Positions 1-64,000 of a stretch of 64,000 bases of DNA are shown one piece after another. The notes under the pieces are model-generated. The model ran no database searches and was not told where the DNA came from. It saw only the letters and a program-made list of their open reading frames with translations. How positions within the stretch are numbered: the first letter of the stretch is position 1; every line of letters begins with the position of its first letter. Source of the DNA: an uncultured Poribacteria bacterium (GTDB lineage Bacteria; Poribacteria; WGA-4E; WGA-3G); the NCBI GenBank assembly GCA_951813565.1, contig OX638351.1, forward strand, positions 160,001 through 224,000, given 5' to 3'. Position numbers and translations under genes: made by a program.

Positions 1-1102
1 CAACCTTATGAATGTTCATAGCAGCGTTTATATCGCGGTCATGAGAGATTTTGCAGTGATGACAATACCAATCGCGCACACTCAAATTAAAGAACATTTG
101 GATTTGTCCGCAGGCGTGGCAAACTTTGCTTGTGGGTGTCCATCTGTCAATCTGCTTGACATGCTTGCATCGTTTTTGTGCTTGCCATTCGAATTTCTGC
201 ATGAAGTCTGCAAAGCCGTAGTCAGAGACTTTTCGTCCCCAGAGGCGTTTCATGCCGTCAAGGTTCAAGTCTTCAAAGAAACAGACATCAAACTTTCTGA
301 CAAGTTCAAGTGCGAGTTTCCAGTGATGGTCTTCACGTTGCCGATTGATTTTCCTGTGTACCCGTGCAAGGTCTTTCCTCGCACGCTCGCGATTGTTGCT
401 GCCTTTTTGCTTCCGAGACAACGCACGACTCGCACGCTTGATAAGTGTAGAAGCAGATTTATAGAATTCTGGAGATTGATATTTCGTGCCATCGGAACAG
501 GTGAGGAAGTGCTTGAGTCCAAAGTCAAACCCTGCTGTCCTACCAGTCTTAGGTGCAGGCTCAAGTCCCTCAGTGTCTGTTGTGATAGTGATATACCAAT
601 CCCCTACAAAGTCTTTCTTAACGGTAACCTGTTTGATGTTGCCTTCAATAGGTCTGCTATACCAGAATCGGTACCAGCGTCTATTGATACGGATTTTCGC
701 AACGGGGCAGCCATCTATTTTGTCAATAGTTTCTATCTTAACTTGGCTACCATCAAAAGTCATAGATTTATATTTATACCGACTTCTAAATTTAGGTGGA
801 CGCTTGGCTCTACCTTCAAAGAAGTTTTGCCAACCTCTGTCAACACGTTGGATACATTCTTGCAAACACCAAGAATACGGAACAGTCCAGTGTTGATATT
901 TAGCAAGTCGTTTCAGTTTCGTCAGATGTTTAATCATTCTGTAGCAGCTTGGACGCTTATAGTCTTCGCAATGTCCGTAGATGCGATAGTGACGCTGCCA
1001 CAACGCAATAAAATGGTTGTGGACATGCGCAATGATACGCAGGTCTTTTTGCAGATGACGATTGCGTTTATGTTTTTGTCCCTTGTATTTGTAGGTTCGC
1101 AT
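1..1102 (-). CDS. tnpB: RNA-guided endonuclease TnpB (IS200/IS605 family), 3' end runs off the window
   Basis: Manual minus-strand translation from ATG 1102: MRTYKYKGQKHKRNRHL...AGFDFGLKHFL (RuvC I)...FEDLNLDGMKRLWGRKVSD (RuvC II)...TSKVCHACG...WYCHHC (Zn finger)...HDRDINAAMNI (RuvC III). The listed 8..1264 + ORF is its antisense shadow. Confidence 0.93.
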   Translation of the reverse strand, partial: MRTYKYKGQKHKRNRHLQKDLRIIAHVHNHFIALWQRHYRIYGHCEDYKRPSCYRMIKHLTKLKRLAKYQHWTVPYSWCLQECIQRVDRGWQNFFEGRAKRPPKFRSRYKYKSMTFDGSQVKIETIDKIDGCPVAKIRINRRWYRFWYSRPIEGNIKQVTVKKDFVGDWYITITTDTEGLEPAPKTGRTAGFDFGLKHFLTCSDGTKYQSPEFYKSASTLIKRASRALSRKQKGSNNRERARKDLARVHRKINRQREDHHWKLALELVRKFDVCFFEDLNLDGMKRLWGRKVSDYGFADFMQKFEWQAQKRCKHVKQIDRWTPTSKVCHACGQIQMFFNLSVRDWYCHHCKISHDRDINAAMNIHKV

Positions 1103-1292
1103 TACATATCCTTCGCATTACAATGCCAACTTCAAATGGTGCGGTGGCACTCTCAAGCGAGAGGTGAAGTCCACCGCTGTAATGCTGAATATAGTATACC
1201 ACAAGCACAAGAAAAAATCAACAAAAAAATGGAGACTTTAGCGGTGTCTACATCCCAAAGCTAAAGCAACGGGGTTTTGACACCGAAGATTG
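1..1292 (-). mobile_element. IS200/IS605-family (tnpB-only) element, left end near 1292
   Basis: Subterminal sequence 1250-1281 (acatccc..ctaaag..ggggttttgac) resembles the left end of the second element at 27113-27143. It is preceded on the minus strand by TTAT (1296-1293). Confidence 0.75.
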
Positions 1293-1295
1293 ATA

Positions 1296-2213
1296 ATGTT
1301 GTACCAATTTCTTCGCAATAACCTTTTTATTATCTTTATCTGTGCTTGTGGACTTCTCGTTATAGCGGGATATAAAATCTTGTCGAGTACCGAGTTTTCA
1401 AATAATCCGGAGATTATCTCTTCAGACACCCCTTCTGCTCAGGAACAAACCGTTGATGATAGAAATAGCAATGGGAAGATACCAAGAACATCTTCGCGCC
1501 GTAAGGGGAACTTCGGGGCGGGGCATAGTCATTCCATAGGAGATCTACCTATTCCAGAAATTTCAGAAGAAAAAAGAAAAAGAATCAGTGCACTATATGA
1601 TGGTTATCTTGGGAACAGGGATCCTTCTTGGCCGAAGGACGGACCACCTCAAGAAGAAATTGATATTCTTGTTGAGGGATTGGATAACTTAAGTGCTGCG
1701 AAGTATTTAAAAGCTTTGGGTGGATATAATGATTACGCCAGTGAATATGCGGCGAAAGCACTCGCGGAAAATCCAGACGATTTTGAAACACTGTTTATCT
1801 GGACACAACTTCGACTGCGTAGCGAGGATGCCGAAAGAATAGCAGGCTATCGCAAGCTCTTGGAAATGGATCCGAATTTCGTTCCCGCGTTGGTAGGATT
1901 AGGCTCTAAGCTTAAGGAAGACTCGCCAGAAGAAGCGATCGAACTCCTACAAAAGGCAAATAGGCTTGATCCGTCTGAGGGACTCTATGAATTAGCTTGG
2001 GCATATCAAAGGATAGGTGAGTACGATAAAGCAGTTCCTATGCTAAGCAAAGCCTATGAACGTTATAACCATCTATGGATGCTTAGCGAAATTAAGTCAA
2101 TTGAAGCTGGCACTCCCCAAATTCCACTCATCCAGCGTGAATCTCAAGAGGATAGACAAAACGAAGCTGATAATAAAGTGGATAAGGCATCACTTACGAA
2201 ACCTACCCGTTAA
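1296..2213 (+). CDS. Membrane-anchored TPR-repeat protein
   Basis: N-terminal hydrophobic helix; TPR-like motifs (YRKLLEMDPNFVPALVGLG, LQKANRLDP, LAWAYQRIGEYDKA). Confidence 0.75.
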   Translation: MLYQFLRNNLFIIFICACGLLVIAGYKILSSTEFSNNPEIISSDTPSAQEQTVDDRNSNGKIPRTSSRRKGNFGAGHSHSIGDLPIPEISEEKRKRISALYDGYLGNRDPSWPKDGPPQEEIDILVEGLDNLSAAKYLKALGGYNDYASEYAAKALAENPDDFETLFIWTQLRLRSEDAERIAGYRKLLEMDPNFVPALVGLGSKLKEDSPEEAIELLQKANRLDPSEGLYELAWAYQRIGEYDKAVPMLSKAYERYNHLWMLSEIKSIEAGTPQIPLIQRESQEDRQNEADNKVDKASLTKPTR

Positions 2214-2289
2214 GGTTTCAAACATGCCAAACTGTGTTATCTATCTTTGTGTCAGATTCCCTAACCTTCTATTCCTGACTTAGCGTATC

Positions 2290-3642
2290 CTATACCTCGT
2301 CAGTTTCCTGTTTGTAATCCTTCAGTTTTCGGTGCAGTGTCCGCACGCCGATATCCAGAATTTTCGCTGCTTCAGTTTTATTTCCCCCCGTCTCCGCGAG
2401 GGTTTTTTCGATTGCTTCACGTTCAATTTGTGTCATCGTCATACCGACCTTACCGATGACATCTTCCTCATTTTCTCCGTGAATGCGTGGTTGTCCGATT
2501 GATGTTTCTGTAGCCCGCTCACTCTTGGGAATAGGTAGTGGTATAAGTCCTTCATCAGTGCGTTGTTCAAGTGCTTTAGCAATGGTAGAAAGCACCTCAA
2601 GCGTTTTTCGCAGCACTGCTGCTGTATCTTCCGTATCTATTTGTAGCCAACTGGTATCTTCATCGGGAATTAGCGATGGTATCTCATCGTTATAAGTAAC
2701 ACTGGGTTCAAGCAGTCGAACCGCTGAGAGGATAAGTCCAAGGATCGTCTTATAAATGGCTACATTTTCTGTCGCAATTGTTCCAGGGTTTGGATGGACA
2801 ACTTGTATAGATGTTCCCGGCCCGTCAATAATTTGAACAGGAAATTTGGCATGTCCAAATTCTGAATTTGTTGGAAAATCTTTTAGCTCAAGTTCCTCAG
2901 AAGTTGATACGATAATAGCGGATTCAACGGCATTTTTGAGTTGCCGAATATTACCGGGCCAGTCAGCATTTTCGAGATGGTTAAGTGCATCCGGCTTTAT
3001 ACCGACAATGCTTTTATTATGTTTAGTGCCTAATTCAGAGATGAATGCATCCACAAAAAGTGGGATATCTTCGCGTCTATCACGTAAGGAAGGGATTTGA
3101 ATACGGAAAAGGTTGAGTCGGTAGTAAAGGTCCTGTCTAAAATCTTTTTTCTTAACCGATGTTTCAAGATCAACATTCGTTGCTGCGATGACTCGGACAT
3201 TAACTTTGACGTTTTTTTCGCCACCGAGTCGTGTAAATTCTTGTGTTTCTAACACACGCAGAAATTTCACCTGCACTTCAGAAGACATTTCGCCTATCTC
3301 ATCAAGGAACAGTGTGCCGCCATCTGCAAGTTCAAATAGTCCACGGCGTTGACTCGTAGCGCCAGTGAAAGCTCCCTTCTCATGTCCAAAGAGTTCGCTT
3401 TGCAGAAGGTCTTGATAAAGCACACCACAGTTGACTGCCTTGAAGAGTCGGTTTTTACGAGGGCTGTTTTCGTGGATAGTCTGCGCGACGACCTCTTTAC
3501 CAACACCTGTTTCGCCTGTGATGAGGACAGTCGCATTTGTTGGCGCGACCTGCGCGACTTGGCGCCAGACTTCTCGCATTGCTTCAGATTCACCGATGAT
3601 GGGGTATGCATTCGGATCGGTAAGGGGTGTTGGAAGATTCAT
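2290..3642 (-). CDS. Sigma-54-dependent enhancer-binding protein (AAA+ and Fis HTH, no N-terminal sensor domain)
   Basis: GETGVGKE Walker A, ELFGHEKGAFTGA, LFLDEIGE, WPGNIRQL, C-terminal GNKTEAAKILDIGVRTLHRKL; RBS GGAG before ATG 3642. Confidence 0.92.
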   Translation of the reverse strand: MNLPTPLTDPNAYPIIGESEAMREVWRQVAQVAPTNATVLITGETGVGKEVVAQTIHENSPRKNRLFKAVNCGVLYQDLLQSELFGHEKGAFTGATSQRRGLFELADGGTLFLDEIGEMSSEVQVKFLRVLETQEFTRLGGEKNVKVNVRVIAATNVDLETSVKKKDFRQDLYYRLNLFRIQIPSLRDRREDIPLFVDAFISELGTKHNKSIVGIKPDALNHLENADWPGNIRQLKNAVESAIIVSTSEELELKDFPTNSEFGHAKFPVQIIDGPGTSIQVVHPNPGTIATENVAIYKTILGLILSAVRLLEPSVTYNDEIPSLIPDEDTSWLQIDTEDTAAVLRKTLEVLSTIAKALEQRTDEGLIPLPIPKSERATETSIGQPRIHGENEEDVIGKVGMTMTQIEREAIEKTLAETGGNKTEAAKILDIGVRTLHRKLKDYKQETDEV

Positions 3643-3676
3643 TTTGTCTCCCTGAAAACTCTGGGATAAGTTTTGC

Positions 3677-4423
3677 CTAACTGTTCTGTTGGACAATTTC
3701 AAGAATCAGTTGAGGGTTATCTTTCACCTTTTCAAACACCTCAAAACCATCGCTACACGAGGCTTCGCACAATCTTCTCATCACAACACCTTTGAGCGCC
3801 CAATTTGTGGTGCGGAGGCTTTTTTGCAAAGCACTGCCAGTTTCGACAACGTGGACATTCGGTAAATCCTCATTTACCGCCTTTCTCTGACTCTTTGGGA
3901 GCAGGAAAATTAGTGTTGTCGCACGTTCTACCTCAAAAACGCGTTGTAGTGATTCAATATCGTCCGGTCTCAATAACGAAAAAACGAGGTCGTAACTTTC
4001 CAGTAAATCTACTGTTTGTTCGGGAACGCCATTCTCTCCGAATTCTAACACCTCAAGTTCGTGAAGCGGGGCAGTGTCAAAAGGGACAATAATATCTTTT
4101 TCACCAACCGGACTCAGTTTCCCATCAACTCGGCAATGATACCATGGGAAATATAGGTCAATGGTTGTCTTGCCGTATTGTTCGTGTTCCCTAATCTGTT
4201 TTAAGCCTTCCCTTAATTGAACGAACAAAGGTCCGGTAAACATTTCAGCCGCGGGTAAGCGATAGTCTCTACTTTTGTTGTGCCAACCTTCTTCATTGAA
4301 ACCACATAGTTCTTTTATTCGCGATTTAAGACGGTCAGGTGAACTGCAATCTTCAGCACTGAGTGGGTTATCAAGTTTATGTTTTTGTCCCGTTGTGTAG
4401 GAGTTAAAAATCAATATTTTCAT
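3677..4423 (-). CDS. Hypothetical protein (weak resemblance to DUF6884/YaaA-like 'PA.EM.TG' proteins)
   Basis: 248-aa ORF starting 5 bp after the secF stop; motif RLPAAEMFTG. Confidence 0.6.
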   Translation of the reverse strand: MKILIFNSYTTGQKHKLDNPLSAEDCSSPDRLKSRIKELCGFNEEGWHNKSRDYRLPAAEMFTGPLFVQLREGLKQIREHEQYGKTTIDLYFPWYHCRVDGKLSPVGEKDIIVPFDTAPLHELEVLEFGENGVPEQTVDLLESYDLVFSLLRPDDIESLQRVFEVERATTLIFLLPKSQRKAVNEDLPNVHVVETGSALQKSLRTTNWALKGVVMRRLCEASCSDGFEVFEKVKDNPQLILEIVQQNS

Positions 4424-4427
4424 AAAA

Positions 4428-5594
4428 TTACGCTTTCGCTTTTTGCTCTCTTTGCTGCCATATATACAGAATCGGACTGGCGACGAAGACTGAAGAATAC
4501 GTTCCTATTAATACGCCAACAATAAGTGCTAAGGCGAATGTATTAATTTCCTCACCCGAATTGGAGAGCACGAAGATAACAACAACAACAAACAGAGTTG
4601 TTATAGAGGTAATAACGGTTCGGCTCAGTGATTGATTGATGCTTCGGTTTAGTACCTCTACGTAGTCGATGCCGCGCAAAGATACGCCATTTTCTCGGAT
4701 ACGGTCAAATACAACGATTGTGTCGTTAAGCGAATACCCGATAATTGTGAGGAATGCAGCGACGGTAGGTAGATTAATTTCCTTTGATAGGATAGCAAAA
4801 AGCCCCAAGGTAATAAGTACATCGTGAACAAGTGCTGCAATAGCGCCTATAGCAAAACGGAACTCAAACCGCCAAGAGATATAAATCAGTAAAATTGCTA
4901 TTGATGACAAAACAGACCAGAGCGCAGACCACTTGAGGGTGCGTCCAACACTCGGCCCCACTTCAGTAACATTTACACCTTCGGGGTCAGCTTTCCAACC
5001 GTCCCCTCCTTCGATGAGGACGTCTGAGAGGATTCTTCCAACGCTCGCTTGTATTTGAATAGTAGCGTTTTCGGTTAAATCTACACCGAATTCCTGTGCC
5101 AAAGTCAACTGAATCGCTGTGCCTTCACTAACAAGTTCCCGGGAGAGAATCGCGTTGCGCCTTTGTTCATTACCATCAATCAGATCGACTGTGTCACCGG
5201 ATTTTAACAGATGTACTTTTTCGGTTGAACTGCTCACCTGAAGACTTGTTGCGGTTGCATCTCCTGGGTCAGCTATAATAGGTATATTAATGGACTGTTG
5301 TTGAAATTCGGGACGATGCCCCATAGAAATGTAAGCCTTATTTTCGTCGGACTCAAGTTGTATTTTGGCATCCGCGTAGCCTACTTCAGACAACTTGGTT
5401 TTCAACTCGGCTTCTGTTACTGCCCTATTGAATATCGCTTCAACCCTGACACCCCCTCGGAAGTCAATTCCAAAATTCGGGCCACCCTGCACAACAAGAA
5501 AAATAATACCGATACTGATTAACAGAGCAGAGAACAAAAACCCGGTACGGTGTTTACTGATAAAATCAAAGTTTGTATCTTTCAGAAATTCCAA
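4428..5594 (-). CDS. secF: Protein translocase subunit SecF
   Basis: GIDFRGG, VGPSVG, ALVHDVLITLG, GYSLNDTIVVFDRIRE, GTYSSVFVASP. Confidence 0.97.
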   Translation of the reverse strand: MEFLKDTNFDFISKHRTGFLFSALLISIGIIFLVVQGGPNFGIDFRGGVRVEAIFNRAVTEAELKTKLSEVGYADAKIQLESDENKAYISMGHRPEFQQQSINIPIIADPGDATATSLQVSSSTEKVHLLKSGDTVDLIDGNEQRRNAILSRELVSEGTAIQLTLAQEFGVDLTENATIQIQASVGRILSDVLIEGGDGWKADPEGVNVTEVGPSVGRTLKWSALWSVLSSIAILLIYISWRFEFRFAIGAIAALVHDVLITLGLFAILSKEINLPTVAAFLTIIGYSLNDTIVVFDRIRENGVSLRGIDYVEVLNRSINQSLSRTVITSITTLFVVVVIFVLSNSGEEINTFALALIVGVLIGTYSSVFVASPILYIWQQREQKAKA

Positions 5595-5713
5595 TTTTAT
5601 ATCCTTCCATATTCGCTTTTCCTGCTGGGAAAATCAGCAGGTTTCAACTCAAATACGCTTAGGTATGTGTTAGATTAGGTAATGCTTTTTGATGCGGAGT
5701 AGACTCCTATAAA

Positions 5714-7660
5714 TTAGATGCTTAATTTCTCCACGTCCCTATTTCCGATTGCCAGTCCGTATATTTCGCGCGTAACAACGATTGCGGTGAACATACTCGC
5801 GAGAATACCGATACCGAGCGTTACTGCAAATCCTTTAATTGGGCCTGTGCCGAAATGGTATAGAACGAGTGCAGTAAAAAATGTTGTGAGATTTGCATCC
5901 AAAATTGTTATAAATGCCCGTTGATAGCCGCTCGTAATTGCTGACCAGACAGCTTTCCCTGTTCGCAATTCTTCGCGAATTCGTTCAAAGATAAGAACAT
6001 TTGCATCAACAGCCATGCCGATAGTAAGCACAAGTCCAGCAATACCTGGGAGTGTTAATGCAGCGCCAAAACCTGCCAAGGCACCGAGAATAATTATCAT
6101 ATTAAAGACGAGTGCAACAATAGCAATTAACCCAGAGAATCGATAGTAAATTACCATGAAGATGAGGACAGCCAATAGTCCAATAATCGCAGCTTTAACC
6201 CCATTGTCAATAGACTCTTGACCAAGCGTAGGACCAACAGCCCGTTCTTCACCTACTTTAACACCTACAGGAAAAGCACCGGCCTTAAGGATATTTGAGA
6301 GATAATTTGCCTCCTCAAAAGTAAAGTTTCCTGTAATTGACGCACTGCCAAAAATTTGGGTTTCAATAACTGGCGCAGACTGCACTGTATCGTCAAGCAG
6401 TATCGCCAAATGTTCTCCGACATGGTCACCCGTAATTTTGGCAAATTTCCTTGTACCTTCGCCATCAAAATCCATAAGGACGACGATGTCAAAAGTGGTG
6501 TTTCCGCTTGCTGGTCTTGCATCATCAATATTATGACCTGTTAAGAGGACAGGGCTTTCTATAACATACCAATTCCCTGTTTCATAATGATAACGAATTT
6601 CACTGTCCTCGGGGAGGTTATCTGGAATTGGTGTATCTGCTGAACCGGACCATAAGTTGCCGCCTGCGGGGGATTTCTTCACCATCTTAAATTCTAAGCG
6701 ACCCATTGTCTGCACAATACGGAGCGGTTTTGATGAATCCTTGGCGCCGGGCAATTCAATGATAATTCGTGGGCGATTTGCTTCCTGACGGATAGAAGGT
6801 TCAGCAACGCCAAAAGCATCTACTCGGTTTCGCAAAACTATCAATACTTGTTCAATTGCTTGGTCGCTATATTCTTGCATTCCTTTGTCATCCAAGCGTA
6901 GTTGATAAGTGGATTGCGTATCTTTCTCCGTGATAACTTCTGCGTTCTCAAAAAAATCTATATCGTTTAAGAGATCAACAGCTTTTTCCAGATACGTCTT
7001 TTTTTCTTTTGGATCGGATCTGAATCGAGAAGGGATTTCAACAAGCACGTTTAGCGCATCTTCACCATTGACCTGTTCCGCTTGTCGGCACAATACTTGC
7101 TCAGCTTTAAGCGTCTCAGGAATAGAAAATGAATGTGCTTTTAACAACTCTCTTTTAGACTTTTCCAGATCCACTTCCAAAACAAGGTGAACACCACCTT
7201 TCAAATCCAAACCCAGCTTTAATCGGTTGTCGGGTATTATTCTCCGTAACGTAGTTGGGAGACTACCGTGTAGGTGTAAATTCTCTAAGGTTGCAGCAGG
7301 ATTTTCTTTCGCTTCGTCAGAGATTAGTCTGACGAAAAATTCTTTTGTTTCAGTGGTGTCAAACTGATAGTCAACCGTTTCTTTAAATCCAAGTTTCTCT
7401 AAATGGACTTTAAAGACATCTTGGAGTTCAGTAACTGTCTCTTGAAAATTTTTACCTTCAGGATATTCTACGTCCGCTAAGTCCACCTTTAAAGCATTTT
7501 CCTCGCTGACTTCAAAAGGCGGGAGGTCTTCTTGCATCCATAACGGCAGATTTCCATACAACGGAAGATAAAAACGATCTGGTGTAGGAATAAGGTATAA
7601 AACCGATAACAGCAAAATACCAACGATTAAAACAATTTTCCAGATATTAAATCTGTACAT
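5714..7660 (-). CDS. secD: Protein translocase subunit SecD
   Basis: LGLDLKGG, LRNRVDAFGVAEP, VGPTLG, LTLPGIAGLVLTIGMAVDANVLIFERIREE. Confidence 0.97.
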   Translation of the reverse strand: MYRFNIWKIVLIVGILLLSVLYLIPTPDRFYLPLYGNLPLWMQEDLPPFEVSEENALKVDLADVEYPEGKNFQETVTELQDVFKVHLEKLGFKETVDYQFDTTETKEFFVRLISDEAKENPAATLENLHLHGSLPTTLRRIIPDNRLKLGLDLKGGVHLVLEVDLEKSKRELLKAHSFSIPETLKAEQVLCRQAEQVNGEDALNVLVEIPSRFRSDPKEKKTYLEKAVDLLNDIDFFENAEVITEKDTQSTYQLRLDDKGMQEYSDQAIEQVLIVLRNRVDAFGVAEPSIRQEANRPRIIIELPGAKDSSKPLRIVQTMGRLEFKMVKKSPAGGNLWSGSADTPIPDNLPEDSEIRYHYETGNWYVIESPVLLTGHNIDDARPASGNTTFDIVVLMDFDGEGTRKFAKITGDHVGEHLAILLDDTVQSAPVIETQIFGSASITGNFTFEEANYLSNILKAGAFPVGVKVGEERAVGPTLGQESIDNGVKAAIIGLLAVLIFMVIYYRFSGLIAIVALVFNMIIILGALAGFGAALTLPGIAGLVLTIGMAVDANVLIFERIREELRTGKAVWSAITSGYQRAFITILDANLTTFFTALVLYHFGTGPIKGFAVTLGIGILASMFTAIVVTREIYGLAIGNRDVEKLSI

Positions 7661-7915
7661 CAAATGCTCCTATTTTCTAAAACTATATTTATGGATGGCA
7701 GAATTAGCGAGATAAGAAAAATCTTAATGTATGTCTGTTATGTTCAGAAAAACCAAATGAATGCTGAACTATGAGAATAAAGGATTCACTCTCCAAACGC
7801 GGTTCACCTTTCATCCACAATTCTTCAGTCAATCGTCCGCATCCGAACGAAGTAGTACTCAAATATGTGTTTGTAAGCCTACCATCCTGTACATCTATCT
7901 AAGAATATTTATAGG

Positions 7916-7988
7916 TGCGCCTGGGAGGAATCGAACCCCCGACACGAGGCTTAGGAAGCCCCTGCTCTATCCCCTGAGCTACAGGCGC
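7916..7988 (-). tRNA. tRNA-Arg (anticodon CCT)
   Basis: GCGCCTG-TAGCTCAGGGGATAGAGC-A-GGGGC TTCCTAA GCCTC...GGGGG TTCGATT CCTCC-CAGGCGC-A cloverleaf; CCA end not fully encoded. Confidence 0.95.
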
Positions 7989-8057
7989 GTTTACCGTTAG
8001 AACCTCGTTCAAGGCCCAATTGTTGATCTATCTATTTAAAATATAACAAAGTATTGG

Positions 8058-8573
8058 CTAAAATTCAACGAGAGAAAAGATCGGTTGATCCGCTACTTTT
8101 TTTCGTCCCTTGAATTCCGTGAGTTCTAATAAGAGAGCAATACCTATTACATCCCCGCCAAGTTTTTCGACGAGTTCAATTGAGGCAGAAAGAGTTCCCC
8201 CAGTCGCTAAAACATCATCGCATATAAGCACACGACACCCTCTTGAGAAAGCATCTTGATGAATAGCAAGCGTATCAGTACCATATTCAAGGTCGTAGGT
8301 CACTTCATAGCAATCAAAAGGTAATTTCCCACTTTTACGGATGGGAACAAAACCGATACCGAGGCGATGTGCAAGCGCTGCAGCCAGAATGAAACCTCGC
8401 GCATCAATTCCCACAATTACGTCAATTACCTCAGATTTAAAACGGTTCGCGAATACGTCGATTGCGGCATTAAAGGCTAATCCATTTCCTAAAAGCGGCG
8501 TAATATCTTTATATGCTACACCCTGTTTTGGAAAATTCGGTATCTCTCGAATAAATTTGGAAAAATCGCTCAT
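8058..8573 (-). CDS. apt: Adenine phosphoribosyltransferase
   Basis: FPKQGVAYKDITPLL, GIDARGF, YDLEYG, DDVLATGGT. Confidence 0.97.
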   Translation of the reverse strand: MSDFSKFIREIPNFPKQGVAYKDITPLLGNGLAFNAAIDVFANRFKSEVIDVIVGIDARGFILAAALAHRLGIGFVPIRKSGKLPFDCYEVTYDLEYGTDTLAIHQDAFSRGCRVLICDDVLATGGTLSASIELVEKLGGDVIGIALLLELTEFKGRKKVADQPIFSLVEF

Positions 8574-8607
8574 ACGTATTTACTTTTAACTCTTGTGCTT
8601 TCTCGTC

Positions 8608-9660
8608 TTACAGAGATGTAGCATGTGGATGAATCATAATCTTCATACCCTTTCGGGATTCCATAGCCTCAAAGGCTTTGTCAATTTCAACAAGTGGAAA
8701 ATGGTGCGTGATAAGCGGTTGGACACGGACTAAACCCTTTTCAAGGAGACGAACCGCCAATTCATGATGGCGAGGCACACACCCGTGGGAACCGGTAACG
8801 AAGCATTCTTTATAGTGGATCGTATTGGAGAGAACACTCATCGGACGCATTGTCTTTGGCAATCCACCGAACAGATTGACATAGCCGCGGTGTGCAACCA
8901 TTTCAACACCTTGTTCATGCGCCTCAACAGAAGCACAGGTTGTAATAACGATATCTGGTCCTTCTCCGTCCGTTTCTTCTCGGCAGCGTTCTACCACATC
9001 TTCCTCTTCAGAGGCGATATAGGTATCCGCTTCGTAAAACTTTGCTATCTCCATCCGCAGTTTGCTTCGTTGAACCCCGATAACTTTCGTCGCACCCATA
9101 ACGCGGGCGAGGTCAATCATCATACATCCGATCGGTCCCAAACCGATAATGACAACACTCTTACCGAGAGACATATTTACTAATTCAAGTCCATTGATAG
9201 CACAGGCGAGGGGTTCAGCGAGGGCAGCTTCATCAAAACTGAGGGTAGTGTCAAATGTGGTAACCGGTCCTTCTTCCAAAACAAGACGGGGAAGTTTCAT
9301 ATACTGCGCAAATGCACCGGGAATTTGGTAGCCGATAGCGTAATTAATATCACAGTTGTTTCCAAGTCCGTTGCGACACCAATGACATTGTCCACACGGC
9401 ACATCCGCACCGATGGAGACGCGATCACCTTCTTTTACACGAGTCACGTTTTTACCGACTTTGACTATCACGCCTGAATTTTCGTGACCGATAATCGTTG
9501 GGGGTTTGACACGAGGGTTGCCGTGATGGAAGATGCGGACATCAGAACCGCATATACTGACGGATTCAATACGCATCAGTGCGGAGTCATTATCAATTTC
9601 TGGTTCTGGAACATCCTGAACATTTAAATTTTCAAGGCTTTCAAGTATAGCCGCTTTCAT
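8608..9660 (-). CDS. Zn-dependent (polyol/L-iditol-type) dehydrogenase, MDR family
   Basis: ICGSD, GHE, CxxCxxC-7-C structural Zn site, GLGPIG. Confidence 0.88.
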   Translation of the reverse strand: MKAAILESLENLNVQDVPEPEIDNDSALMRIESVSICGSDVRIFHHGNPRVKPPTIIGHENSGVIVKVGKNVTRVKEGDRVSIGADVPCGQCHWCRNGLGNNCDINYAIGYQIPGAFAQYMKLPRLVLEEGPVTTFDTTLSFDEAALAEPLACAINGLELVNMSLGKSVVIIGLGPIGCMMIDLARVMGATKVIGVQRSKLRMEIAKFYEADTYIASEEEDVVERCREETDGEGPDIVITTCASVEAHEQGVEMVAHRGYVNLFGGLPKTMRPMSVLSNTIHYKECFVTGSHGCVPRHHELAVRLLEKGLVRVQPLITHHFPLVEIDKAFEAMESRKGMKIMIHPHATSL

Positions 9661-9701
9661 ATTTTTCCTTGTTGCCTGCAGGTCTTAAAACCTAACGTAA
9701 G

Positions 9702-10769
9702 TTACGATGGATGAATAAGTACTTTGGCGTAAAATTCGCTTTTGTCCTTCATCATGTGTAGTGTTTTTGTGCTATCTGTTAACGGAACCTTGTGTGTAAT
9801 CAGCGGTGAGAGGTCTAACTTTCCAGAAGCTATCGCTTGTAATACTGTGCGCCAATCGTCGTCGTTACCAGACACACTGTAATCGGAATTCCATGTTCCT
9901 AATAGACTCACCTCACGCCGCATCAGTTGTGAAATAAGCGATGCAGGAAGAGTTACATCTGCTACAGGATTCCCAAGTAAAACAACACTGCCACCACGTT
10001 GAACACTCCCAAATGCATAGAGATAAGTTTGCGGCACCCCTGCTGCTTCAATACAGACGTGCGCTCCTTTTGCTTTAGTCTGCGCGTTGACTACGTCAAC
10101 GGGGTCTTCAATTGTACTGTTAAAGACACTTTCAAAACCGAGACGTTGTGCCAATTTAAGCTTTTCAGTGAAAATATCAAATAAAAGCACCTGCATTGCG
10201 CCTATTATTCTTGCCCACTGTGCTACGATTAGACCAATAGGGCCTGCCCCGAAAATTGCAACTGTTTTGCCGACAAGCGAATCTTGAACTCTCCTTAGTG
10301 CGTGAAGTGCCACCGCGGCAGGCTCTGTCAGAGCTGCCTCTTGCAAAGTCACACCGTTCGGTACACGGATGAGGTTTTCTTTCGGTGCGACAACATATTC
10401 AGCAAAAGCCCCGTCACTTCGTGAACCGAGATAGTCGTAGGCGCTGCATTGCACATATTTACCGTTCTCACATGCATCGCACTTACCACACCAAATTAGT
10501 GGAAAAACAACGACACTGTCTCCCTGTTCAAACCCGTCAACGTCGGGACCGCATAGGTCTATAGTTCCAGCAAATTCGTGTCCACAGACTGTGGGAAAAC
10601 TGTAAGTGCCTTTAGAAAAAATCCTTGGAATGTCGGAACCGCACACACCACAAAAACCGATTCGGACGCGGACTTGTCCTTCAGAGACGTTTGGGATCGG
10701 CATCTGTGACAGGCGTAAATCCCCAACGCCGTGTAGCACAAGTGCCTCCATCAAACCGTTATGCATCAC
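9702..10769 (-). CDS. Galactitol-1-phosphate 5-dehydrogenase-like Zn-dependent dehydrogenase
   Basis: GVCGSDIPR, GHEFAG, YDYLGSRSDGAFAEY, GAGPIG, LLGTWNS. Confidence 0.85.
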   Translation of the reverse strand: MMHNGLMEALVLHGVGDLRLSQMPIPNVSEGQVRVRIGFCGVCGSDIPRIFSKGTYSFPTVCGHEFAGTIDLCGPDVDGFEQGDSVVVFPLIWCGKCDACENGKYVQCSAYDYLGSRSDGAFAEYVVAPKENLIRVPNGVTLQEAALTEPAAVALHALRRVQDSLVGKTVAIFGAGPIGLIVAQWARIIGAMQVLLFDIFTEKLKLAQRLGFESVFNSTIEDPVDVVNAQTKAKGAHVCIEAAGVPQTYLYAFGSVQRGGSVVLLGNPVADVTLPASLISQLMRREVSLLGTWNSDYSVSGNDDDWRTVLQAIASGKLDLSPLITHKVPLTDSTKTLHMMKDKSEFYAKVLIHPS

Positions 10770-11527
10770 ACTCCTCTTTTTGCGAGTCCAACCGAAATAA
10801 CCTGATGAATCTGCTGGATATTTTCTGCGCGAGAACCTGATTTGTGAAAAACGCTGCTGCTTCCACCGACCAAAATATCCGCTCCTGCAGCTACCATTTT
10901 AGGGATATTTTCAAAACTGACATTCCCATCAACTTCAATCGGAAGGTTCACACTGCGTTCATTCAAAAAAGCTTGGCAATCCGAAATTTTTTGTAGGGTT
11001 GCTGGCACTAATTTCTGTCCTGCGAATCCCGGATTCACAGTCATAATCAGCACGAAATCAAGCCGATCAATAACGTACGCTATCGCAGAAAGCGGGGTCG
11101 CTGGGTTCAAAGCGACGCCCGCTTTTATACCATGTCCTTGAATTACCGATAAAGTTCTATCCAGATGTATAGCAGATTCAGCGTGCACAGCGACTTGTTG
11201 AACACCGATGTTTGCGACTGCTTCCACAAAAAAGTCGTTATTTTGCACCATTAGGTGAATATCAAAAGCGCAATCTGTTTTTTGCCGTAATTGTTCAATG
11301 AGTGCCAACCCAATCGGCATGTTTGGCACAAAGTGTGCGTCCATCAAGTCGAAATGCAGCAGGTTGATTCCTGATTTTTCCAATTCCCGAATATCTGTCT
11401 CCAAATTACAGAGATCAGCACACATCACTGAAGGTGCTATGCTAATCTTTTTATCCGTGGTAATTGGGCATTGACTCTCAGGAGTCGGCAAGATGTTTCT
11501 CCAATCAAATTCGGGTTTCTCAAACAA
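10766..11527 (-). CDS. rpe: Ribulose-phosphate 3-epimerase family (Rpe/AlsE)
   Basis: IAPSVMCAD, HFDLMDAHFVPN, DIHLM, MTVNPGFAGQ, IEVDG. Confidence 0.9.
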   Translation of the reverse strand: MFEKPEFDWRNILPTPESQCPITTDKKISIAPSVMCADLCNLETDIRELEKSGINLLHFDLMDAHFVPNMPIGLALIEQLRQKTDCAFDIHLMVQNNDFFVEAVANIGVQQVAVHAESAIHLDRTLSVIQGHGIKAGVALNPATPLSAIAYVIDRLDFVLIMTVNPGFAGQKLVPATLQKISDCQAFLNERSVNLPIEVDGNVSFENIPKMVAAGADILVGGSSSVFHKSGSRAENIQQIHQVISVGLAKRGV

Positions 11528-11653
11528 TTATTATAACATAAAATAGGCGAATTGTCAAATTTTGGGAGATGTTAGGATATATAGAATTATGGTATCAACA
11601 GGGGTATAAGATTTTTAGGGTTGAAGTTGTCCTGATCGCAATGTTTTCGTTAA

Positions 11654-12013
11654 CTAATGGCTTAAAGCCACAAGGCAAGTACTCAGCATATTTTCAACCT
11701 CTTGCCGCGTATCGTCAAGCAACGGTCCCGAAAGGGCTGCACGGTAAAGATTCACAGCCCGCCTTAAATCCCCTGCTTTCTCGTAACAAGACGCTGCACT
11801 AATGCGATGTGCCGCAGCTTCTAATTCTCGACCAAGGACATCCAGCATAGGGGCAATGTGTTCCTCATAGTTGGCAACAGATAACCGTAGCGATTTTGCT
11901 GTTTCCGATATGCCAATATCTGACAATGCTTGTGCTTTGGTGAGAATTTGTGACTTTTGGCTCATCATCTCTTTGAGTGCCTTCGTATAAGGTTTAGTCT
12001 TCAAGTTTGACAT
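11654..12013 (-). CDS. Small helical (TPR-like) hypothetical protein
   Basis: RBS GGAGGAG before ATG 12013; SAASCYEKAGDLRRAVNLYRAAL. Confidence 0.6.
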   Translation of the reverse strand: MSNLKTKPYTKALKEMMSQKSQILTKAQALSDIGISETAKSLRLSVANYEEHIAPMLDVLGRELEAAAHRISAASCYEKAGDLRRAVNLYRAALSGPLLDDTRQEVENMLSTCLVALSH

Positions 12014-12562
12014 GTGATAACTCCTCCAACTGATGAAAAGAAAAACGAATACGATGACCACTCTCCGAAAATGCACAAACGACAATATAAGCGTCAAACC
12101 CAAAAGGATTTTTCAATGCTTGTTCAACTTTCTGTTGATGTCGTCGCATTAGTGCAGATAGTGTTTCTGTGCCGCTGATTTCCAGAACGCTTTGCATGTC
12201 TAATGAACGATAGTCAGCACGCTCTCCATAATTCGTCACATCTAATTTCCAAGATTAACAATATTAGGGGTTAGAATAAACGCCAAGGACGACGCGGCCA
12301 TTTCTACTATCGGTTTCGTTTGTATAGTTGCTCGCAAACGTTCAGCCTTTTCCTCTGTCTCTTCCGACCAGGACACCTCAAGTTTAAACTGCACCTCTTC
12401 ACCGAGCCAGTCTGAAACGATATTTTCACATGTGACTTCAAACACCGCAGGTGGCTGCAAATATAAACGCATCACTGATGAACAAGCAACAATATGTAAC
12501 TCAAGAAACAAGCGTGGATGCCAATCTGAAATTCTCTCAATGGTGCTTCTAAATGTGCGCAT
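11994..12562 (-). pseudogene. Frameshifted hypothetical protein with a PD-(D/E)xK-like motif
   Basis: ORFs 12242..12562 and 11994..12239 join if one base is restored near 12245 (NLG.LDVTNYGERADY...LEISG). Confidence 0.55.
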
Positions 12563-12673
12563 AACTATGAAAACTTATGGAAATGGTGCCACTTCGTAAA
12601 TTTACATCCAGAATGCTGAAATCTCTTATATTCTATCATAATTGTTGCATATAGTAAAGGAAAATAACTTCTT

Positions 12674-14263
12674 GGGGTGTGTAAAGTTTTGGTTATAAGT
12701 TCATGCTGCCTGTTTGAGTTCATTCCAATATCTGTCCCACGCTCCATTTTTTATCAAACATCGTGCGGAAAGCACTGGATTGATACCTTTCTCCTGCCAC
12801 CTCATAGCAGCTTGTTTACACCTTTGCCCCACGACATGTTTGCAGGCACTCTCAATCACGCCACTCCCGATTTGATACCCTTTTTCTCTAAACATTTTAT
12901 ATTGCATGCGTTCAGCGTGCTTTTCGAAATAGCCTGCTTCCCTGTCTAAGATATTCACAACATCTGGATTTTCTATACCTAAACCCCGAATGCGTAAAAC
13001 GAGTTCTGCTGTGTCTCCCTCATAAAGAAAAAAGTCTGTTGCCTCTACCCACTTTTCAATCGTTGTTGTCTGATGTTCCCAAATGCCTATTTTGCCACTT
13101 CATATAAATGGGATTTCGCATGCATGTAATCCACAATCTCAATGGCATTCGGAAAGTATTCATCGGCTAAGTTCCATATCCACGCAGCACCATCCCCAAG
13201 AAACACAACATCCTGGGTATCTATATCGTCTCGGTAAATGCCACTTTGCGTTGCTAACGCAAATAACTTTTTCCCAAACTGTTCCGCATTCTCACGCCCC
13301 GCAACATAACGAATACTTTCTGTTCTCGCACTCGGTGTCGCCCCCGAACCCAGTTGTGGATAATCTCTATAAACACAACCGACTTTCACTTCTTTCCATC
13401 CATCAGGGAGTTGGTATGACACCCATCACAACTCACATGCCATCGCTCATTTTCTGCGAGTTTTTGAGGTGCCACTTGTTCACAGACGCTCAAATCTTCT
13501 GACCATTCACTCACTTTGTGTTGGAGCGTCGTGTGGCTCACTTCTATCCCTTGAAAAGACAACTCTTTCGCAGCAGCTCTATAGTCAAAATGTGCTGCCA
13601 GATAACACATCCGCTCTGCAACACGATACGTATATATACCTTTCAACTTCTGGCGCATATCCCAAGGTCTATGATAATGACCCGACACACATTTGGACAC
13701 CCAACGCTGCACACGGATCCTGCCACAAAGTGTTGTGATAGTCACGCCGCGTTTCTGTATCGGACGACACGCTTGTTCACATTGTGGACAAGCAACAGGT
13801 GCTGTTGATTGTTGAGATGCTGCTTCGGATACACACACTTCCAACAACTTTTGACCCGTTCTATTCATCAAGTCTCGCACACAAGTCTCAGCTGCTTCTA
13901 ATGATACGCAACGGGATGACGAAAGTTCTCCTGCCACCTGAGCAATGTCTTCTAAAATCTCTTTGACTTCCGGGTTTTCTAATGGTATACTAAACATCGG
14001 TATCCTTCCTGTGTTTCTAAGGTTATTAGGATAACCTAAGTTGCTACGGACAAGATTTCAAGCTTGTAGACCTTGCTTTTTACTGAAAAACAAGGATTTC
14101 CAGCTAATTCTTATGCTTCTTTTTTAAATCGGGGTTAGAAACCCCTCCTACAAGAGCATTCGCGATATAGGTAGCAACTTGGGTTAGGATAGGATACCCT
14201 ATTTTTACTATAACCGCAACCTCTCTGGACATCAGTGTTTCTACAAAAACTTTACACACCCCC
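12674..14263 (-). mobile_element. ISKra4-like (UPF0236) insertion sequence with frameshifted transposase (12701-13997)
   Basis: Terminal inverted repeats GGGGTGTGTAAAGTTTT; fragments carry SCDG, WKEVKVG, FLGDGAAWIW, IVDYMHAKSHL, IGSGVIESACKHVVGQRCK. Confidence 0.85.
14034..14184. mobile_element. MITE family A, nested inside the ISKra4-like element
   Basis: TIR ACCTAAGTTGCTAC...GTAGCAACTTGGGT, 7-bp TSD TAGGATA; near-identical inverted copy at 15875-16026. Confidence 0.85.
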
Positions 14264-14332
14264 AATGTTCTTCATGTCTGTTAAATCAACCTCTCATATT
14301 CAGAACCAACAAATCGATAACCGTTAATCGTT

Positions 14333-15448
14333 ATGAAAATAGGCATTGTAGGTAGGCCTCATGTGGGGAAAACTACAGTTTTCAACGCTTTAGCACATTC
14401 TAATGCTGAAATTGGGGACTACACTAATAAAAAACAGATTAATCTTAGCACTGTTTCCGTTCCAGATGAACGTTTGAAACCGTTAGCAGAGGTTTTTCAG
14501 TCTAAAGAAATTATATTCGCTACCATTGATTACATGGATGGCGGCGGCACCTCTCGTTCCGCAATAAACCGTCATGTTGAACGTTCAGAACGCGCCGAAA
14601 TAGATGCAAGCATACTTGCAGAACTTCGCACTGCTGATGCACTCGCACATGTTGTCCGGCTTTTTGAAGACGAGACTGTTCCTCATGTTGATGGTAACGT
14701 CAATGGTAAACGGGACATTGAAGCCATAGATTTAGAATTCGTATTTGCCGATCTACAAATTATTGATGGACGAATTAGTAGACTTGAAAAACTCTTGAAA
14801 AACCAGAAGTCTGCTGAACATCAAAACGAACTTCGAATTTTAGAAACGTGTAAAGAAACCCTTGATAACGGAAAACCGCTTCGCGCCCTTACAATATCAG
14901 ATAATGAAGAAAAGATAATACGGGGCTATGGGTTCTTAACACAGAAACCTCTACTACTTATCTGTAACATCAGTGAAACCCAGCTTGATGAGGCAGATGA
15001 AATTTTTAAACGTTTTGCCGAATATGAGGCACAACCACAAACCACTGTTTTCGTGCTCGCAGCACAATTAGAAATGGAAATCGCTCAACTTGATTCCGCA
15101 GACGCTGAAGTATTCTTGACTGAAATGGGATTGAATGAATCCGCTTTAGAAAGGTTTATACAGACTTCATACCAATTAATGGGGTTGATTACATTCTTTA
15201 CAGGTGGGCCAAAAGAGGTGAGGGCATGGACACTTCGGAGTGGACAAACTGCTCTGGAAGCAGCTGGACTGATTCACACCGATTTTGAACGCGGATTTGT
15301 CCGTTCAGAATGCATTAACTGGGCAGAGTTAGTAAATTGTGGCAGCTATACGCAAGCCAGAAGTAAAGGATTAGTGAGAGCGGAGGGTAAAACATATCAG
15401 GTTCAAGAGGGTGATGTCCTAACAATTTTGGCAAATCCTACTAATTAA
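14333..15448 (+). CDS. ychF: Redox-regulated ATPase YchF
   Basis: GIVGRPHVGKT, VPDERL, LITFFTGGPKEVRAWT, AAGLIHTDFERGF, EGKTYQVQEGD. Confidence 0.93.
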   Translation: MKIGIVGRPHVGKTTVFNALAHSNAEIGDYTNKKQINLSTVSVPDERLKPLAEVFQSKEIIFATIDYMDGGGTSRSAINRHVERSERAEIDASILAELRTADALAHVVRLFEDETVPHVDGNVNGKRDIEAIDLEFVFADLQIIDGRISRLEKLLKNQKSAEHQNELRILETCKETLDNGKPLRALTISDNEEKIIRGYGFLTQKPLLLICNISETQLDEADEIFKRFAEYEAQPQTTVFVLAAQLEMEIAQLDSADAEVFLTEMGLNESALERFIQTSYQLMGLITFFTGGPKEVRAWTLRSGQTALEAAGLIHTDFERGFVRSECINWAELVNCGSYTQARSKGLVRAEGKTYQVQEGDVLTILANPTN

Positions 15449-15459
15449 CGTTATTTTGA

Positions 15460-16145
15460 TATATAGCAAATTTTAGAATTAATTAGACATTTTTAACTGT
15501 GCGGTTCGGAAACCGCACCTACCGGGACAGGAGTTCAGTATAGGTTGGTTAGAGTTTACGAAATCCAACATGTATGCGCAAAAACTGGGTTTCGCAAACT
15601 CTAACCATAGGTGTCAATTTAAGGATATACCTTCTTGTGGGAGGGCTTTCTAAGCCCGATTTATTACCCAAAGGTAGGCGGGGAATGCCTAAATGGCATT
15701 CATACCGTTGATTTGGCGTTTTGTTCACGCACTATATCTGTGCTAAAGATTACCTAACGGCGCGTTTAGAAAACGCGCCTACCAGGGGTGGCGGACCACT
15801 AAATGACAGCTATGGGTTTCGCAAACTCTAACCAACCCACAGTAACCAAAATTGTCCAAACTTTAGCAATTATAACCCAAGTTGCTACCTATATCGCGAA
15901 TGCTCTTGTAGGAGGGGTTTCTAACCCCGATTTAGAAAAGAAAGCATAAGAATTAGCTGGAAATCCTTGTTTTTCAGTAAAAAGCAATGTCTGCAAGCTT
16001 GAAATCTTGTCCGTAGCAACTTAGGTAATTATAGTAAAATCCAATAATATGTTCACATTTCAATGAACAGCAATTCCCACACGCATGCGCTGGCGAGGTT
16101 TCCTAACCTCGCCAATGTAAAGGTAATTGTGAATTTTACTATAAA
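15460..16145. repeat. Cluster of REP-like hairpins and MITEs between convergent genes
   Basis: Hairpins gtgcggttcggaaaccgcacctac and ggcgcgtttagaaaacgcgcctac; duplicated gggtttcgcaaactctaacc; TIR pair tatagtaaaat...attttactata. Confidence 0.75.
15875..16026. mobile_element. MITE family A, second copy (inverted)
   Basis: Same TIRs and internal sequence as 14034-14184; 7-bp TSD AATTATA. Confidence 0.85.
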
Positions 16146-16790
16146 CTATTCATCTCGTAATTTTGCTATGGAATCCATCATTCGTATACCCATCTGTTGA
16201 TACATCTCACGTTTGACTTCTGACTCAACTATTTTAGAAAAATCAATCGGTTCTCCAAACCTCACTCTCAGTTTTGCACGACGAAGACGGTTACTACCGC
16301 GAGGCAACATCTTTTCTGCCCCGCTATGAAAAACAGGTATTGTTGGGACACCTGCGCGATGTGCTATAAAACACGCGCCATCATGCGCCTTATCCAAATT
16401 CCCATCAACACTACGGGTGCCTTCCGGAAATATGAGCACGGCATTACCATTTTTAAGAAGAGAGAGCGTTTTTCGCAATGCTCCTAAGTCAGGTTTGCCT
16501 CTATTAACAGGAAAAGCATTAAATGTAGTAATTAACTTATTTAAACCCGGAACATGGAAAAGGCCGCTCCGTGCCATGAAATGTATTTCACGATTAGCGG
16601 CAGACCCAACAATTATAGGATCCAAAAGACTGATATGGTTTGAGACAAGTAATACGCCCCCTTCGCGTGGGATGTGGCTAACACCTCGCGCTTCAAGATG
16701 TCCCATTACTTTACAAAAAAGATTTGTGAGTCTATGCCCCCACCGATATATCCGGCGTGGTGACCAGAATTGATTGTTGGTATACCACAT
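16146..16790 (-). CDS. plsC: 1-acyl-sn-glycerol-3-phosphate acyltransferase
   Basis: NHISLLD, FPEGTRS. Confidence 0.9.
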   Translation of the reverse strand: MWYTNNQFWSPRRIYRWGHRLTNLFCKVMGHLEARGVSHIPREGGVLLVSNHISLLDPIIVGSAANREIHFMARSGLFHVPGLNKLITTFNAFPVNRGKPDLGALRKTLSLLKNGNAVLIFPEGTRSVDGNLDKAHDGACFIAHRAGVPTIPVFHSGAEKMLPRGSNRLRRAKLRVRFGEPIDFSKIVESEVKREMYQQMGIRMMDSIAKLRDE

Positions 16791-16844
16791 GAAAATTTGT
16801 TATAGCATTGGTGCTTTAACCCTCCGTAAAAACATTAACCATGA

Positions 16845-17516
16845 TCAATTCCTACTATTTACTTGTGCGACTATAAAGTCTACGACTTCATCAATCGTTT
16901 TACCCGTTGTGTCTACGCGAATCGCGTCTTTAGCCGCTCGCAAAGGGCTATGTTCCCGTGATGTATCCTTCTCATCACGCTCACTAATTTCAGTCTCAAC
17001 AGTCTCTAACGTTATATCTGTATTGTGCGCCTGAAGTTCTAAGAATCTCCGTTTAGCACGTTCCTTTACAGATGCATCGAGATAAAATTTAAAATCGGCA
17101 TCGGGAAACACAATAGTTGTCAAATCTCTTCCTTCAGCGATAATACTCCCTTCCTCACCGATTTTTCGTTGATGCTTAACAATCTCGTGTCGAATCTCTG
17201 GAACTTTCGCAATATCCGCAACTAACTTGTTAACTTCTGGAGTCCGTATCTGAACAGAGACATCTTCGGAATTGAGAAGAATTTTTTTGCCGTTGTCCAT
17301 AAATTCAATACGACATGTTTTCACAAGCTCAATAAGTTTAGAAATATCTTTTTCTACTTCATTTTCTATTGCAAGCACTGTTACCGCGCGGTACATAGCA
17401 CCCGAATCCAGATAAAGCAGTCCCAGTTTTTCTGCAACACGACGCGCTACAGTGCTTTTCCCTGAGCCTGCAGGTCCATCCATTGCTATTGTCACATGAT
17501 GTCCAATCTTTATCAT
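16845..17516 (-). CDS. cmk: Cytidylate kinase
   Basis: DGPAGSGKST, LDSGAMYRA, EGRDLTTIVFPDA. Confidence 0.96.
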   Translation of the reverse strand: MIKIGHHVTIAMDGPAGSGKSTVARRVAEKLGLLYLDSGAMYRAVTVLAIENEVEKDISKLIELVKTCRIEFMDNGKKILLNSEDVSVQIRTPEVNKLVADIAKVPEIRHEIVKHQRKIGEEGSIIAEGRDLTTIVFPDADFKFYLDASVKERAKRRFLELQAHNTDITLETVETEISERDEKDTSREHSPLRAAKDAIRVDTTGKTIDEVVDFIVAQVNSRN

Positions 17517-18454
17517 TTTTTCTCTAAATTTTCTCTCTGTTTTAAAACTATGTCTTGGGCTTCCACAAGCACCCGCTCAATTTCAGCATGATTGTATGTC
17601 TCAAGAAAGGTTCTGAATTCGTTCAAATTTTCACTGAAAACGTCCATTAAAGATAACAGGACATCTGCATTCTGGGTAAAAATACCAGTCCATAATTCAG
17701 GTGAACCGCCAGCAATGCGTATGGTATCCCGAAAACCTGTTGCTGTGAAATCCAGCGCTTTTCCATCTGGTGTTTCCACGTTTGCTACGCTGTTGGCGAG
17801 TATGCTTGCAATCAGATGAGGTAGATGGCTTGCTGCACCAATCAGTTTATCATGAACTATAGGCGAACATAAATATGGCACACTACCAACAAATTCCCAC
17901 AGGTTTTTAACCAACTGCAATGCATCTGCATCCGTATGTTCTGTCGGCGTTAAGATACACTTTGCATTTTCAAAAAGGTCTGCTTGCGCAGCATCAACAC
18001 CCGTTTCATGTGAACCTGCCATCGGATGTCCGCCTACAAAAGAGATACCGGATGATGGCGCCGCCCGCACCTGCGTTTCAACCGACTGGACTAATAACGA
18101 TTTTGTGCTTCCGACATCGGTAACCACAATTTGTTTTTTCTTTTTCCCAACAACAGATTCAATGATACTTTTGACAAACATCGGTATAAGTTTTACAGGT
18201 GTACATAACACGATAAGGTCACTGTCCTGAATTCCTTCTGCCACATCTGTTGTCACAGAGTCAACAGCATTCTGCTGCTGTGCATTTTTGAGTCTACCGA
18301 TGTTCCGCCCTAAACCGACACGCTGCCCCTTAAATCCGTTTCTCTTCAGTGCCAACCCAAGCGAACCGCCTATTAAGCCGACACCCCAAATCGTAATTTT
18401 ACGAATTTCTTTTATTTCTTGTGTGGCAGGTTTCGGTTTGTGTTTTGAAAACAT
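17513..18454 (-). CDS. tyrA: Prephenate/arogenate dehydrogenase
   Basis: GVGLIGGSLG, TDVGSTK, GGHPMAGS, SHLPHL, GFRDTIRIA. Confidence 0.92.
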   Translation of the reverse strand: MFSKHKPKPATQEIKEIRKITIWGVGLIGGSLGLALKRNGFKGQRVGLGRNIGRLKNAQQQNAVDSVTTDVAEGIQDSDLIVLCTPVKLIPMFVKSIIESVVGKKKKQIVVTDVGSTKSLLVQSVETQVRAAPSSGISFVGGHPMAGSHETGVDAAQADLFENAKCILTPTEHTDADALQLVKNLWEFVGSVPYLCSPIVHDKLIGAASHLPHLIASILANSVANVETPDGKALDFTATGFRDTIRIAGGSPELWTGIFTQNADVLLSLMDVFSENLNEFRTFLETYNHAEIERVLVEAQDIVLKQRENLEKK

Positions 18455-18655
18455 ACAGCAGAATTCCTATAGACAATGTTCATTCTATTTTAAGAGAATC
18501 GTATCAAGGATGTCAAGTGAAAAGTCATCTTATATTGCTATGTAAAATAAATAATTCTGCAAGAAAAAACAGCGGCACATTTGAAAAATTGCCCTTCCTT
18601 CAATGCCGCTGTTACATTAAAAATCTTTTGTTTCTGGATTATGAAACTATCCACA

Positions 18656-19441
18656 CTATTCCTTAATCACAAAGAATTTCTCCTCTTTAATCCGTTCTTC
18701 AGGAAAACGCGCACGCGCCCAGATCGCTTTAGAATTCTCAATCATCTGTGGATGTCCACACGCATACACAACAGAGTTCGTGTGGTCATAACCCATCTGA
18801 TCACCGTATTTGCGAATAACGTCTTCAGCACGCCCGCTTTCGCCTTCCCATTCCGCATCTTCCCACGGACGGCTCACCGTTGGAATAAACGAGAACCATT
18901 CCTCTTGTGCAGCAAGTTCATTGAGTTCATCCATATAATATCCAAGTTCCCATGAACGACTCGCACCAACAATCGCGAGAATCTGATGTGCACTTGATTT
19001 ACCCTGTTCCTGCTCAATTTTCTGCGTGCGAGCAATACTAATATACGGTGCTGCGCCTGTAACAGTCCCAGCCATGATATGACGTGTCATCCCACTTTCC
19101 GTGTCCATTACAAATTTCCCTACGAGGCGGTCTCTGATGAATACAGTGTCGCCAAGTTTCAATTCCCAAAATAGCGGTGTGGTTGCGCCCTCAGGCACCA
19201 ATTCAACGAATACCTCCATAAAGGGTTCGTGGGGTGAAGATACAATAGAATAGGGGCGCTGGACAATCTTATCATTTACTTCAAAACCAATAGTGGCATA
19301 CTGTCCAGGAATAAAAGGGAGTTGTTGATCGGTACGGAATTTAAAAGCAGCTAAATCTTCAGAAAAATCTTCACGTTCAATGAGTTCGCCTATACAATAT
19401 CGCGATCTTGAGCTTTTTCTTTGCATAACTTTTTCCTTCAA
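18656..19441 (-). CDS. fpr: Ferredoxin/flavodoxin-NADP+ reductase
   Basis: FIPGQY, RPYSIVS, VSRP, YACGHPQMI. Confidence 0.85.
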   Translation of the reverse strand: MKEKVMQRKSSRSRYCIGELIEREDFSEDLAAFKFRTDQQLPFIPGQYATIGFEVNDKIVQRPYSIVSSPHEPFMEVFVELVPEGATTPLFWELKLGDTVFIRDRLVGKFVMDTESGMTRHIMAGTVTGAAPYISIARTQKIEQEQGKSSAHQILAIVGASRSWELGYYMDELNELAAQEEWFSFIPTVSRPWEDAEWEGESGRAEDVIRKYGDQMGYDHTNSVVYACGHPQMIENSKAIWARARFPEERIKEEKFFVIKE

Positions 19442-19708
19442 AATAGAATTATGGAGTTCTGATTGTCTTCAATATATTATACTTAAAACAGAAACCTTTA
19501 TCAAATATTTTTTCAACAGAGAATTACACAACATGCTTGACTCAACAACACACTTGCAATTTATCACATTTTGAAGTATAATTATTAAGGCATAATAGTA
19601 AAATTATGTAATTGGAATTATAAAATAAATAATGTACTTGGAATCCATTTTGTGAGTTTGTAATTGCAGTTTTAAATTCTGCTTAAGAGAATGCGATTGT
19701 AAAAGTAG

Positions 19709-20755
<1,047 letters not shown>

Positions 20756-20766
20756 TGGGAAGGACT

Positions 20767-21525
20767 ATGCGAACACCTATCATTGCTGGAAATTGGAAAC
20801 TAAATAACACAATTTCAGAGGCGGTTGCTCTCACAACAGCGTTAAAGGATTTAGTCGCTGATTGCGCTGGAGTAGAAATTATAGTCGCACCGACTTTTAC
20901 CGCACTTGCTACTGTAAGTGATATTATAAGAGACAGCAACATTCGCCTCGCTGCACAAGATGTCTATTGGGAAGATAGCGGGGCATTTACTGGCGAAGTG
21001 TCCGCACCTATGTTGAAAGATGCCGGGTGTGATTACATTATCATCGGACATTCAGAGCGGCGACAATACTTCGGTGAGACAAATGAGAGCGTTAATCAAA
21101 AAGTAAAAACTGCATTATCGCACGACTTGAAGCCGATTATCTGTGTTGGAGAACAACTTGAAGACCGTGAAGCAGGCAGAACCGAAACGGTTATTGAAAA
21201 TCATGTTTCAGGTGGCACTGCAGGCTTATCGTCTGCACAATTGTTGAGCAGCATTATAGCCTATGAACCTGTCTGGGCGATCGGCACTGGGAAAACCGCA
21301 ACGCCTGCACAAGCACAAGAAGTACACAGTTATATTCGGAAATTGTTGAAAGACGCTTACTCTGCCGATGTTGCATCTCAGGTACGCATTCAATACGGTG
21401 GCAGCGTAAAACCAGAAAACGCAGCGGAATTAATGTCACAACCCGATGTGGATGGTGCTCTCGTCGGAGGCGCAAGTCTTCAAGCCGAATCTTTTGCTGA
21501 AATCGTGAAAAGTGCAATATTATAA
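20767..21525 (+). CDS. tpiA: Triosephosphate isomerase
   Basis: AGNWK, GHSERR, AYEPVWAIGTG, YGGSVKP. Confidence 0.98.
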   Translation: MRTPIIAGNWKLNNTISEAVALTTALKDLVADCAGVEIIVAPTFTALATVSDIIRDSNIRLAAQDVYWEDSGAFTGEVSAPMLKDAGCDYIIIGHSERRQYFGETNESVNQKVKTALSHDLKPIICVGEQLEDREAGRTETVIENHVSGGTAGLSSAQLLSSIIAYEPVWAIGTGKTATPAQAQEVHSYIRKLLKDAYSADVASQVRIQYGGSVKPENAAELMSQPDVDGALVGGASLQAESFAEIVKSAIL

Positions 21526-21597
21526 TTATAGTGAACTTTGAAATTATTGGGACACTTTGATAAACTTGTCTTGGAAAGATACTGAACAATAGAAGTT

Positions 21598-21770
21598 GTA
21601 GCATAAACTTTTAGTTTGTGCCTTATGAGACGCAAACTAAATGAAGTTTAAGAAAATGAATCGGTAATTTTGCGAGGTTAGGAAACCTCGCCAGCAGAGG
21701 TGGACACATGGCTTGTGCAGACAGGAAATTACCGAATTAAAAAATTAATCTTCATAAAGTTTGCGCTACA
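21598..21770. repeat. GTAG-type REP-like element interrupted by an ATGAAG...CTTCAT MITE
   Basis: gtagcataaactt...agtttgcgctac arms; the same two components recur at 27548-27935. Confidence 0.7.
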
Positions 21771-21838
21771 GAAGTGTCCCATTAATTATAGGTTTTACTA
21801 TAAATAGCCTTGAAGGCAATTTTAAAGAGGATTATATT

Positions 21839-22297
21839 ATGGGAGTTATCATAACTATAGCAATCATACTCTTCGTTCCAATTTGTGTTATCCTGACATT
21901 GATTATTCTTTTGCAGGATAGTAAGGGTGAAGGGCTTTCATCAAGCGCATTTGGCGGTTCTGAGATTCAATCAGTACTCGGAGGTCACGGTGCTGCGACG
22001 TTCCTTAGCAAACTTACCACTTGGGTGGCTATCGGATTTATGGTCATTTCGCTCTTATTGATGCGGTTTTATGGCGAAACAACAAGAGACGGCACCCTTA
22101 CACCACTGAATGAAGAGACAGAACAATCGCAAGAAGCTGCTGGAACTGAAAATGCAGTTGAAGTAGAAGAGGGTACAGCTGGAGAAGATCCAAAAGGCGC
22201 TATCACAACCATAGGGGATAACGATGAGGAAACTCCTTCAGAAACACCTGTAGAAGATTCAAAAGGCAGTATCACACCTACAAAAGAAACAGAGTAG
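21839..22297 (+). CDS. secG: Preprotein translocase subunit SecG with acidic C-terminal tail
   Basis: IILLQDSKGEGLSSSAFGG...FLSKLT, two TM helices; position downstream of tpiA. Confidence 0.88.
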   Translation: MGVIITIAIILFVPICVILTLIILLQDSKGEGLSSSAFGGSEIQSVLGGHGAATFLSKLTTWVAIGFMVISLLLMRFYGETTRDGTLTPLNEETEQSQEAAGTENAVEVEEGTAGEDPKGAITTIGDNDEETPSETPVEDSKGSITPTKETE

Positions 22298-22300
22298 CAC

Positions 22301-22768
22301 GTGCAGGAACAACACCGGACTGTTGAAGAAACTGATTCTGTGTCCAAACAGGCACACACAAGAGAAATCTCGTGGCGTGTGCATCCCCTCGCTGAGAATT
22401 GGAAACGGTCCGGGCTTTTATTGCTATTTCTATCTTGTATACTTGTAGTAATCTATTTTGGGTTTCAGTCGGTTGTTGTTCTCTTGTTATCGGCAATTCT
22501 TCTGATTGGCCCGCTCTACAAATACTTTTTACCTTTTCAATACAGCTGCGGCGTAGAAAGTCTCGTTGTCACTGCTTGTTGTTCCAAACTTGAACGTCCT
22601 TGGTCGGCATTCCGTAGTTATTACGTCGACAAGAACGGGGTGCTGCTCAGCCCTTTCGCGAAACCTACACGTCTTGAAAACTTCCGCGGCGTTTATGTCC
22701 GATTTGGAAGAAAGTCTCCTGAAGAAATCGTAGATTATATCCGCTGCAAAATCAACTCGGAGTCTTAA
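22301..22768 (+). CDS. Hypothetical membrane protein
   Basis: Two hydrophobic helices, LLSPF...RLENFRG motif, co-oriented with secG and uxaC. Confidence 0.7.
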   Translation: MQEQHRTVEETDSVSKQAHTREISWRVHPLAENWKRSGLLLLFLSCILVVIYFGFQSVVVLLLSAILLIGPLYKYFLPFQYSCGVESLVVTACCSKLERPWSAFRSYYVDKNGVLLSPFAKPTRLENFRGVYVRFGRKSPEEIVDYIRCKINSES

Positions 22769-22769
22769 T

Positions 22770-24053
22770 ATGAACGTTCCCAATACAAACAGTAACTCCA
22801 CAATTGAAACTGCTGATCAATTGAAAACCGCCATTTCAGAAACAGTTCATTCTCAAACCATCACCGATATCCACACGCATCTCTTTAGTCCCCCATTTGG
22901 TGAACTTTTGCTGTGGGGAATTGACGAATTGCTAACTTATCACTATCTCATTGCTGAAGTATTCCGCAAATCAGATGTCTCCTATCAACAATTTTGGGGT
23001 ATGACAAAAACACTGCAAGCAGAATTGATTTGGCAGACACTTTTCATTGAAAACTCTCCTATTAGTGAAGCGTGCCGCGGCGTTGTTACGACATTAGACG
23101 AATTAGGACTGGATGTGGGTTCCCGAAATCTACAAGACTACCGAGAATATTTTGCTGATACTACTGAAGAAAAATTTATTGATACTGTTTTTGAAAGCAC
23201 AAACGTCTCAAAAGTTGTTATGACGAATGACCCTTTTGATCCAGATGAGGCACCAGTGTGGGAATCGGGAGATACGGGTGATACACGTTTTGAAGCTGCA
23301 CTTCGGATGGACGTGCTTATTAACAACTATGAAGATACAGCGTATGAACACCTGCGCGGACTTGGCTATGAGGTTGATCCGATACTTTCATCTGACAAAA
23401 GTAATAAAGAAGTTCGCCGATTTTTAGAGACATGGATTCAGCGAATGAATCCAAAATACATGGCAGTTTCCCTACCTCCCGATTTCCAATACCCCGAGGA
23501 TGGTGTTTTGGGTCGGTTGTTTGACAATTGCATTTTGCCTATCTCGCGTGAATTCAACGTCCCATTCGCGTTGATGATTGGTGTTAAACGGGCAGTGAAC
23601 CCGCAGCTCAAAATGGCAGGCGATGGCACTGGAAAAGCGGATATGAACAGTCTGGAGGCACTTCTCCGTGAAAACCCCGACAATAAATTTCTTGTGACGC
23701 TTCTCTCTCGCGAAAATCAGCATGAGTTATGTGTCATCGGACGCAAATTCAAAAACTTGATGATTTTTGGGTGTTGGTGGTTTATGAACAATCCGAGTGT
23801 CATTGAGGAGATAACCCGTGAGCGGATTGAGTTACTCGGCTTGAGTGTAATTCCACAACATTCTGATGCACGAATCTTAGATCAACTCATCTACAAATGG
23901 AAGCACTCGCGTCAGATTATTGCCGACGTTTTGGTGGAAAAATATCAATCCATTTTGGATGTCGGTTGGACGCTTACTACATCAGAAATCGAGAGAGATG
24001 TTAACAATTTATTCGGTGGTAACTTTGAGCGTTTTTTGAATGGAACTAATTGA
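22770..24053 (+). CDS. uxaC: Glucuronate (uronate) isomerase, amidohydrolase superfamily
   Basis: DIHTHL, LLWGIDELLTYHYLIAE, GCWWF, QHSDARILDQLIYKW. Confidence 0.9.
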   Translation: MNVPNTNSNSTIETADQLKTAISETVHSQTITDIHTHLFSPPFGELLLWGIDELLTYHYLIAEVFRKSDVSYQQFWGMTKTLQAELIWQTLFIENSPISEACRGVVTTLDELGLDVGSRNLQDYREYFADTTEEKFIDTVFESTNVSKVVMTNDPFDPDEAPVWESGDTGDTRFEAALRMDVLINNYEDTAYEHLRGLGYEVDPILSSDKSNKEVRRFLETWIQRMNPKYMAVSLPPDFQYPEDGVLGRLFDNCILPISREFNVPFALMIGVKRAVNPQLKMAGDGTGKADMNSLEALLRENPDNKFLVTLLSRENQHELCVIGRKFKNLMIFGCWWFMNNPSVIEEITRERIELLGLSVIPQHSDARILDQLIYKWKHSRQIIADVLVEKYQSILDVGWTLTTSEIERDVNNLFGGNFERFLNGTN

Positions 24054-24119
24054 TTTGTGACTTGGCCAATCTAAAGGCGAATTCACATTTTTGACTCACG
24101 TATACACGTTTGGAGTTCG

Positions 24120-24407
24120 CTGAATAGACATTGGGTTTATATGGGACGGGATAAATATAAGGAAGTACAAAGGAAGCACAACATCCAATTTTATGAGGTA
24201 GTTTCTGCTTTTGACGATCCAGATGGATATGACGGTCCCGATCCACAAGGACACCCGGACCGGTGGATGTTCATAGGAAAAAGCGTCACTAATCGTATAT
24301 TGGTAATTATCTACATCCCAGAAGATGCAGAAATTCATCGTTTAATCACTGCGTATGAGGGCAGTCAGGAGATGCGCAATGGATACTATAGAGGAAGTCG
24401 AATTTGA
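24120..24407 (+). pseudogene. BrnT-like (DUF497) toxin with N-terminal frameshift
   Basis: FIWD in one frame, then DKYKEVQRKHNIQFYEVVSAFDDP...RWMFIG...ILVIIY...RLITA in another. Confidence 0.65.
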
Positions 24408-25399
24408 TTATGAGGCTCACACGCGAGATAATCCGCCAGATCTATCCAAGTTTCGCCCCGCGCCTGAAGTGCGTCGAGAACGCCGTGAAGCCTTCAGAGC
24501 GCGCTTAATCAATCATGTCAACATGGAGATTAAACATGCCAGAGAGATGAAACACGTCTTTATCTCCTATTGCCATGAGAATAAAGATATCGTAGATAAA
24601 CTTTGCCATACTCTTATCCAAATGGTGTTTCTGTTTGGGTGGATTGGGATCATTTAGTTCCCGGTACACCTTGGAAACAAGCGATTCAACAAGCAATTCA
24701 TCACGGACATTTCTTTATCGCATGTTTTTCAAAAGAATATAACACTCGCGACAAGACATACATGAATGAAGAACTGTCTATTGCAATTGAGAATCTTCGA
24801 CAAAAACCTGTCGATAGGATATGGTTTATCCCGTAAAATTGAACGAATGTGAGATTCCTGATATTAAAATCGGGGAAGGTGAGACCCTACAAGACCTTCA
24901 ATATGTTAACCTCTATGAAGACTGGGAAACTGGTATTCAACAGATCCTTAACTTCATGCTGTCCAAATCTTCCGAAACTATTAACTATGCGTATAAAGAG
25001 GGTGATAATTGTGTTTTGTTCCGGTCCGTGAATGGACAACATTACTTCATTCCTTTTCAAGAGGTTCGGTGGGATTCAAAGGAGATTTCTCTAACGCTTT
25101 CCCCTACCTTATCTGAACAAACTTCTTTCTTATGTTCTTTGAGAAAGGGAAGGCATGATGTGCTTGCTTTGGCACATCAGGAAGATGCGGCGTGGGTAAA
25201 GCCACGGGAAGTTGCACAACTTTCAACTGAAGGCAAAACTATATGGGAAGTCATTCTCACTGAGGATACAACAGGGAAAGTGTATAAGTATCGGACTGAA
25301 CAGGTACATTTTGAATCTCTTACACTGGATCAAATCGCAGATATGCGCGCGAGGAGAATCCTCCTTAACGGAAAAATAGAAAATCTGAATACTGACTTA

Positions 25400-25488
25400 T
25401 ACCAAATTAACAAGTTTTGTATTGTTTTCACTGCCGAGAACACGGGCGGGCACAGAGACCCGCCCCTACGATTTTGGGTAATTTGGTA
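25400..25488. mobile_element. MITE family B (TIR TACCAAATTA) carrying a REP-like hairpin
   Basis: 3-bp TTA TSD; related element at 39073-39220 with TAA TSD. Confidence 0.75.
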
Positions 25489-25786
25489 TTATCTCTAACT
25501 ATCGCATTTGATCAGTTAATATTAGAGGTTCAGATCCGTGACGAACTCTCGTCACAATATGGCAATAGACTGTAAGCCTTAGCATCTCCAATCCCAGAAC
25601 TCTATCAACATTTCAAAACCAGACCAGAGACATTTGAAACGTTTGCACGGTTAGTTTCTATACTCTATTTGAAATTGTCAAATACGGTTGAAGATATACT
25701 CCAGTTAGACCTAAAACTGCATAATTCGGCAGGGTTACAAGTAAAATTTAAGGGGCGACGATCCCAATTAGATATAAGTAGAGAAC

Positions 25787-27151
25787 GTCATAGGTACCCA
25801 CTACCTAAAGGTAGGGGCTTGTGCTTCCTTGCGACTGCGGTTTTCGCTTAGCGTCCACCGTCTTATTGTCGCTCCACTTTAGGCAGCCAAGCCTGCCCGT
25901 TTGATATTGATAGCAGCATTGATGTCTCTGTCGTGGTGTGAACCACATTTGGGGCATGTCCACTGCCTATCAGAAAGAGAGAGTTCTTTGTTATGGTATC
26001 CACAATCACTACAAGGTTTTGTTGTTGCTATCCATTGAGAGATTTGCACAAGTTTTTTGCCGTGCTTCGCACACTTCTGTTCCAATATCTGAAGAAACTG
26101 GTAGAAAGAATGGTCAGAAACTTTACGACCCCAAAGCCGTTTCATACCGTCAAGGTTCAGGGTTTCAAAAATGAGTGTATCAAACTCTACACAAAGTTTT
26201 GAGGCAAGTTTCCATTGCCAATCTTCTCTTTGTCTGGCAACTTTTCTGTGTTGCCTTGCCAAAGCACGACACGCACGATAATAGTTGTTAGAACCTTTGA
26301 CTTTACGACTGAGTGCTTTGTTGAGAGATCGCAACTTTTTCAGTGATTGTTTGAAAAACTGCGGAGATTGTCCCTTGTTGTCTTCGTCGCTTGTGAGGAA
26401 CGTTTTATTTCCATAATCAAACCCTGCGCTCTTACCTGTCTTGGGTTTGGGTTCGGAATCGTCAACATTCTCGCACGAAAAGCATATCCAATAGTCACCG
26501 CACCTGTCACGTTTGATGGTGATCGTCTTGATGACACCTTTGATTTCACGGTGTTTATGAAACGAAAAATAGGTATCTATACAGGTGATCTTGATACGAT
26601 TATCTTCAAGTTTGTAACCCGCTTGTGTAAACGTCATAGAGTTGTATTTGTGGCGCGGTTTGAGCTTCGGTCTACCGACTTTACGGGTTGTCACCCCTGC
26701 TTTGCGGTCCTTTATATTCTGAAAAAAAGCGTCTCGAGATTTACCATAACGCAGCACAACGTCTTGCACAACTTGACTTGGCAAGGCTGCCCAATGCGGT
26801 TTAGTTGTCTTTTTAAGTCTTGTGACGTGTGCCTTCAAACGATATATAGATATGTTTTTACCGAATATGCGATAATGTCTACGGTCAAGCAGCAGGATAT
26901 GTAGATGGATTTCCCACATATCATCAAGCATATTGCCGAGTTTGATTGTGTTAGATTGGTGTTGAAGTTTGAACTTGTGAGATTTTCTCATTGTCCACTT
27001 TGACCTTCAATATAGTCTTTTATCACTTCAAGAGTTACAATATAGTATGATATATTATACCACACTGTGATTAGATTGAAAAGTATATTTTAAATCAAAA
27101 CTTTCGCCGTGGACATCCCCTACCTAAAGGCAGGGGGTTTGACGGGGAGTG
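25787..27151 (-). mobile_element. IS200/IS605-family non-autonomous element (tnpB plus tnpA 3' remnant)
   Basis: Matching subterminal hairpins at about 25797-25817 and 27117-27136 (ctacctaaaggyagggg); no TSD; excision restores the host reading frame. Confidence 0.88.
25879..26991 (-). CDS. tnpB: RNA-guided endonuclease TnpB
   Basis: AGFDYGNKTF, FETLNLDGMKRLWGRKVSD, CSDCG...WTCPKCG, HDRDINAAINI. Confidence 0.95.
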   Translation of the reverse strand: MRKSHKFKLQHQSNTIKLGNMLDDMWEIHLHILLLDRRHYRIFGKNISIYRLKAHVTRLKKTTKPHWAALPSQVVQDVVLRYGKSRDAFFQNIKDRKAGVTTRKVGRPKLKPRHKYNSMTFTQAGYKLEDNRIKITCIDTYFSFHKHREIKGVIKTITIKRDRCGDYWICFSCENVDDSEPKPKTGKSAGFDYGNKTFLTSDEDNKGQSPQFFKQSLKKLRSLNKALSRKVKGSNNYYRACRALARQHRKVARQREDWQWKLASKLCVEFDTLIFETLNLDGMKRLWGRKVSDHSFYQFLQILEQKCAKHGKKLVQISQWIATTKPCSDCGYHNKELSLSDRQWTCPKCGSHHDRDINAAINIKRAGLAA

Positions 27152-27221
27152 CTAAACTATTAGAATTTGAGGGAATCTGCCCACTTCCTGAATAAAACCC
27201 AATTATGTAGTCTGGTGTAGG

Positions 27222-27506
27222 TCAACAATCACAGGGTATAGCGTTGCACTTCGGACACCCCTCTGCATAAATTTGTGCCGCATCCTCAAGAGAAATACCA
27301 AGAAGACTTGCTAAAGTGGATAGCCAAGCCAAGACATCGGCAAATTCCTCACGTAATCGTTCCACATCCTGTGGTTGTTTGCGAATCTCTTTTGCTAATT
27401 CCCCTACCTCTTCAACGAACCATGTGAAGGTTAATGGTACTCCACGCTCGGCATCTCGTGCGTAATAGATAGTCTCAATCTGCTGTTGAAATTTTTGAAT
27501 TGTCAT
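27222..27506 (-). CDS. MazG-like nucleotide pyrophosphohydrolase
   Basis: WFVEEVGELA...EEFADVLAW; C-terminal CxxC..PCxC. Confidence 0.88.
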   Translation of the reverse strand: MTIQKFQQQIETIYYARDAERGVPLTFTWFVEEVGELAKEIRKQPQDVERLREEFADVLAWLSTLASLLGISLEDAAQIYAEGCPKCNAIPCDC

Positions 27507-27529
27507 ATTACTCCTTTTTTAGTATAATA

Positions 27530-28014
27530 ACCTAAGTTGCTACCTATGTAGCATAAACTTTATGAAGGTTAAAAAATAAATTCGGTAATTTCAGTCCCGT
27601 AGGGACGATATGTTTATAGAAATGTGATAACCTACCTTGCTTGAGTTCCGTAGGAACGGCATATTTATTGTCTATGTGCTGCCAAACATATCGTCCCTAC
27701 GGGACTAAGAGGATGAGGTCGTCCGCGCTGCTATAAACATATCGTCCCTACAAAATCAACGCTATGAATGCCTTTATGGCATTCAGCGGGACTGAAGAGC
27801 GCTTAAAATGTTCCGAATATGCATAATGCAAAATTACCGAATTAAAAAATTAATCTTCATTTAGTTTGTGTCATAAGGGCGCAAACTGAAAGTGCTATCA
27901 ACGGTATGAATGCCTTAATGGCATTCCCCGTGCTACAAAATCTATGCTAATAGTGAACTATCCGATTAAAAAGGTGTTTTTTATGTCAATTATCTTGTAG
28001 GTAGCAACTTGAGT
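27530..28014. mobile_element. MITE family A ends enclosing nested repeats
   Basis: TIR ACCTAAGTTGCTAC/GTAGCAACTTGAGT, 7-bp TSD TATAATA; internal ATGAAG..CTTCAT element and gtagggacgatatgttt REP pairs. Confidence 0.8.
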
Positions 28015-28139
28015 TATAATAGCATAGTAATCTGAGATTATCAATTGCCAAAAACAGCAGCTCCAAATCAGTATTGATTGTCGTTGTGGGTTGCCTGAAT
28101 TTCCGATTCGGAATGCTAAGTCCGCACAGCGGAACACTT

Positions 28140-28538
28140 ATGAATGCCCAAAAACCGATTTTTATCAATCAATCGGAACTTGAATGGGAAAGTTGGGATG
28201 ACCCGGACATCGATGCCAAAAGTCCGATTCGTTGGAAACTACTTATTACAGGTGAACGCGGTCCGAGCAGTGGACTTGTCACGGGTATAGCAGAGGTCCC
28301 ACCCGGTGCGTCACTGCTGCTTCATCACCATGAGCCTGAAGAAACGTATTACGTCCTGAGCGGCAACGGACACATGCAGATTGACGATTGTGAAGCAGCG
28401 CTTAGTCCCGGTTCAGCAGTCTACATTCCACCTAATGCCAAACATACTGTTCGTTGCACTGGAACCGAACCGCTGGTTTTTATATTCACCTTTGCACGCG
28501 ATTCTTTCTACCAAATCGTCTACCATTTTGATGCGTAA
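28140..28538 (+). CDS. Cupin, DddK/DddW (DMSP lyase)-like
   Basis: IRWKLLI...SSGLVTGIAEVPPG...LHHHEPEETYYVLSG...YIPPNAKH...F.FA.DSF..IVY.F. Confidence 0.7.
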   Translation: MNAQKPIFINQSELEWESWDDPDIDAKSPIRWKLLITGERGPSSGLVTGIAEVPPGASLLLHHHEPEETYYVLSGNGHMQIDDCEAALSPGSAVYIPPNAKHTVRCTGTEPLVFIFTFARDSFYQIVYHFDA

Positions 28539-28586
28539 TTGCTTATTCACAAGCATATTGAGTTTCACTATTGAGGTAATTTTAGA

Positions 28587-29576
28587 ATGCCAATATCTAA
28601 AACAGCAGATACTAAACCTATTTTTTCAAATGAAGAAGCAAGCCTCTTTGACATAGGTGACGGTATCACCTATTTTGAGCTACATGGCAAATTGAACATT
28701 ATAGAGGATACCACGTTAGCAATCCTTAATTCCGCGCTGGACGAGGTAGAAGCAAATTTTTCTGGCATGCTTATTGGCACGGAAGCGGACAATTTTTCTG
28801 TAGGACTTAACCTCATTCTTTTATCAGAGCGCGCTAAAAGTAAAAACTGGGATTCGATATCAAAAACACTGAGAATTCTACAGAAAGTTTGCACTCGCTT
28901 ACGGCTTTCAACAAAACCTGTCGTGGCAGCGACAGTAGGCATGGCACTCGGTGGGGGATGCGAACTCGCGTTCGGTGCAGATGCTGTGCAAGCTTTCACC
29001 AACAGCAAACTTGGACTTGTTGAACTTCGCGTTGGACTGATCCCTGGTGGTGGTGGTACTACCGAGATGGCTTTTCGCTGTTTAGAAGGTCAACAGACAT
29101 CATCATCAATTCAGCAGCTATTTACGCCTGTCCAAACGACATTTGAAACTATTCGTCAAGCGAAGGTTTCGCAAAATGCTGCAGATGCAGTAGAACTGGG
29201 TTATCTTCACAAAACTGCGGTTATTTCTGATCAAAGAACTAACCATCTCAATGATGCTAAACAACTTGCCCTCTCACTTTGGGAAAGTGGTTATCAATCA
29301 CCTCAACCTCGGCAGGTATATGTGTTAGGAGAAGAAGGGATTAACCACCTAAAACAACAGTTTCAGGAATTGAGACAAGCTAACACCATCAACAATTATG
29401 AGCAGACTCTCGCTGAGAAATTGGCTTATGTGTTCTGTGGAGGCATGCTTTCAACACCACAGTATGTCGCTGAACAGGTCCTGCTTGACCTTGAACACGA
29501 GGTATTCCTCAGTCTCTGTAGTGAACCGAAGACTCATGCGATGATTGAATCTACTCTTAAAAAAGGCAAAAAATGA
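28587..29576 (+). CDS. Enoyl-CoA hydratase/isomerase (crotonase), resembling the C-terminal domain of FadN-type proteins
   Basis: NFSVGLNL, ALGGGCE, GLVELRVGLIPGGGG, EQVLLDLEHEVFLSL. Confidence 0.82.
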   Translation: MPISKTADTKPIFSNEEASLFDIGDGITYFELHGKLNIIEDTTLAILNSALDEVEANFSGMLIGTEADNFSVGLNLILLSERAKSKNWDSISKTLRILQKVCTRLRLSTKPVVAATVGMALGGGCELAFGADAVQAFTNSKLGLVELRVGLIPGGGGTTEMAFRCLEGQQTSSSIQQLFTPVQTTFETIRQAKVSQNAADAVELGYLHKTAVISDQRTNHLNDAKQLALSLWESGYQSPQPRQVYVLGEEGINHLKQQFQELRQANTINNYEQTLAEKLAYVFCGGMLSTPQYVAEQVLLDLEHEVFLSLCSEPKTHAMIESTLKKGKK

Positions 29577-29635
29577 AAACCCGTTTGTCGTAAATGTGTA
29601 AACACTTAAATTAAAACTAATAATTGAGGAAAAAT

Positions 29636-30697
29636 ATGCAATCTCACGTTTATCTTTCTATTGCTGGAGAAAACAGAATCGCCATTTATACCTTTGATGT
29701 CGCTAACGGGGCGATTGAGTTTCAAGAAGATGTTAACGTTAGCGGCTCACCCGGTCCTTTAACGCTTTCAACTTGCGGCAACTATTTATATGCAGGACTT
29801 CGTTCCAGTCGAGAAATTTCGACTTTTCGTATTGATGAAAATAGTAAGCAGCTTACGCTTTTGCGGACAATTAAACTTGATGCGGATACATGTTACATTG
29901 CAACAGACAAAACAGGTAAATATCTGCTTTCCGCGTATTACGGTGCTGGTAAGGTTACGGTGCATGCGATTGGCAATGATAAAACTGTCCAAGGTGAATC
30001 GATCCAAACCATCGAAACGGCACCGCATGCCCACTACATTGAGACAGATGCATCAAACCGTTTTGCTTTTGTCCCGCACACCGTGCCCCCAAATGCTATC
30101 TATCAGTTTCACTTTGATCCGGATACAGGCATGCTGACTGAAAATGCTTTTGGGAATGTTAATCCTGATGAACAAGTTGGACCACGCCACTACTGTGAGC
30201 ATCCGAACAAACCGATCTTCTATTTCTCAAATGAACAAGGTTCAAGCGTATCTGCTTACAACCTTCAGAAAGGTGATCCAGAGGTCTCAACCCCAAAGTC
30301 AGGTGTTCCCAACTATACAGTTCACGATGCCCCTGGTCTATTATGGGAGTTCCAAACACTTTCAACACTCCCCGCGGATTTTAATGAACATAATAGCTGC
30401 GCCCAAATTCACATCGATCCACACGGTAAGTTTCTTTATGTTTCTAATCGCGGACATGACAGTATCGCAATATTTTCAATTGACGAAGAGAGTGGAGAAT
30501 TAACTGCTTTAGGACATCAACTCACAGAACCGACCCCACGTGTATTCAACATTGACGAGACAGGGAACTTCTTATTTGCGGGTGGGCAAGGATCCGGCAA
30601 ACTTGCTACTTACCGTATCAATCGGGAGAGTGGTTTACTCAATGGCATTGAAACTTATGAGGTTGGTGAAAATCCGATGTGGGTGCTTTTTGTGTAA
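29636..30697 (+). CDS. Lactonase (6-phosphogluconolactonase Pgl family, beta-propeller)
   Basis: PHAH, GPRH, YVSNRGHDSIA, PRVFNID. Confidence 0.88.
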   Translation: MQSHVYLSIAGENRIAIYTFDVANGAIEFQEDVNVSGSPGPLTLSTCGNYLYAGLRSSREISTFRIDENSKQLTLLRTIKLDADTCYIATDKTGKYLLSAYYGAGKVTVHAIGNDKTVQGESIQTIETAPHAHYIETDASNRFAFVPHTVPPNAIYQFHFDPDTGMLTENAFGNVNPDEQVGPRHYCEHPNKPIFYFSNEQGSSVSAYNLQKGDPEVSTPKSGVPNYTVHDAPGLLWEFQTLSTLPADFNEHNSCAQIHIDPHGKFLYVSNRGHDSIAIFSIDEESGELTALGHQLTEPTPRVFNIDETGNFLFAGGQGSGKLATYRINRESGLLNGIETYEVGENPMWVLFV

Positions 30698-30801
30698 AGA
30701 ACGATAGCAAAACGCAACGCGATGTTTTGTTGGCACTATAGTTAGAGGATGTGGACAAAACAGCTGTGATTGTAATAGATTTTAGCGATATTTAAAAACA
30801 A

Positions 30802-30831
30802 AATGGGCATGGTAGTACTACCATGCCCATT
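30802..30831. terminator. Perfect 30-bp palindrome between convergent genes, probable bidirectional terminator
   Basis: aatgggcatggtagt/actaccatgcccatt. Confidence 0.65.
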
Positions 30832-30839
30832 GCTATATG

Positions 30840-31070
30840 TTAAACTCTGTCAATCGCTGTAGTGATCTGTTCTGGTGTCGGAAATTGTCGTGTCTCTAAC
30901 TTGGAGTAGAGCAATTCATCATTTAAGTATACTTCAAAAGCACCACCACTACTTTCAACGAGTTTCACTTCTTTAACCTGACCACTATATTCGTTTTTCA
31001 AGGCTTCTGCCAAACTGGCTGCCCGTGGTTTATAGTTTCAAGATGTGCAGTACTCAATTCTAATGTCCAT
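30840..31070 (-). CDS. SelW/Rdx-family selenoprotein (CxxU), in-frame TGA read as Sec
   Basis: MDIRIEYCTS-U-NYKPRAASLAEAL...SGGAFEVYLNDELLYSKLETRQFP; TGA at 31040-31038; AGGAGG RBS; not in the ORF track. Confidence 0.88.
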
Positions 31071-31249
31071 TGGTATATGTCCTCCTAAATTGAAAGGAAT
31101 TCTGATTAATTTTACCAAAATTTTTTGGAAATTGCAAGTTTTTTCGCTTCGGAATAAACGTGACATATTTTATTGCGTATGATATGCTTTACTTTAATTT
31201 CAGCGATTGTTGGACATCTTAACCCGAGTTAATAATGGAGGTAGTAACC

Positions 31250-32038
31250 ATGAAACGCTTGTTACACACTTTCGTGTGGGTATTCTCTGTTCTGCTTTTA
31301 CTCAGTTTTTCGCTACCAACAGCGTTTGGGCAGGGAGATAAAAAAGAAGATTTGATTGGACACTGGACTTTTGAAAAAGGAGATGAATTGAAAGACCTAA
31401 CAGGTCATTTTAGTGATATTGAACTCAAAGGTGCTGAAGTCAAAGATGGCAAATTGCACATCGGTAATAATAAATGGGCATTAACGACTGGATACAAAGG
31501 TGCGGACATTGGTCCCGATAAGACTTTAGTAACATGGCTCTATTTGGACGACCTTAATGTTAGGCATGGTGCACCACTTGCAGTAAATAAAAGTAGTAGC
31601 GACACATTTGACGCTATTGTCTACGCCGAGAAGCATGAGAAACATTGGATGGCTGGTAGCAGTCACTTTAGACGCACCCAGGACGCACCGCATGGGTCTG
31701 CGGAAAAGGAAACAGGTAAACTCATTCAATTGGCGATTTCTTATGAAGATGATGGCGGCAACGCAAAGATAATGATATACCGTAACGGAGAGAGGATTGG
31801 TGACTATACACAAGGTCCAATCAGAAGTTGGACAGCAGGCGATGTGGAGGCACTTTTTGGTCCACGCGCCTTCATCAATGGGACAGCTCATGGGTGGGTC
31901 GTAGCGCGCGTTGAAGATGCAAGAATCTATAACGCTGTGCTGAGTGAAAAGGAAATTAATAACTTGGAAGCGGATACGCTTGATGTGGAAGCACGTGGTA
32001 AACTTGCAACAACATGGGGTTCCATTAAAAATAAGTAG
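31250..32038 (+). CDS. Secreted LamG/concanavalin-like protein with C-terminal 'VEARGKLATTWGSIK' motif
   Basis: Signal peptide, LIGHWTFE, VEDARIYNAVLSEKEI. Confidence 0.8.
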   Translation: MKRLLHTFVWVFSVLLLLSFSLPTAFGQGDKKEDLIGHWTFEKGDELKDLTGHFSDIELKGAEVKDGKLHIGNNKWALTTGYKGADIGPDKTLVTWLYLDDLNVRHGAPLAVNKSSSDTFDAIVYAEKHEKHWMAGSSHFRRTQDAPHGSAEKETGKLIQLAISYEDDGGNAKIMIYRNGERIGDYTQGPIRSWTAGDVEALFGPRAFINGTAHGWVVARVEDARIYNAVLSEKEINNLEADTLDVEARGKLATTWGSIKNK

Positions 32039-32084
32039 GGACTTGCTTGTAAGCGCGCCGATCTACTTTAAGGAAATTCTGAAT

Positions 32085-33611
32085 TTGAACAACGTCCATA
32101 CACTTGCCAATAGCACGGAACTATTTATTGATGATGCCTTAATCGCCTCTAAGCAAGGTGTGAAGCGTACGCTACATCCATGTGTAAAGCATGAGACTCC
32201 CGTTCTTGAACCTGATCCAGAGAATCCTTGGGAACATGGGGGACCAGATCAATCCAGACGTGTGCACCTCTACGGCACAACGATGTATGATGCAGCGTAC
32301 GGCAAATATCGCATGTGGTATATGTGTCGCATGGGTCCGCATTGGCGGTTTGAAGCGAACGAGATTCCAGGACTCTACGTCCCGCGCCCAGATCGCAATC
32401 CGTCAACATACAGAGGAAAAACACACGATGCGTACGGACGCAAGTTTGTGGAGAATGATCGCGGGGACCTCACCTGTTATGCGGAAAGCGATGATGGATT
32501 GACGTGGACGAAACCGAATCTCGGTCTTTTTGAATTCAACGGAAATCCAAACAATAACATCGTATGGGACCTACACGGTGCCTGTGTATTTCGTGATGAC
32601 GATGAAGCTGACCCGCAGAAGCGGTATAAGATGATCGGATTTTGCCGACGGTATCGTAATATATTCCTACTTACATCACCGGACGGTATTCGTTGGGACG
32701 ACTCCGACTATTTAGAACCAGTTGCAGAGCGAAACAACGAAGGCGCATTCAATGTTATCTATGATAACAAAGCCTCTCTATTCCGAGCTTATGCGCTGAT
32801 ACGTGGCAACGACAAAGATGCACGACGCATGATAGCATATACCGAAAGCCCTCACTTAGAAGGTCCGTGGAGACCGCTTGAACCGATGTTCGGTGCAACT
32901 GATCATGATGATGAAGTTGGTGCAGAGAAGTATGGTGCGGATCGTGCCGAAATCCACAACATGTCAGGTTTCCTCTATCATAATATCTATATCGGTATTG
33001 CTGGCGTGTTATATGTGACAGGACCGGGTGCAGCGGAACATGAAATTCCTGTTGACGGACCGATTGATGCGCAATTGGTCTGCAGCCGAGACGGATTCAA
33101 TTGGGATTACCCTGACTCAGATCGCACGCCGATTATTCCACGTGGTGAAAGCGGTTCTTATGATACTGGTATGATTATGGGAACTACCACACAACCTATC
33201 ATCACTGACGATGAAATTCACTGGTATTATACTGGGACGGAGCATACTCACGGTGCGGTGATGAAGGATAGACATAAGGCAATTGGACTTGCCAAATGGC
33301 GGTTAGATGGTTTTGTTTCTCTTGATGCTGATGCAGAGGGTGGTGTCATTGAAACCGTCCCATTGCAGATACCAAACGGTGCACTTGAAATTAATGCAGA
33401 TGCAAGCAGGGGACAGATTGGCGTTGAGGTGTTGACTGCTGATGGACAGGTTCAATCCGGATTTTCGCTTGACGATTGCGTTCCGTTGACAGAGGATAAA
33501 ATACATCATACAGTGCAATGGAAATCTGCTGCATTAGCGAATGCTCAGCAACCGATGCGTCTCCGTTTCATCCTGAACCGTGCAAGACTCTATGCTTTTC
33601 GTGTAGGGTAA
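32085..33611 (+). CDS. Putative glycoside hydrolase, five-bladed beta-propeller type; start uncertain
   Basis: ELFIDD, YAESDDGLTWTKP, SPDGIRW, SRDGFNW Asp-box repeats, RLDGFVSL. Confidence 0.7.
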   Translation: MNNVHTLANSTELFIDDALIASKQGVKRTLHPCVKHETPVLEPDPENPWEHGGPDQSRRVHLYGTTMYDAAYGKYRMWYMCRMGPHWRFEANEIPGLYVPRPDRNPSTYRGKTHDAYGRKFVENDRGDLTCYAESDDGLTWTKPNLGLFEFNGNPNNNIVWDLHGACVFRDDDEADPQKRYKMIGFCRRYRNIFLLTSPDGIRWDDSDYLEPVAERNNEGAFNVIYDNKASLFRAYALIRGNDKDARRMIAYTESPHLEGPWRPLEPMFGATDHDDEVGAEKYGADRAEIHNMSGFLYHNIYIGIAGVLYVTGPGAAEHEIPVDGPIDAQLVCSRDGFNWDYPDSDRTPIIPRGESGSYDTGMIMGTTTQPIITDDEIHWYYTGTEHTHGAVMKDRHKAIGLAKWRLDGFVSLDADAEGGVIETVPLQIPNGALEINADASRGQIGVEVLTADGQVQSGFSLDDCVPLTEDKIHHTVQWKSAALANAQQPMRLRFILNRARLYAFRVG

Positions 33612-33635
33612 TGCTTTTAAGATTATGCACAGAGG

Positions 33636-34058
33636 TTGAAAAAGATGAGACACACTACGGAAATTGAACTCGAAAATCTATACGACTTGGTTGCTGTGAA
33701 GTTAGGCGTTATGGAACCTGAAGATGTGCGGCAACTCACGGTCACGGATGCCCTTGTTGATACAGGTGCAACGGGACTCTGCCTACCAACACCGCTCATT
33801 GAGCAACTTGGTCTCGCCCCTATTGAAACGAGGCGGGCACGTACCGCTACCGGCATCGTTGACCGCGTCCTTTATTCGGAAGTCCAATTTACGATATTGG
33901 AACGAATAGGGACGATGCAAATTACCGATCTGCCTGAGGGCTCTCCTGTCCTCGTCGGGCATATAGTATTAGAACACTTGGACCTCTGTGTTGACATAAA
34001 AGAAGGGTTAATCTATAATCCCGCCCATGATGGTGAGTGGATTACAGAAATTCTCTAA
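33636..34058 (+). CDS. Clan AA (retropepsin-like) aspartic protease
   Basis: ALVDTGAT, VLVG..VLEHLDL. Confidence 0.82.
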   Translation: MKKMRHTTEIELENLYDLVAVKLGVMEPEDVRQLTVTDALVDTGATGLCLPTPLIEQLGLAPIETRRARTATGIVDRVLYSEVQFTILERIGTMQITDLPEGSPVLVGHIVLEHLDLCVDIKEGLIYNPAHDGEWITEIL

Positions 34059-34107
34059 CAGTTGGTCTGAGGCACTCAGATTTGTAATCAAAATTTATCT
34101 CTTGTTA

Positions 34108-35724
34108 TCACTGTCCTACATTTGGATCTAATTCCTTAGCCTTCTTAAAATCTGATTTTGCTGCTCTCTTTTGCCCAAGTGCCTCTTTTGCAAGTCCCCG
34201 CTCATAGTAGGTAATTGCCATCTTTGGATTTAACCGGATAGATTCGTCAAAATCTGCAATTGCACTTCTATAATAGCCGAGTGTCTTCTTCGCAAGCCCA
34301 CGTTGGTAGTGATAGTAGTCTTCTGATTTAGAACTGATGTGGAGAAGTATATCAAAATCAATTATCGCTGCTTCATATAACTTTCTGGCTTTCGCGCTAT
34401 TTCCTTCCGCAGATTCAAGTTCACCGAGGCTGTACTTCACCATCCCCCGACTCCCGTAAAAACTATGGGCCTCGGGCTTAATGTTAATAGCTTGCGTCAA
34501 ATCTTCAATTGCCGCTTCATATAAATACCGTGCTTTGACGGTCTTCCATTGCTTAGATTCAGATTGTCCAAAGCCAAATTTTACGACCGCTCGATAGTTG
34601 TACAGTTCTGCATCTTCAGGGTCAATCTTGATAGCGTTATCAAGGTCAACTATTGCGGCTTCATAATTACCAAGTTGGAACTTTGCCTTTGCCCGCGCAT
34701 GATAGGTATCAACAAATTTGGGGACATGTCTAATGACTTTATCAAAGTCAGCTATCGCGCCTTCATAGCTGCCACGATCAAGCTTTATAAGTCCCAGAGT
34801 AAGGTAAGCTTCAATAGATCCTCTATCTTGTGTATCTAATTTAAAACCTTTTTCAAAATCAACTATTGCGCCTTCATGGTTGCCAAGATTATACTTTGCG
34901 AATCCCCGTTTATAGTAAGAATCGGCAAAATTAGGATTTAGTTGGATAGCTTTATCAAATTTAGTTATTGCGTTATTATATTCCTTATTAATCAATTCCA
35001 TTTGTCCTTGACTTATATAGACATACGCTTGAATTAGTTTTCGTTTTTGCCACTGTGCCAAAGGTTCTGTTGCTTCTAACCTGGTAAGCAATGCTTTGAG
35101 GACGTTTGAAGGAATAGCATAACCATGATACTCGCTTCCGAGAGCACAAATCCCAACGACTTGCCCCTTACGGTTTATAATAGGTCCACCACTATATCCA
35201 GGACCCAAACTATTTCCAGGAAAAAGATCGGATTTAAGCCGGATCAACTTTTCGCCATTCTGATTGTTACCTACCACGGTCGCTATAGTATCTTTATATT
35301 TCTCATCAGGAAAACCCGCAGCCAAGAAAAATTCACCACTCTGAACAGTATCACTATTTGCAAGCGGAAGCGGGGTTCTTTTTTCTTTGACTTTTAAGAT
35401 GGCAAGGTCATTTTTCACATCATACGCTGCCACCCCTTCAACTGTCCATTTTGTTTTATTGTTGTCAGGTGATTTCACGAAAATACGTCCAGGACGTGCA
35501 ACAACGTGAATATTTGTCGCAATCTTATCGCGTTCCACGAAAAAGCCACTACCAATTCCTATTTCATTCTCAATCAGGACTACAGAATCTCTGATTTTTT
35601 CAGAACTTACATCGGTTGTTGGTGCATTAAGTTTTTTGGCAACTCCCTGCTGCGGCACACGCGCACAAAAGAGCAAAAATCCTAACGCTAAAAAGATCAG
35701 AAAAACCGTTCTATTTGTTTTCAT
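34108..35724 (-). CDS. Trypsin-like serine protease with C-terminal TPR repeats
   Basis: GSGFFV, ATNIHVV, DLAIL, PGYSGGP; multiple TPRs. Confidence 0.88.
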   Translation of the reverse strand: MKTNRTVFLIFLALGFLLFCARVPQQGVAKKLNAPTTDVSSEKIRDSVVLIENEIGIGSGFFVERDKIATNIHVVARPGRIFVKSPDNNKTKWTVEGVAAYDVKNDLAILKVKEKRTPLPLANSDTVQSGEFFLAAGFPDEKYKDTIATVVGNNQNGEKLIRLKSDLFPGNSLGPGYSGGPIINRKGQVVGICALGSEYHGYAIPSNVLKALLTRLEATEPLAQWQKRKLIQAYVYISQGQMELINKEYNNAITKFDKAIQLNPNFADSYYKRGFAKYNLGNHEGAIVDFEKGFKLDTQDRGSIEAYLTLGLIKLDRGSYEGAIADFDKVIRHVPKFVDTYHARAKAKFQLGNYEAAIVDLDNAIKIDPEDAELYNYRAVVKFGFGQSESKQWKTVKARYLYEAAIEDLTQAINIKPEAHSFYGSRGMVKYSLGELESAEGNSAKARKLYEAAIIDFDILLHISSKSEDYYHYQRGLAKKTLGYYRSAIADFDESIRLNPKMAITYYERGLAKEALGQKRAAKSDFKKAKELDPNVGQ

Positions 35725-36045
35725 ACTCGGATACCATATCTTGTTATTTTTATCGATTATACACGAGATATAAGACTGTGTCAAGTTTCTACGGACTAAA
35801 AACAGAACCATTCAATTCTCCTATAATTCTTTCTTCTTTAAAAAAACTCTTCTTGTAGGAGCGAGCTCTAGCTCGCGACCTTCCATTAAAAAGCGTAATA
35901 AGCCGACAATTGAACGCCTCTGGGACCAAAGGAGAAGCAAATATACTACAAAAATAGATTAAACACCCTACTGTTAGATTGCGTTATATACTAAATAGAC
36001 ACACTTACAGCAATTCTGGTATCCAATCGAAATAGAGACAAAAAA

Positions 36046-38202
36046 ATGCCTTACAGGACCTTTCTTTTTATACTTACTATGCTCTCTGTGATGAACTTTA
36101 ACGCCTTTGCGATAAAAGAAATTAAGGCGTTAAGAACGCAAGAGACAATCAAGATTGATGGATACCTCAACGAGGAAGATTGGTCGCGGGCACAAGTTAT
36201 TGACGATTTCACGCAACAATATCCCGATGAAGGACAACCGCTCTCTGAACGCACAGAGGTCCGTTTGTTGTATGATACCGAGAAACTTTATATTGGGTTT
36301 AAGTGTTACGACTCACAACCCGAAAAGATCGTAGCAAACGAAATGCGACGCGACGGAATGCTTTGGCAAAATGATAACATTTACATTATGCTTGACACTT
36401 ATGGTGATAAAAGACAGTGCTTCTTCTTTCGGATAAACCCTCTGGGAGCACAGTCAGACACCGCTGTCACTGATGGTGGCGAGAACCTCAACGGGAGCTG
36501 GGACTGTATTTGGGAATGTGCTGGACGACAGCACGAAAAAGGATGGACAGTAGAGATAGCGATTCCCTTTAACCAACTGCGTTTTAAGAAAAAAGATTCG
36601 ATGGTGTGGGGTGTAAATTTTGGACGCAATATTCCGCGCACAAACGAGACATCGCAATGGGTCCAAGTACCCAAAAGCCAGAGTTGGCCAGGCACTTATA
36701 ACCCGATATATCAAGGCAAACTGACTGGACTACAAGGTATTTCATCCCCATCATATTTTAATGTCAAACCGTATCTAATTGGCGGGTTAGCGGAGCATCT
36801 TGATGATGCAGATTGGCAGCGCAATACCGAACGCGATATCGGATTGGACATGAAATACGGTGTCACCTCAAACCTAACATTAGACTTGACGATGAATACC
36901 GATTTCGCACAGGTTGAAGCAGACCAGGAACAGGTTAATCTCAATCGATTCAGTCTCTATTTTCCTGAGCGGCGCGATTTTTTCCTTGAAGGCAGTGGGC
37001 TTTTCTCGTTTGGTGCTGGCGTCGGAGGCTGGGGTCCGCCGCCGTTGGCTGTTTTTTACAGTCGCCGCATCGGAATTGTGGATGATGATAAAGAAGTTCG
37101 ACTTCTTGGCGGTGGTAAACTGACAGGGAAAGTTGGGGCTTATAGCGTTGGAGCACTCAACATGACAACCGCCGCTTCCGAGCAAACCCCTATGACAAAC
37201 TTCTCTGTGTTAAGAATGCAACGCGATATCCTCAGTGATTCGAACGTTGGCTTTATTCTCACCAATCGGCAGAGCGATTTCGGCGGTAGTTATCATCGCA
37301 ATGGTGGCATAGATCTATTCTTAAGACCTCATGACCAGTGGCGAATGCGTGCAATGACCGTTGGAAGTTGGTCACCCAATCCTAACGAACGCGATTATGC
37401 ATGGTATCTTTCAAATAATTGGCGTAATAAATATTTCCGTGTTAACGCTTCTTATCTTGACATCGGTCCCGATTTTACAAGCGAAATGGGTTACATGTAT
37501 CGAAGGGATATAAGGTCATTCAATATGAATACTGGAGTTAACTCGCAAATCAACCGATACCTGATACGGGACCTTGGAGCAAGTGTTTCAGGTAATTATC
37601 TACTGGATCACGACAATAGACTAATTGGATGGGAAGCGTATTTTGGCGGAGATATATCCTTTCCTGCAGGTGACGGTATCAATATTGATTTTCAAAGGTA
37701 TTTTGACCGAGTTGATGAATCGTTTAGTATTGATGATGCTGAAATACTGGCTGGCGATTACGAAATGAATGAGTTTTCACTTAGTTTTTACTCTGATTCC
37801 AGCCGTCCGTTTTCAGTGTATGGAGGGGGAAATTACGGGGATTTCTTTCAAGGAGATAAGTTGGGTATTTATGTAGACAGCCAATGGCGCGTAACGCATC
37901 AACTTGCTATTGATACACGATTTAATCGAAATTTTATTTATTTGCCTGAGATAGAACGTTTGACGACAACCGTCATAGGTGGACGGGTTAGTTACGCTTT
38001 CAACACCCGCATCTTTACAAAAATGTTCACTCAATGGAACCATAGTGAAGAACGAGCAAGCACAAATTTTTTGCTCAATTACATCTATCGTCCCGGCAGC
38101 GATTTTTATCTCGTCTATAATCAAATTTGGCGGACATCGGATGGTTTCCACACCGACGAATGGACAATATTGAGTAAATTTACTTTTTTACTTAGCTTAT
38201 AG
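36046..38202 (+). CDS. CBM9-like/DUF5916 outer-membrane protein
   Basis: IKIDGYLNEEDW, NTDFAQVEAD, FPERRDFFLE, FYSRRIG; C-terminal beta-strand ending FLLSL. Confidence 0.82.
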   Translation: MPYRTFLFILTMLSVMNFNAFAIKEIKALRTQETIKIDGYLNEEDWSRAQVIDDFTQQYPDEGQPLSERTEVRLLYDTEKLYIGFKCYDSQPEKIVANEMRRDGMLWQNDNIYIMLDTYGDKRQCFFFRINPLGAQSDTAVTDGGENLNGSWDCIWECAGRQHEKGWTVEIAIPFNQLRFKKKDSMVWGVNFGRNIPRTNETSQWVQVPKSQSWPGTYNPIYQGKLTGLQGISSPSYFNVKPYLIGGLAEHLDDADWQRNTERDIGLDMKYGVTSNLTLDLTMNTDFAQVEADQEQVNLNRFSLYFPERRDFFLEGSGLFSFGAGVGGWGPPPLAVFYSRRIGIVDDDKEVRLLGGGKLTGKVGAYSVGALNMTTAASEQTPMTNFSVLRMQRDILSDSNVGFILTNRQSDFGGSYHRNGGIDLFLRPHDQWRMRAMTVGSWSPNPNERDYAWYLSNNWRNKYFRVNASYLDIGPDFTSEMGYMYRRDIRSFNMNTGVNSQINRYLIRDLGASVSGNYLLDHDNRLIGWEAYFGGDISFPAGDGINIDFQRYFDRVDESFSIDDAEILAGDYEMNEFSLSFYSDSSRPFSVYGGGNYGDFFQGDKLGIYVDSQWRVTHQLAIDTRFNRNFIYLPEIERLTTTVIGGRVSYAFNTRIFTKMFTQWNHSEERASTNFLLNYIYRPGSDFYLVYNQIWRTSDGFHTDEWTILSKFTFLLSL

Positions 38203-38367
38203 AGCGGCATTTCTTTAGACTAATTGCTTCACGTTTTCTTCAAAAGTGCATCCGAAAATGTGTATATGTGAATCATTACTATTTTATTGAAAATGGCATC
38301 CTATTACGGTTGTCTTGCGAAAAGTAGGATGCCAACCAAACAACAATCTATAAAAGGAGTTTCACCT

Positions 38368-38853
38368 ATGCAAAAACAAAAAATTGCAGCGAGTTACCAA
38401 CAGTTCCACGTCATTACTCACAATTTGGACGAGACAGAAGATCTCAAAGCTGAGTGTAAGGTGCAATTGGGTGAAGGCGTTCGGCTCGCTGACTGGAACG
38501 ACATAGTGGCTTACGTCGAAGCGGGTGGTTCAATTGAGGATTTTATCGCTGCCCTTAAGATACCACTTGAGTATGTCAAGCCCGAGGATATGGAACCGAT
38601 ACCGAATACCTCCTATCGTATTTCAATGAACGGTGAACTGCACTGGAGCGGCGATCGCCACTATTTCTTTGCGCGACATGATCACAAATTACGTGGAGAT
38701 TTTTTGGCACACGGCAATCTTGATAATTACAGATTGTCATTGGGTTCATGGTTTGGCAAGGGTGGCTTTGCGCTCTGCTACGGAGACCCAGATAGCACGG
38801 AGGCACCCCCTGAGCCAGAAACCAGAGAACCGGTGCGGAAATCGGGTGGCTGA
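38368..38853 (+). CDS. Hypothetical protein
   Basis: AGGAG RBS before ATG 38368; coherent 161-aa ORF. Confidence 0.6.
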   Translation: MQKQKIAASYQQFHVITHNLDETEDLKAECKVQLGEGVRLADWNDIVAYVEAGGSIEDFIAALKIPLEYVKPEDMEPIPNTSYRISMNGELHWSGDRHYFFARHDHKLRGDFLAHGNLDNYRLSLGSWFGKGGFALCYGDPDSTEAPPEPETREPVRKSGG

Positions 38854-38899
38854 GGCTGTGGCTGCTAACGCAGTGGCGGTGCCATTGCCTTGTTTTTTT

Positions 38900-39430
38900 A
38901 TCCGGTAGGCCGTTTACAAAGCGTACCATAGGTATCAATTTAGTGCCTGATTTTCTTGTGGGAGTGAATCAACGCAGCATGCGCGCGTGGCATGCTGCGG
39001 GTTGAAAACCCCGATAAAACTTGTTTTGAACCTCACAAAATCGGGCTTAGAAAGCCCTCCCACAAGATATAATACCAAATTAACGGAATTCGTCTTGTTT
39101 TTCCAGTGTTTTTTCTACTCTTCCGCTCCAGCGGAGCGGTATGTTTATAGCACGTGGAGTTTTCTGTCTTCCGCTCCAGCGGAGCGGTATGTAAAGACAA
39201 TGAATCAAATGAATCTGGTATAATCTGGTAATTATGTGCTTAAATTGACGCCTATAGCGCGTTTACAAAGCGCACCTATCAAGTAGGATTGTAATCATCG
39301 GCGTAACCAACCAGTGCTAACACCGAGTGGCTGTGGCTGCTAATGCCAATTACGCTTGAATTTACTATAAAATTCTATGTGAAATAAAAAATCCTTGTAG
39401 GCGCGGTTTCGAACCGCCTCTACAAGGATT
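38900..39430. repeat. Nested MITE/REP cluster
   Basis: Duplicated gtttacaaagcg flanks, cataggtatcaatt...aattgacgcctatag TIRs, MITE B at 39073-39220, tandem ttccgctccagcggagcggtatgt, gtaggcgcggtttcgaaccgcc hairpin. Confidence 0.7.
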
Positions 39431-39474
39431 TGTTCATTATTTTAAATTATAATTTCAACATAGATTTTGATTGA

Positions 39475-40491
39475 CTACGCCCAAGGTTCCAATACAACCT
39501 TACCGCACTCACCAGTCGCTTGTAATTCCCATGCTTTTTGCACTTCTTGCATCGGAAAACTGTGTGTGATATAGGTGTCTAATTTATCGGCAGATTCTTG
39601 GATAACCTTCATCAATTTTGGATAGAATCCAAGGTTGTAGTGCCAATTCCCGCGTAGAACCAGACCCTTACGAATCATATCTCGACTTGCAGCAAGTGGA
39701 AATTCGCCACCTTCCCCGACAAACGTAACCTGTCCTTTTCTTCGGGCTGCATCCACCATCAACCGATGTGCTGCGGATGCACCTGAGCAATCAACTGCCT
39801 TGTCAATCCCGATACCGTTTGTCAGTTCACGAATTTGATCGAGAATATCTTCATCATTTGGGTTTAGGACAACCTCTGCACCTAACTTCTTGGCAAGTTC
39901 TGCACGGTACGGATGGCTTTCTACCCCAAAAACACGCGCACCACGATAGCTGGCATTGATGATACCACCAAGCCCTACAGGACCTAAACCGGTTACCATC
40001 ACAGTATCCAATGCATCAACTTGCATCTGTTCCATTGCACCAAATGTCGGTCCGAGTCCACAGCATGCCATACCACCGTGTGCATAACTCATCCCATCAG
40101 GAATTGGGAATAACAGGTCCTCCATTTTGTGCATATACTGTGCATAAGTCGCTCCAGCAACATCAGTACCGACGATTTCTCGGATATTTCGCCCACCAGT
40201 ACAATGAATATGTTCACCGATAACGCACATATTACACTTACCACATGAATTCTGCGGTTGCACTACAACGCGATCTCCTACCTTGACGCGACCGGGTTGT
40301 GCGACTTCAACGACTTCACCCGCCGCTTCGTGACCGAAATGCTCACCCGTGCCACCACCTTTGAATCCCTTGTATTCAGTACACATTGGAACCGCATGGA
40401 TTTTTACGACTACGACATCTCCCGCTGCCTTGGGATCAGGTTTGTCAACTACGCCACCTTTGCCTTCACCAAACATTGCTGCTACTTTCAT
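39475..40491 (-). CDS. Zn-binding dehydrogenase (MDR family)
   Basis: GHEAAG, CGKCNMC..G....C, GLGPVG. Confidence 0.85.
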   Translation of the reverse strand: MKVAAMFGEGKGGVVDKPDPKAAGDVVVVKIHAVPMCTEYKGFKGGGTGEHFGHEAAGEVVEVAQPGRVKVGDRVVVQPQNSCGKCNMCVIGEHIHCTGGRNIREIVGTDVAGATYAQYMHKMEDLLFPIPDGMSYAHGGMACCGLGPTFGAMEQMQVDALDTVMVTGLGPVGLGGIINASYRGARVFGVESHPYRAELAKKLGAEVVLNPNDEDILDQIRELTNGIGIDKAVDCSGASAAHRLMVDAARRKGQVTFVGEGGEFPLAASRDMIRKGLVLRGNWHYNLGFYPKLMKVIQESADKLDTYITHSFPMQEVQKAWELQATGECGKVVLEPWA

Positions 40492-40767
40492 ATAAATTTA
40501 ACCTCAATCTCTCAACACCTAATTAATCACGTTTTATGCAGAGAGAAAGAGCATTCCTCCTTCTAAGATGTGTTAATACCATAGCACATCCAATGAAATC
40601 TATCAAGGCATAATTCATATAGCGTTCGTAAAATTTTTAACGTTAAGCACTTCTCCATCTTGCGAGAGGATATGCTGATCGGAAGGTCTTTTTACAGTGA
40701 AGTGTCCTAATCAGAAAATTAACTTCGGAACAGATTCTTTAGTATCACACGAAATAGGATTTTGGTA

Positions 40768-41517
40768 TTATTTTCGTGCTAAGAGGTTGGCTAAAGACGA
40801 GTATTCACTGCTTTGAGGTAATTCTTTAATAACGGTGTTTCCGCTACGCTTAAAGAGTTTGTATGCCTTACTGTCAGAGGCAGAAGTAAGAATTCGGTAG
40901 TGCTCTCCAACGATCTCAATCGCGGCGTTATTGTCACAGGCGATTCCAATGCCACCTCGTTTTACTATCATCTCCGAAAGAGAGGTTTCGCGCTTCTCAA
41001 AGTGATAGTGCGGACAAAATACAGCATTGATGAATCCCAGTCCTCTCACGCGGATATAGTCCCAGTTCGGATTACTGGAGAAAGACCGAGAATCACTGTG
41101 TCCGTATCTAAACCAGCAGATCGCACCAGCACTCAGCCCAGACAGAATAATGCCGCGGGATGCAGCTTGTGCCAACACGTTATCTAATCCCAACCGTCGC
41201 CATAACTTCATCATTTTATAGGTATTTCCACCACCAACATAGATAAGGTCAGAATTCAGCACTATTGCAGCCATATCCGCAAATGCTGGTGGATTTTCAA
41301 CGAGCTTGAGAATGCGTGTTTGACATCCAAAATGTCTACCGTAATACGCCTCAAAAGTTTCAATGTATCCAAGGGCATCGCTGCTTGCGGTTGGAATAAA
41401 GAGAGCTTTAGGTTCAGTTTTCCCTGTCAATTCAATGATGCGTTCGTCAATCGCATCGGTTTCACGTTCACTAATTTCACCTCCACCTATCGCAACAATC
41501 TTAGGAACTGTTTTCAT
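40768..41517 (-). CDS. Peptidase E (S51) family
   Basis: LFIPTAS, IYVGGGNT, GLSAGA, CPHY. Confidence 0.88.
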   Translation of the reverse strand: MKTVPKIVAIGGGEISERETDAIDERIIELTGKTEPKALFIPTASSDALGYIETFEAYYGRHFGCQTRILKLVENPPAFADMAAIVLNSDLIYVGGGNTYKMMKLWRRLGLDNVLAQAASRGIILSGLSAGAICWFRYGHSDSRSFSSNPNWDYIRVRGLGFINAVFCPHYHFEKRETSLSEMIVKRGGIGIACDNNAAIEIVGEHYRILTSASDSKAYKLFKRSGNTVIKELPQSSEYSSLANLLARK

Positions 41518-42293
41518 CAATCGTCTCCTTGTTTGCTTCTTCAACACATGATGGATTAGACGTTTTCTAAAAAAGACATATTGCGGCGGTGAATGAAAAC
41601 CTACCATCCGACTTTCATCTGAACTAATTGGAAGAATGATAACAGTTTTGATAATAACAGTCAAGAACACCCAAAATTCCGCTCAGTCTTTTATTGACAA
41701 CTTCCGCGTAGTATGGTATTATTCTAGCCCAAGTTGCTACCTATTGAAATCAGATCAATTTCCTTAGAGTTGGAGTTATTTCTCTTTCGCTCCAGCGGAG
41801 CGGTATGTATAGTAACTTTGAGGAGCAATCACTATGAGAAAATCTATCCGACAGGGCTATTTAGTTGACGGATGTGCATAAATAATTCCGATGTTAAATA
41901 TGCGCTTAAAGGTAATAGGCACACGCCGTGGGTTTCCGTCCACAAGTTCAAAGAGGCGCAGCATGCCACACGGGGAATGCCCGTTGGCATTCCCCGGCGT
42001 GTGCCTACTACTTTGCATTGCACATCTTTTTTCTAAGTTGAAGCTATGGATAGAATGATAGCGAAACTAAACTACAATGCTGCTATAAAACATTACCGTT
42101 TGTGATAAAATACGCCAGAAAAACCGAAAACTAAATAACCCAGTCTATCCGAAAACTTATCTGGCACAGAAAATTAAAAAATGGTATACTTGTTAATCAA
42201 AATTATCCGTATGCCACCACCCAAAATTGATCAAAAACACATTTATTGACAACGTAGCATACAGGTTGCTGCGATTAAATAAGGAGAAAGTTA

Positions 42294-44915
42294 ATGCAAC
42301 GTCTTTTCACTTTTTGGCTTTGTGTTATTTTTGTCAGCGGCTTTTGTCTTCCGATCTTCTCACAAGAAGAAAAAAAAGAGGCTAAACCTGCTACACAGGC
42401 AACACCAGCAAAACAAAAAAAGGAATATGAGGATTTTAATAAAGTAACGGAAGACAGTAAAAGTTTTCAAGGTTTTTTCAAACTATACCAGAAGAAAGAA
42501 AACCTCTATTGCGAAATACAACCTTCGCAATTAAATAAACCCTTTTTATGCATGATCAGTATTGCGCGCGGCTTAGGAACAGGATACCTTCTTTCAGGTA
42601 TGACCATGGATGAATGGTTGCTTGAATGGCGGCGTGTCGGTGACCGTGTGCATCTTGTGCGAAAAAATGTGCGTTTTCGTGCTAATAAGGGAACACCGAT
42701 AGCCGAAGCAGTAGACTTGGGATATCGCGACTCTGTACTTTTCGCTCTCAAACTTGAAAGTGTCCATCCACAACGAAAAAGTTTGTTAGTAAATATTTCA
42801 CCCGTATTTATATCTGACCTGCCACCTTTGTCGGGTCAAATAGGTGGTGGTGCCCGTTTTGATAAAACACGTAGCACATGGGGAGCAGTTAAAGCGTTTC
42901 CCAAAAACGTTGAGTTGAGAGTTGATGCGGTTTATTCTGCAAGTGGCAGTCGTGAAACAATTCCTGACAGTCGTGGTATCCAATTATCAGTCCACTACAG
43001 TCTCGCAGAACTACCATCAAACAACTATCAACCCCGCTTGGCTGATGATCGTATGGGACATTTCATGACGACAGTTAAAGATTTCTCACTTAACACCAGT
43101 GATGAACCGTTTGTGCGTTTTGTCAATCGTTGGCACTTGGAGAAGGCTGACAAGAAAGCAAAGTTTTCACCTCCAAAAGATCCAATTATATTTTATATAG
43201 AGAAAACCGTTCCACACCGTTTTCGTCCTTATGTGCGGCAGGGCATTCTGGAATGGAACAAGGCATTTGAAAAAGCAGGTTTCATAGATGCAATTGAAGC
43301 ACGGATTCAGCAGGATCATGAGGACTGGGACCCAGAAGATGCTCGGTATAATACAATTCGTTGGGTCGTAGGTGCATCCTTTGCAATTGGACCCTCTCGC
43401 GTGAATCCGCTGACAGGACAGATTCTGGACGCGGATATCCTTGTCGGTGAAAGTTGGATACGATCTTGGCAGCGTGAGTATACAACTTTCTTTGATGAAG
43501 TAGAACATGAACGCAACCATCCGATTGATCATTCATCACGACATAACTGTCAAATGGCTACTGGGCTTGCACGTGAAATGGGTTTCATGGCGAGCGTACT
43601 CCAAGCACGTGGGATGATTGATGATGGAGAACTTCCAGAAGAATTTATCGGACAAGCACTTAAAGCATTGATTATGCACGAAGTCGGTCACACATTAGGT
43701 ATACGACACAACTTTAAAGCGAGTACGATATATTCGCTTGATGAACTAAACAAGAAGACTGGTAAAGCACTCCACGGTTCCGTGATGGAATATGATGCTG
43801 TGAACATCGCACCGGAAGGCAAAAAACAGGGTGATTATTATACAACAACAATCGGCCCCTGGGACTACTGGGTGATTGAATACGCTTATAAACCAATTAG
43901 TGGTAGCAAGCCAGAAGCAGAATTACCGGAGTTGCAGAAAATCGCTTCGCGTGTGGCAGCCTCGGAACTTAGATATGCTACTGATGGTGATGCTTCAATG
44001 TATCAATATCGTGACCTTGATCCGTTAGTCAATCGGTGGGATCTTGGTGCGGATCCGCTTGAATTTGCTAAACAACGTCGAGAAATTGTGGCAGGACTAT
44101 GGGACGAGATTGCAGACAAAGTCACAACAGATGGAATGGGTTATCAACGAGTCCGACGTGCATTCAGATCACTGCTGGGGCAATATAGTCGTGGCATGTT
44201 CCTTGCAGCACGTTTCATCGGTGGACAATACCATCATCGGGACCATAAAGGGGATGAAAATGGGCGGTTACCTTATGTGCCTGTTCCTGCGAAAAAGCAG
44301 CGTGAAGCACTAAAATTTATCAAAGACTACGCGCTATCAGACGAAACTTTCGATTTTCCACCGAAGCTGCTGAACAGCATCGCAATTACTCGGTGGAGTG
44401 ATTGGGGAACAAGTAGTGGAAATTCTTCACGATTGGATTACCCGATTCACGACGTTATTCTGCGAAACCAAAGCCAAATTTTAGGACGGTTGCTTGATCC
44501 GAATGTTCTTGCACGTGTTCAAGATACAGAACTCAAGTTTTCTGACGATGAAGATGCGTTCACATTGCCAGAACTCTTCACGGGAATTACGGATGCTGTT
44601 TGGGTTGAACTTGATAAGAATGCTGATGCAAAACAGTGGACGAATTCAGATGCATTTATCTCCAGTTTCCGTCGCGGTTTGCAGCGTGAACATCTGAAGC
44701 AGCTTATCAAACTCGTGTTAGATGCAGACAGCGGCACCCCTGAAGATGCAAGGTCCCTTGCACGTCTCCATCTCAAACAAATCAATGAGCGTATCAAGAA
44801 TGTGCTGCAAAATTCCAAGGATAAGCTGGATGATTACAGTTTAGCACATTTTGAAGAATCGCAAGTTCGCGTTGAGAAAGCGTTGGATGCAAACTTCCAA
44901 GTTGAAAAACGTTAA
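42294..44915 (+). CDS. Secreted Zn-dependent metalloprotease (DUF5117/DUF4953 type)
   Basis: Signal peptide; PRLADDRMGHF; HEVGHTLGIRHNF; SVMEY Met-turn. Confidence 0.9.
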   Translation: MQRLFTFWLCVIFVSGFCLPIFSQEEKKEAKPATQATPAKQKKEYEDFNKVTEDSKSFQGFFKLYQKKENLYCEIQPSQLNKPFLCMISIARGLGTGYLLSGMTMDEWLLEWRRVGDRVHLVRKNVRFRANKGTPIAEAVDLGYRDSVLFALKLESVHPQRKSLLVNISPVFISDLPPLSGQIGGGARFDKTRSTWGAVKAFPKNVELRVDAVYSASGSRETIPDSRGIQLSVHYSLAELPSNNYQPRLADDRMGHFMTTVKDFSLNTSDEPFVRFVNRWHLEKADKKAKFSPPKDPIIFYIEKTVPHRFRPYVRQGILEWNKAFEKAGFIDAIEARIQQDHEDWDPEDARYNTIRWVVGASFAIGPSRVNPLTGQILDADILVGESWIRSWQREYTTFFDEVEHERNHPIDHSSRHNCQMATGLAREMGFMASVLQARGMIDDGELPEEFIGQALKALIMHEVGHTLGIRHNFKASTIYSLDELNKKTGKALHGSVMEYDAVNIAPEGKKQGDYYTTTIGPWDYWVIEYAYKPISGSKPEAELPELQKIASRVAASELRYATDGDASMYQYRDLDPLVNRWDLGADPLEFAKQRREIVAGLWDEIADKVTTDGMGYQRVRRAFRSLLGQYSRGMFLAARFIGGQYHHRDHKGDENGRLPYVPVPAKKQREALKFIKDYALSDETFDFPPKLLNSIAITRWSDWGTSSGNSSRLDYPIHDVILRNQSQILGRLLDPNVLARVQDTELKFSDDEDAFTLPELFTGITDAVWVELDKNADAKQWTNSDAFISSFRRGLQREHLKQLIKLVLDADSGTPEDARSLARLHLKQINERIKNVLQNSKDKLDDYSLAHFEESQVRVEKALDANFQVEKR

Positions 44916-45022
44916 ATACTTGTCTTTCTCCGCGTAGGGCGGGGTCCCTGTGCCCCGCCAATGCTATCTGCACATTTGGCGTTGATATAAAATGTCAATT
45001 CCTATAGTAAGCGCGCCTATCC

Positions 45023-45303
45023 TTATATATAACGTGAGCTTGATAAATCCCGTAGGGAATCAACACCGAATGCGCCTACGGCATTCGGTGGGGTAGAACG
45101 GAAATGGACAATAAAAACAGACCCTAAAGAGAGGTTATTTTCTTCGTTCATTGCGTTTATAAATGCATAACCATAACAGAGCTCCTCTAATTCCTCGGGT
45201 TCATAATCAATACTTCCTGATTGATCATTGTCAGCAATAATAGAGCTTACAATAATGCAACTGACCATCACAAAAAGAAAACGGAAAAAAGTCGTTTTTT
45301 TAT
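45023..45303 (-). pseudogene. Cassette 1 gene B, degenerate
   Basis: ATA start-like codon at 45303 (IKKRLFSVFF), 1-nt frameshift into VMVSCIIVSSIIADNDQ, 3' part replaced by a REP/hairpin insertion near 45050-45100. Confidence 0.55.
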
Positions 45304-45308
45304 TCCTT

Positions 45309-46055
45309 CTAATGTAGGTTTAGGTACTGATATGGATCAATACCTGTAGTCTCAAAATCTAAAACTTGTATGTGGGGTGGTGGATTTAAAAGGTCAATAT
45401 CTGCAGGAGGCGGACTTCCACCTTTTATGCGTGTTATAAAAGGTTCCAGAGTCCCATCAGGTGCTTCACGCTCTTCCACGATGATATAATACGTGTTGAA
45501 GAAGTGAGGATACACTTTGTCGTTTTCAATAGAAGCTCCCTCAAAGTTCCTTATTCCTTCTGACCAGAGTTTGACCAAAACCCGCTCCATGAGTTCAAAA
45601 CGTCTTTGCTTATAGGATGGCAGACGTTCGTAGTATTCCATATCCCGCCAAGTAATACCGTAGGGATAATCAGCAGGGACTTTTGGAAACGGACCGAACC
45701 CGTGTGGTGATATAGGCACTTCCGCTGTCTCAGCGTTTTCTGATGGCTTTTCAGTTGATTGTGACTGTACCGCCACTTCGGGCCCTTCTGCCCCCCTATC
45801 AGGGGCTTCAGTTACAGGTTTCTCTGCGGTTTGCATATTGCTTTCCACAGGTGTCACATCGGCCGCCTGTTCTGCCTCGTTGTTTACCGCTTTTCGGGTT
45901 ATTTCCCGTTGACGGAGTAACTTAGCGGATTCCACTGCCTCTTGTCTATAAGGTGCTGTATCGTGTTGGTACCATAAATAACACGCACCTGCAATTATTA
46001 TCAGGAGGGCAATAGCACCAATAAACCATTTATTAGTGATGATGTCGCGAATCAT
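45309..46055 (-). CDS. Cassette 1 gene A: membrane-anchored protein, C-domain family I
   Basis: Shared N-terminus; SPHGFGPFPKVP...ELMERVLVKLW...GIDPY. Confidence 0.85.
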   Translation of the reverse strand: MIRDIITNKWFIGAIALLIIIAGACYLWYQHDTAPYRQEAVESAKLLRQREITRKAVNNEAEQAADVTPVESNMQTAEKPVTEAPDRGAEGPEVAVQSQSTEKPSENAETAEVPISPHGFGPFPKVPADYPYGITWRDMEYYERLPSYKQRRFELMERVLVKLWSEGIRNFEGASIENDKVYPHFFNTYYIIVEEREAPDGTLEPFITRIKGGSPPPADIDLLNPPPHIQVLDFETTGIDPYQYLNLH

Positions 46056-46432
46056 CTATAACCTCCGATTGTTGTGTGACACACCACATTGACGTGTCTG
46101 TTATGAGAGTTTGCTCGATGCACCGTGGTTTTCCACTTGTCAGTGGAGGACGCGCACTATGCGCTTTGTGTATTCGGTGAGGTATCTTCAGTAATTAACA
46201 ACAATTATACAAGAACTGAAACAAAATGCTCAAGCAATTAACAATAATTTATGTGAAACGGGTGATGGGATATTATGATCGACTCTGCTATTTTTCTCAT
46301 ATTGTGCGCAAGGTGAAAGCGTTTGTCAGTTTATAGCAAAATTTAGGAAAAGAGTGAAGTAAGTGAAAAAGTAAAGGCAGATACCCAATCGGATACCTAC
46401 CTATAGATTGTGAAGATATATAACGCCGCCGG

Positions 46433-47011
46433 TTACCAGGGTATATGAGAGTATGCGTCCAAAGCACCATTCCAATTCATGTCATAAGCATAACCGTTTA
46501 TTGAACCTGATGTAGAACAATCTGATGCTGTATTCGAAGGATGAGGATATTGACCTTGTAACGTCTTTGATTCGGAATGATATGCTTTGGCACGATCATT
46601 GTGCCTGCCTTCAAATTCTGGATAGCCGCCACTATAATCCCAAGGACCAAAGTCACTATCTTTGGTCTCACCGTCCACATATATTAACGCATCCACCCAA
46701 TAATAACCCCTGTAGAAATTGCTGTTGCACCTAATATTTGCCTCACAACTCCATGATGCGTAGGAGTATGCAGTGACAGGTACATTTGCAGTAGTCGTTT
46801 CAGTGCTGGTGTCGGCAGAAAAGGGCCATTCATAATCACTCGCGTTTTTATACCACTTGTCAGTATATCTTATACCAACTAAAGTATTGCTATTGTAGCT
46901 GTGTCCCCATTCACTATGTCCACCATTGTTTGAACCTTCGTTATGATCTGAGAAAACGATAGAAGTACCCAGACATAACAGCGTTATTGATAAGTACGAG
47001 AGTATTCTCAT
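46433..47011 (-). CDS. Cassette 2 gene B: small secreted protein ending AYSHIPW
   Basis: Signal peptide; starts 8 bp after gene A stop. Confidence 0.8.
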   Translation of the reverse strand: MRILSYLSITLLCLGTSIVFSDHNEGSNNGGHSEWGHSYNSNTLVGIRYTDKWYKNASDYEWPFSADTSTETTTANVPVTAYSYASWSCEANIRCNSNFYRGYYWVDALIYVDGETKDSDFGPWDYSGGYPEFEGRHNDRAKAYHSESKTLQGQYPHPSNTASDCSTSGSINGYAYDMNWNGALDAYSHIPW

Positions 47012-47018
47012 GAGGTAT

Positions 47019-47753
47019 TTACTCCTTTTTGCTAAGTTCTAAGAAGGAATACGGATCGATTCCTGCTTCATTACGACTAAGAACTGTAATGCCTTCAGGA
47101 GGAGGTTGTCCTGCCTCCAATGCTGCTTCTATAGCATCAAAGTCATCATCGGGGTGCCCCGTAATCCTTCGAATGAATTCTCCATTTTCTGCCCATTGAA
47201 CGTAGACAGTGCCTAATATGTTTGGATAGACTTTACCGTTTTCAAAGGAAGCGCCATCCGATCGAATACCTTGATTCCATAACTTGATGCGAACCCGTGA
47301 CATTAATTCCCCCTTTACAGTTTTGCCCCAGAATTCCCATTCGAATTTGTCTGGTGGAATAGGATAATCTGCTGGCACTTCTGGATAGGGACCGAAACCG
47401 AAAGGCGACACAGGCACATCCTTTGCCTCAGTGGTTTGGGCAGAGGTTTCGGATTGTTGTTGTCCCGCCGCTTCGGTGTTATTTTCCACTTCAGCGGTTG
47501 ACCCGTTGATAGATTTCTCTGTGGTTAGCGTATTGCTTTCCGCAGGTGCTTTCTCTGCCGCCTGTACTGCTTCGTTGACTGTATCCACTTTTTTAGCGGC
47601 TTCTTGTTGACGGAGTAACTTAGCGGATTCCGCTGCTTCTTGTCTGTAAGGTGCCGTATCGTGTTGGTACCATAAATAACACGCACCTGCAATTATTATC
47701 AGGAGGGCTATCGCACCAATAAACCATTTATTAGTGATGATGTCTCGAGTCAT
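47019..47753 (-). CDS. Cassette 2 gene A, family I
   Basis: Shared N-terminus; SPFGFGPYPEVP...ELMSRVRIKLW...GIDPY. Confidence 0.85.
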   Translation of the reverse strand: MTRDIITNKWFIGAIALLIIIAGACYLWYQHDTAPYRQEAAESAKLLRQQEAAKKVDTVNEAVQAAEKAPAESNTLTTEKSINGSTAEVENNTEAAGQQQSETSAQTTEAKDVPVSPFGFGPYPEVPADYPIPPDKFEWEFWGKTVKGELMSRVRIKLWNQGIRSDGASFENGKVYPNILGTVYVQWAENGEFIRRITGHPDDDFDAIEAALEAGQPPPEGITVLSRNEAGIDPYSFLELSKKE

Positions 47754-48088
47754 CTATAACCTCCGATTGTTGTGCAACACGCCACAACGGCATGTCTGGT
47801 ATGAGAGTTTGCTCGATGCACCGTGGTTTTCCACTCGTCAGTGGAGGACGCGCACTATGCGCTTTGTGTATTCGGTGAGATATCTTCAGTAATTAACAAC
47901 AATTATACAAGAACTGAAACAAAATGCTCAAGCAATTAACAATAATTTATGTGAAACGGGGGATGGGATATTATGCGAAGTTGTGCTATTTTTCTGATAT
48001 TGTGCGGCGGGCGAAATCGTTTATAAGTTTATAGCAAGGTGTAGGGAAACAAAAGCGTGGTAAAGGACTGAAGGTGGGTGAAAAGTAA

Positions 48089-48117
48089 AGGCAGATACCC
48101 ATAAAGGATATCTGCCT
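48089..48117 (-). terminator. Intrinsic terminator-like hairpin after a B gene (homologous copies at about 46375, 52694, 54358, 56083)
   Basis: aggcagata-loop-tatctgcct followed by a T-rich tract on the minus strand. Confidence 0.7.
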
Positions 48118-48132
48118 CTACTTTTATTAACG

Positions 48133-48609
48133 TTAAAAACTGGCGTCAGCTTTGTCTGTACTGCTATCATCATCTGGAGAAACATCCGCGTCAGCCGAGA
48201 CAGTAATATTACGGGGACTTCGGAAGTAGAATTTCTCTGGATGATAAAGCGAATCACTGTCATGCCCCTCATAACGCTCTATTATTACAGGCTTACTCTG
48301 TACAAATAGGCGATAAGCTCCAGTATTCGTTTCGTTATTCGAATTGAGTCCGGTTGTCCAGAAACCGGCGAGTTCCGTGCCTTCTGTGTAGGGAATACCC
48401 CAATCTCTACCTGTAGATTTCGAAACGACTGCCTGTGCCCCCGCGGAGTGTACGACGTTTGATTCTGTACGCACTATCCAACCAGTGCCATCGGCGTTAA
48501 ATTGCTGAGCATTTGTATCAGCATGGTGAGCATCTATATGTGAAAGTGTTGTAATCGCAATAAGTGCGATAATTATCAAAAATGCTCTCACAAACTTTTT
48601 AATATACAT
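48133..48609 (-). CDS. Cassette 3 gene B: small secreted protein ending ADASF
   Basis: Signal peptide; AGGAG RBS. Confidence 0.8.
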   Translation of the reverse strand: MYIKKFVRAFLIIIALIAITTLSHIDAHHADTNAQQFNADGTGWIVRTESNVVHSAGAQAVVSKSTGRDWGIPYTEGTELAGFWTTGLNSNNETNTGAYRLFVQSKPVIIERYEGHDSDSLYHPEKFYFRSPRNITVSADADVSPDDDSSTDKADASF

Positions 48610-48624
48610 TAGTAAATCTCCTTT

Positions 48625-49389
48625 TTAATTTTTTGTCTTGGAAATACCAAGATATGCATACGGATCAATGCCTTCCGTTTCACCATCTAACACACGCATA
48701 CCCGGAGGTGCAATACCAAGACGCATCTGCTCTGGAGACAGAGTCCTTCCTTTGACGCGTGTAAAATATCGGGTTATAGTGCCATCAACCTCTTCTCTTT
48801 CCCCATACCACACATAGATGGTATTGGGATAGTTAAAATAGATTTTGTCGTTGGCACCGCCTATGCCGATCCAGTTACGATGCAGTCCTTCTTGCCATGC
48901 TTTTATCGCCACACGAGACATCAGTTCTGCTTCCTCAGGTAGCATGATATTCGGAAACTTGGGATGATCCCAAATCGGTCTATAAGGATTTCCTACGCTA
49001 TCAAGCATACCTTCTGGTACTTCCGGATAGGGCCCGAACCCGAACGGAGACACGCGCACTTCTGATTCCGCTGCGTTTTCTGATAGCGTTTCCGATTGTT
49101 GTCCCGTCGCTTCGGTGTTGTTTTTCACTTCAGCGGTTGACCCGTTGATAGATTTCTCTGCGGTTGGCGTTGTGCTTTTCGCAGGTGTTACATCGGCTGC
49201 CTGTTCTGCCTCGTTGTTTTCCATTTTTTGGGTTGTTTCCCGTTGACGGAGTAACTTAGCGGATTCGGCTGCCTCTTGTCTATAAGGTGCCGTGTCATAT
49301 CGGTACCATAAATAACACGCACCAGCAAATATTATCAGGAGGGCAATAGCACCAATAAACCATTTATTAGTGATGATGTCTCGAGTCAT
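48625..49389 (-). CDS. Cassette 3 gene A, family I
   Basis: Shared N-terminus; SPFGFGPYPEVP...ELMSRVAIKAW...GIDPY. Confidence 0.85.
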   Translation of the reverse strand: MTRDIITNKWFIGAIALLIIFAGACYLWYRYDTAPYRQEAAESAKLLRQRETTQKMENNEAEQAADVTPAKSTTPTAEKSINGSTAEVKNNTEATGQQSETLSENAAESEVRVSPFGFGPYPEVPEGMLDSVGNPYRPIWDHPKFPNIMLPEEAELMSRVAIKAWQEGLHRNWIGIGGANDKIYFNYPNTIYVWYGEREEVDGTITRYFTRVKGRTLSPEQMRLGIAPPGMRVLDGETEGIDPYAYLGISKTKN

Positions 49390-49792
49390 CTATAACCTCC
49401 GATTGTTGTGTGACATGCCACAACGGCATGTCTGTTTTGAGAGTATGCTTGATACACCAAAAGTTTTCCACTCTTTAGTGGTTGACGCGTTCTGATATAT
49501 GTTAGGTTTTCGAGATTGATGTTTCACCGTGATTAGCAATAATTATACAACATAAACATTGAAATGTCAGGTAATTAACGTAAAATAGCAGCTTTTGTGA
49601 ATAATAATACAAAAACTGGATGACTATAATGAGTCTGGAAGCTATGTGAAGTGGGTTTTGGGTATTATGACAGGCTGTGCTGCTTTTCTGATATTGTGCG
49701 GCGGGTGAAATCGTTTGTGAGTTAATAGCGAAGAACTAGGGTACTTGTGTGTGATTGACAACCAATCCCTAAAACGTCTTTCCGTGATCTAA

Positions 49793-50647
49793 TCAGCGTG
49801 GTGAGCGTGAGAAGTTGAGTCTCACTTTAGGATCGTAGTCGGATACTAAGACCTCGGGAAAATCAAGTATTGATTGGATAACCCAATCAATACGATTCGC
49901 TCCAGTATGAGGTTCCTTTTTATTAGGATCTGCATTGGCAGAATAGTACATTGCTGCTTCATGTAAGGGTCCTATTAATTTTATGCTAGCACGTTTGGGA
50001 TTATACTTTTCTTTTACCTCTTCTGCAATCGCCTTAATCTTGAGTAAATCTTCCTCGGAAACCTCTCTGATGTACTTCCCAATTAATTCCGGTGGACATT
50101 GTAAATGTTTTGGGACACCGTCTGCAAAGAATGGATTTATTGAGGTTTGGTAAGTTTTGCCTTCTTTTACTCTTTGTTCTCGTTTAAGTAAAATCCAGCG
50201 ATGGAAGTCCGCGAACCTTACATATTCGGGGAAATCAAGTATTGATTGGACAACCCAATCAATACGATTTGCTCCAAGTTGAAAATCCTCTCGTCCACGG
50301 TATCCTCTTTTCAGAGGATCTGAGTTGGCATGGTAATCCAATTGTTTCTTTGCATGAAGTTTCCATGTTTCTGTTACAGGACGTTTTGGGTTATAATTTG
50401 TAACTATCTCCTCCGCAATTGCTTGAATCTTAAGGATATCCTCTCTGGTGACTTCTGCGATATATTTTCCTATAAGTCGTTGCGGGCATTGTAGATGTTC
50501 TGGAACACCGTCTCCGAAAAGCGGATTTGATGAAGCTTGGAGGGTTATTTGATTTTGATTCCAAACCAGGATTCCCACAATGAAAAGAGCACAGACGAAA
50601 ACAAGCATTCCAAGAACGAAAAGGCTTGAAAAAAACTTGCGTAGCAT
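49793..50647 (-). CDS. Membrane-anchored protein with two tandem copies of the family II domain
   Basis: NP.F.DGVP.HLQCP..LIGKY...YNPKR...ANRIDW..QSILDFPE occurs twice; homologous to the cassette 4 gene A C-domain. Confidence 0.82.
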   Translation of the reverse strand: MLRKFFSSLFVLGMLVFVCALFIVGILVWNQNQITLQASSNPLFGDGVPEHLQCPQRLIGKYIAEVTREDILKIQAIAEEIVTNYNPKRPVTETWKLHAKKQLDYHANSDPLKRGYRGREDFQLGANRIDWVVQSILDFPEYVRFADFHRWILLKREQRVKEGKTYQTSINPFFADGVPKHLQCPPELIGKYIREVSEEDLLKIKAIAEEVKEKYNPKRASIKLIGPLHEAAMYYSANADPNKKEPHTGANRIDWVIQSILDFPEVLVSDYDPKVRLNFSRSPR

Positions 50648-50754
50648 TTGTTTTAATCTCCTTTGATATTGTCCAGAGTACCGTAAATATAATCAAGGCA
50701 CACCCATGAGCCTGTTCTTGTGTGCCTTGATTATATTTTATCTAAAGATTCTAA

Positions 50755-51405
50755 CTACCCTTTAGGGGCAGCGATACTTGCGTTACCGAGTCCTATGTTT
50801 ACAAATTGGTTTGAATCGCCCGAAATTTCAGCTGCCATGTGCGGATCGGCTGTGAGATTCGTGGGAGTTGTAGGATGTGTATCACTATAGTAACAATAAA
50901 TAGACAAATCAAACGAGCGTGTTACTTGTTCTGCCCATGGCCAGAAGTGATCCCACCAATTTTGCACAGTACTTGCAACGGGATGTTTTTTGTAGGCAAC
51001 TTCAGACTCACCATTGCCGTGCGAATCATAAAAATAACTTCTACCTTCGCTGTCCCGCTCAGTACGATTTGTGTGAATGTTGCTTTTATCTGGAATTGAG
51101 GCATTGGCTGTATCTCCTGTTGCTTGAACCCACGCTGTAGCGTCGTAACTCGTGTTGTCACCAATAGGGGAAGCACTTGCCGAAGCATAGGTAGATGACC
51201 CGACATACCAATTTCCGTTTGGCTTATAGGTATGAGGCGGGGACCAGTCGACATGTGCGAAGGTGGACCCTGAAACATCAAGGAAGGTACTTGCGTCTGT
51301 AGCAGAATCAAACCAATCCTCTATGACTTGCGCGTCTGATAAATAAAATGAGAGGGTTAGTATAACCAGAATAATTGTAAGTGAAATCTGCAAACCTTTC
51401 TTCAT
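50755..51405 (-). CDS. Cassette 4 gene B: secreted protein
   Basis: Signal peptide; ATGA overlap with gene A stop. Confidence 0.8.
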   Translation of the reverse strand: MKKGLQISLTIILVILTLSFYLSDAQVIEDWFDSATDASTFLDVSGSTFAHVDWSPPHTYKPNGNWYVGSSTYASASASPIGDNTSYDATAWVQATGDTANASIPDKSNIHTNRTERDSEGRSYFYDSHGNGESEVAYKKHPVASTVQNWWDHFWPWAEQVTRSFDLSIYCYYSDTHPTTPTNLTADPHMAAEISGDSNQFVNIGLGNASIAAPKG

Positions 51406-52355
51406 TTGTTATCTCCTAATTTATAGATCCCTGTTGTATAGGGGTTAATATTGTAGTTCCAGCCTCCAAGGCGTTCAAGTTCTTCGTCAGTAGTTTCGTT
51501 TAAGTCAATGGTAATACGTTCAGCATCTGCACCTGAGTGCCCCAGACCGTAGATTGTTCCTGAGAATTTGTCATCATCACCAGAACTGTATATGAATTCA
51601 TAGTAGAATCCATTATCCGTGCGAAATTCTCTCCCATCCGGTAATTTGTGAAGATTCCAGTTGGGATCCCATCCTCCTTGTTCTACCATGATCATATCCG
51701 TTGCTCTAATTGAGTCTTCCCTAAGAAGTATAACAATTTCCGGAAAATCAAGAATTGATTGTATTCCCCAATCAAAACGATTTGCCGCTACACCGAGGCC
51801 CTTCTTGGTAGGATCTGCGTTAGCATGATAATATTTATCAGCCTCAATAAATTGTGGCCAGACTTCTGGTAGGGGACGGTTTGGGTTATATTTTTCAACA
51901 ACCTCGTTGGCAATTTCACCAATCTTACGAAGTGCCTCTATTGATACCTCTGTGGTGTAAATACCAACTAATTCTTCTGGACATTGTAGGTGTTTTGGAA
52001 CACCGTCCGCAAAAAGCGGGTTGGATGAAGTGAATCCACTAACATGAGACATATCAAAGACTGCTGCGTTTTTCTCTGTTTCCGACTCAGCGTCGGAAAC
52101 ATCAGAAATATCGGAAAGTTTTTCTTGTTTTCTTCCGAAAGATTCGCTTTGTGCAGTATCGGCCTGTTCCACTTCACTTTTATTGTCCGCTTTTTGGGTT
52201 GCTTCTTGTTGACGGAGTAACTTAGCGGATTCGGCTGCCTCTTGTCTATAAGGTGCCGTATCGTGTTGGTACCATAAATAACACGCACCAGCAAATATTA
52301 TCAGGAGGGCAATAGCACCAATAAACCATTTATTAGTGATGATGTCGCGAATCAT
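51402..52355 (-). CDS. Cassette 4 gene A, C-domain family II
   Basis: Shared N-terminus; SSNPLFADGVPKHLQCPEEL...QSILDFPE...NINPY. Confidence 0.85.
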   Translation of the reverse strand: MIRDIITNKWFIGAIALLIIFAGACYLWYQHDTAPYRQEAAESAKLLRQQEATQKADNKSEVEQADTAQSESFGRKQEKLSDISDVSDAESETEKNAAVFDMSHVSGFTSSNPLFADGVPKHLQCPEELVGIYTTEVSIEALRKIGEIANEVVEKYNPNRPLPEVWPQFIEADKYYHANADPTKKGLGVAANRFDWGIQSILDFPEIVILLREDSIRATDMIMVEQGGWDPNWNLHKLPDGREFRTDNGFYYEFIYSSGDDDKFSGTIYGLGHSGADAERITIDLNETTDEELERLGGWNYNINPYTTGIYKLGDNK

Positions 52356-52747
52356 CTATAACCTCCGATTGTTGTGTGACACGCCACAACGGCATGTCTG
52401 TTATGAGAGATTTTTTGTGATGCACCGTGGTTTTCCACTTGTCAGTGGAGGACACGCACCATGCGCGTCTCTTTTTAGTGCGTTATCTCTCAGTGATTAA
52501 CAATAATTATACAAGAACTGAAACAAAATGCGCAAGCAATTAACAATAATTTATGTGAAACGGGTGATGGAGTATTATGAGAGGTTGTGCTATTTTTCTG
52601 ATATTGTGCGGCGGGTGAAATCGTTTGTGAGTTCATAGGAAAAACTTTGGGAACAAAAGCGGTGGAAAAGGGTGAGAGGTGGATGAAAAGTAGAGGCAGA
52701 TACCCATAGGATATCTGCCTGTATGAAATCAAAATTAGTAACAACAT

Positions 52748-53263
52748 TTACCAGGGGATATAAACGCTGGTACTCCATCTTTTCGAAGATTCTCTAACAT
52801 CTCTTGCAGTGGCGTAACCATCTGCAAGACAGTATTCTATAGTGTCGGTTGTATCATACATATTAAACCAGTCCATATCACTGGTATACGCACCTTTATT
52901 GAGATACCTACGCCATTCACCACTTCGACCATCCCACTTATTCATCTCTATTACCCAATCATGGTTTAGCGTGGCACTTACGGTATAAGTGCCTTTGAGA
53001 AATTGAGAAGTCATGGCTCTGACTCTCGTTGATGCCTTGACCTGATGTCCTATTCCCTGCCACGCTTTTGTTCCTGCAGAACTCCATACCTCAACATCAC
53101 CATCATAAGCAGTTCGGGTTACACTGGCAGGAATTGGTGGAGGATCTACTACCTCTTCAGTACCCCCTCTGTTTGTTCCAGGTGATGCTTTCAGAAGTGA
53201 AGTAAATGTTGCTATTGTACATAGAATTAGCATAAGGGTTAGAAAAATCGCCACATGTTTCAT
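52748..53263 (-). CDS. Cassette 5 gene B: secreted protein ending SVYIPW
   Basis: Signal peptide; AGGAG RBS. Confidence 0.8.
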   Translation of the reverse strand: MKHVAIFLTLMLILCTIATFTSLLKASPGTNRGGTEEVVDPPPIPASVTRTAYDGDVEVWSSAGTKAWQGIGHQVKASTRVRAMTSQFLKGTYTVSATLNHDWVIEMNKWDGRSGEWRRYLNKGAYTSDMDWFNMYDTTDTIEYCLADGYATARDVRESSKRWSTSVYIPW

Positions 53264-53276
53264 GATAAAAAACTCC

Positions 53277-54023
53277 TTAAGGTAAATCTAAAAATTCGTA
53301 CGGGTCTATGCCCGCATCTTTATATTCAATAACTGTAAAATGTTCCGGAATGTCACTTTCATAAATAGTACCTCGATGGGAATCTTGCCAGGATTCAGTT
53401 TCAGGGGATCCCTGTATCATACTGGCATATCTTCTCGTTCCAAAAGGGGTCCGTTGGGTTTTCCATTTAACAATCAGCGTATTGGGATACGTCGGATAAA
53501 CTAATCCATTTTCCATTGCTTCACCGTGAGTCTTTTTCCCTTGTTCCCATAGCTTAATGCTAACACGAATCATTAATTCATCGTTTTTATCCCAGTCGTA
53601 ACTCCAAAAATTCGGATCTTCTCCCCCAGGATACCCATCAGGTAATTTTGGATATGGACCGAAACCGTAAGGCGACACTTTTACTATTTCCGTCTTTTCA
53701 GTTTCCTGCATAGATGCAGTAACGGCTTCAGTTTGTTCATTGGAGCTTATTTCCGTTTCTGCACCAGTCGCATTGGTTAGCGGTTTCTCACCATGTTGCG
53801 TATTGCTTTCCGCAGGTGCTTTCTCTGCCGCCTGTACTGCTTCGTTGACTGTATCCACTTTTTTAGCGGCTTCTTGTTGACGGAGTAACTTAGCGGATTC
53901 GGCTGCCTCTTGTCTATAAGGTGCCGTGTCATATCGGTACCATAAATAACACGCACCAGCAAATATTATAAGGAAGGCTATCGCACCAATAATCCATTTA
54001 TTAGTGATGATGTCTCGAGTCAT
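53277..54023 (-). CDS. Cassette 5 gene A, family I
   Basis: Shared N-terminus; SPYGFGPYPKLP...ELMIRVSIKLW...GIDPY. Confidence 0.85.
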   Translation of the reverse strand: MTRDIITNKWIIGAIAFLIIFAGACYLWYRYDTAPYRQEAAESAKLLRQQEAAKKVDTVNEAVQAAEKAPAESNTQHGEKPLTNATGAETEISSNEQTEAVTASMQETEKTEIVKVSPYGFGPYPKLPDGYPGGEDPNFWSYDWDKNDELMIRVSIKLWEQGKKTHGEAMENGLVYPTYPNTLIVKWKTQRTPFGTRRYASMIQGSPETESWQDSHRGTIYESDIPEHFTVIEYKDAGIDPYEFLDLP

Positions 54024-54401
54024 CTATAACCTCCGATTGTTGTGTGACACACCACATTGACGTGTCTGTTATGAGAGATTTTTTGTGATGCACCGTGGTT
54101 TTCCACTCGTCAGTGGAGGACGCGCACCATGCGCGTCTCTTTTTAGTGCGTTATCTCTCAGTGATTAACAATAATTATACAAGAACTGAAACAAAATGCT
54201 CAAGCAATTAACAATAATTTATGTGAAACGGGGGATGGGATATTATGCGAAGTTGTGCTATTTTTCTGATATTGTGCGGCGGGCGAAATCGCCACTAAAT
54301 TTATAGTGGGATTAGGGAGCAAAAGCGTGATAAAAACTGAAAGGTGTCTGAAAGAGTAGAGGCAGGTAACGTATTGGTTACCTGCCTCTGTTTGCTGTAG
54401 A

Positions 54402-54980
54402 TTAAAACGGCACATGTGCATAGGCACTATGCTGTACCGGTCCACCGCCATTGCCATCACCATCATCTCCTGAACCGCTGTCCCCACCCCCTCCTGGTAC
54501 CGGTGGAACTGGTGGTCTGAACCCAGTAATCCACGCCCACGAGGAAGCAAACGTAATATCGGGGAAGCCAGGAATAGGCCCAGCCCCTTTGGCAAAACTA
54601 GCAGATTGACTCTCGCTATCGTATGTACTTCCCTGAAAAGTACCAGGGTGCGCGCTTGGACCAAATCCTTGTATCCATACACTTGCAGAGACCCAATAAG
54701 TCCCTGTAAACATAGGGTCTACGGAATATGAGTACACAGCACTATTCGATCTGACTATATCTACATTATTATTGTTGTCTGTGTACGCTGCTCTATAAGC
54801 ATCTGCTTCAAGAGGGCCGTTAACATCATAGCCGCGTTCCCAGTTCCCCACCCAGCCTGTAGCAGGATCAAATTGTCCTGCGTCTTCCAAATCACGATTG
54901 GAAGTCTCACCTGTGAAACCTATAACGGCTACACCACAGAGTAAGGCTATTACCAGTAATCTGTAAATAATTCGTTTCAT
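54402..54980 (-). CDS. Cassette 6 gene B: secreted protein with Gly/Asp linker, ending AYAHVPF
   Basis: Signal peptide; AGGAG RBS. Confidence 0.8.
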   Translation of the reverse strand: MKRIIYRLLVIALLCGVAVIGFTGETSNRDLEDAGQFDPATGWVGNWERGYDVNGPLEADAYRAAYTDNNNNVDIVRSNSAVYSYSVDPMFTGTYWVSASVWIQGFGPSAHPGTFQGSTYDSESQSASFAKGAGPIPGFPDITFASSWAWITGFRPPVPPVPGGGGDSGSGDDGDGNGGGPVQHSAYAHVPF

Positions 54981-54993
54981 GAACTTATCTCCT

Positions 54994-55746
54994 TTATTTT
55001 AAGTTTAGAAAAACGTAGGGGTCAATGCCCCTCTCTCTCACTTCAATATCCTTCGGAATGTCACTCTCAACAAGTTTGCCTTTTCGTCGCATGATGTCAC
55101 TGAGAATTTTTCCCATGTAGGGGTCACCGCGCACACGGGATACACGTTTTTCTACAGTACCGTCTGGCAGTGCCTTATGATCCCATTCAATATAAACCAC
55201 CCCAGGAAGAGTAGGGTAAGCCAATCCGTTACTCATATTTCCACCGAGTGTTTGTATTCCTTGTGTCCAGAGCTTGATTTGGACGCGGATCAGCAGTTCA
55301 GCCTCTGCGCTGTAATCTTTGGAATAATCCCAAATATCTTGAGTCGGGTAATCCGGTGGGATATCCGGAAAAGGTCCAAAACCGTGAGGAGAAACGCGTA
55401 CTTCTTCAGCGTTTTCTGTTCCCTGCTTAGAGGCAGAAACATTCTCCGCTGCAGTATCGGTTTTCGCACCTGTTTCTAACACTTCATCAGTCATTTCGGT
55501 TATAGGTTTCTCTGCGGTTGGCGTTGTGCTTTCCGCAGGTGTCACATCGGCTGCCTGTTTTTCCGCGTTCTCAGTCTCCGCTTTTTGGGTTGCTTCCCGT
55601 TGACGGAGTAACTTAGCGGATTCCACTGCCTCTTGTCTGTAAGGTGCCGTATCGTGTTGGTACCATAAATAACACGCACCTGCAATTATTATCAGGAGGG
55701 CAATAGCACCAATAAACCATTTATTAGTGATGATGTCTCGAGTCAT
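54994..55746 (-). CDS. Cassette 6 gene A, family I
   Basis: Shared N-terminus; SPHGFGPFPDIP...ELLIRVQIKLW...GIDPY. Confidence 0.85.
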   Translation of the reverse strand: MTRDIITNKWFIGAIALLIIIAGACYLWYQHDTAPYRQEAVESAKLLRQREATQKAETENAEKQAADVTPAESTTPTAEKPITEMTDEVLETGAKTDTAAENVSASKQGTENAEEVRVSPHGFGPFPDIPPDYPTQDIWDYSKDYSAEAELLIRVQIKLWTQGIQTLGGNMSNGLAYPTLPGVVYIEWDHKALPDGTVEKRVSRVRGDPYMGKILSDIMRRKGKLVESDIPKDIEVRERGIDPYVFLNLK

Positions 55747-56140
55747 CTATAACCTCCGATTGTTGTGCAACACGCCACAACGGCATGTCTGGTATGAGAG
55801 TTTGCTCGATGCACCGTGGTTTTCCACTCGTCAGTGGAGGACGCGCACCATGCGCGTGGTGTATTTAGTGCATCTATCTCTCAACAATTAACAATAATTA
55901 TACAAGAACTGAAACAAAATACTCAAGCAATTAACAATAATTTATGTGAAACGGGGATAGGATATTATGAAAGGTTGTGCTATTTTTCTGATATTGTGCG
56001 GCGGGCAAAATCGTTTATAAGTTTATAGCAGAGATTTAGGGAACAAAAGAGTGGTAAAGAGTGAAGGTAGGTAAAAAGAGTAAAGGCAGATACCCATAAG
56101 GATACCGGCCTGCCTGATTTATATCAGATCATGTTGTGCG

Positions 56141-56857
56141 CTAATGTGCACTTGCATTTGGACAATTCGGATTTGCGTCTGTACACTCATCACAGTTCGG
56201 GGTGAGATCCGAACTACTGGTGCTGCTACCACTATCATGTGTCCAGGTCCAGCTTGAATGTTCTACGGTCCAATGTCCATCACTATCCCCTGTAGTGGTA
56301 GCGGTGGCTCCGTTTTCCCATGTTCCAGATACCCCTAAGGGTAATCCAGCTCTGACCTTGTAATAATACGGAGTGTAGTGGACTACTCCGTCGCCTTCCC
56401 AGGGATATGTACCTTCTGCCTCGTTGAAAGTGCCTGTTTCTGTGGCACTAACTTCTACGTCATGGCCATAGGATCCGAACGGAACACCTGGAACATACCA
56501 TCCGATCTCTATAGCTCCAGTCAAGTTTTGTTCGTTACCAACGTCCTCACCATCTATCTTACCCCATAATTGTACTTGTGCAAAGCCAAGTCCATGTCCT
56601 TTACTTTCGAGTTTGATAACAGGATCCTTTGGATGGTTATTCCAGAGTTCCTCATCAAAAGAACCATCTGCGTTATAGTAAGAAACTTTGCGAAAGGTCC
56701 AGCCATCTATATTACAAGAAATTGTGGGACTTGTTACTTCTAAAAACTTATTAAAAGGGTTATGGTCAAGAGTGTTTATAACCGCATTGTGTGCATATAA
56801 ATTATAAACACAAACCAAAACGATGAGTGTAAGGATAATGTATCGTCGTTTTAACAT
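56141..56857 (-). CDS. Cassette 7 gene B: secreted protein with Ser linker and Cys-rich tail
   Basis: Signal peptide; abuts gene A stop; ends TPNCDECTDANPNCPNASAH. Confidence 0.8.
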   Translation of the reverse strand: MLKRRYIILTLIVLVCVYNLYAHNAVINTLDHNPFNKFLEVTSPTISCNIDGWTFRKVSYYNADGSFDEELWNNHPKDPVIKLESKGHGLGFAQVQLWGKIDGEDVGNEQNLTGAIEIGWYVPGVPFGSYGHDVEVSATETGTFNEAEGTYPWEGDGVVHYTPYYYKVRAGLPLGVSGTWENGATATTTGDSDGHWTVEHSSWTWTHDSGSSTSSSDLTPNCDECTDANPNCPNASAH

Positions 56858-57634
56858 CTATAATTCTCCTTTCTCTTCTAAGATTGGAATTAAATAAGAG
56901 TAACCATGCTCTATGAGCGCAGCTCTCAGCTTTTCTTTCATAATACGTAGCGGTTTGTCAGGATCTGCTTCCTTTTCCTTTTTAGGTGCTACCCACAATG
57001 TACTGCCTTTCACAGGACGTTCCCTTTGTACTTCTTCGTACAATTGTCCCCATTCTGCCCAAAGTTGTTCTGCTTTCGCAGTGTTACCCTGCGCTTTTTG
57101 CCATCCTGCTTCTATTTTCAGTGCCCTGAGCATTTCATATTCCTCTAAAGTAGGGGTAAATCCTATGCCCATCTTGATTTCAACAATTGGCTCGCCTCTT
57201 TTATGTAAAATCGGTTTGCCGTTCTCGTCTAATAGTGGCACACCTGGAGACTTCCATCGATAGGTATACCCCCGCGGTGGAACTTTGAGTCCATGCTGCG
57301 TATAAAAGCTATCAAATATCTGCTGCTGTTGTTTTTCTGACAGTTTATGGAAATCGGAAGGAGTGAGTGTGTTCTCCGGATTTTCATCAGATGTTAGTTT
57401 CCCAGCAGCTGGCGTTTTGCTTTCCACAGAGGCATCGATTCCTTGTTCTCCTTCACTCTTATTGTCCACTTTTTTAGCGGCTTCTTGTTGACGGAGTAAC
57501 TTAGCGGATTCGGCTGCCTCTTGTCTATAAGGTGCCGTATCGTGTTGGTACCATAAATAACACGCACCAGCAATTATTATCAGGAGGGCAATAGCACCAA
57601 TAAACCATTTATTAGTGATGATGTCGCGAATCAT
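56858..57634 (-). CDS. Cassette 7 gene A, C-domain family III
   Basis: Shared N-terminus; PPRGYTYRW..PGVPLLDENGKPILHK..EP; no family I or II motifs. Confidence 0.85.
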   Translation of the reverse strand: MIRDIITNKWFIGAIALLIIIAGACYLWYQHDTAPYRQEAAESAKLLRQQEAAKKVDNKSEGEQGIDASVESKTPAAGKLTSDENPENTLTPSDFHKLSEKQQQQIFDSFYTQHGLKVPPRGYTYRWKSPGVPLLDENGKPILHKRGEPIVEIKMGIGFTPTLEEYEMLRALKIEAGWQKAQGNTAKAEQLWAEWGQLYEEVQRERPVKGSTLWVAPKKEKEADPDKPLRIMKEKLRAALIEHGYSYLIPILEEKGEL

Positions 57635-57782
57635 CTATAACCTCCGATTGTTGTGCAACATGCCACAACGGCATGCCTGTTATGAGAGTTTGCTCGATGC
57701 ACCGTGGTTTTTCACTCGTCAGTGGAGGACACGCACCATGCGCGTCTCTTTTTAGTGCGTTATCTCTCAGTGATTAACAATA

Positions 57783-57874
57783 ATTATACAATAGATGCAA
57801 TCAAATGTCAAGCAATTAACACTGAATTGTATAATATTAACAATAATAATACACAAAAAATCATAAAATGTCAA
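57783..57874 (-). promoter_or_regulatory. Tandem sigma70-type promoters at the head of the array
   Basis: TTGACA(57811-57806)-17bp-TATAAT(57788-57783) and TTGACA(57874-57869)-17bp-TATTAT(57851-57846). Confidence 0.7.
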
Positions 57875-57928
57875 GTAATTAACAATAAATTGTCGTTTTT
57901 TGACAATAATTATGCAAAATATGTTAAA

Positions 57929-59650
57929 ACCTACACTCCGCAGTTATGGATCTGGAAAATAAACATTTTTGACTTCTATTCCTAATATGTTGATAATCTT
58001 AGACTGTATTACATTTAGGTTTACGATAGTGCGTTGTATATGATCGTTTTGTTCTATCAATAATACGTCAATATTTTCAAACATTTGAAAGATGCGTCGG
58101 AGCGTTGGGGTTTGCGTGGGTTTACCGACTTGGTTGGGTATTGTTTGTTCCTGTTTTTCTAATTCCAACCGAACCCATTGTTCCGCAAGCGCATAAACAA
58201 GTAGCGAAAGTCCCATCACCATCAGTAATGCCATGATCCGTTGGGGTTTTTCTAAATATAGACTATTGGCAAAGAATAAAGGGTCTTTCAAAAACCGAAA
58301 ACCGCGTTCCACAGAGATGTTCTGTGCTTTATAGGCTTCAAGAATAGTGGCATCGTCAAGTAAAGTTGTATCTAACTCATTGGTAGCTAACACAAATCTG
58401 CCTTTGCTGCGTTTGAGTTTTTCAATCGCTTCTATATTCGCAACAGCTTCGCCCTCAATACGATAACGAAAGTGTGTGGGGTTATCTGTTTTTTTCGGTC
58501 GTCCCGATGTTGTGTAATGTGGAACAGAGATAATGGAGACGCATGGTTTATGATACTTCCAAGACTTGGATATTTCTGACACGGCAGCTTCAGCCGCTGA
58601 GTTGGTATCAAACGATTTATTTCGCAAGCGTTTGAGAGATGTTTCAGCAACAGTCTGTGCTTTGGCAATCTTTTTTTCTAAAGTCGCCACTTCACGATGA
58701 TACGCTGCTTCGGAATAAACAATTAGCCATCTTTGCGGGATATCTCCATAGCTGCTATCCACCGAAAGATAACGATACCCCTCAAGCGGTGCTGGCTGCA
58801 TATCTTCAGTAGAGATAGTTTGATAAAGTTCTTTGACAGCTTTGAGTGTTTCAGGAACACGCGTAATGAAACGCACATCACTGAGCACAGCAATGTTACG
58901 GGCAGTATAAAGCGCACTATCCGCTACAAAATAGGGCGCATCACTGCCACGCATTTGAGCCAGATACGCTCGGATCGTGTCAGGAAAACTTGTTTTATCA
59001 GCCTGATTTCCATCAAGTGCTTTGAACCATACAGGGAACTGAGACCGATAAGAACATAGAAGTTGAACAACCACTTGTTTGAGATCAGGGCGCTGATCAC
59101 GACTATACCCGTGAGTGATTTGGATCGCGTGTTCATCATCTGTTTCGGTATCATAGTTCCCATGAAAACTAAAAGTAGTGCTATCCAGATGAACAAAACG
59201 ATGGTCTATGTCAAATGTTGATAACGCCTTGGACGCAATCGTCGCAAAAAGTTCAGTGACCCCATTTTCATAAAGTGTATCTAAGGCACGCCCCAGACTA
59301 TCGTCCGTAAAATCGGCAGCACAGAGGTGAGGACGGATCAACAGGTCTACAGGTTTATTTTCAAAAAACTCTGGTGTCAAGTAGAGAGGGCGTGAAACAA
59401 AACCTAAAGCATTCAAGATCATTGCGGACACAGCTTCACCCACTGAAACTTTCCGTTTCGTTGGACCAATAAAAGTATCAATCGTGTCTATCAAGCCAAT
59501 ACGATCACACACACCGGCAACTATGCCGAGGTGATCTAAACGCTGAGTTGTAAAAGTAGGTTGAGTAATGATATTACCTCCTTATATGCAAGATATAAAG
59601 AGTATAACATAAATACTCAAAATCTGATTAAACAACTGCGGAGTGTAGGT
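57929..59650 (-). mobile_element. IS1634-family insertion sequence
   Basis: 17-bp perfect TIR ACCTACACTCCGCAGTT, 5-bp TSD TTAAA. Confidence 0.93.
57944..59569 (-). CDS. IS1634-family DDE transposase
   Basis: RLDHLGIVAG (upstream of the listed GTG), DDSLGRALD, HLDSTTF, GYSRDQRPDLKQ, VADSALY, VERGFRFLKDP. Confidence 0.92.
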   Translation of the reverse strand: MTQPTFTTQRLDHLGIVAGVCDRIGLIDTIDTFIGPTKRKVSVGEAVSAMILNALGFVSRPLYLTPEFFENKPVDLLIRPHLCAADFTDDSLGRALDTLYENGVTELFATIASKALSTFDIDHRFVHLDSTTFSFHGNYDTETDDEHAIQITHGYSRDQRPDLKQVVVQLLCSYRSQFPVWFKALDGNQADKTSFPDTIRAYLAQMRGSDAPYFVADSALYTARNIAVLSDVRFITRVPETLKAVKELYQTISTEDMQPAPLEGYRYLSVDSSYGDIPQRWLIVYSEAAYHREVATLEKKIAKAQTVAETSLKRLRNKSFDTNSAAEAAVSEISKSWKYHKPCVSIISVPHYTTSGRPKKTDNPTHFRYRIEGEAVANIEAIEKLKRSKGRFVLATNELDTTLLDDATILEAYKAQNISVERGFRFLKDPLFFANSLYLEKPQRIMALLMVMGLSLLVYALAEQWVRLELEKQEQTIPNQVGKPTQTPTLRRIFQMFENIDVLLIEQNDHIQRTIVNLNVIQSKIINILGIEVKNVYFPDP

Positions 59651-59677
59651 TTAAAATGAATATGAGCAAACGCTTTA

Positions 59678-59772
59678 GTAGGGACGATATGTTTATTCTT
59701 CTATGCCGTTCCTACGGAACTCAAGAGGCGTAGATAACATTTTTTCTATAAACATATCGTCCCTACGGGACT
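59678..59772. repeat. REP-like inverted pair
   Basis: gtagggacgatatgttta ... taaacatatcgtccctacgggact; same family as 27594-27795. Confidence 0.75.
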
Positions 59773-60015
59773 AAAGACACGGGCAAGATGGCAACACATA
59801 AAATTAACGGCATAGCAAAAAATCATCAAAATATTGAAAACTATATAACCCTGAGTACCAACAATTTTCCTTGCAAACAAAATCTCAATTGCGTATACTT
59901 TTCCAAATGCCTCTGATACGTCTTACTTCCGTATCAACATCCTACGTGTTGCAGCAAAATCTCCAACTGTAGTGGAATAAATAGAATATTAATCCTGGAT
60001 CTGCGGTACGGGTGC

Positions 60016-61893
60016 CTACTCCCAGAGCAGCACCGTTCCGTCATCACCCCCCGATGCGATGGTGTTGCCATCCGGACTGAACGATACGCTCCTGACCGAA
60101 CTCGTATGTCCTGTTAGCGTTCGGAGGTGGTTTCCAGTGTGTGTGTCCCACAAACGGATGGTGTCGTCCGAACTCCCTGATGCGATAGCGTTGCCATCCG
60201 GACTGAACGATATGCTACTGACCGAACTCGTATGCCCTGTTAGCGTTCGGAGGTGGTTTCCAGTTTGTGCGTCCCACAAACGGATGGTTTTGTCTTCGCT
60301 CCCTGATGCGATGGTGTTGCCATCCGGACTGAACGATACGGAAGTGACCGAACTCGTATGTCCTGTTAGGGTTCGGAGGTGGTTTCCAGTGTGTGTGTCC
60401 CACAAACGGATGGTGCCGTCCGAACTCCCTGATGCGATGGTGTTGCCATCCGGACCGAACGATACGCTATTGACCTGCCTCGTATGTCCTGTTAGGGTTC
60501 GGAGGTAGTTTCCAGTTTGTGCGTCCCACAAACGGATGGTTTTCTCCAGACTCCCCGATGCGATGGTGTTGCCATCCGGACTGAACGATACGCTATTGAC
60601 CCGACTCGTATGTCTTGTTAGGATTCGCCTGACCGAACTCGTATGTCTTGTTAGGGTTCGGATATTGTTTCCAGTGTGTGTGTCCCACAAACGGATGGTT
60701 TTGTCCCAACTCCCCGATGCGATGGTGTTGCTATCCGGACTGAACGATATGCTATTGACCGGACTCGTATGTCCTGTTAGGGTTCGGATATTGTTTCCAG
60801 TTTGTGCGTCCCACAAACGGATGGTTTTGTCTTCGCTCCCTGATGCGATGGTGTTGCCATCCGGACTGAACGATACGCTACGGACCCAACTCATATGTCC
60901 TGTTAGGGTTCGGATATTGTTTCCAGTTTGTGCGTCCCACAAACGGATGGTGTCGTCCGAACTCCCTGATGCGATGGTGTTGCCATCCGGACTGAACGGT
61001 ATGCTATAGACCCGACTCGTATGTCCTGTTAGGGTTCGGAGGTGGTTTCCAGTGTGTGCGTCCCACAAACGGATGGTTTTGTCATCGCTCCCTGATGCGA
61101 TGGTGTTGCCATCCGGACTGAACGATACCCTACGGACCCAACTCGTATGTCCTGTTAGCGTTCGGAGGTGGTTTCCAGTTTGTGCGTCCCACAAACGGAT
61201 GGTTTCGTCCCGACTCCCCGATGCGATGGTGTTGCCATCCGGACTGAACAATACGGAAAAGACCGAACTCGTATGTCCTATTAGGGTTCGGAGGTGGTTT
61301 CCAGTTTGTGCGTCCCACAAACGGATGGTTTCGTCCCGACTCCCCGATGCGATGGTGTTGCCATCCGGACTGAACAATACGCTATAGACCGATCTCGTAT
61401 GTCCTATTAGGGTTCGGAGGTGGTTTCCAGTGTGTGCGTCCCACAAACGGATGGTTTCGTCCCAACTCCCTGATGCGATGGTGTTGCCATCCGGACTGAA
61501 CGATACGCTATTGACCGGACTCGTATGTCCTATGAGTGTCTGTATTTGTATTCCCGTTCTGGTATTCCACAGCCGAATGGTTTTGTCCAAACTCCCCGAT
61601 GCGATGGTGTTGCCATCCGGACTGAACGATACGCTACTGACCGAATTCGTATGTCCTGTTAGCAGGTCGAGTGTTTCACCTGTGTGTGCGTCATAAAGCC
61701 ATATACCGATACTACTCGCAACCGCAAGACGAGCACCATCCGGTGAATACGCGATTGCATGTATCGTTCCTTTGCCGAGGCGCATTTTGGCACCTTCAGG
61801 CAGATTTTGTTGTGAAAAATCTTGGGCAGATGTATTTAGTGCGCAAATTAATGTCACAAACCCAATCAGAATCGAAAAACATTTGTTTTTCAT
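60016..61893 (-). CDS. Secreted WD40-repeat protein with about 14 repeats (13 near-identical, 126 bp each)
   Basis: Signal peptide, LPEGAKMRLGKG leader, repeat GHTxxVxSVSFSPDGNTIASGSxDxTIRLWD. Confidence 0.95.
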   Translation of the reverse strand: MKNKCFSILIGFVTLICALNTSAQDFSQQNLPEGAKMRLGKGTIHAIAYSPDGARLAVASSIGIWLYDAHTGETLDLLTGHTNSVSSVSFSPDGNTIASGSLDKTIRLWNTRTGIQIQTLIGHTSPVNSVSFSPDGNTIASGSWDETIRLWDAHTGNHLRTLIGHTRSVYSVLFSPDGNTIASGSRDETIRLWDAQTGNHLRTLIGHTSSVFSVLFSPDGNTIASGSRDETIRLWDAQTGNHLRTLTGHTSWVRRVSFSPDGNTIASGSDDKTIRLWDAHTGNHLRTLTGHTSRVYSIPFSPDGNTIASGSSDDTIRLWDAQTGNNIRTLTGHMSWVRSVSFSPDGNTIASGSEDKTIRLWDAQTGNNIRTLTGHTSPVNSISFSPDSNTIASGSWDKTIRLWDTHTGNNIRTLTRHTSSVRRILTRHTSRVNSVSFSPDGNTIASGSLEKTIRLWDAQTGNYLRTLTGHTRQVNSVSFGPDGNTIASGSSDGTIRLWDTHTGNHLRTLTGHTSSVTSVSFSPDGNTIASGSEDKTIRLWDAQTGNHLRTLTGHTSSVSSISFSPDGNAIASGSSDDTIRLWDTHTGNHLRTLTGHTSSVRSVSFSPDGNTIASGGDDGTVLLWE

Positions 61894-62284
61894 AGTAAAA
61901 TCTTCCTTTTATTTGAAGGGTTACCTAAATAACGGTTTTTGCAAAGTGTGTGCTACCCTTCTAATTCACACAACTGGCTTCTCATTTTAGAATATGATAA
62001 CATTTTTTCCAAAAAAATCAAGATATATTTATCCTTCTGTTTTATGGTATACTCGACATATAATGACCTAAGTTGCTACCTACAAGATTTTAGACCTGCA
62101 GATACCGTATTATTCAAATATCGGGAAAGGTTTTGATTCTCTCTTAATCAATAGTATAAATCTGTGATGTTATATCATCATTGTCCAAAGAAAGCAATAC
62201 CAACAATTTTTCTTGCAAACAAAACCTAAATTGCGTATACTTTTATACATTACGACTACAAACCCACTTCAGCGGAGATATTCC

Positions 62285-64000
62285 TTGTCCGACAATCTAT
62301 TAAGCAACTTAAACAGTGTTCAACGAGAGGCTGTCCAACACACTGAAGGACCACTCCTCATCTTATCCGGTGCGGGTAGCGGCAAAACGCGCGTGATTAC
62401 GCATCGCGTCGCATATCTCATGAAACACCACCGTGTCTCTCCGTTCCGTATCCTTGCCGTGACGTTTACCAATAAAGCAGCGAACGAAATGAAGGAACGA
62501 CTTGATACTTTGGTAGGTGAGGGCATGAGCAAAAACCTGTGGGTTGCAACCTTCCACGCGACTTGTGCGCGTATCCTACGTCGAGACATTGAGCAATTAG
62601 ATGGGTTTACCAAAAACTTTACGATATACGATAAGGGTGAGCAAGTAACGGTTGTGAAAGATATTCTCAGACAGCACGGGTTGGACGACAAGATGTATAA
62701 TCCACGCACCATTCACGATCTGGTCTGTAAAGCAAAAAACAACTCCATAAAACCGGATACTTACGCAAACACAGCTGACGGTTATTATGAAAAGATTGTG
62801 GCGCAAGTATACCCCATGTATCAGGACACGCTTCGCAAAAACAATGCATTAGATTTTGATGATCTGCTCAACTTTACAGTAGAACTTTTTAAAAAATACC
62901 CAGATGTACTTGAATTCTATCAAGAGAAATTTGAACATGTGCTTGTAGATGAGTATCAGGATACAAACCGCTGTCAATACGAATTGGTGCGTTATTTGGC
63001 TGGGGAAAAAAAGAATGTGTGTGTCGTTGGAGATGATGACCAATCAATCTACGGTTTTCGTGGCGCTGACATTCATAATATACTCGATTTTGAAAAGAAT
63101 TATCCCAATACCCAAGTCCTCCGGTTAGAGCAGAATTACCGTTCAACGCAAAATATCTTGGATGCAGCGTGGAGTGTTGTTCAAAACAATAAGAAACGTA
63201 AAGAGAAAAAACTCTGGACAAAAAATGAGAAAGGCGAACTTGTCACCTGCTATGAAGCGATGGATGAACGTGATGAAGCAGGTTTCGTTGGGACAAAGAT
63301 AGAGGATTGGAATGCAGAAGGAGTCGATTATAAGGATTTTGCGATCTTTTATCGGACGAATGCGCAATCCCGTATTTTTGAAGAGGCGCTCCGTTCTGCG
63401 AATATCCCGTATCAGATTGTCGGTGGGTTGGGCTTTTATGACCGTATGGAAATTAAGGATCTGATTGCTTACCTCCGCGTCATGTGCAATCCGTTTGATT
63501 CAATAAGTCTCAGACGTATCATCAACGTGCCAACTCGCGGTATTGGTGCGACATCACTTGAGCGACTCATGAATTTTGCGGAGGGTGAAGAAATTCCACT
63601 GATTGAGGCAATTGACCGCGTTGACGAAATACCAAAGATTAACGCTGGTATCAAAGGAAAAGTCCGCCGTTTCGCTAAAATCCTTGACGAGTTTGACGGA
63701 GATGACCTGCCATCTGACGCTCTTGAACATGTTTTTGACACGACAGGTTATCTTGAAAACTTTAAAGGACAACGGACAATAGAGGCACAGAATCGGGTTG
63801 AAAATATTGAGGAACTAAGGAATGCTGTTTACGAATATGAGATGATCGCTGAGGAGCCAACCCTTTCGGACTATTTGGAAAATGTTGCGCTCATAGCGGA
63901 TATTGACACGATGCAAACAGATGATAGGACAGATGAAACAAATATCGTGACACTGATGACTTTGCACAGCGCAAAAGGGTTAGAATTTCCTTTCGTTTTT
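62285..64000 (+). CDS. pcrA: UvrD/PcrA DNA helicase, runs off the window
   Basis: Manual translation from TTG 62285: LNSVQREAV..TEGPLLILSGAGSGKTRVIT, VTFTNKAA, VDEYQDTN, VGDDDQSIYGFRGA, LEQNYRST, LMTLHSAKGLEF. Confidence 0.95.
   Translation, partial: MSDNLLSNLNSVQREAVQHTEGPLLILSGAGSGKTRVITHRVAYLMKHHRVSPFRILAVTFTNKAANEMKERLDTLVGEGMSKNLWVATFHATCARILRRDIEQLDGFTKNFTIYDKGEQVTVVKDILRQHGLDDKMYNPRTIHDLVCKAKNNSIKPDTYANTADGYYEKIVAQVYPMYQDTLRKNNALDFDDLLNFTVELFKKYPDVLEFYQEKFEHVLVDEYQDTNRCQYELVRYLAGEKKNVCVVGDDDQSIYGFRGADIHNILDFEKNYPNTQVLRLEQNYRSTQNILDAAWSVVQNNKKRKEKKLWTKNEKGELVTCYEAMDERDEAGFVGTKIEDWNAEGVDYKDFAIFYRTNAQSRIFEEALRSANIPYQIVGGLGFYDRMEIKDLIAYLRVMCNPFDSISLRRIINVPTRGIGATSLERLMNFAEGEEIPLIEAIDRVDEIPKINAGIKGKVRRFAKILDEFDGDDLPSDALEHVFDTTGYLENFKGQRTIEAQNRVENIEELRNAVYEYEMIAEEPTLSDYLENVALIADIDTMQTDDRTDETNIVTLMTLHSAKGLEFPFVF

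Follow-up and report, generated by a model that had tools for sequence, protein, structure and literature searches.

Seven tandem minus-strand cassettes, each with the promoter and leader common to all, a gene A and, closely coupled to it, a gene B, were identified at positions 45023-57943 of the window, that is, of the whole 64,000-nucleotide stretch of an uncultured Poribacteria genome analysed here. We tentatively favour the reading that a two-gene envelope cassette specific to Poribacteria is present here seven times, and that the periplasmic C-domain of its predicted inner-membrane-anchored protein A likely binds the exported protein B encoded by the next gene. A sequence-only reading of this DNA had described a seven-cassette array of A and B genes, and the ORF listing, the alignment and a repeat search bear this out. 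A 300-nt unit recurs in seven copies with 78-100% identity, 1636-2966 nt apart, and this seven-copy repetition is far above chance expectation.

The array and its 5' modules

The features of the array, from its upstream end downwards and with A coordinates from the ORF listing, are as follows.

57930..59650, minus strand: IS element at the array's upstream end, transposase ORF 57944-59512
57635..57943, minus strand: 5' module of cassette 1, with the leader and a tandem pair of promoter-like copies but without the upstream terminator part; abuts the IS
56858..57634, minus strand: A1, shared N-terminal anchor module and a C-domain unique in this genome
56141..56857, minus strand: B1, 238 aa, hydrophobic N-terminus, Cys-bearing C-terminus; weak relation to the B at genome position 3854862
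55747..56140, minus strand: intergenic module with B1 terminator hairpin, promoter-like TTGAGT-18-TATAAT, leader and A2 GGAGG site
54994..55746, minus strand: A2, modelled as a transmembrane and long helix (9-66), disordered linker (66-112) and alpha/beta C-domain (113-250)
54402..54980, minus strand: B2, 192 aa, modelled all-beta with nine strands; C-terminal end HVPF
54024..54401, minus strand: intergenic module 5' of A3, recurring at genome positions 3723358-3723544 and 3724932-3725303
53277..54023, minus strand: A3, main A family
52748..53263, minus strand: B3, 171 aa, C-terminal end YIPW; orthologues in loci L048, L070, L039 and L069
52356..52747, minus strand: intergenic module 5' of A4, from the upstream alignment
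51402..52355, minus strand: A4, shared anchor module and the domain of a second Poribacteria-only family (310-340 aa proteins)
50755..51405, minus strand: B4, 216 aa, overlapping A4 by ATGA; without relative among the B set
49793..50647, minus strand: X, third gene of cassette 4, with its own N-terminal hydrophobic segment/anchor and two A4-type C-domain repeats
49390..49792, minus strand: intergenic module 5' of A5, more divergent than any other copy and carrying a 56-nt insert
48625..49389, minus strand: A5, main A family
48133..48609, minus strand: B5, 158 aa
47754..48132, minus strand: intergenic module 5' of A6, from the upstream alignment
47019..47753, minus strand: A6, main A family
46433..47011, minus strand: B6, 192 aa, C-terminal end HIPW; orthologue in locus L052
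46056..46432, minus strand: intergenic module 5' of A7, from the upstream alignment
45309..46055, minus strand: A7, main A family
45023..45271, minus strand: B7 remnant without ATG start, its 3' part replaced by a dispersed repeat after about 45 residues
45028..45139, no strand assigned: dispersed repeat of about 112 nt, terminating the array within B7; 50 BLAST hits in the genome

The gaps between A and B ORFs in cassettes 1-7 are 0, 13, 13, -4 (the ATGA overlap), 15, 7 and 37 nt. Intact B proteins are 238, 192, 171, 216, 158 and 192 aa long, each with a hydrophobic N-terminus, and intact relatives of B7 have 140-183 aa. The same hairpin, AGGCAGATATCC..GGGTATCTGCCT followed by a T-run, lies 3' of B1, B2, B3, B5 and B6, in agreement with the five terminators counted earlier. 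The third gene X of cassette 4 and the remnant state of B7 correct that earlier reading.

Multiple sequence alignment of the regions of about 380 nt upstream of the cassettes gave a mean column identity of 70%, with a TTGAGC-18-TATAAT promoter-like site, a leader and a GGAGG site in common. The near-identity claimed for the A N-termini was confirmed by a seven-way alignment, in which 43 of the first 51 residues are invariant. Among nine paralogues pS is 0.00-0.30 in A codons 1-50 vs 0.64-0.86 in the C-domain, while between species the N-terminus shares 48-68% identity in four distant comparisons and 74% and 92% in two closer pairs. The 5' module (promoter, leader and first 50 codons) evolves in concert within the genome, and the same pattern of homogenised 5' ends before divergent C-domains recurs in arrays of four other genomes. 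The Mycoplasma Vlp/Vsa surface-protein families likewise have a conserved promoter and 5' end before a variable remainder, and resemble the present array in the homogenised promoter, leader and N-terminal segment preceding divergent coding parts in tandem arrangement. However, no phase-variable homopolymer tract was found in the aligned upstream modules and no invertase gene in the array, the units here have two genes, and the products are putatively not lipoproteins, no canonical lipobox being seen in them by inspection.

The array is no product of misassembly: the genome is a single 5.43-Mb contig, and in two short-read runs, X1, which may come from the source sample, and X4, which belongs to another study, contigs cover each cassette's unique part at a depth like that of the flanks. 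In run X7, one contig links 52693 to 56084, skipping cassettes 3 and 2, and 46402 to 47468, skipping B6; in run X5, one contig has 45849 joined to 53839. Contigs from other samples thus join across missing cassettes at the 5' modules, and the set of cassettes differs among related strains. While the array itself contains no recombinase, as had been noted, an IS transposase lies directly upstream (57944-59512), with matches above cut-offs to PF14104 (DUF4277; E 1.1e-30) and PF01609 (DDE_Tnp_1; E 1e-09). Four copies of this IS are present in the genome, one of which, 99.5% identical, cuts the B gene of a two-cassette locus at 3.726 Mb.

Proteins A and B and their pairing

The A family comprises 37 ORFs in this genome, 711 representative clusters and 379 tblastn-confirmed loci; 72 distinct loci were listed, the titles of which name Poribacteria in 69 cases and 'uncultured bacterium' in 3. 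Within the phylum, 94 of 121 genomes have between 1 and 23 matches; the share by family is 68 of 81 in f1, 8 of 9 in f2 and 17 of 19 in f3, against none of the 11 genomes of f4-f8. In the collections searched, the family is seen only in Poribacteria. The earlier statement that A and B match no nameable family holds after profile and structure-database searches: A had no Pfam, NCBIfam or PADLOC match above cut-offs and no sequence relative in PDB, and no described family was matched for either protein.

The AlphaFold model of A2 has a helix at 9-66, a linker at 66-112 with pLDDT <50 and a C-domain with block-mean pLDDT of at least 95 over 121-250, so A is confidently modelled as a transmembrane helix, a disordered linker and a compact alpha/beta domain. 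A Foldseek search of this model against PDB gave no match at E <=0.001; the two VIA-align lists for A were filled by N-terminal helix matches and barely sampled the C-domain. The positive-inside charge of the predicted signal anchor suggests an N-in/C-out topology. Among 110 A homologues, residues W10, C25, W28 and Y29 vary little or not at all, and such conserved anchor residues hint that the helix is more than a mere anchor. All C-domains had been thought divergent, which is the case for A1 and A4, whose C-domains, on the same N-terminal module, are unrelated to the other five, whereas those of A2, A3, A5, A6 and A7 are homologous. Between orthologues the A C-domain has dN/dS of 0.07-0.36, a signature of purifying selection on this domain.

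For B, a signal-peptide-like N-terminus suggests Sec export, so that both proteins are still predicted to be extracytoplasmic, as first proposed. The model of B2 (pLDDT 88.4, pTM 0.75) is all-beta with nine strands and found no clear fold match in PDB. Mature B proteins have dN/dS of 0.21-0.63 between orthologues, and B is clearly faster than A in three of five orthologue comparisons, with purifying selection on both. Profile comparison links the B2 type with three further clusters, at probabilities of 87, 93 and 66%, but found no link for the B1, B4 and B7 types; the B proteins are no single provable family.

Two-gene units recur both here and in other genomes, as anticipated. In this genome a B-like ORF lies within -60..+60 nt of A in 19 of 22 close family members, as expected if A homologues are usually followed by B, but the picture elsewhere is mixed: A is followed by a B-like ORF in 62 of 108 cases, 40 of the 108 lack any neighbouring ORF of at least 60 aa, and A-only arrays exist (e.g. 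locus L042). Conversely, 16 B-like ORFs adjoin A, and only one full-length ORF and one fragment were found apart from it. B almost never occurs without A, and A is often alone. A comparison of 71 A-B pairs supported the view that an A C-domain stays with its B: where the A C-domains are at least 75% identical, 18 of 18 comparisons have related B partners, B identity being lower (83%, 65%), and where they are 60-75% identical, 23 of 30 do. The two are passed on as one unit, in which B diverges faster. Since co-inheritance is expected of adjacent genes under any model, it lends weak support to A-B binding.

Alternative explanations

It is conceivable, though unlikely, that B is a Sec-exported small toxin or bacteriocin-like protein and A a membrane-tethered immunity protein that would neutralise, at the inner membrane, the B it is encoded with; A-only arrays such as L042 would then be orphan immunity genes. 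The near absence of B without A, the many solitary A genes and the differences in copy number and cassette content among strains and species are in line with such a polarity. Recombination among tandem paralogues is also reported for arrays of T7SS immunity genes (esaG/tsaI; PMC9484751), and toxin-immunity loci and these T7SS arrays share with our cassettes tandem non-identical paralogues, recombination at conserved segments, strain-variable content and co-inherited cognate neighbours. However, neither protein matches a toxin, bacteriocin or immunity family above the cut-offs of Pfam, NCBIfam or PADLOC, no export route past the periplasm was found, and orthologous B genes are under purifying rather than overt positive selection. 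Moreover, the cassettes differ from toxin-immunity loci in that no domain of a toxin, an immunity protein or a secretion system was found in them, in the predicted extracytoplasmic location of both partners, and in most A C-domains being one conserved domain.

It seems improbable that A proteins are divergent TonB/TolA-type periplasm-spanning transducers, which would plug into a common membrane motor by the conserved transmembrane helix, each C-domain engaging its own B as TolA engages TolB. In tolA-tolB, the gene for a protein with an anchor, a linker and a small C-domain precedes that for a signal-peptide protein, which TolA engages. The A2 model matches the TonB/TolA architecture (PF03544, PF06519) in its N-terminal anchor, disordered linker and small C-domain, the A-then-B gene order is similar, and the transmembrane residues are strongly conserved; a language-model feature search with A2 112-250 also reached TonB_C and TolA clusters at 0.94, a lead in which only 114 of 256 features are shared. 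On the other hand, none of the seven A proteins matches a TonB_C/TolA Pfam family (PF03544, PF13103, PF06519) at E up to 0.1, a genome-wide PF03544 search picked up three canonical loci elsewhere but none of the A genes, and hhalign of the A C-domain profile against these three gave a probability of 0.3%. There is thus no sequence or profile relation; no ExbB/ExbD or TolQ/TolR-like motor gene is present among the 15 array proteins, and B2 is modelled as a small beta protein, not the beta-propeller of TolB. To our knowledge, dozens of paralogues (37 per genome), here with partners of their own, would be unprecedented among such transducers.

The polarity proposed from sequence, with A as a polymorphic toxin (conserved N-terminal delivery part, variable C-terminal toxin) and B as periplasmic immunity protein, fits poorly and is very improbable. 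It accounts for the layout of conserved N-terminus, more variable C-terminus and dedicated downstream gene, and for A1 and A4, two of the seven, bearing unrelated C-domains on one N-terminal module. But purifying selection acts on the other five C-domains, which all represent a single conserved domain and so do not look like swapped toxin modules; the N-terminus of A is a plain signal anchor, and no known trafficking or toxin domain was found in A with Pfam, NCBIfam or PADLOC. Furthermore, A is frequently without B, in 3 of 22 close members here as well as in the 40 unpartnered ORFs elsewhere, which would be intolerable for a toxin gene, and lone B genes are nearly absent, the opposite of the orphan immunity genes expected if B confers immunity.

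The B7 remnant and the bounding IS and dispersed repeat might speak for functionless repeats in decay or for an assembly artefact, but either is hardly credible, being contradicted by 13 of 14 intact A and B genes plus an intact X, by purifying selection on orthologues, by the flank-like contig depth in two studies (X1 may be the source sample) and by the single contig.

A proposed tethered partner at the envelope

Under the favoured reading of a two-gene envelope cassette, the periplasmic C-domain of each A would putatively bind the B encoded directly downstream, one to one, and A may be a tether or escort reserved for this B, which it would keep at the periplasmic side of the inner membrane, a logic that may be likened to that of Lif with lipase and TolA with TolB. 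The lipase-specific foldase Lif is a membrane-tethered periplasmic protein serving a co-encoded secreted lipase, and A would be similar in being devoted to one co-encoded secreted partner. However, A and B match no Pfam family above cut-offs, lipase chaperone and lipase included, B2 is modelled as all-beta and not as an alpha/beta hydrolase, the gene order is reversed, and the cassettes are many and arrayed. Since the B types are not one provable family, one A fold would have to bind very different partners. Unpartnered A ORFs (40 of 108) and A-only arrays such as L042 count against a tether, as a tether without cargo is odd.

The fast-changing B repertoire might face a variable outside target, be it host, phage or competitor, and the conserved 5' modules could serve as recombination handles by which units of A C-domain and B are duplicated, deleted or re-headed. 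We also consider, as a rather doubtful extension, that recombination has diversified the cassettes into a library of pairs, each a tethered receptor with its secreted ligand, which would be private to sponge-symbiont Poribacteria and act as an envelope recognition code (strain vs strain or symbiont vs host) built on two folds without solved relative. If true, such a receptor-ligand library would have no described counterpart among toxin-immunity, TonB/Tol and chaperone systems.

The array provides a clean case in nature of concerted evolution, acting on a promoter-leader-anchor module next to coding units that are old and divergent, and it offers two confidently modelled domains without clear solved relative. 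Poribacteria are uncultivated, widespread sponge symbionts. Confined to one part of the phylum, strain-variable, under purifying selection, with homogenised 5' ends and with up to 23 or more copies per genome, the cassette family is a strong candidate for the envelope interface at which they deal with host, phage and neighbours.

Anatomy of the seven-cassette array

The window, bases 160001-224000 of a 5.43-Mb genome assembled as a single contig, encodes proteins with relatives in Candidatus Poribacteria, a group of sponge symbionts. Seven cassettes, each consisting of a promoter and leader, a gene A for a predicted membrane-anchored protein and a gene B for a small protein with predicted export, occupy 45023-57943 on the minus strand.

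Cassettes of the array (window coordinates, from the ORF listing)
Cassette 1, minus strand: A1 56858-57634, B1 56141-56857
Cassette 2, minus strand: A2 54994-55746, B2 54402-54980
Cassette 3, minus strand: A3 53277-54023, B3 52748-53263
Cassette 4, minus strand: A4 51402-52355, B4 50755-51405
Cassette 5, minus strand: A5 48625-49389, B5 48133-48609
Cassette 6, minus strand: A6 47019-47753, B6 46433-47011
Cassette 7, minus strand: A7 45309-46055, B7 45023-45271

The A-to-B spacing in cassettes 1-7 is 0, 13, 13, -4, 15, 7 and 37 nt. In a multiple alignment all seven A proteins agree at 43 of their first 51 positions, and a 300-nt repeat unit covering the A start and the leader recurs seven times with 78-100% identity. 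This repeated anatomy, together with good mutual alignment of the ~380-nt regions upstream of the A genes, confirms the seven-cassette A-B layout described in the sequence-only reading. The layout of one A and one B holds in all seven cassettes, but cassette 4 carries in addition a third gene, X (49793-50647), whose product has a separate hydrophobic N-terminus and contains the A4 domain twice. Likewise, the pairs are full in cassettes 1-6 but not in cassette 7, where B7 is a remnant that has lost its start codon and, ~45 residues in, reads into a ~112-nt dispersed repeat; intact B7 relatives in other genomes have 140 and 183 aa. The repeat (window 45028-45139) has 50 BLAST matches genome-wide at 93-98% identity, and its translation yields spurious similar ORFs at genome 2635682, 5273088, 412855 and 4156500.

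Five upstream regions open with an identical hairpin and T-run that closes B1, B2, B3, B5 and B6, just as a terminator-like hairpin had been noted behind five B genes. Further along, the upstream regions contain a conserved stretch, a promoter-like site, a ~140-nt leader and a GGAGG site. The promoter-like site is sigma-70-like (TTGAGC-18-TATAAT) and flanked by TTATTGTTAAT direct repeats, of which every cassette promoter has one copy ahead of the -35 box and another right behind the -10 box; judged from sequence, these may be operator sites for some regulator. A1 is preceded by two tandem copies of the entire 63-nt promoter unit (window 57773-57898). The -24/-12 consensus of sigma-54 promoters was matched in no cassette upstream region. 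The leader (window 46041-46212 and six others) gives a consensus fold of three hairpins with compensatory change in only 2 of 45 pairs, too few to call it a structured RNA. The hairpin nearest the ribosome-binding site keeps its pairing despite several one-sided changes, and a CCTCC stretch in the leader might pair with the GGAGG site. An Rfam search of 44000-60000 returned four chance-level rows (E 0.69-0.77). Beyond the window, a lone first part of the intergenic module (terminator hairpin and conserved stretch, 77% identical) lies at genome 1405364-1405534, adjoining a gene at 1404119-1405036 whose homologues adjoin a Met-zincin gene in a relative.

Proteins A and B and their co-inheritance

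Pfam, NCBIfam and PADLOC gave no match above cut-offs for any of the 15 array proteins, in keeping with the earlier view that A and B stand outside named families. The C-domains of A had been called divergent, which is true of A1 and A4, with different domains on the common N-terminal module, but A2, A3, A5, A6 and A7 have one homologous C-domain in common (motifs SPxGFGPxP, ELMxRVxIKLW and GIDPYxFL). The domain of A4 and X defines a second family of 102 homologues, proteins of 310-340 aa with various anchors, and every source-named member is from Poribacteria. In a confident model of A2 (110-sequence alignment), residues 9-66 form a helix, 66-112 a disordered linker and 113-250 an alpha/beta domain, with block-mean pLDDT of 95 or more over 121-250. 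The A profile found no sequence relatives in the PDB, Foldseek found no PDB match to the A2 model at E 0.001 or better (best 0.33), and VIA-align matches were dominated by the long N-terminal helix and are thus uninformative on the C-domain. For A, a type II topology with the C-domain facing the periplasm is predicted, because the nine-residue N-terminus is net positive and the flank past the helix slightly negative. W10, C25, W28 and Y29 of the helix are conserved across the family, a hint that the anchor has some contact partner within the membrane.

For B, Sec-dependent export is predicted. Once mature, the B proteins have an acidic composition (net charge -2 to -21) with many aromatic and G/S/T/N/D residues, and they are so divergent that 76 sequences spread over many clusters. 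Profile comparison links the B2 type with three further clusters (probabilities 87, 93 and 66%), the B6 cluster among them, and the B1, B4 and B7 types with no cluster among the 76. A C-terminal [IVL]P[FW] ends 22 of the 76 proteins, and B2, B3 and B6 are alignable with these. The B2 model (25 sequences) is confident (pLDDT 88.4, pTM 0.75) and all-beta, with nine strands after the signal-peptide helix. Foldseek gave a best E of 0.008 for it, and the Protein Atlas no usable feature match for B2, its own model having pLDDT 0.44 and uninformative structure rows.

In the source genome, a B-like ORF, for which a hydrophobic N-terminus was required, comes after 19 of 22 close A family members (E < 1e-30) at a distance of -60 to +60 nt; for all A matches the figure is 23 of 37, three of the 23 being doubtful. 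A crude count, fragments included, of 108 A ORFs at 72 loci from other genomes gave 68 with a neighbour of this kind, 62 of these neighbours looking exported. Among 71 A-B pairs, B partners were related in 18 of 18 comparisons where the A C-domains were at least 75% identical, with B identity lower, and in 23 of 30 at 60-75%, and no partner swap was seen among close cassettes. B evolves clearly faster in three of five orthologue comparisons, with dN/dS of 0.21-0.63 for mature B and 0.07-0.36 for the A C-domain. The association is markedly one-sided: 16 B-like ORFs adjoin A and just two, a full-length ORF and a fragment, lie apart from it, and A is often without a partner, some arrays in other genomes consisting of A genes alone.

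The A family comprises 37 ORFs in the source genome, 711 clusters in a 1.84-billion-protein library and 379 confirmed loci in a species-level genome collection; among the 72 distinct loci listed of these 379, 69 titles name Poribacteria and 3 'uncultured bacterium'. It occurs in 94 of 121 genomes drawn from the phylum, with 1 to at least 23 matches per genome; three taxonomic families carry it (68/81, 8/9 and 17/19) and five are without it (0/11). No A relatives were found in the viral contigs searched, and none of the titles and abstracts that literature searches on Poribacteria brought up describes this family. Beyond the window, at genome 366686-370330, lie three tandem, near-identical distant A paralogues (255-264 aa) with another anchor type and no B-like partner.

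Concerted evolution, strain variation and the IS element

Seven genes of the array and two at 3.72 Mb start with MTRDIITNKW; among these nine paralogues, synonymous sites diverge by 0.00-0.30 over codons 1-50 and by 0.64-0.86 over the C-domain. Across species the pattern is reversed: the C-domain is best kept in four distant orthologue comparisons, where the first 50 residues are 48-68% identical (74% and 92% in two closer pairs). The low divergence of N-termini among paralogues and the high divergence across species indicate that the 5' module (promoter, leader and anchor) is homogenised within the genome, and on these comparisons the unit of A C-domain and B is old. The same contrast recurs in arrays of four other genomes.

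Contigs from public sequencing runs end at the repeated modules, and the unique part of every cassette has flank-like depth in two runs, one (X1) possibly from the source sample and the other (X4) from another study. Some array stretches are contig-free in four runs (X5, X7, X10 and X11), and absence was counted only where a contig joins across. Other samples show differences: in X7, one contig connects 52693 with 56084 at two homologous points of the intergenic module, skipping cassettes 3 and 2, and a further joint runs from 46402 to 47468 across B6, and a contig of X10 has A3 bearing an A6-like 5' end. Beside the Met-zincin gene, 14.9-20 kb stretches of 11 of 11 congeners hold no A or B genes.

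This gene adjoins the array at window 42294-44915 (plus strand), encodes an 873-aa secreted protein (DUF5118, DUF5117, DUF4953) and is conserved in all 15 congeners searched (80-94% identity). At window 60016-61893 (minus strand) lies a 625-aa ORF of 126-nt (42-aa) tandem periods, with a motif every 126 nt and local GC up to 51%; its paralogues (37-56% identity) adjoin the Met-zincin gene in 9 of 11 congener stretches.

No recombinase lies inside the array, as had been noted, but an IS transposase (DUF4277 + DDE_Tnp_1) abuts it at 57944-59512.

Copies of the 1.72-kb IS (DUF4277 + DDE transposase)
Window 57930-59650
Genome 260917-262639
Genome 2222030-2223748
Genome 3726324-3728075

The last of these copies, at 3.726 Mb, has 99.5% identity to the one beside the array and interrupts the B gene of a two-cassette locus, the only other locus with the MTRDIITNKW 5' module, so that both loci of this subfamily are bounded by one IS type. 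The source genome is heavily rearranged relative to its congeners, and IS-linked rearrangement of the two loci is likely; more speculatively, they might once have formed one array that was later divided through IS recombination.

Possible function of the A-B pairs

In the best-supported reading, which we propose tentatively, every A would bind its cognate B and tether or escort it on the outer side of the inner membrane, and we propose that the conserved 5' modules serve as recombination handles by which cassettes may be created, deleted and re-headed. The main rival, which we regard as rather unlikely, is a reversed toxin-immunity system in which B would be the exported toxin and A the tethered immunity protein. 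It would account for the near-absence of lone B and for the A-only arrays. That A is a divergent TonB/TolA-like transducer seems improbable: a language-model feature search of A2 gave clusters of TonB_C and TolA (0.94), with few features in common, but the sequence tests failed, with a profile-profile probability of 0.3% against the three canonical TonB_C loci of the genome, all away from the array. The polarity proposed in the sequence-only reading, with A as the toxin, fits poorly and is very improbable.

The array is alike in kind to known recombining arrays of cognate neighbour pairs, and there is a real chance that it is something categorically new. What is new here is the seven-cassette array itself, the asymmetry by which B needs A, the IS link, the evidence from synonymous sites that the 5' module evolves in concert, and the contigs of other samples that bridge missing cassettes.
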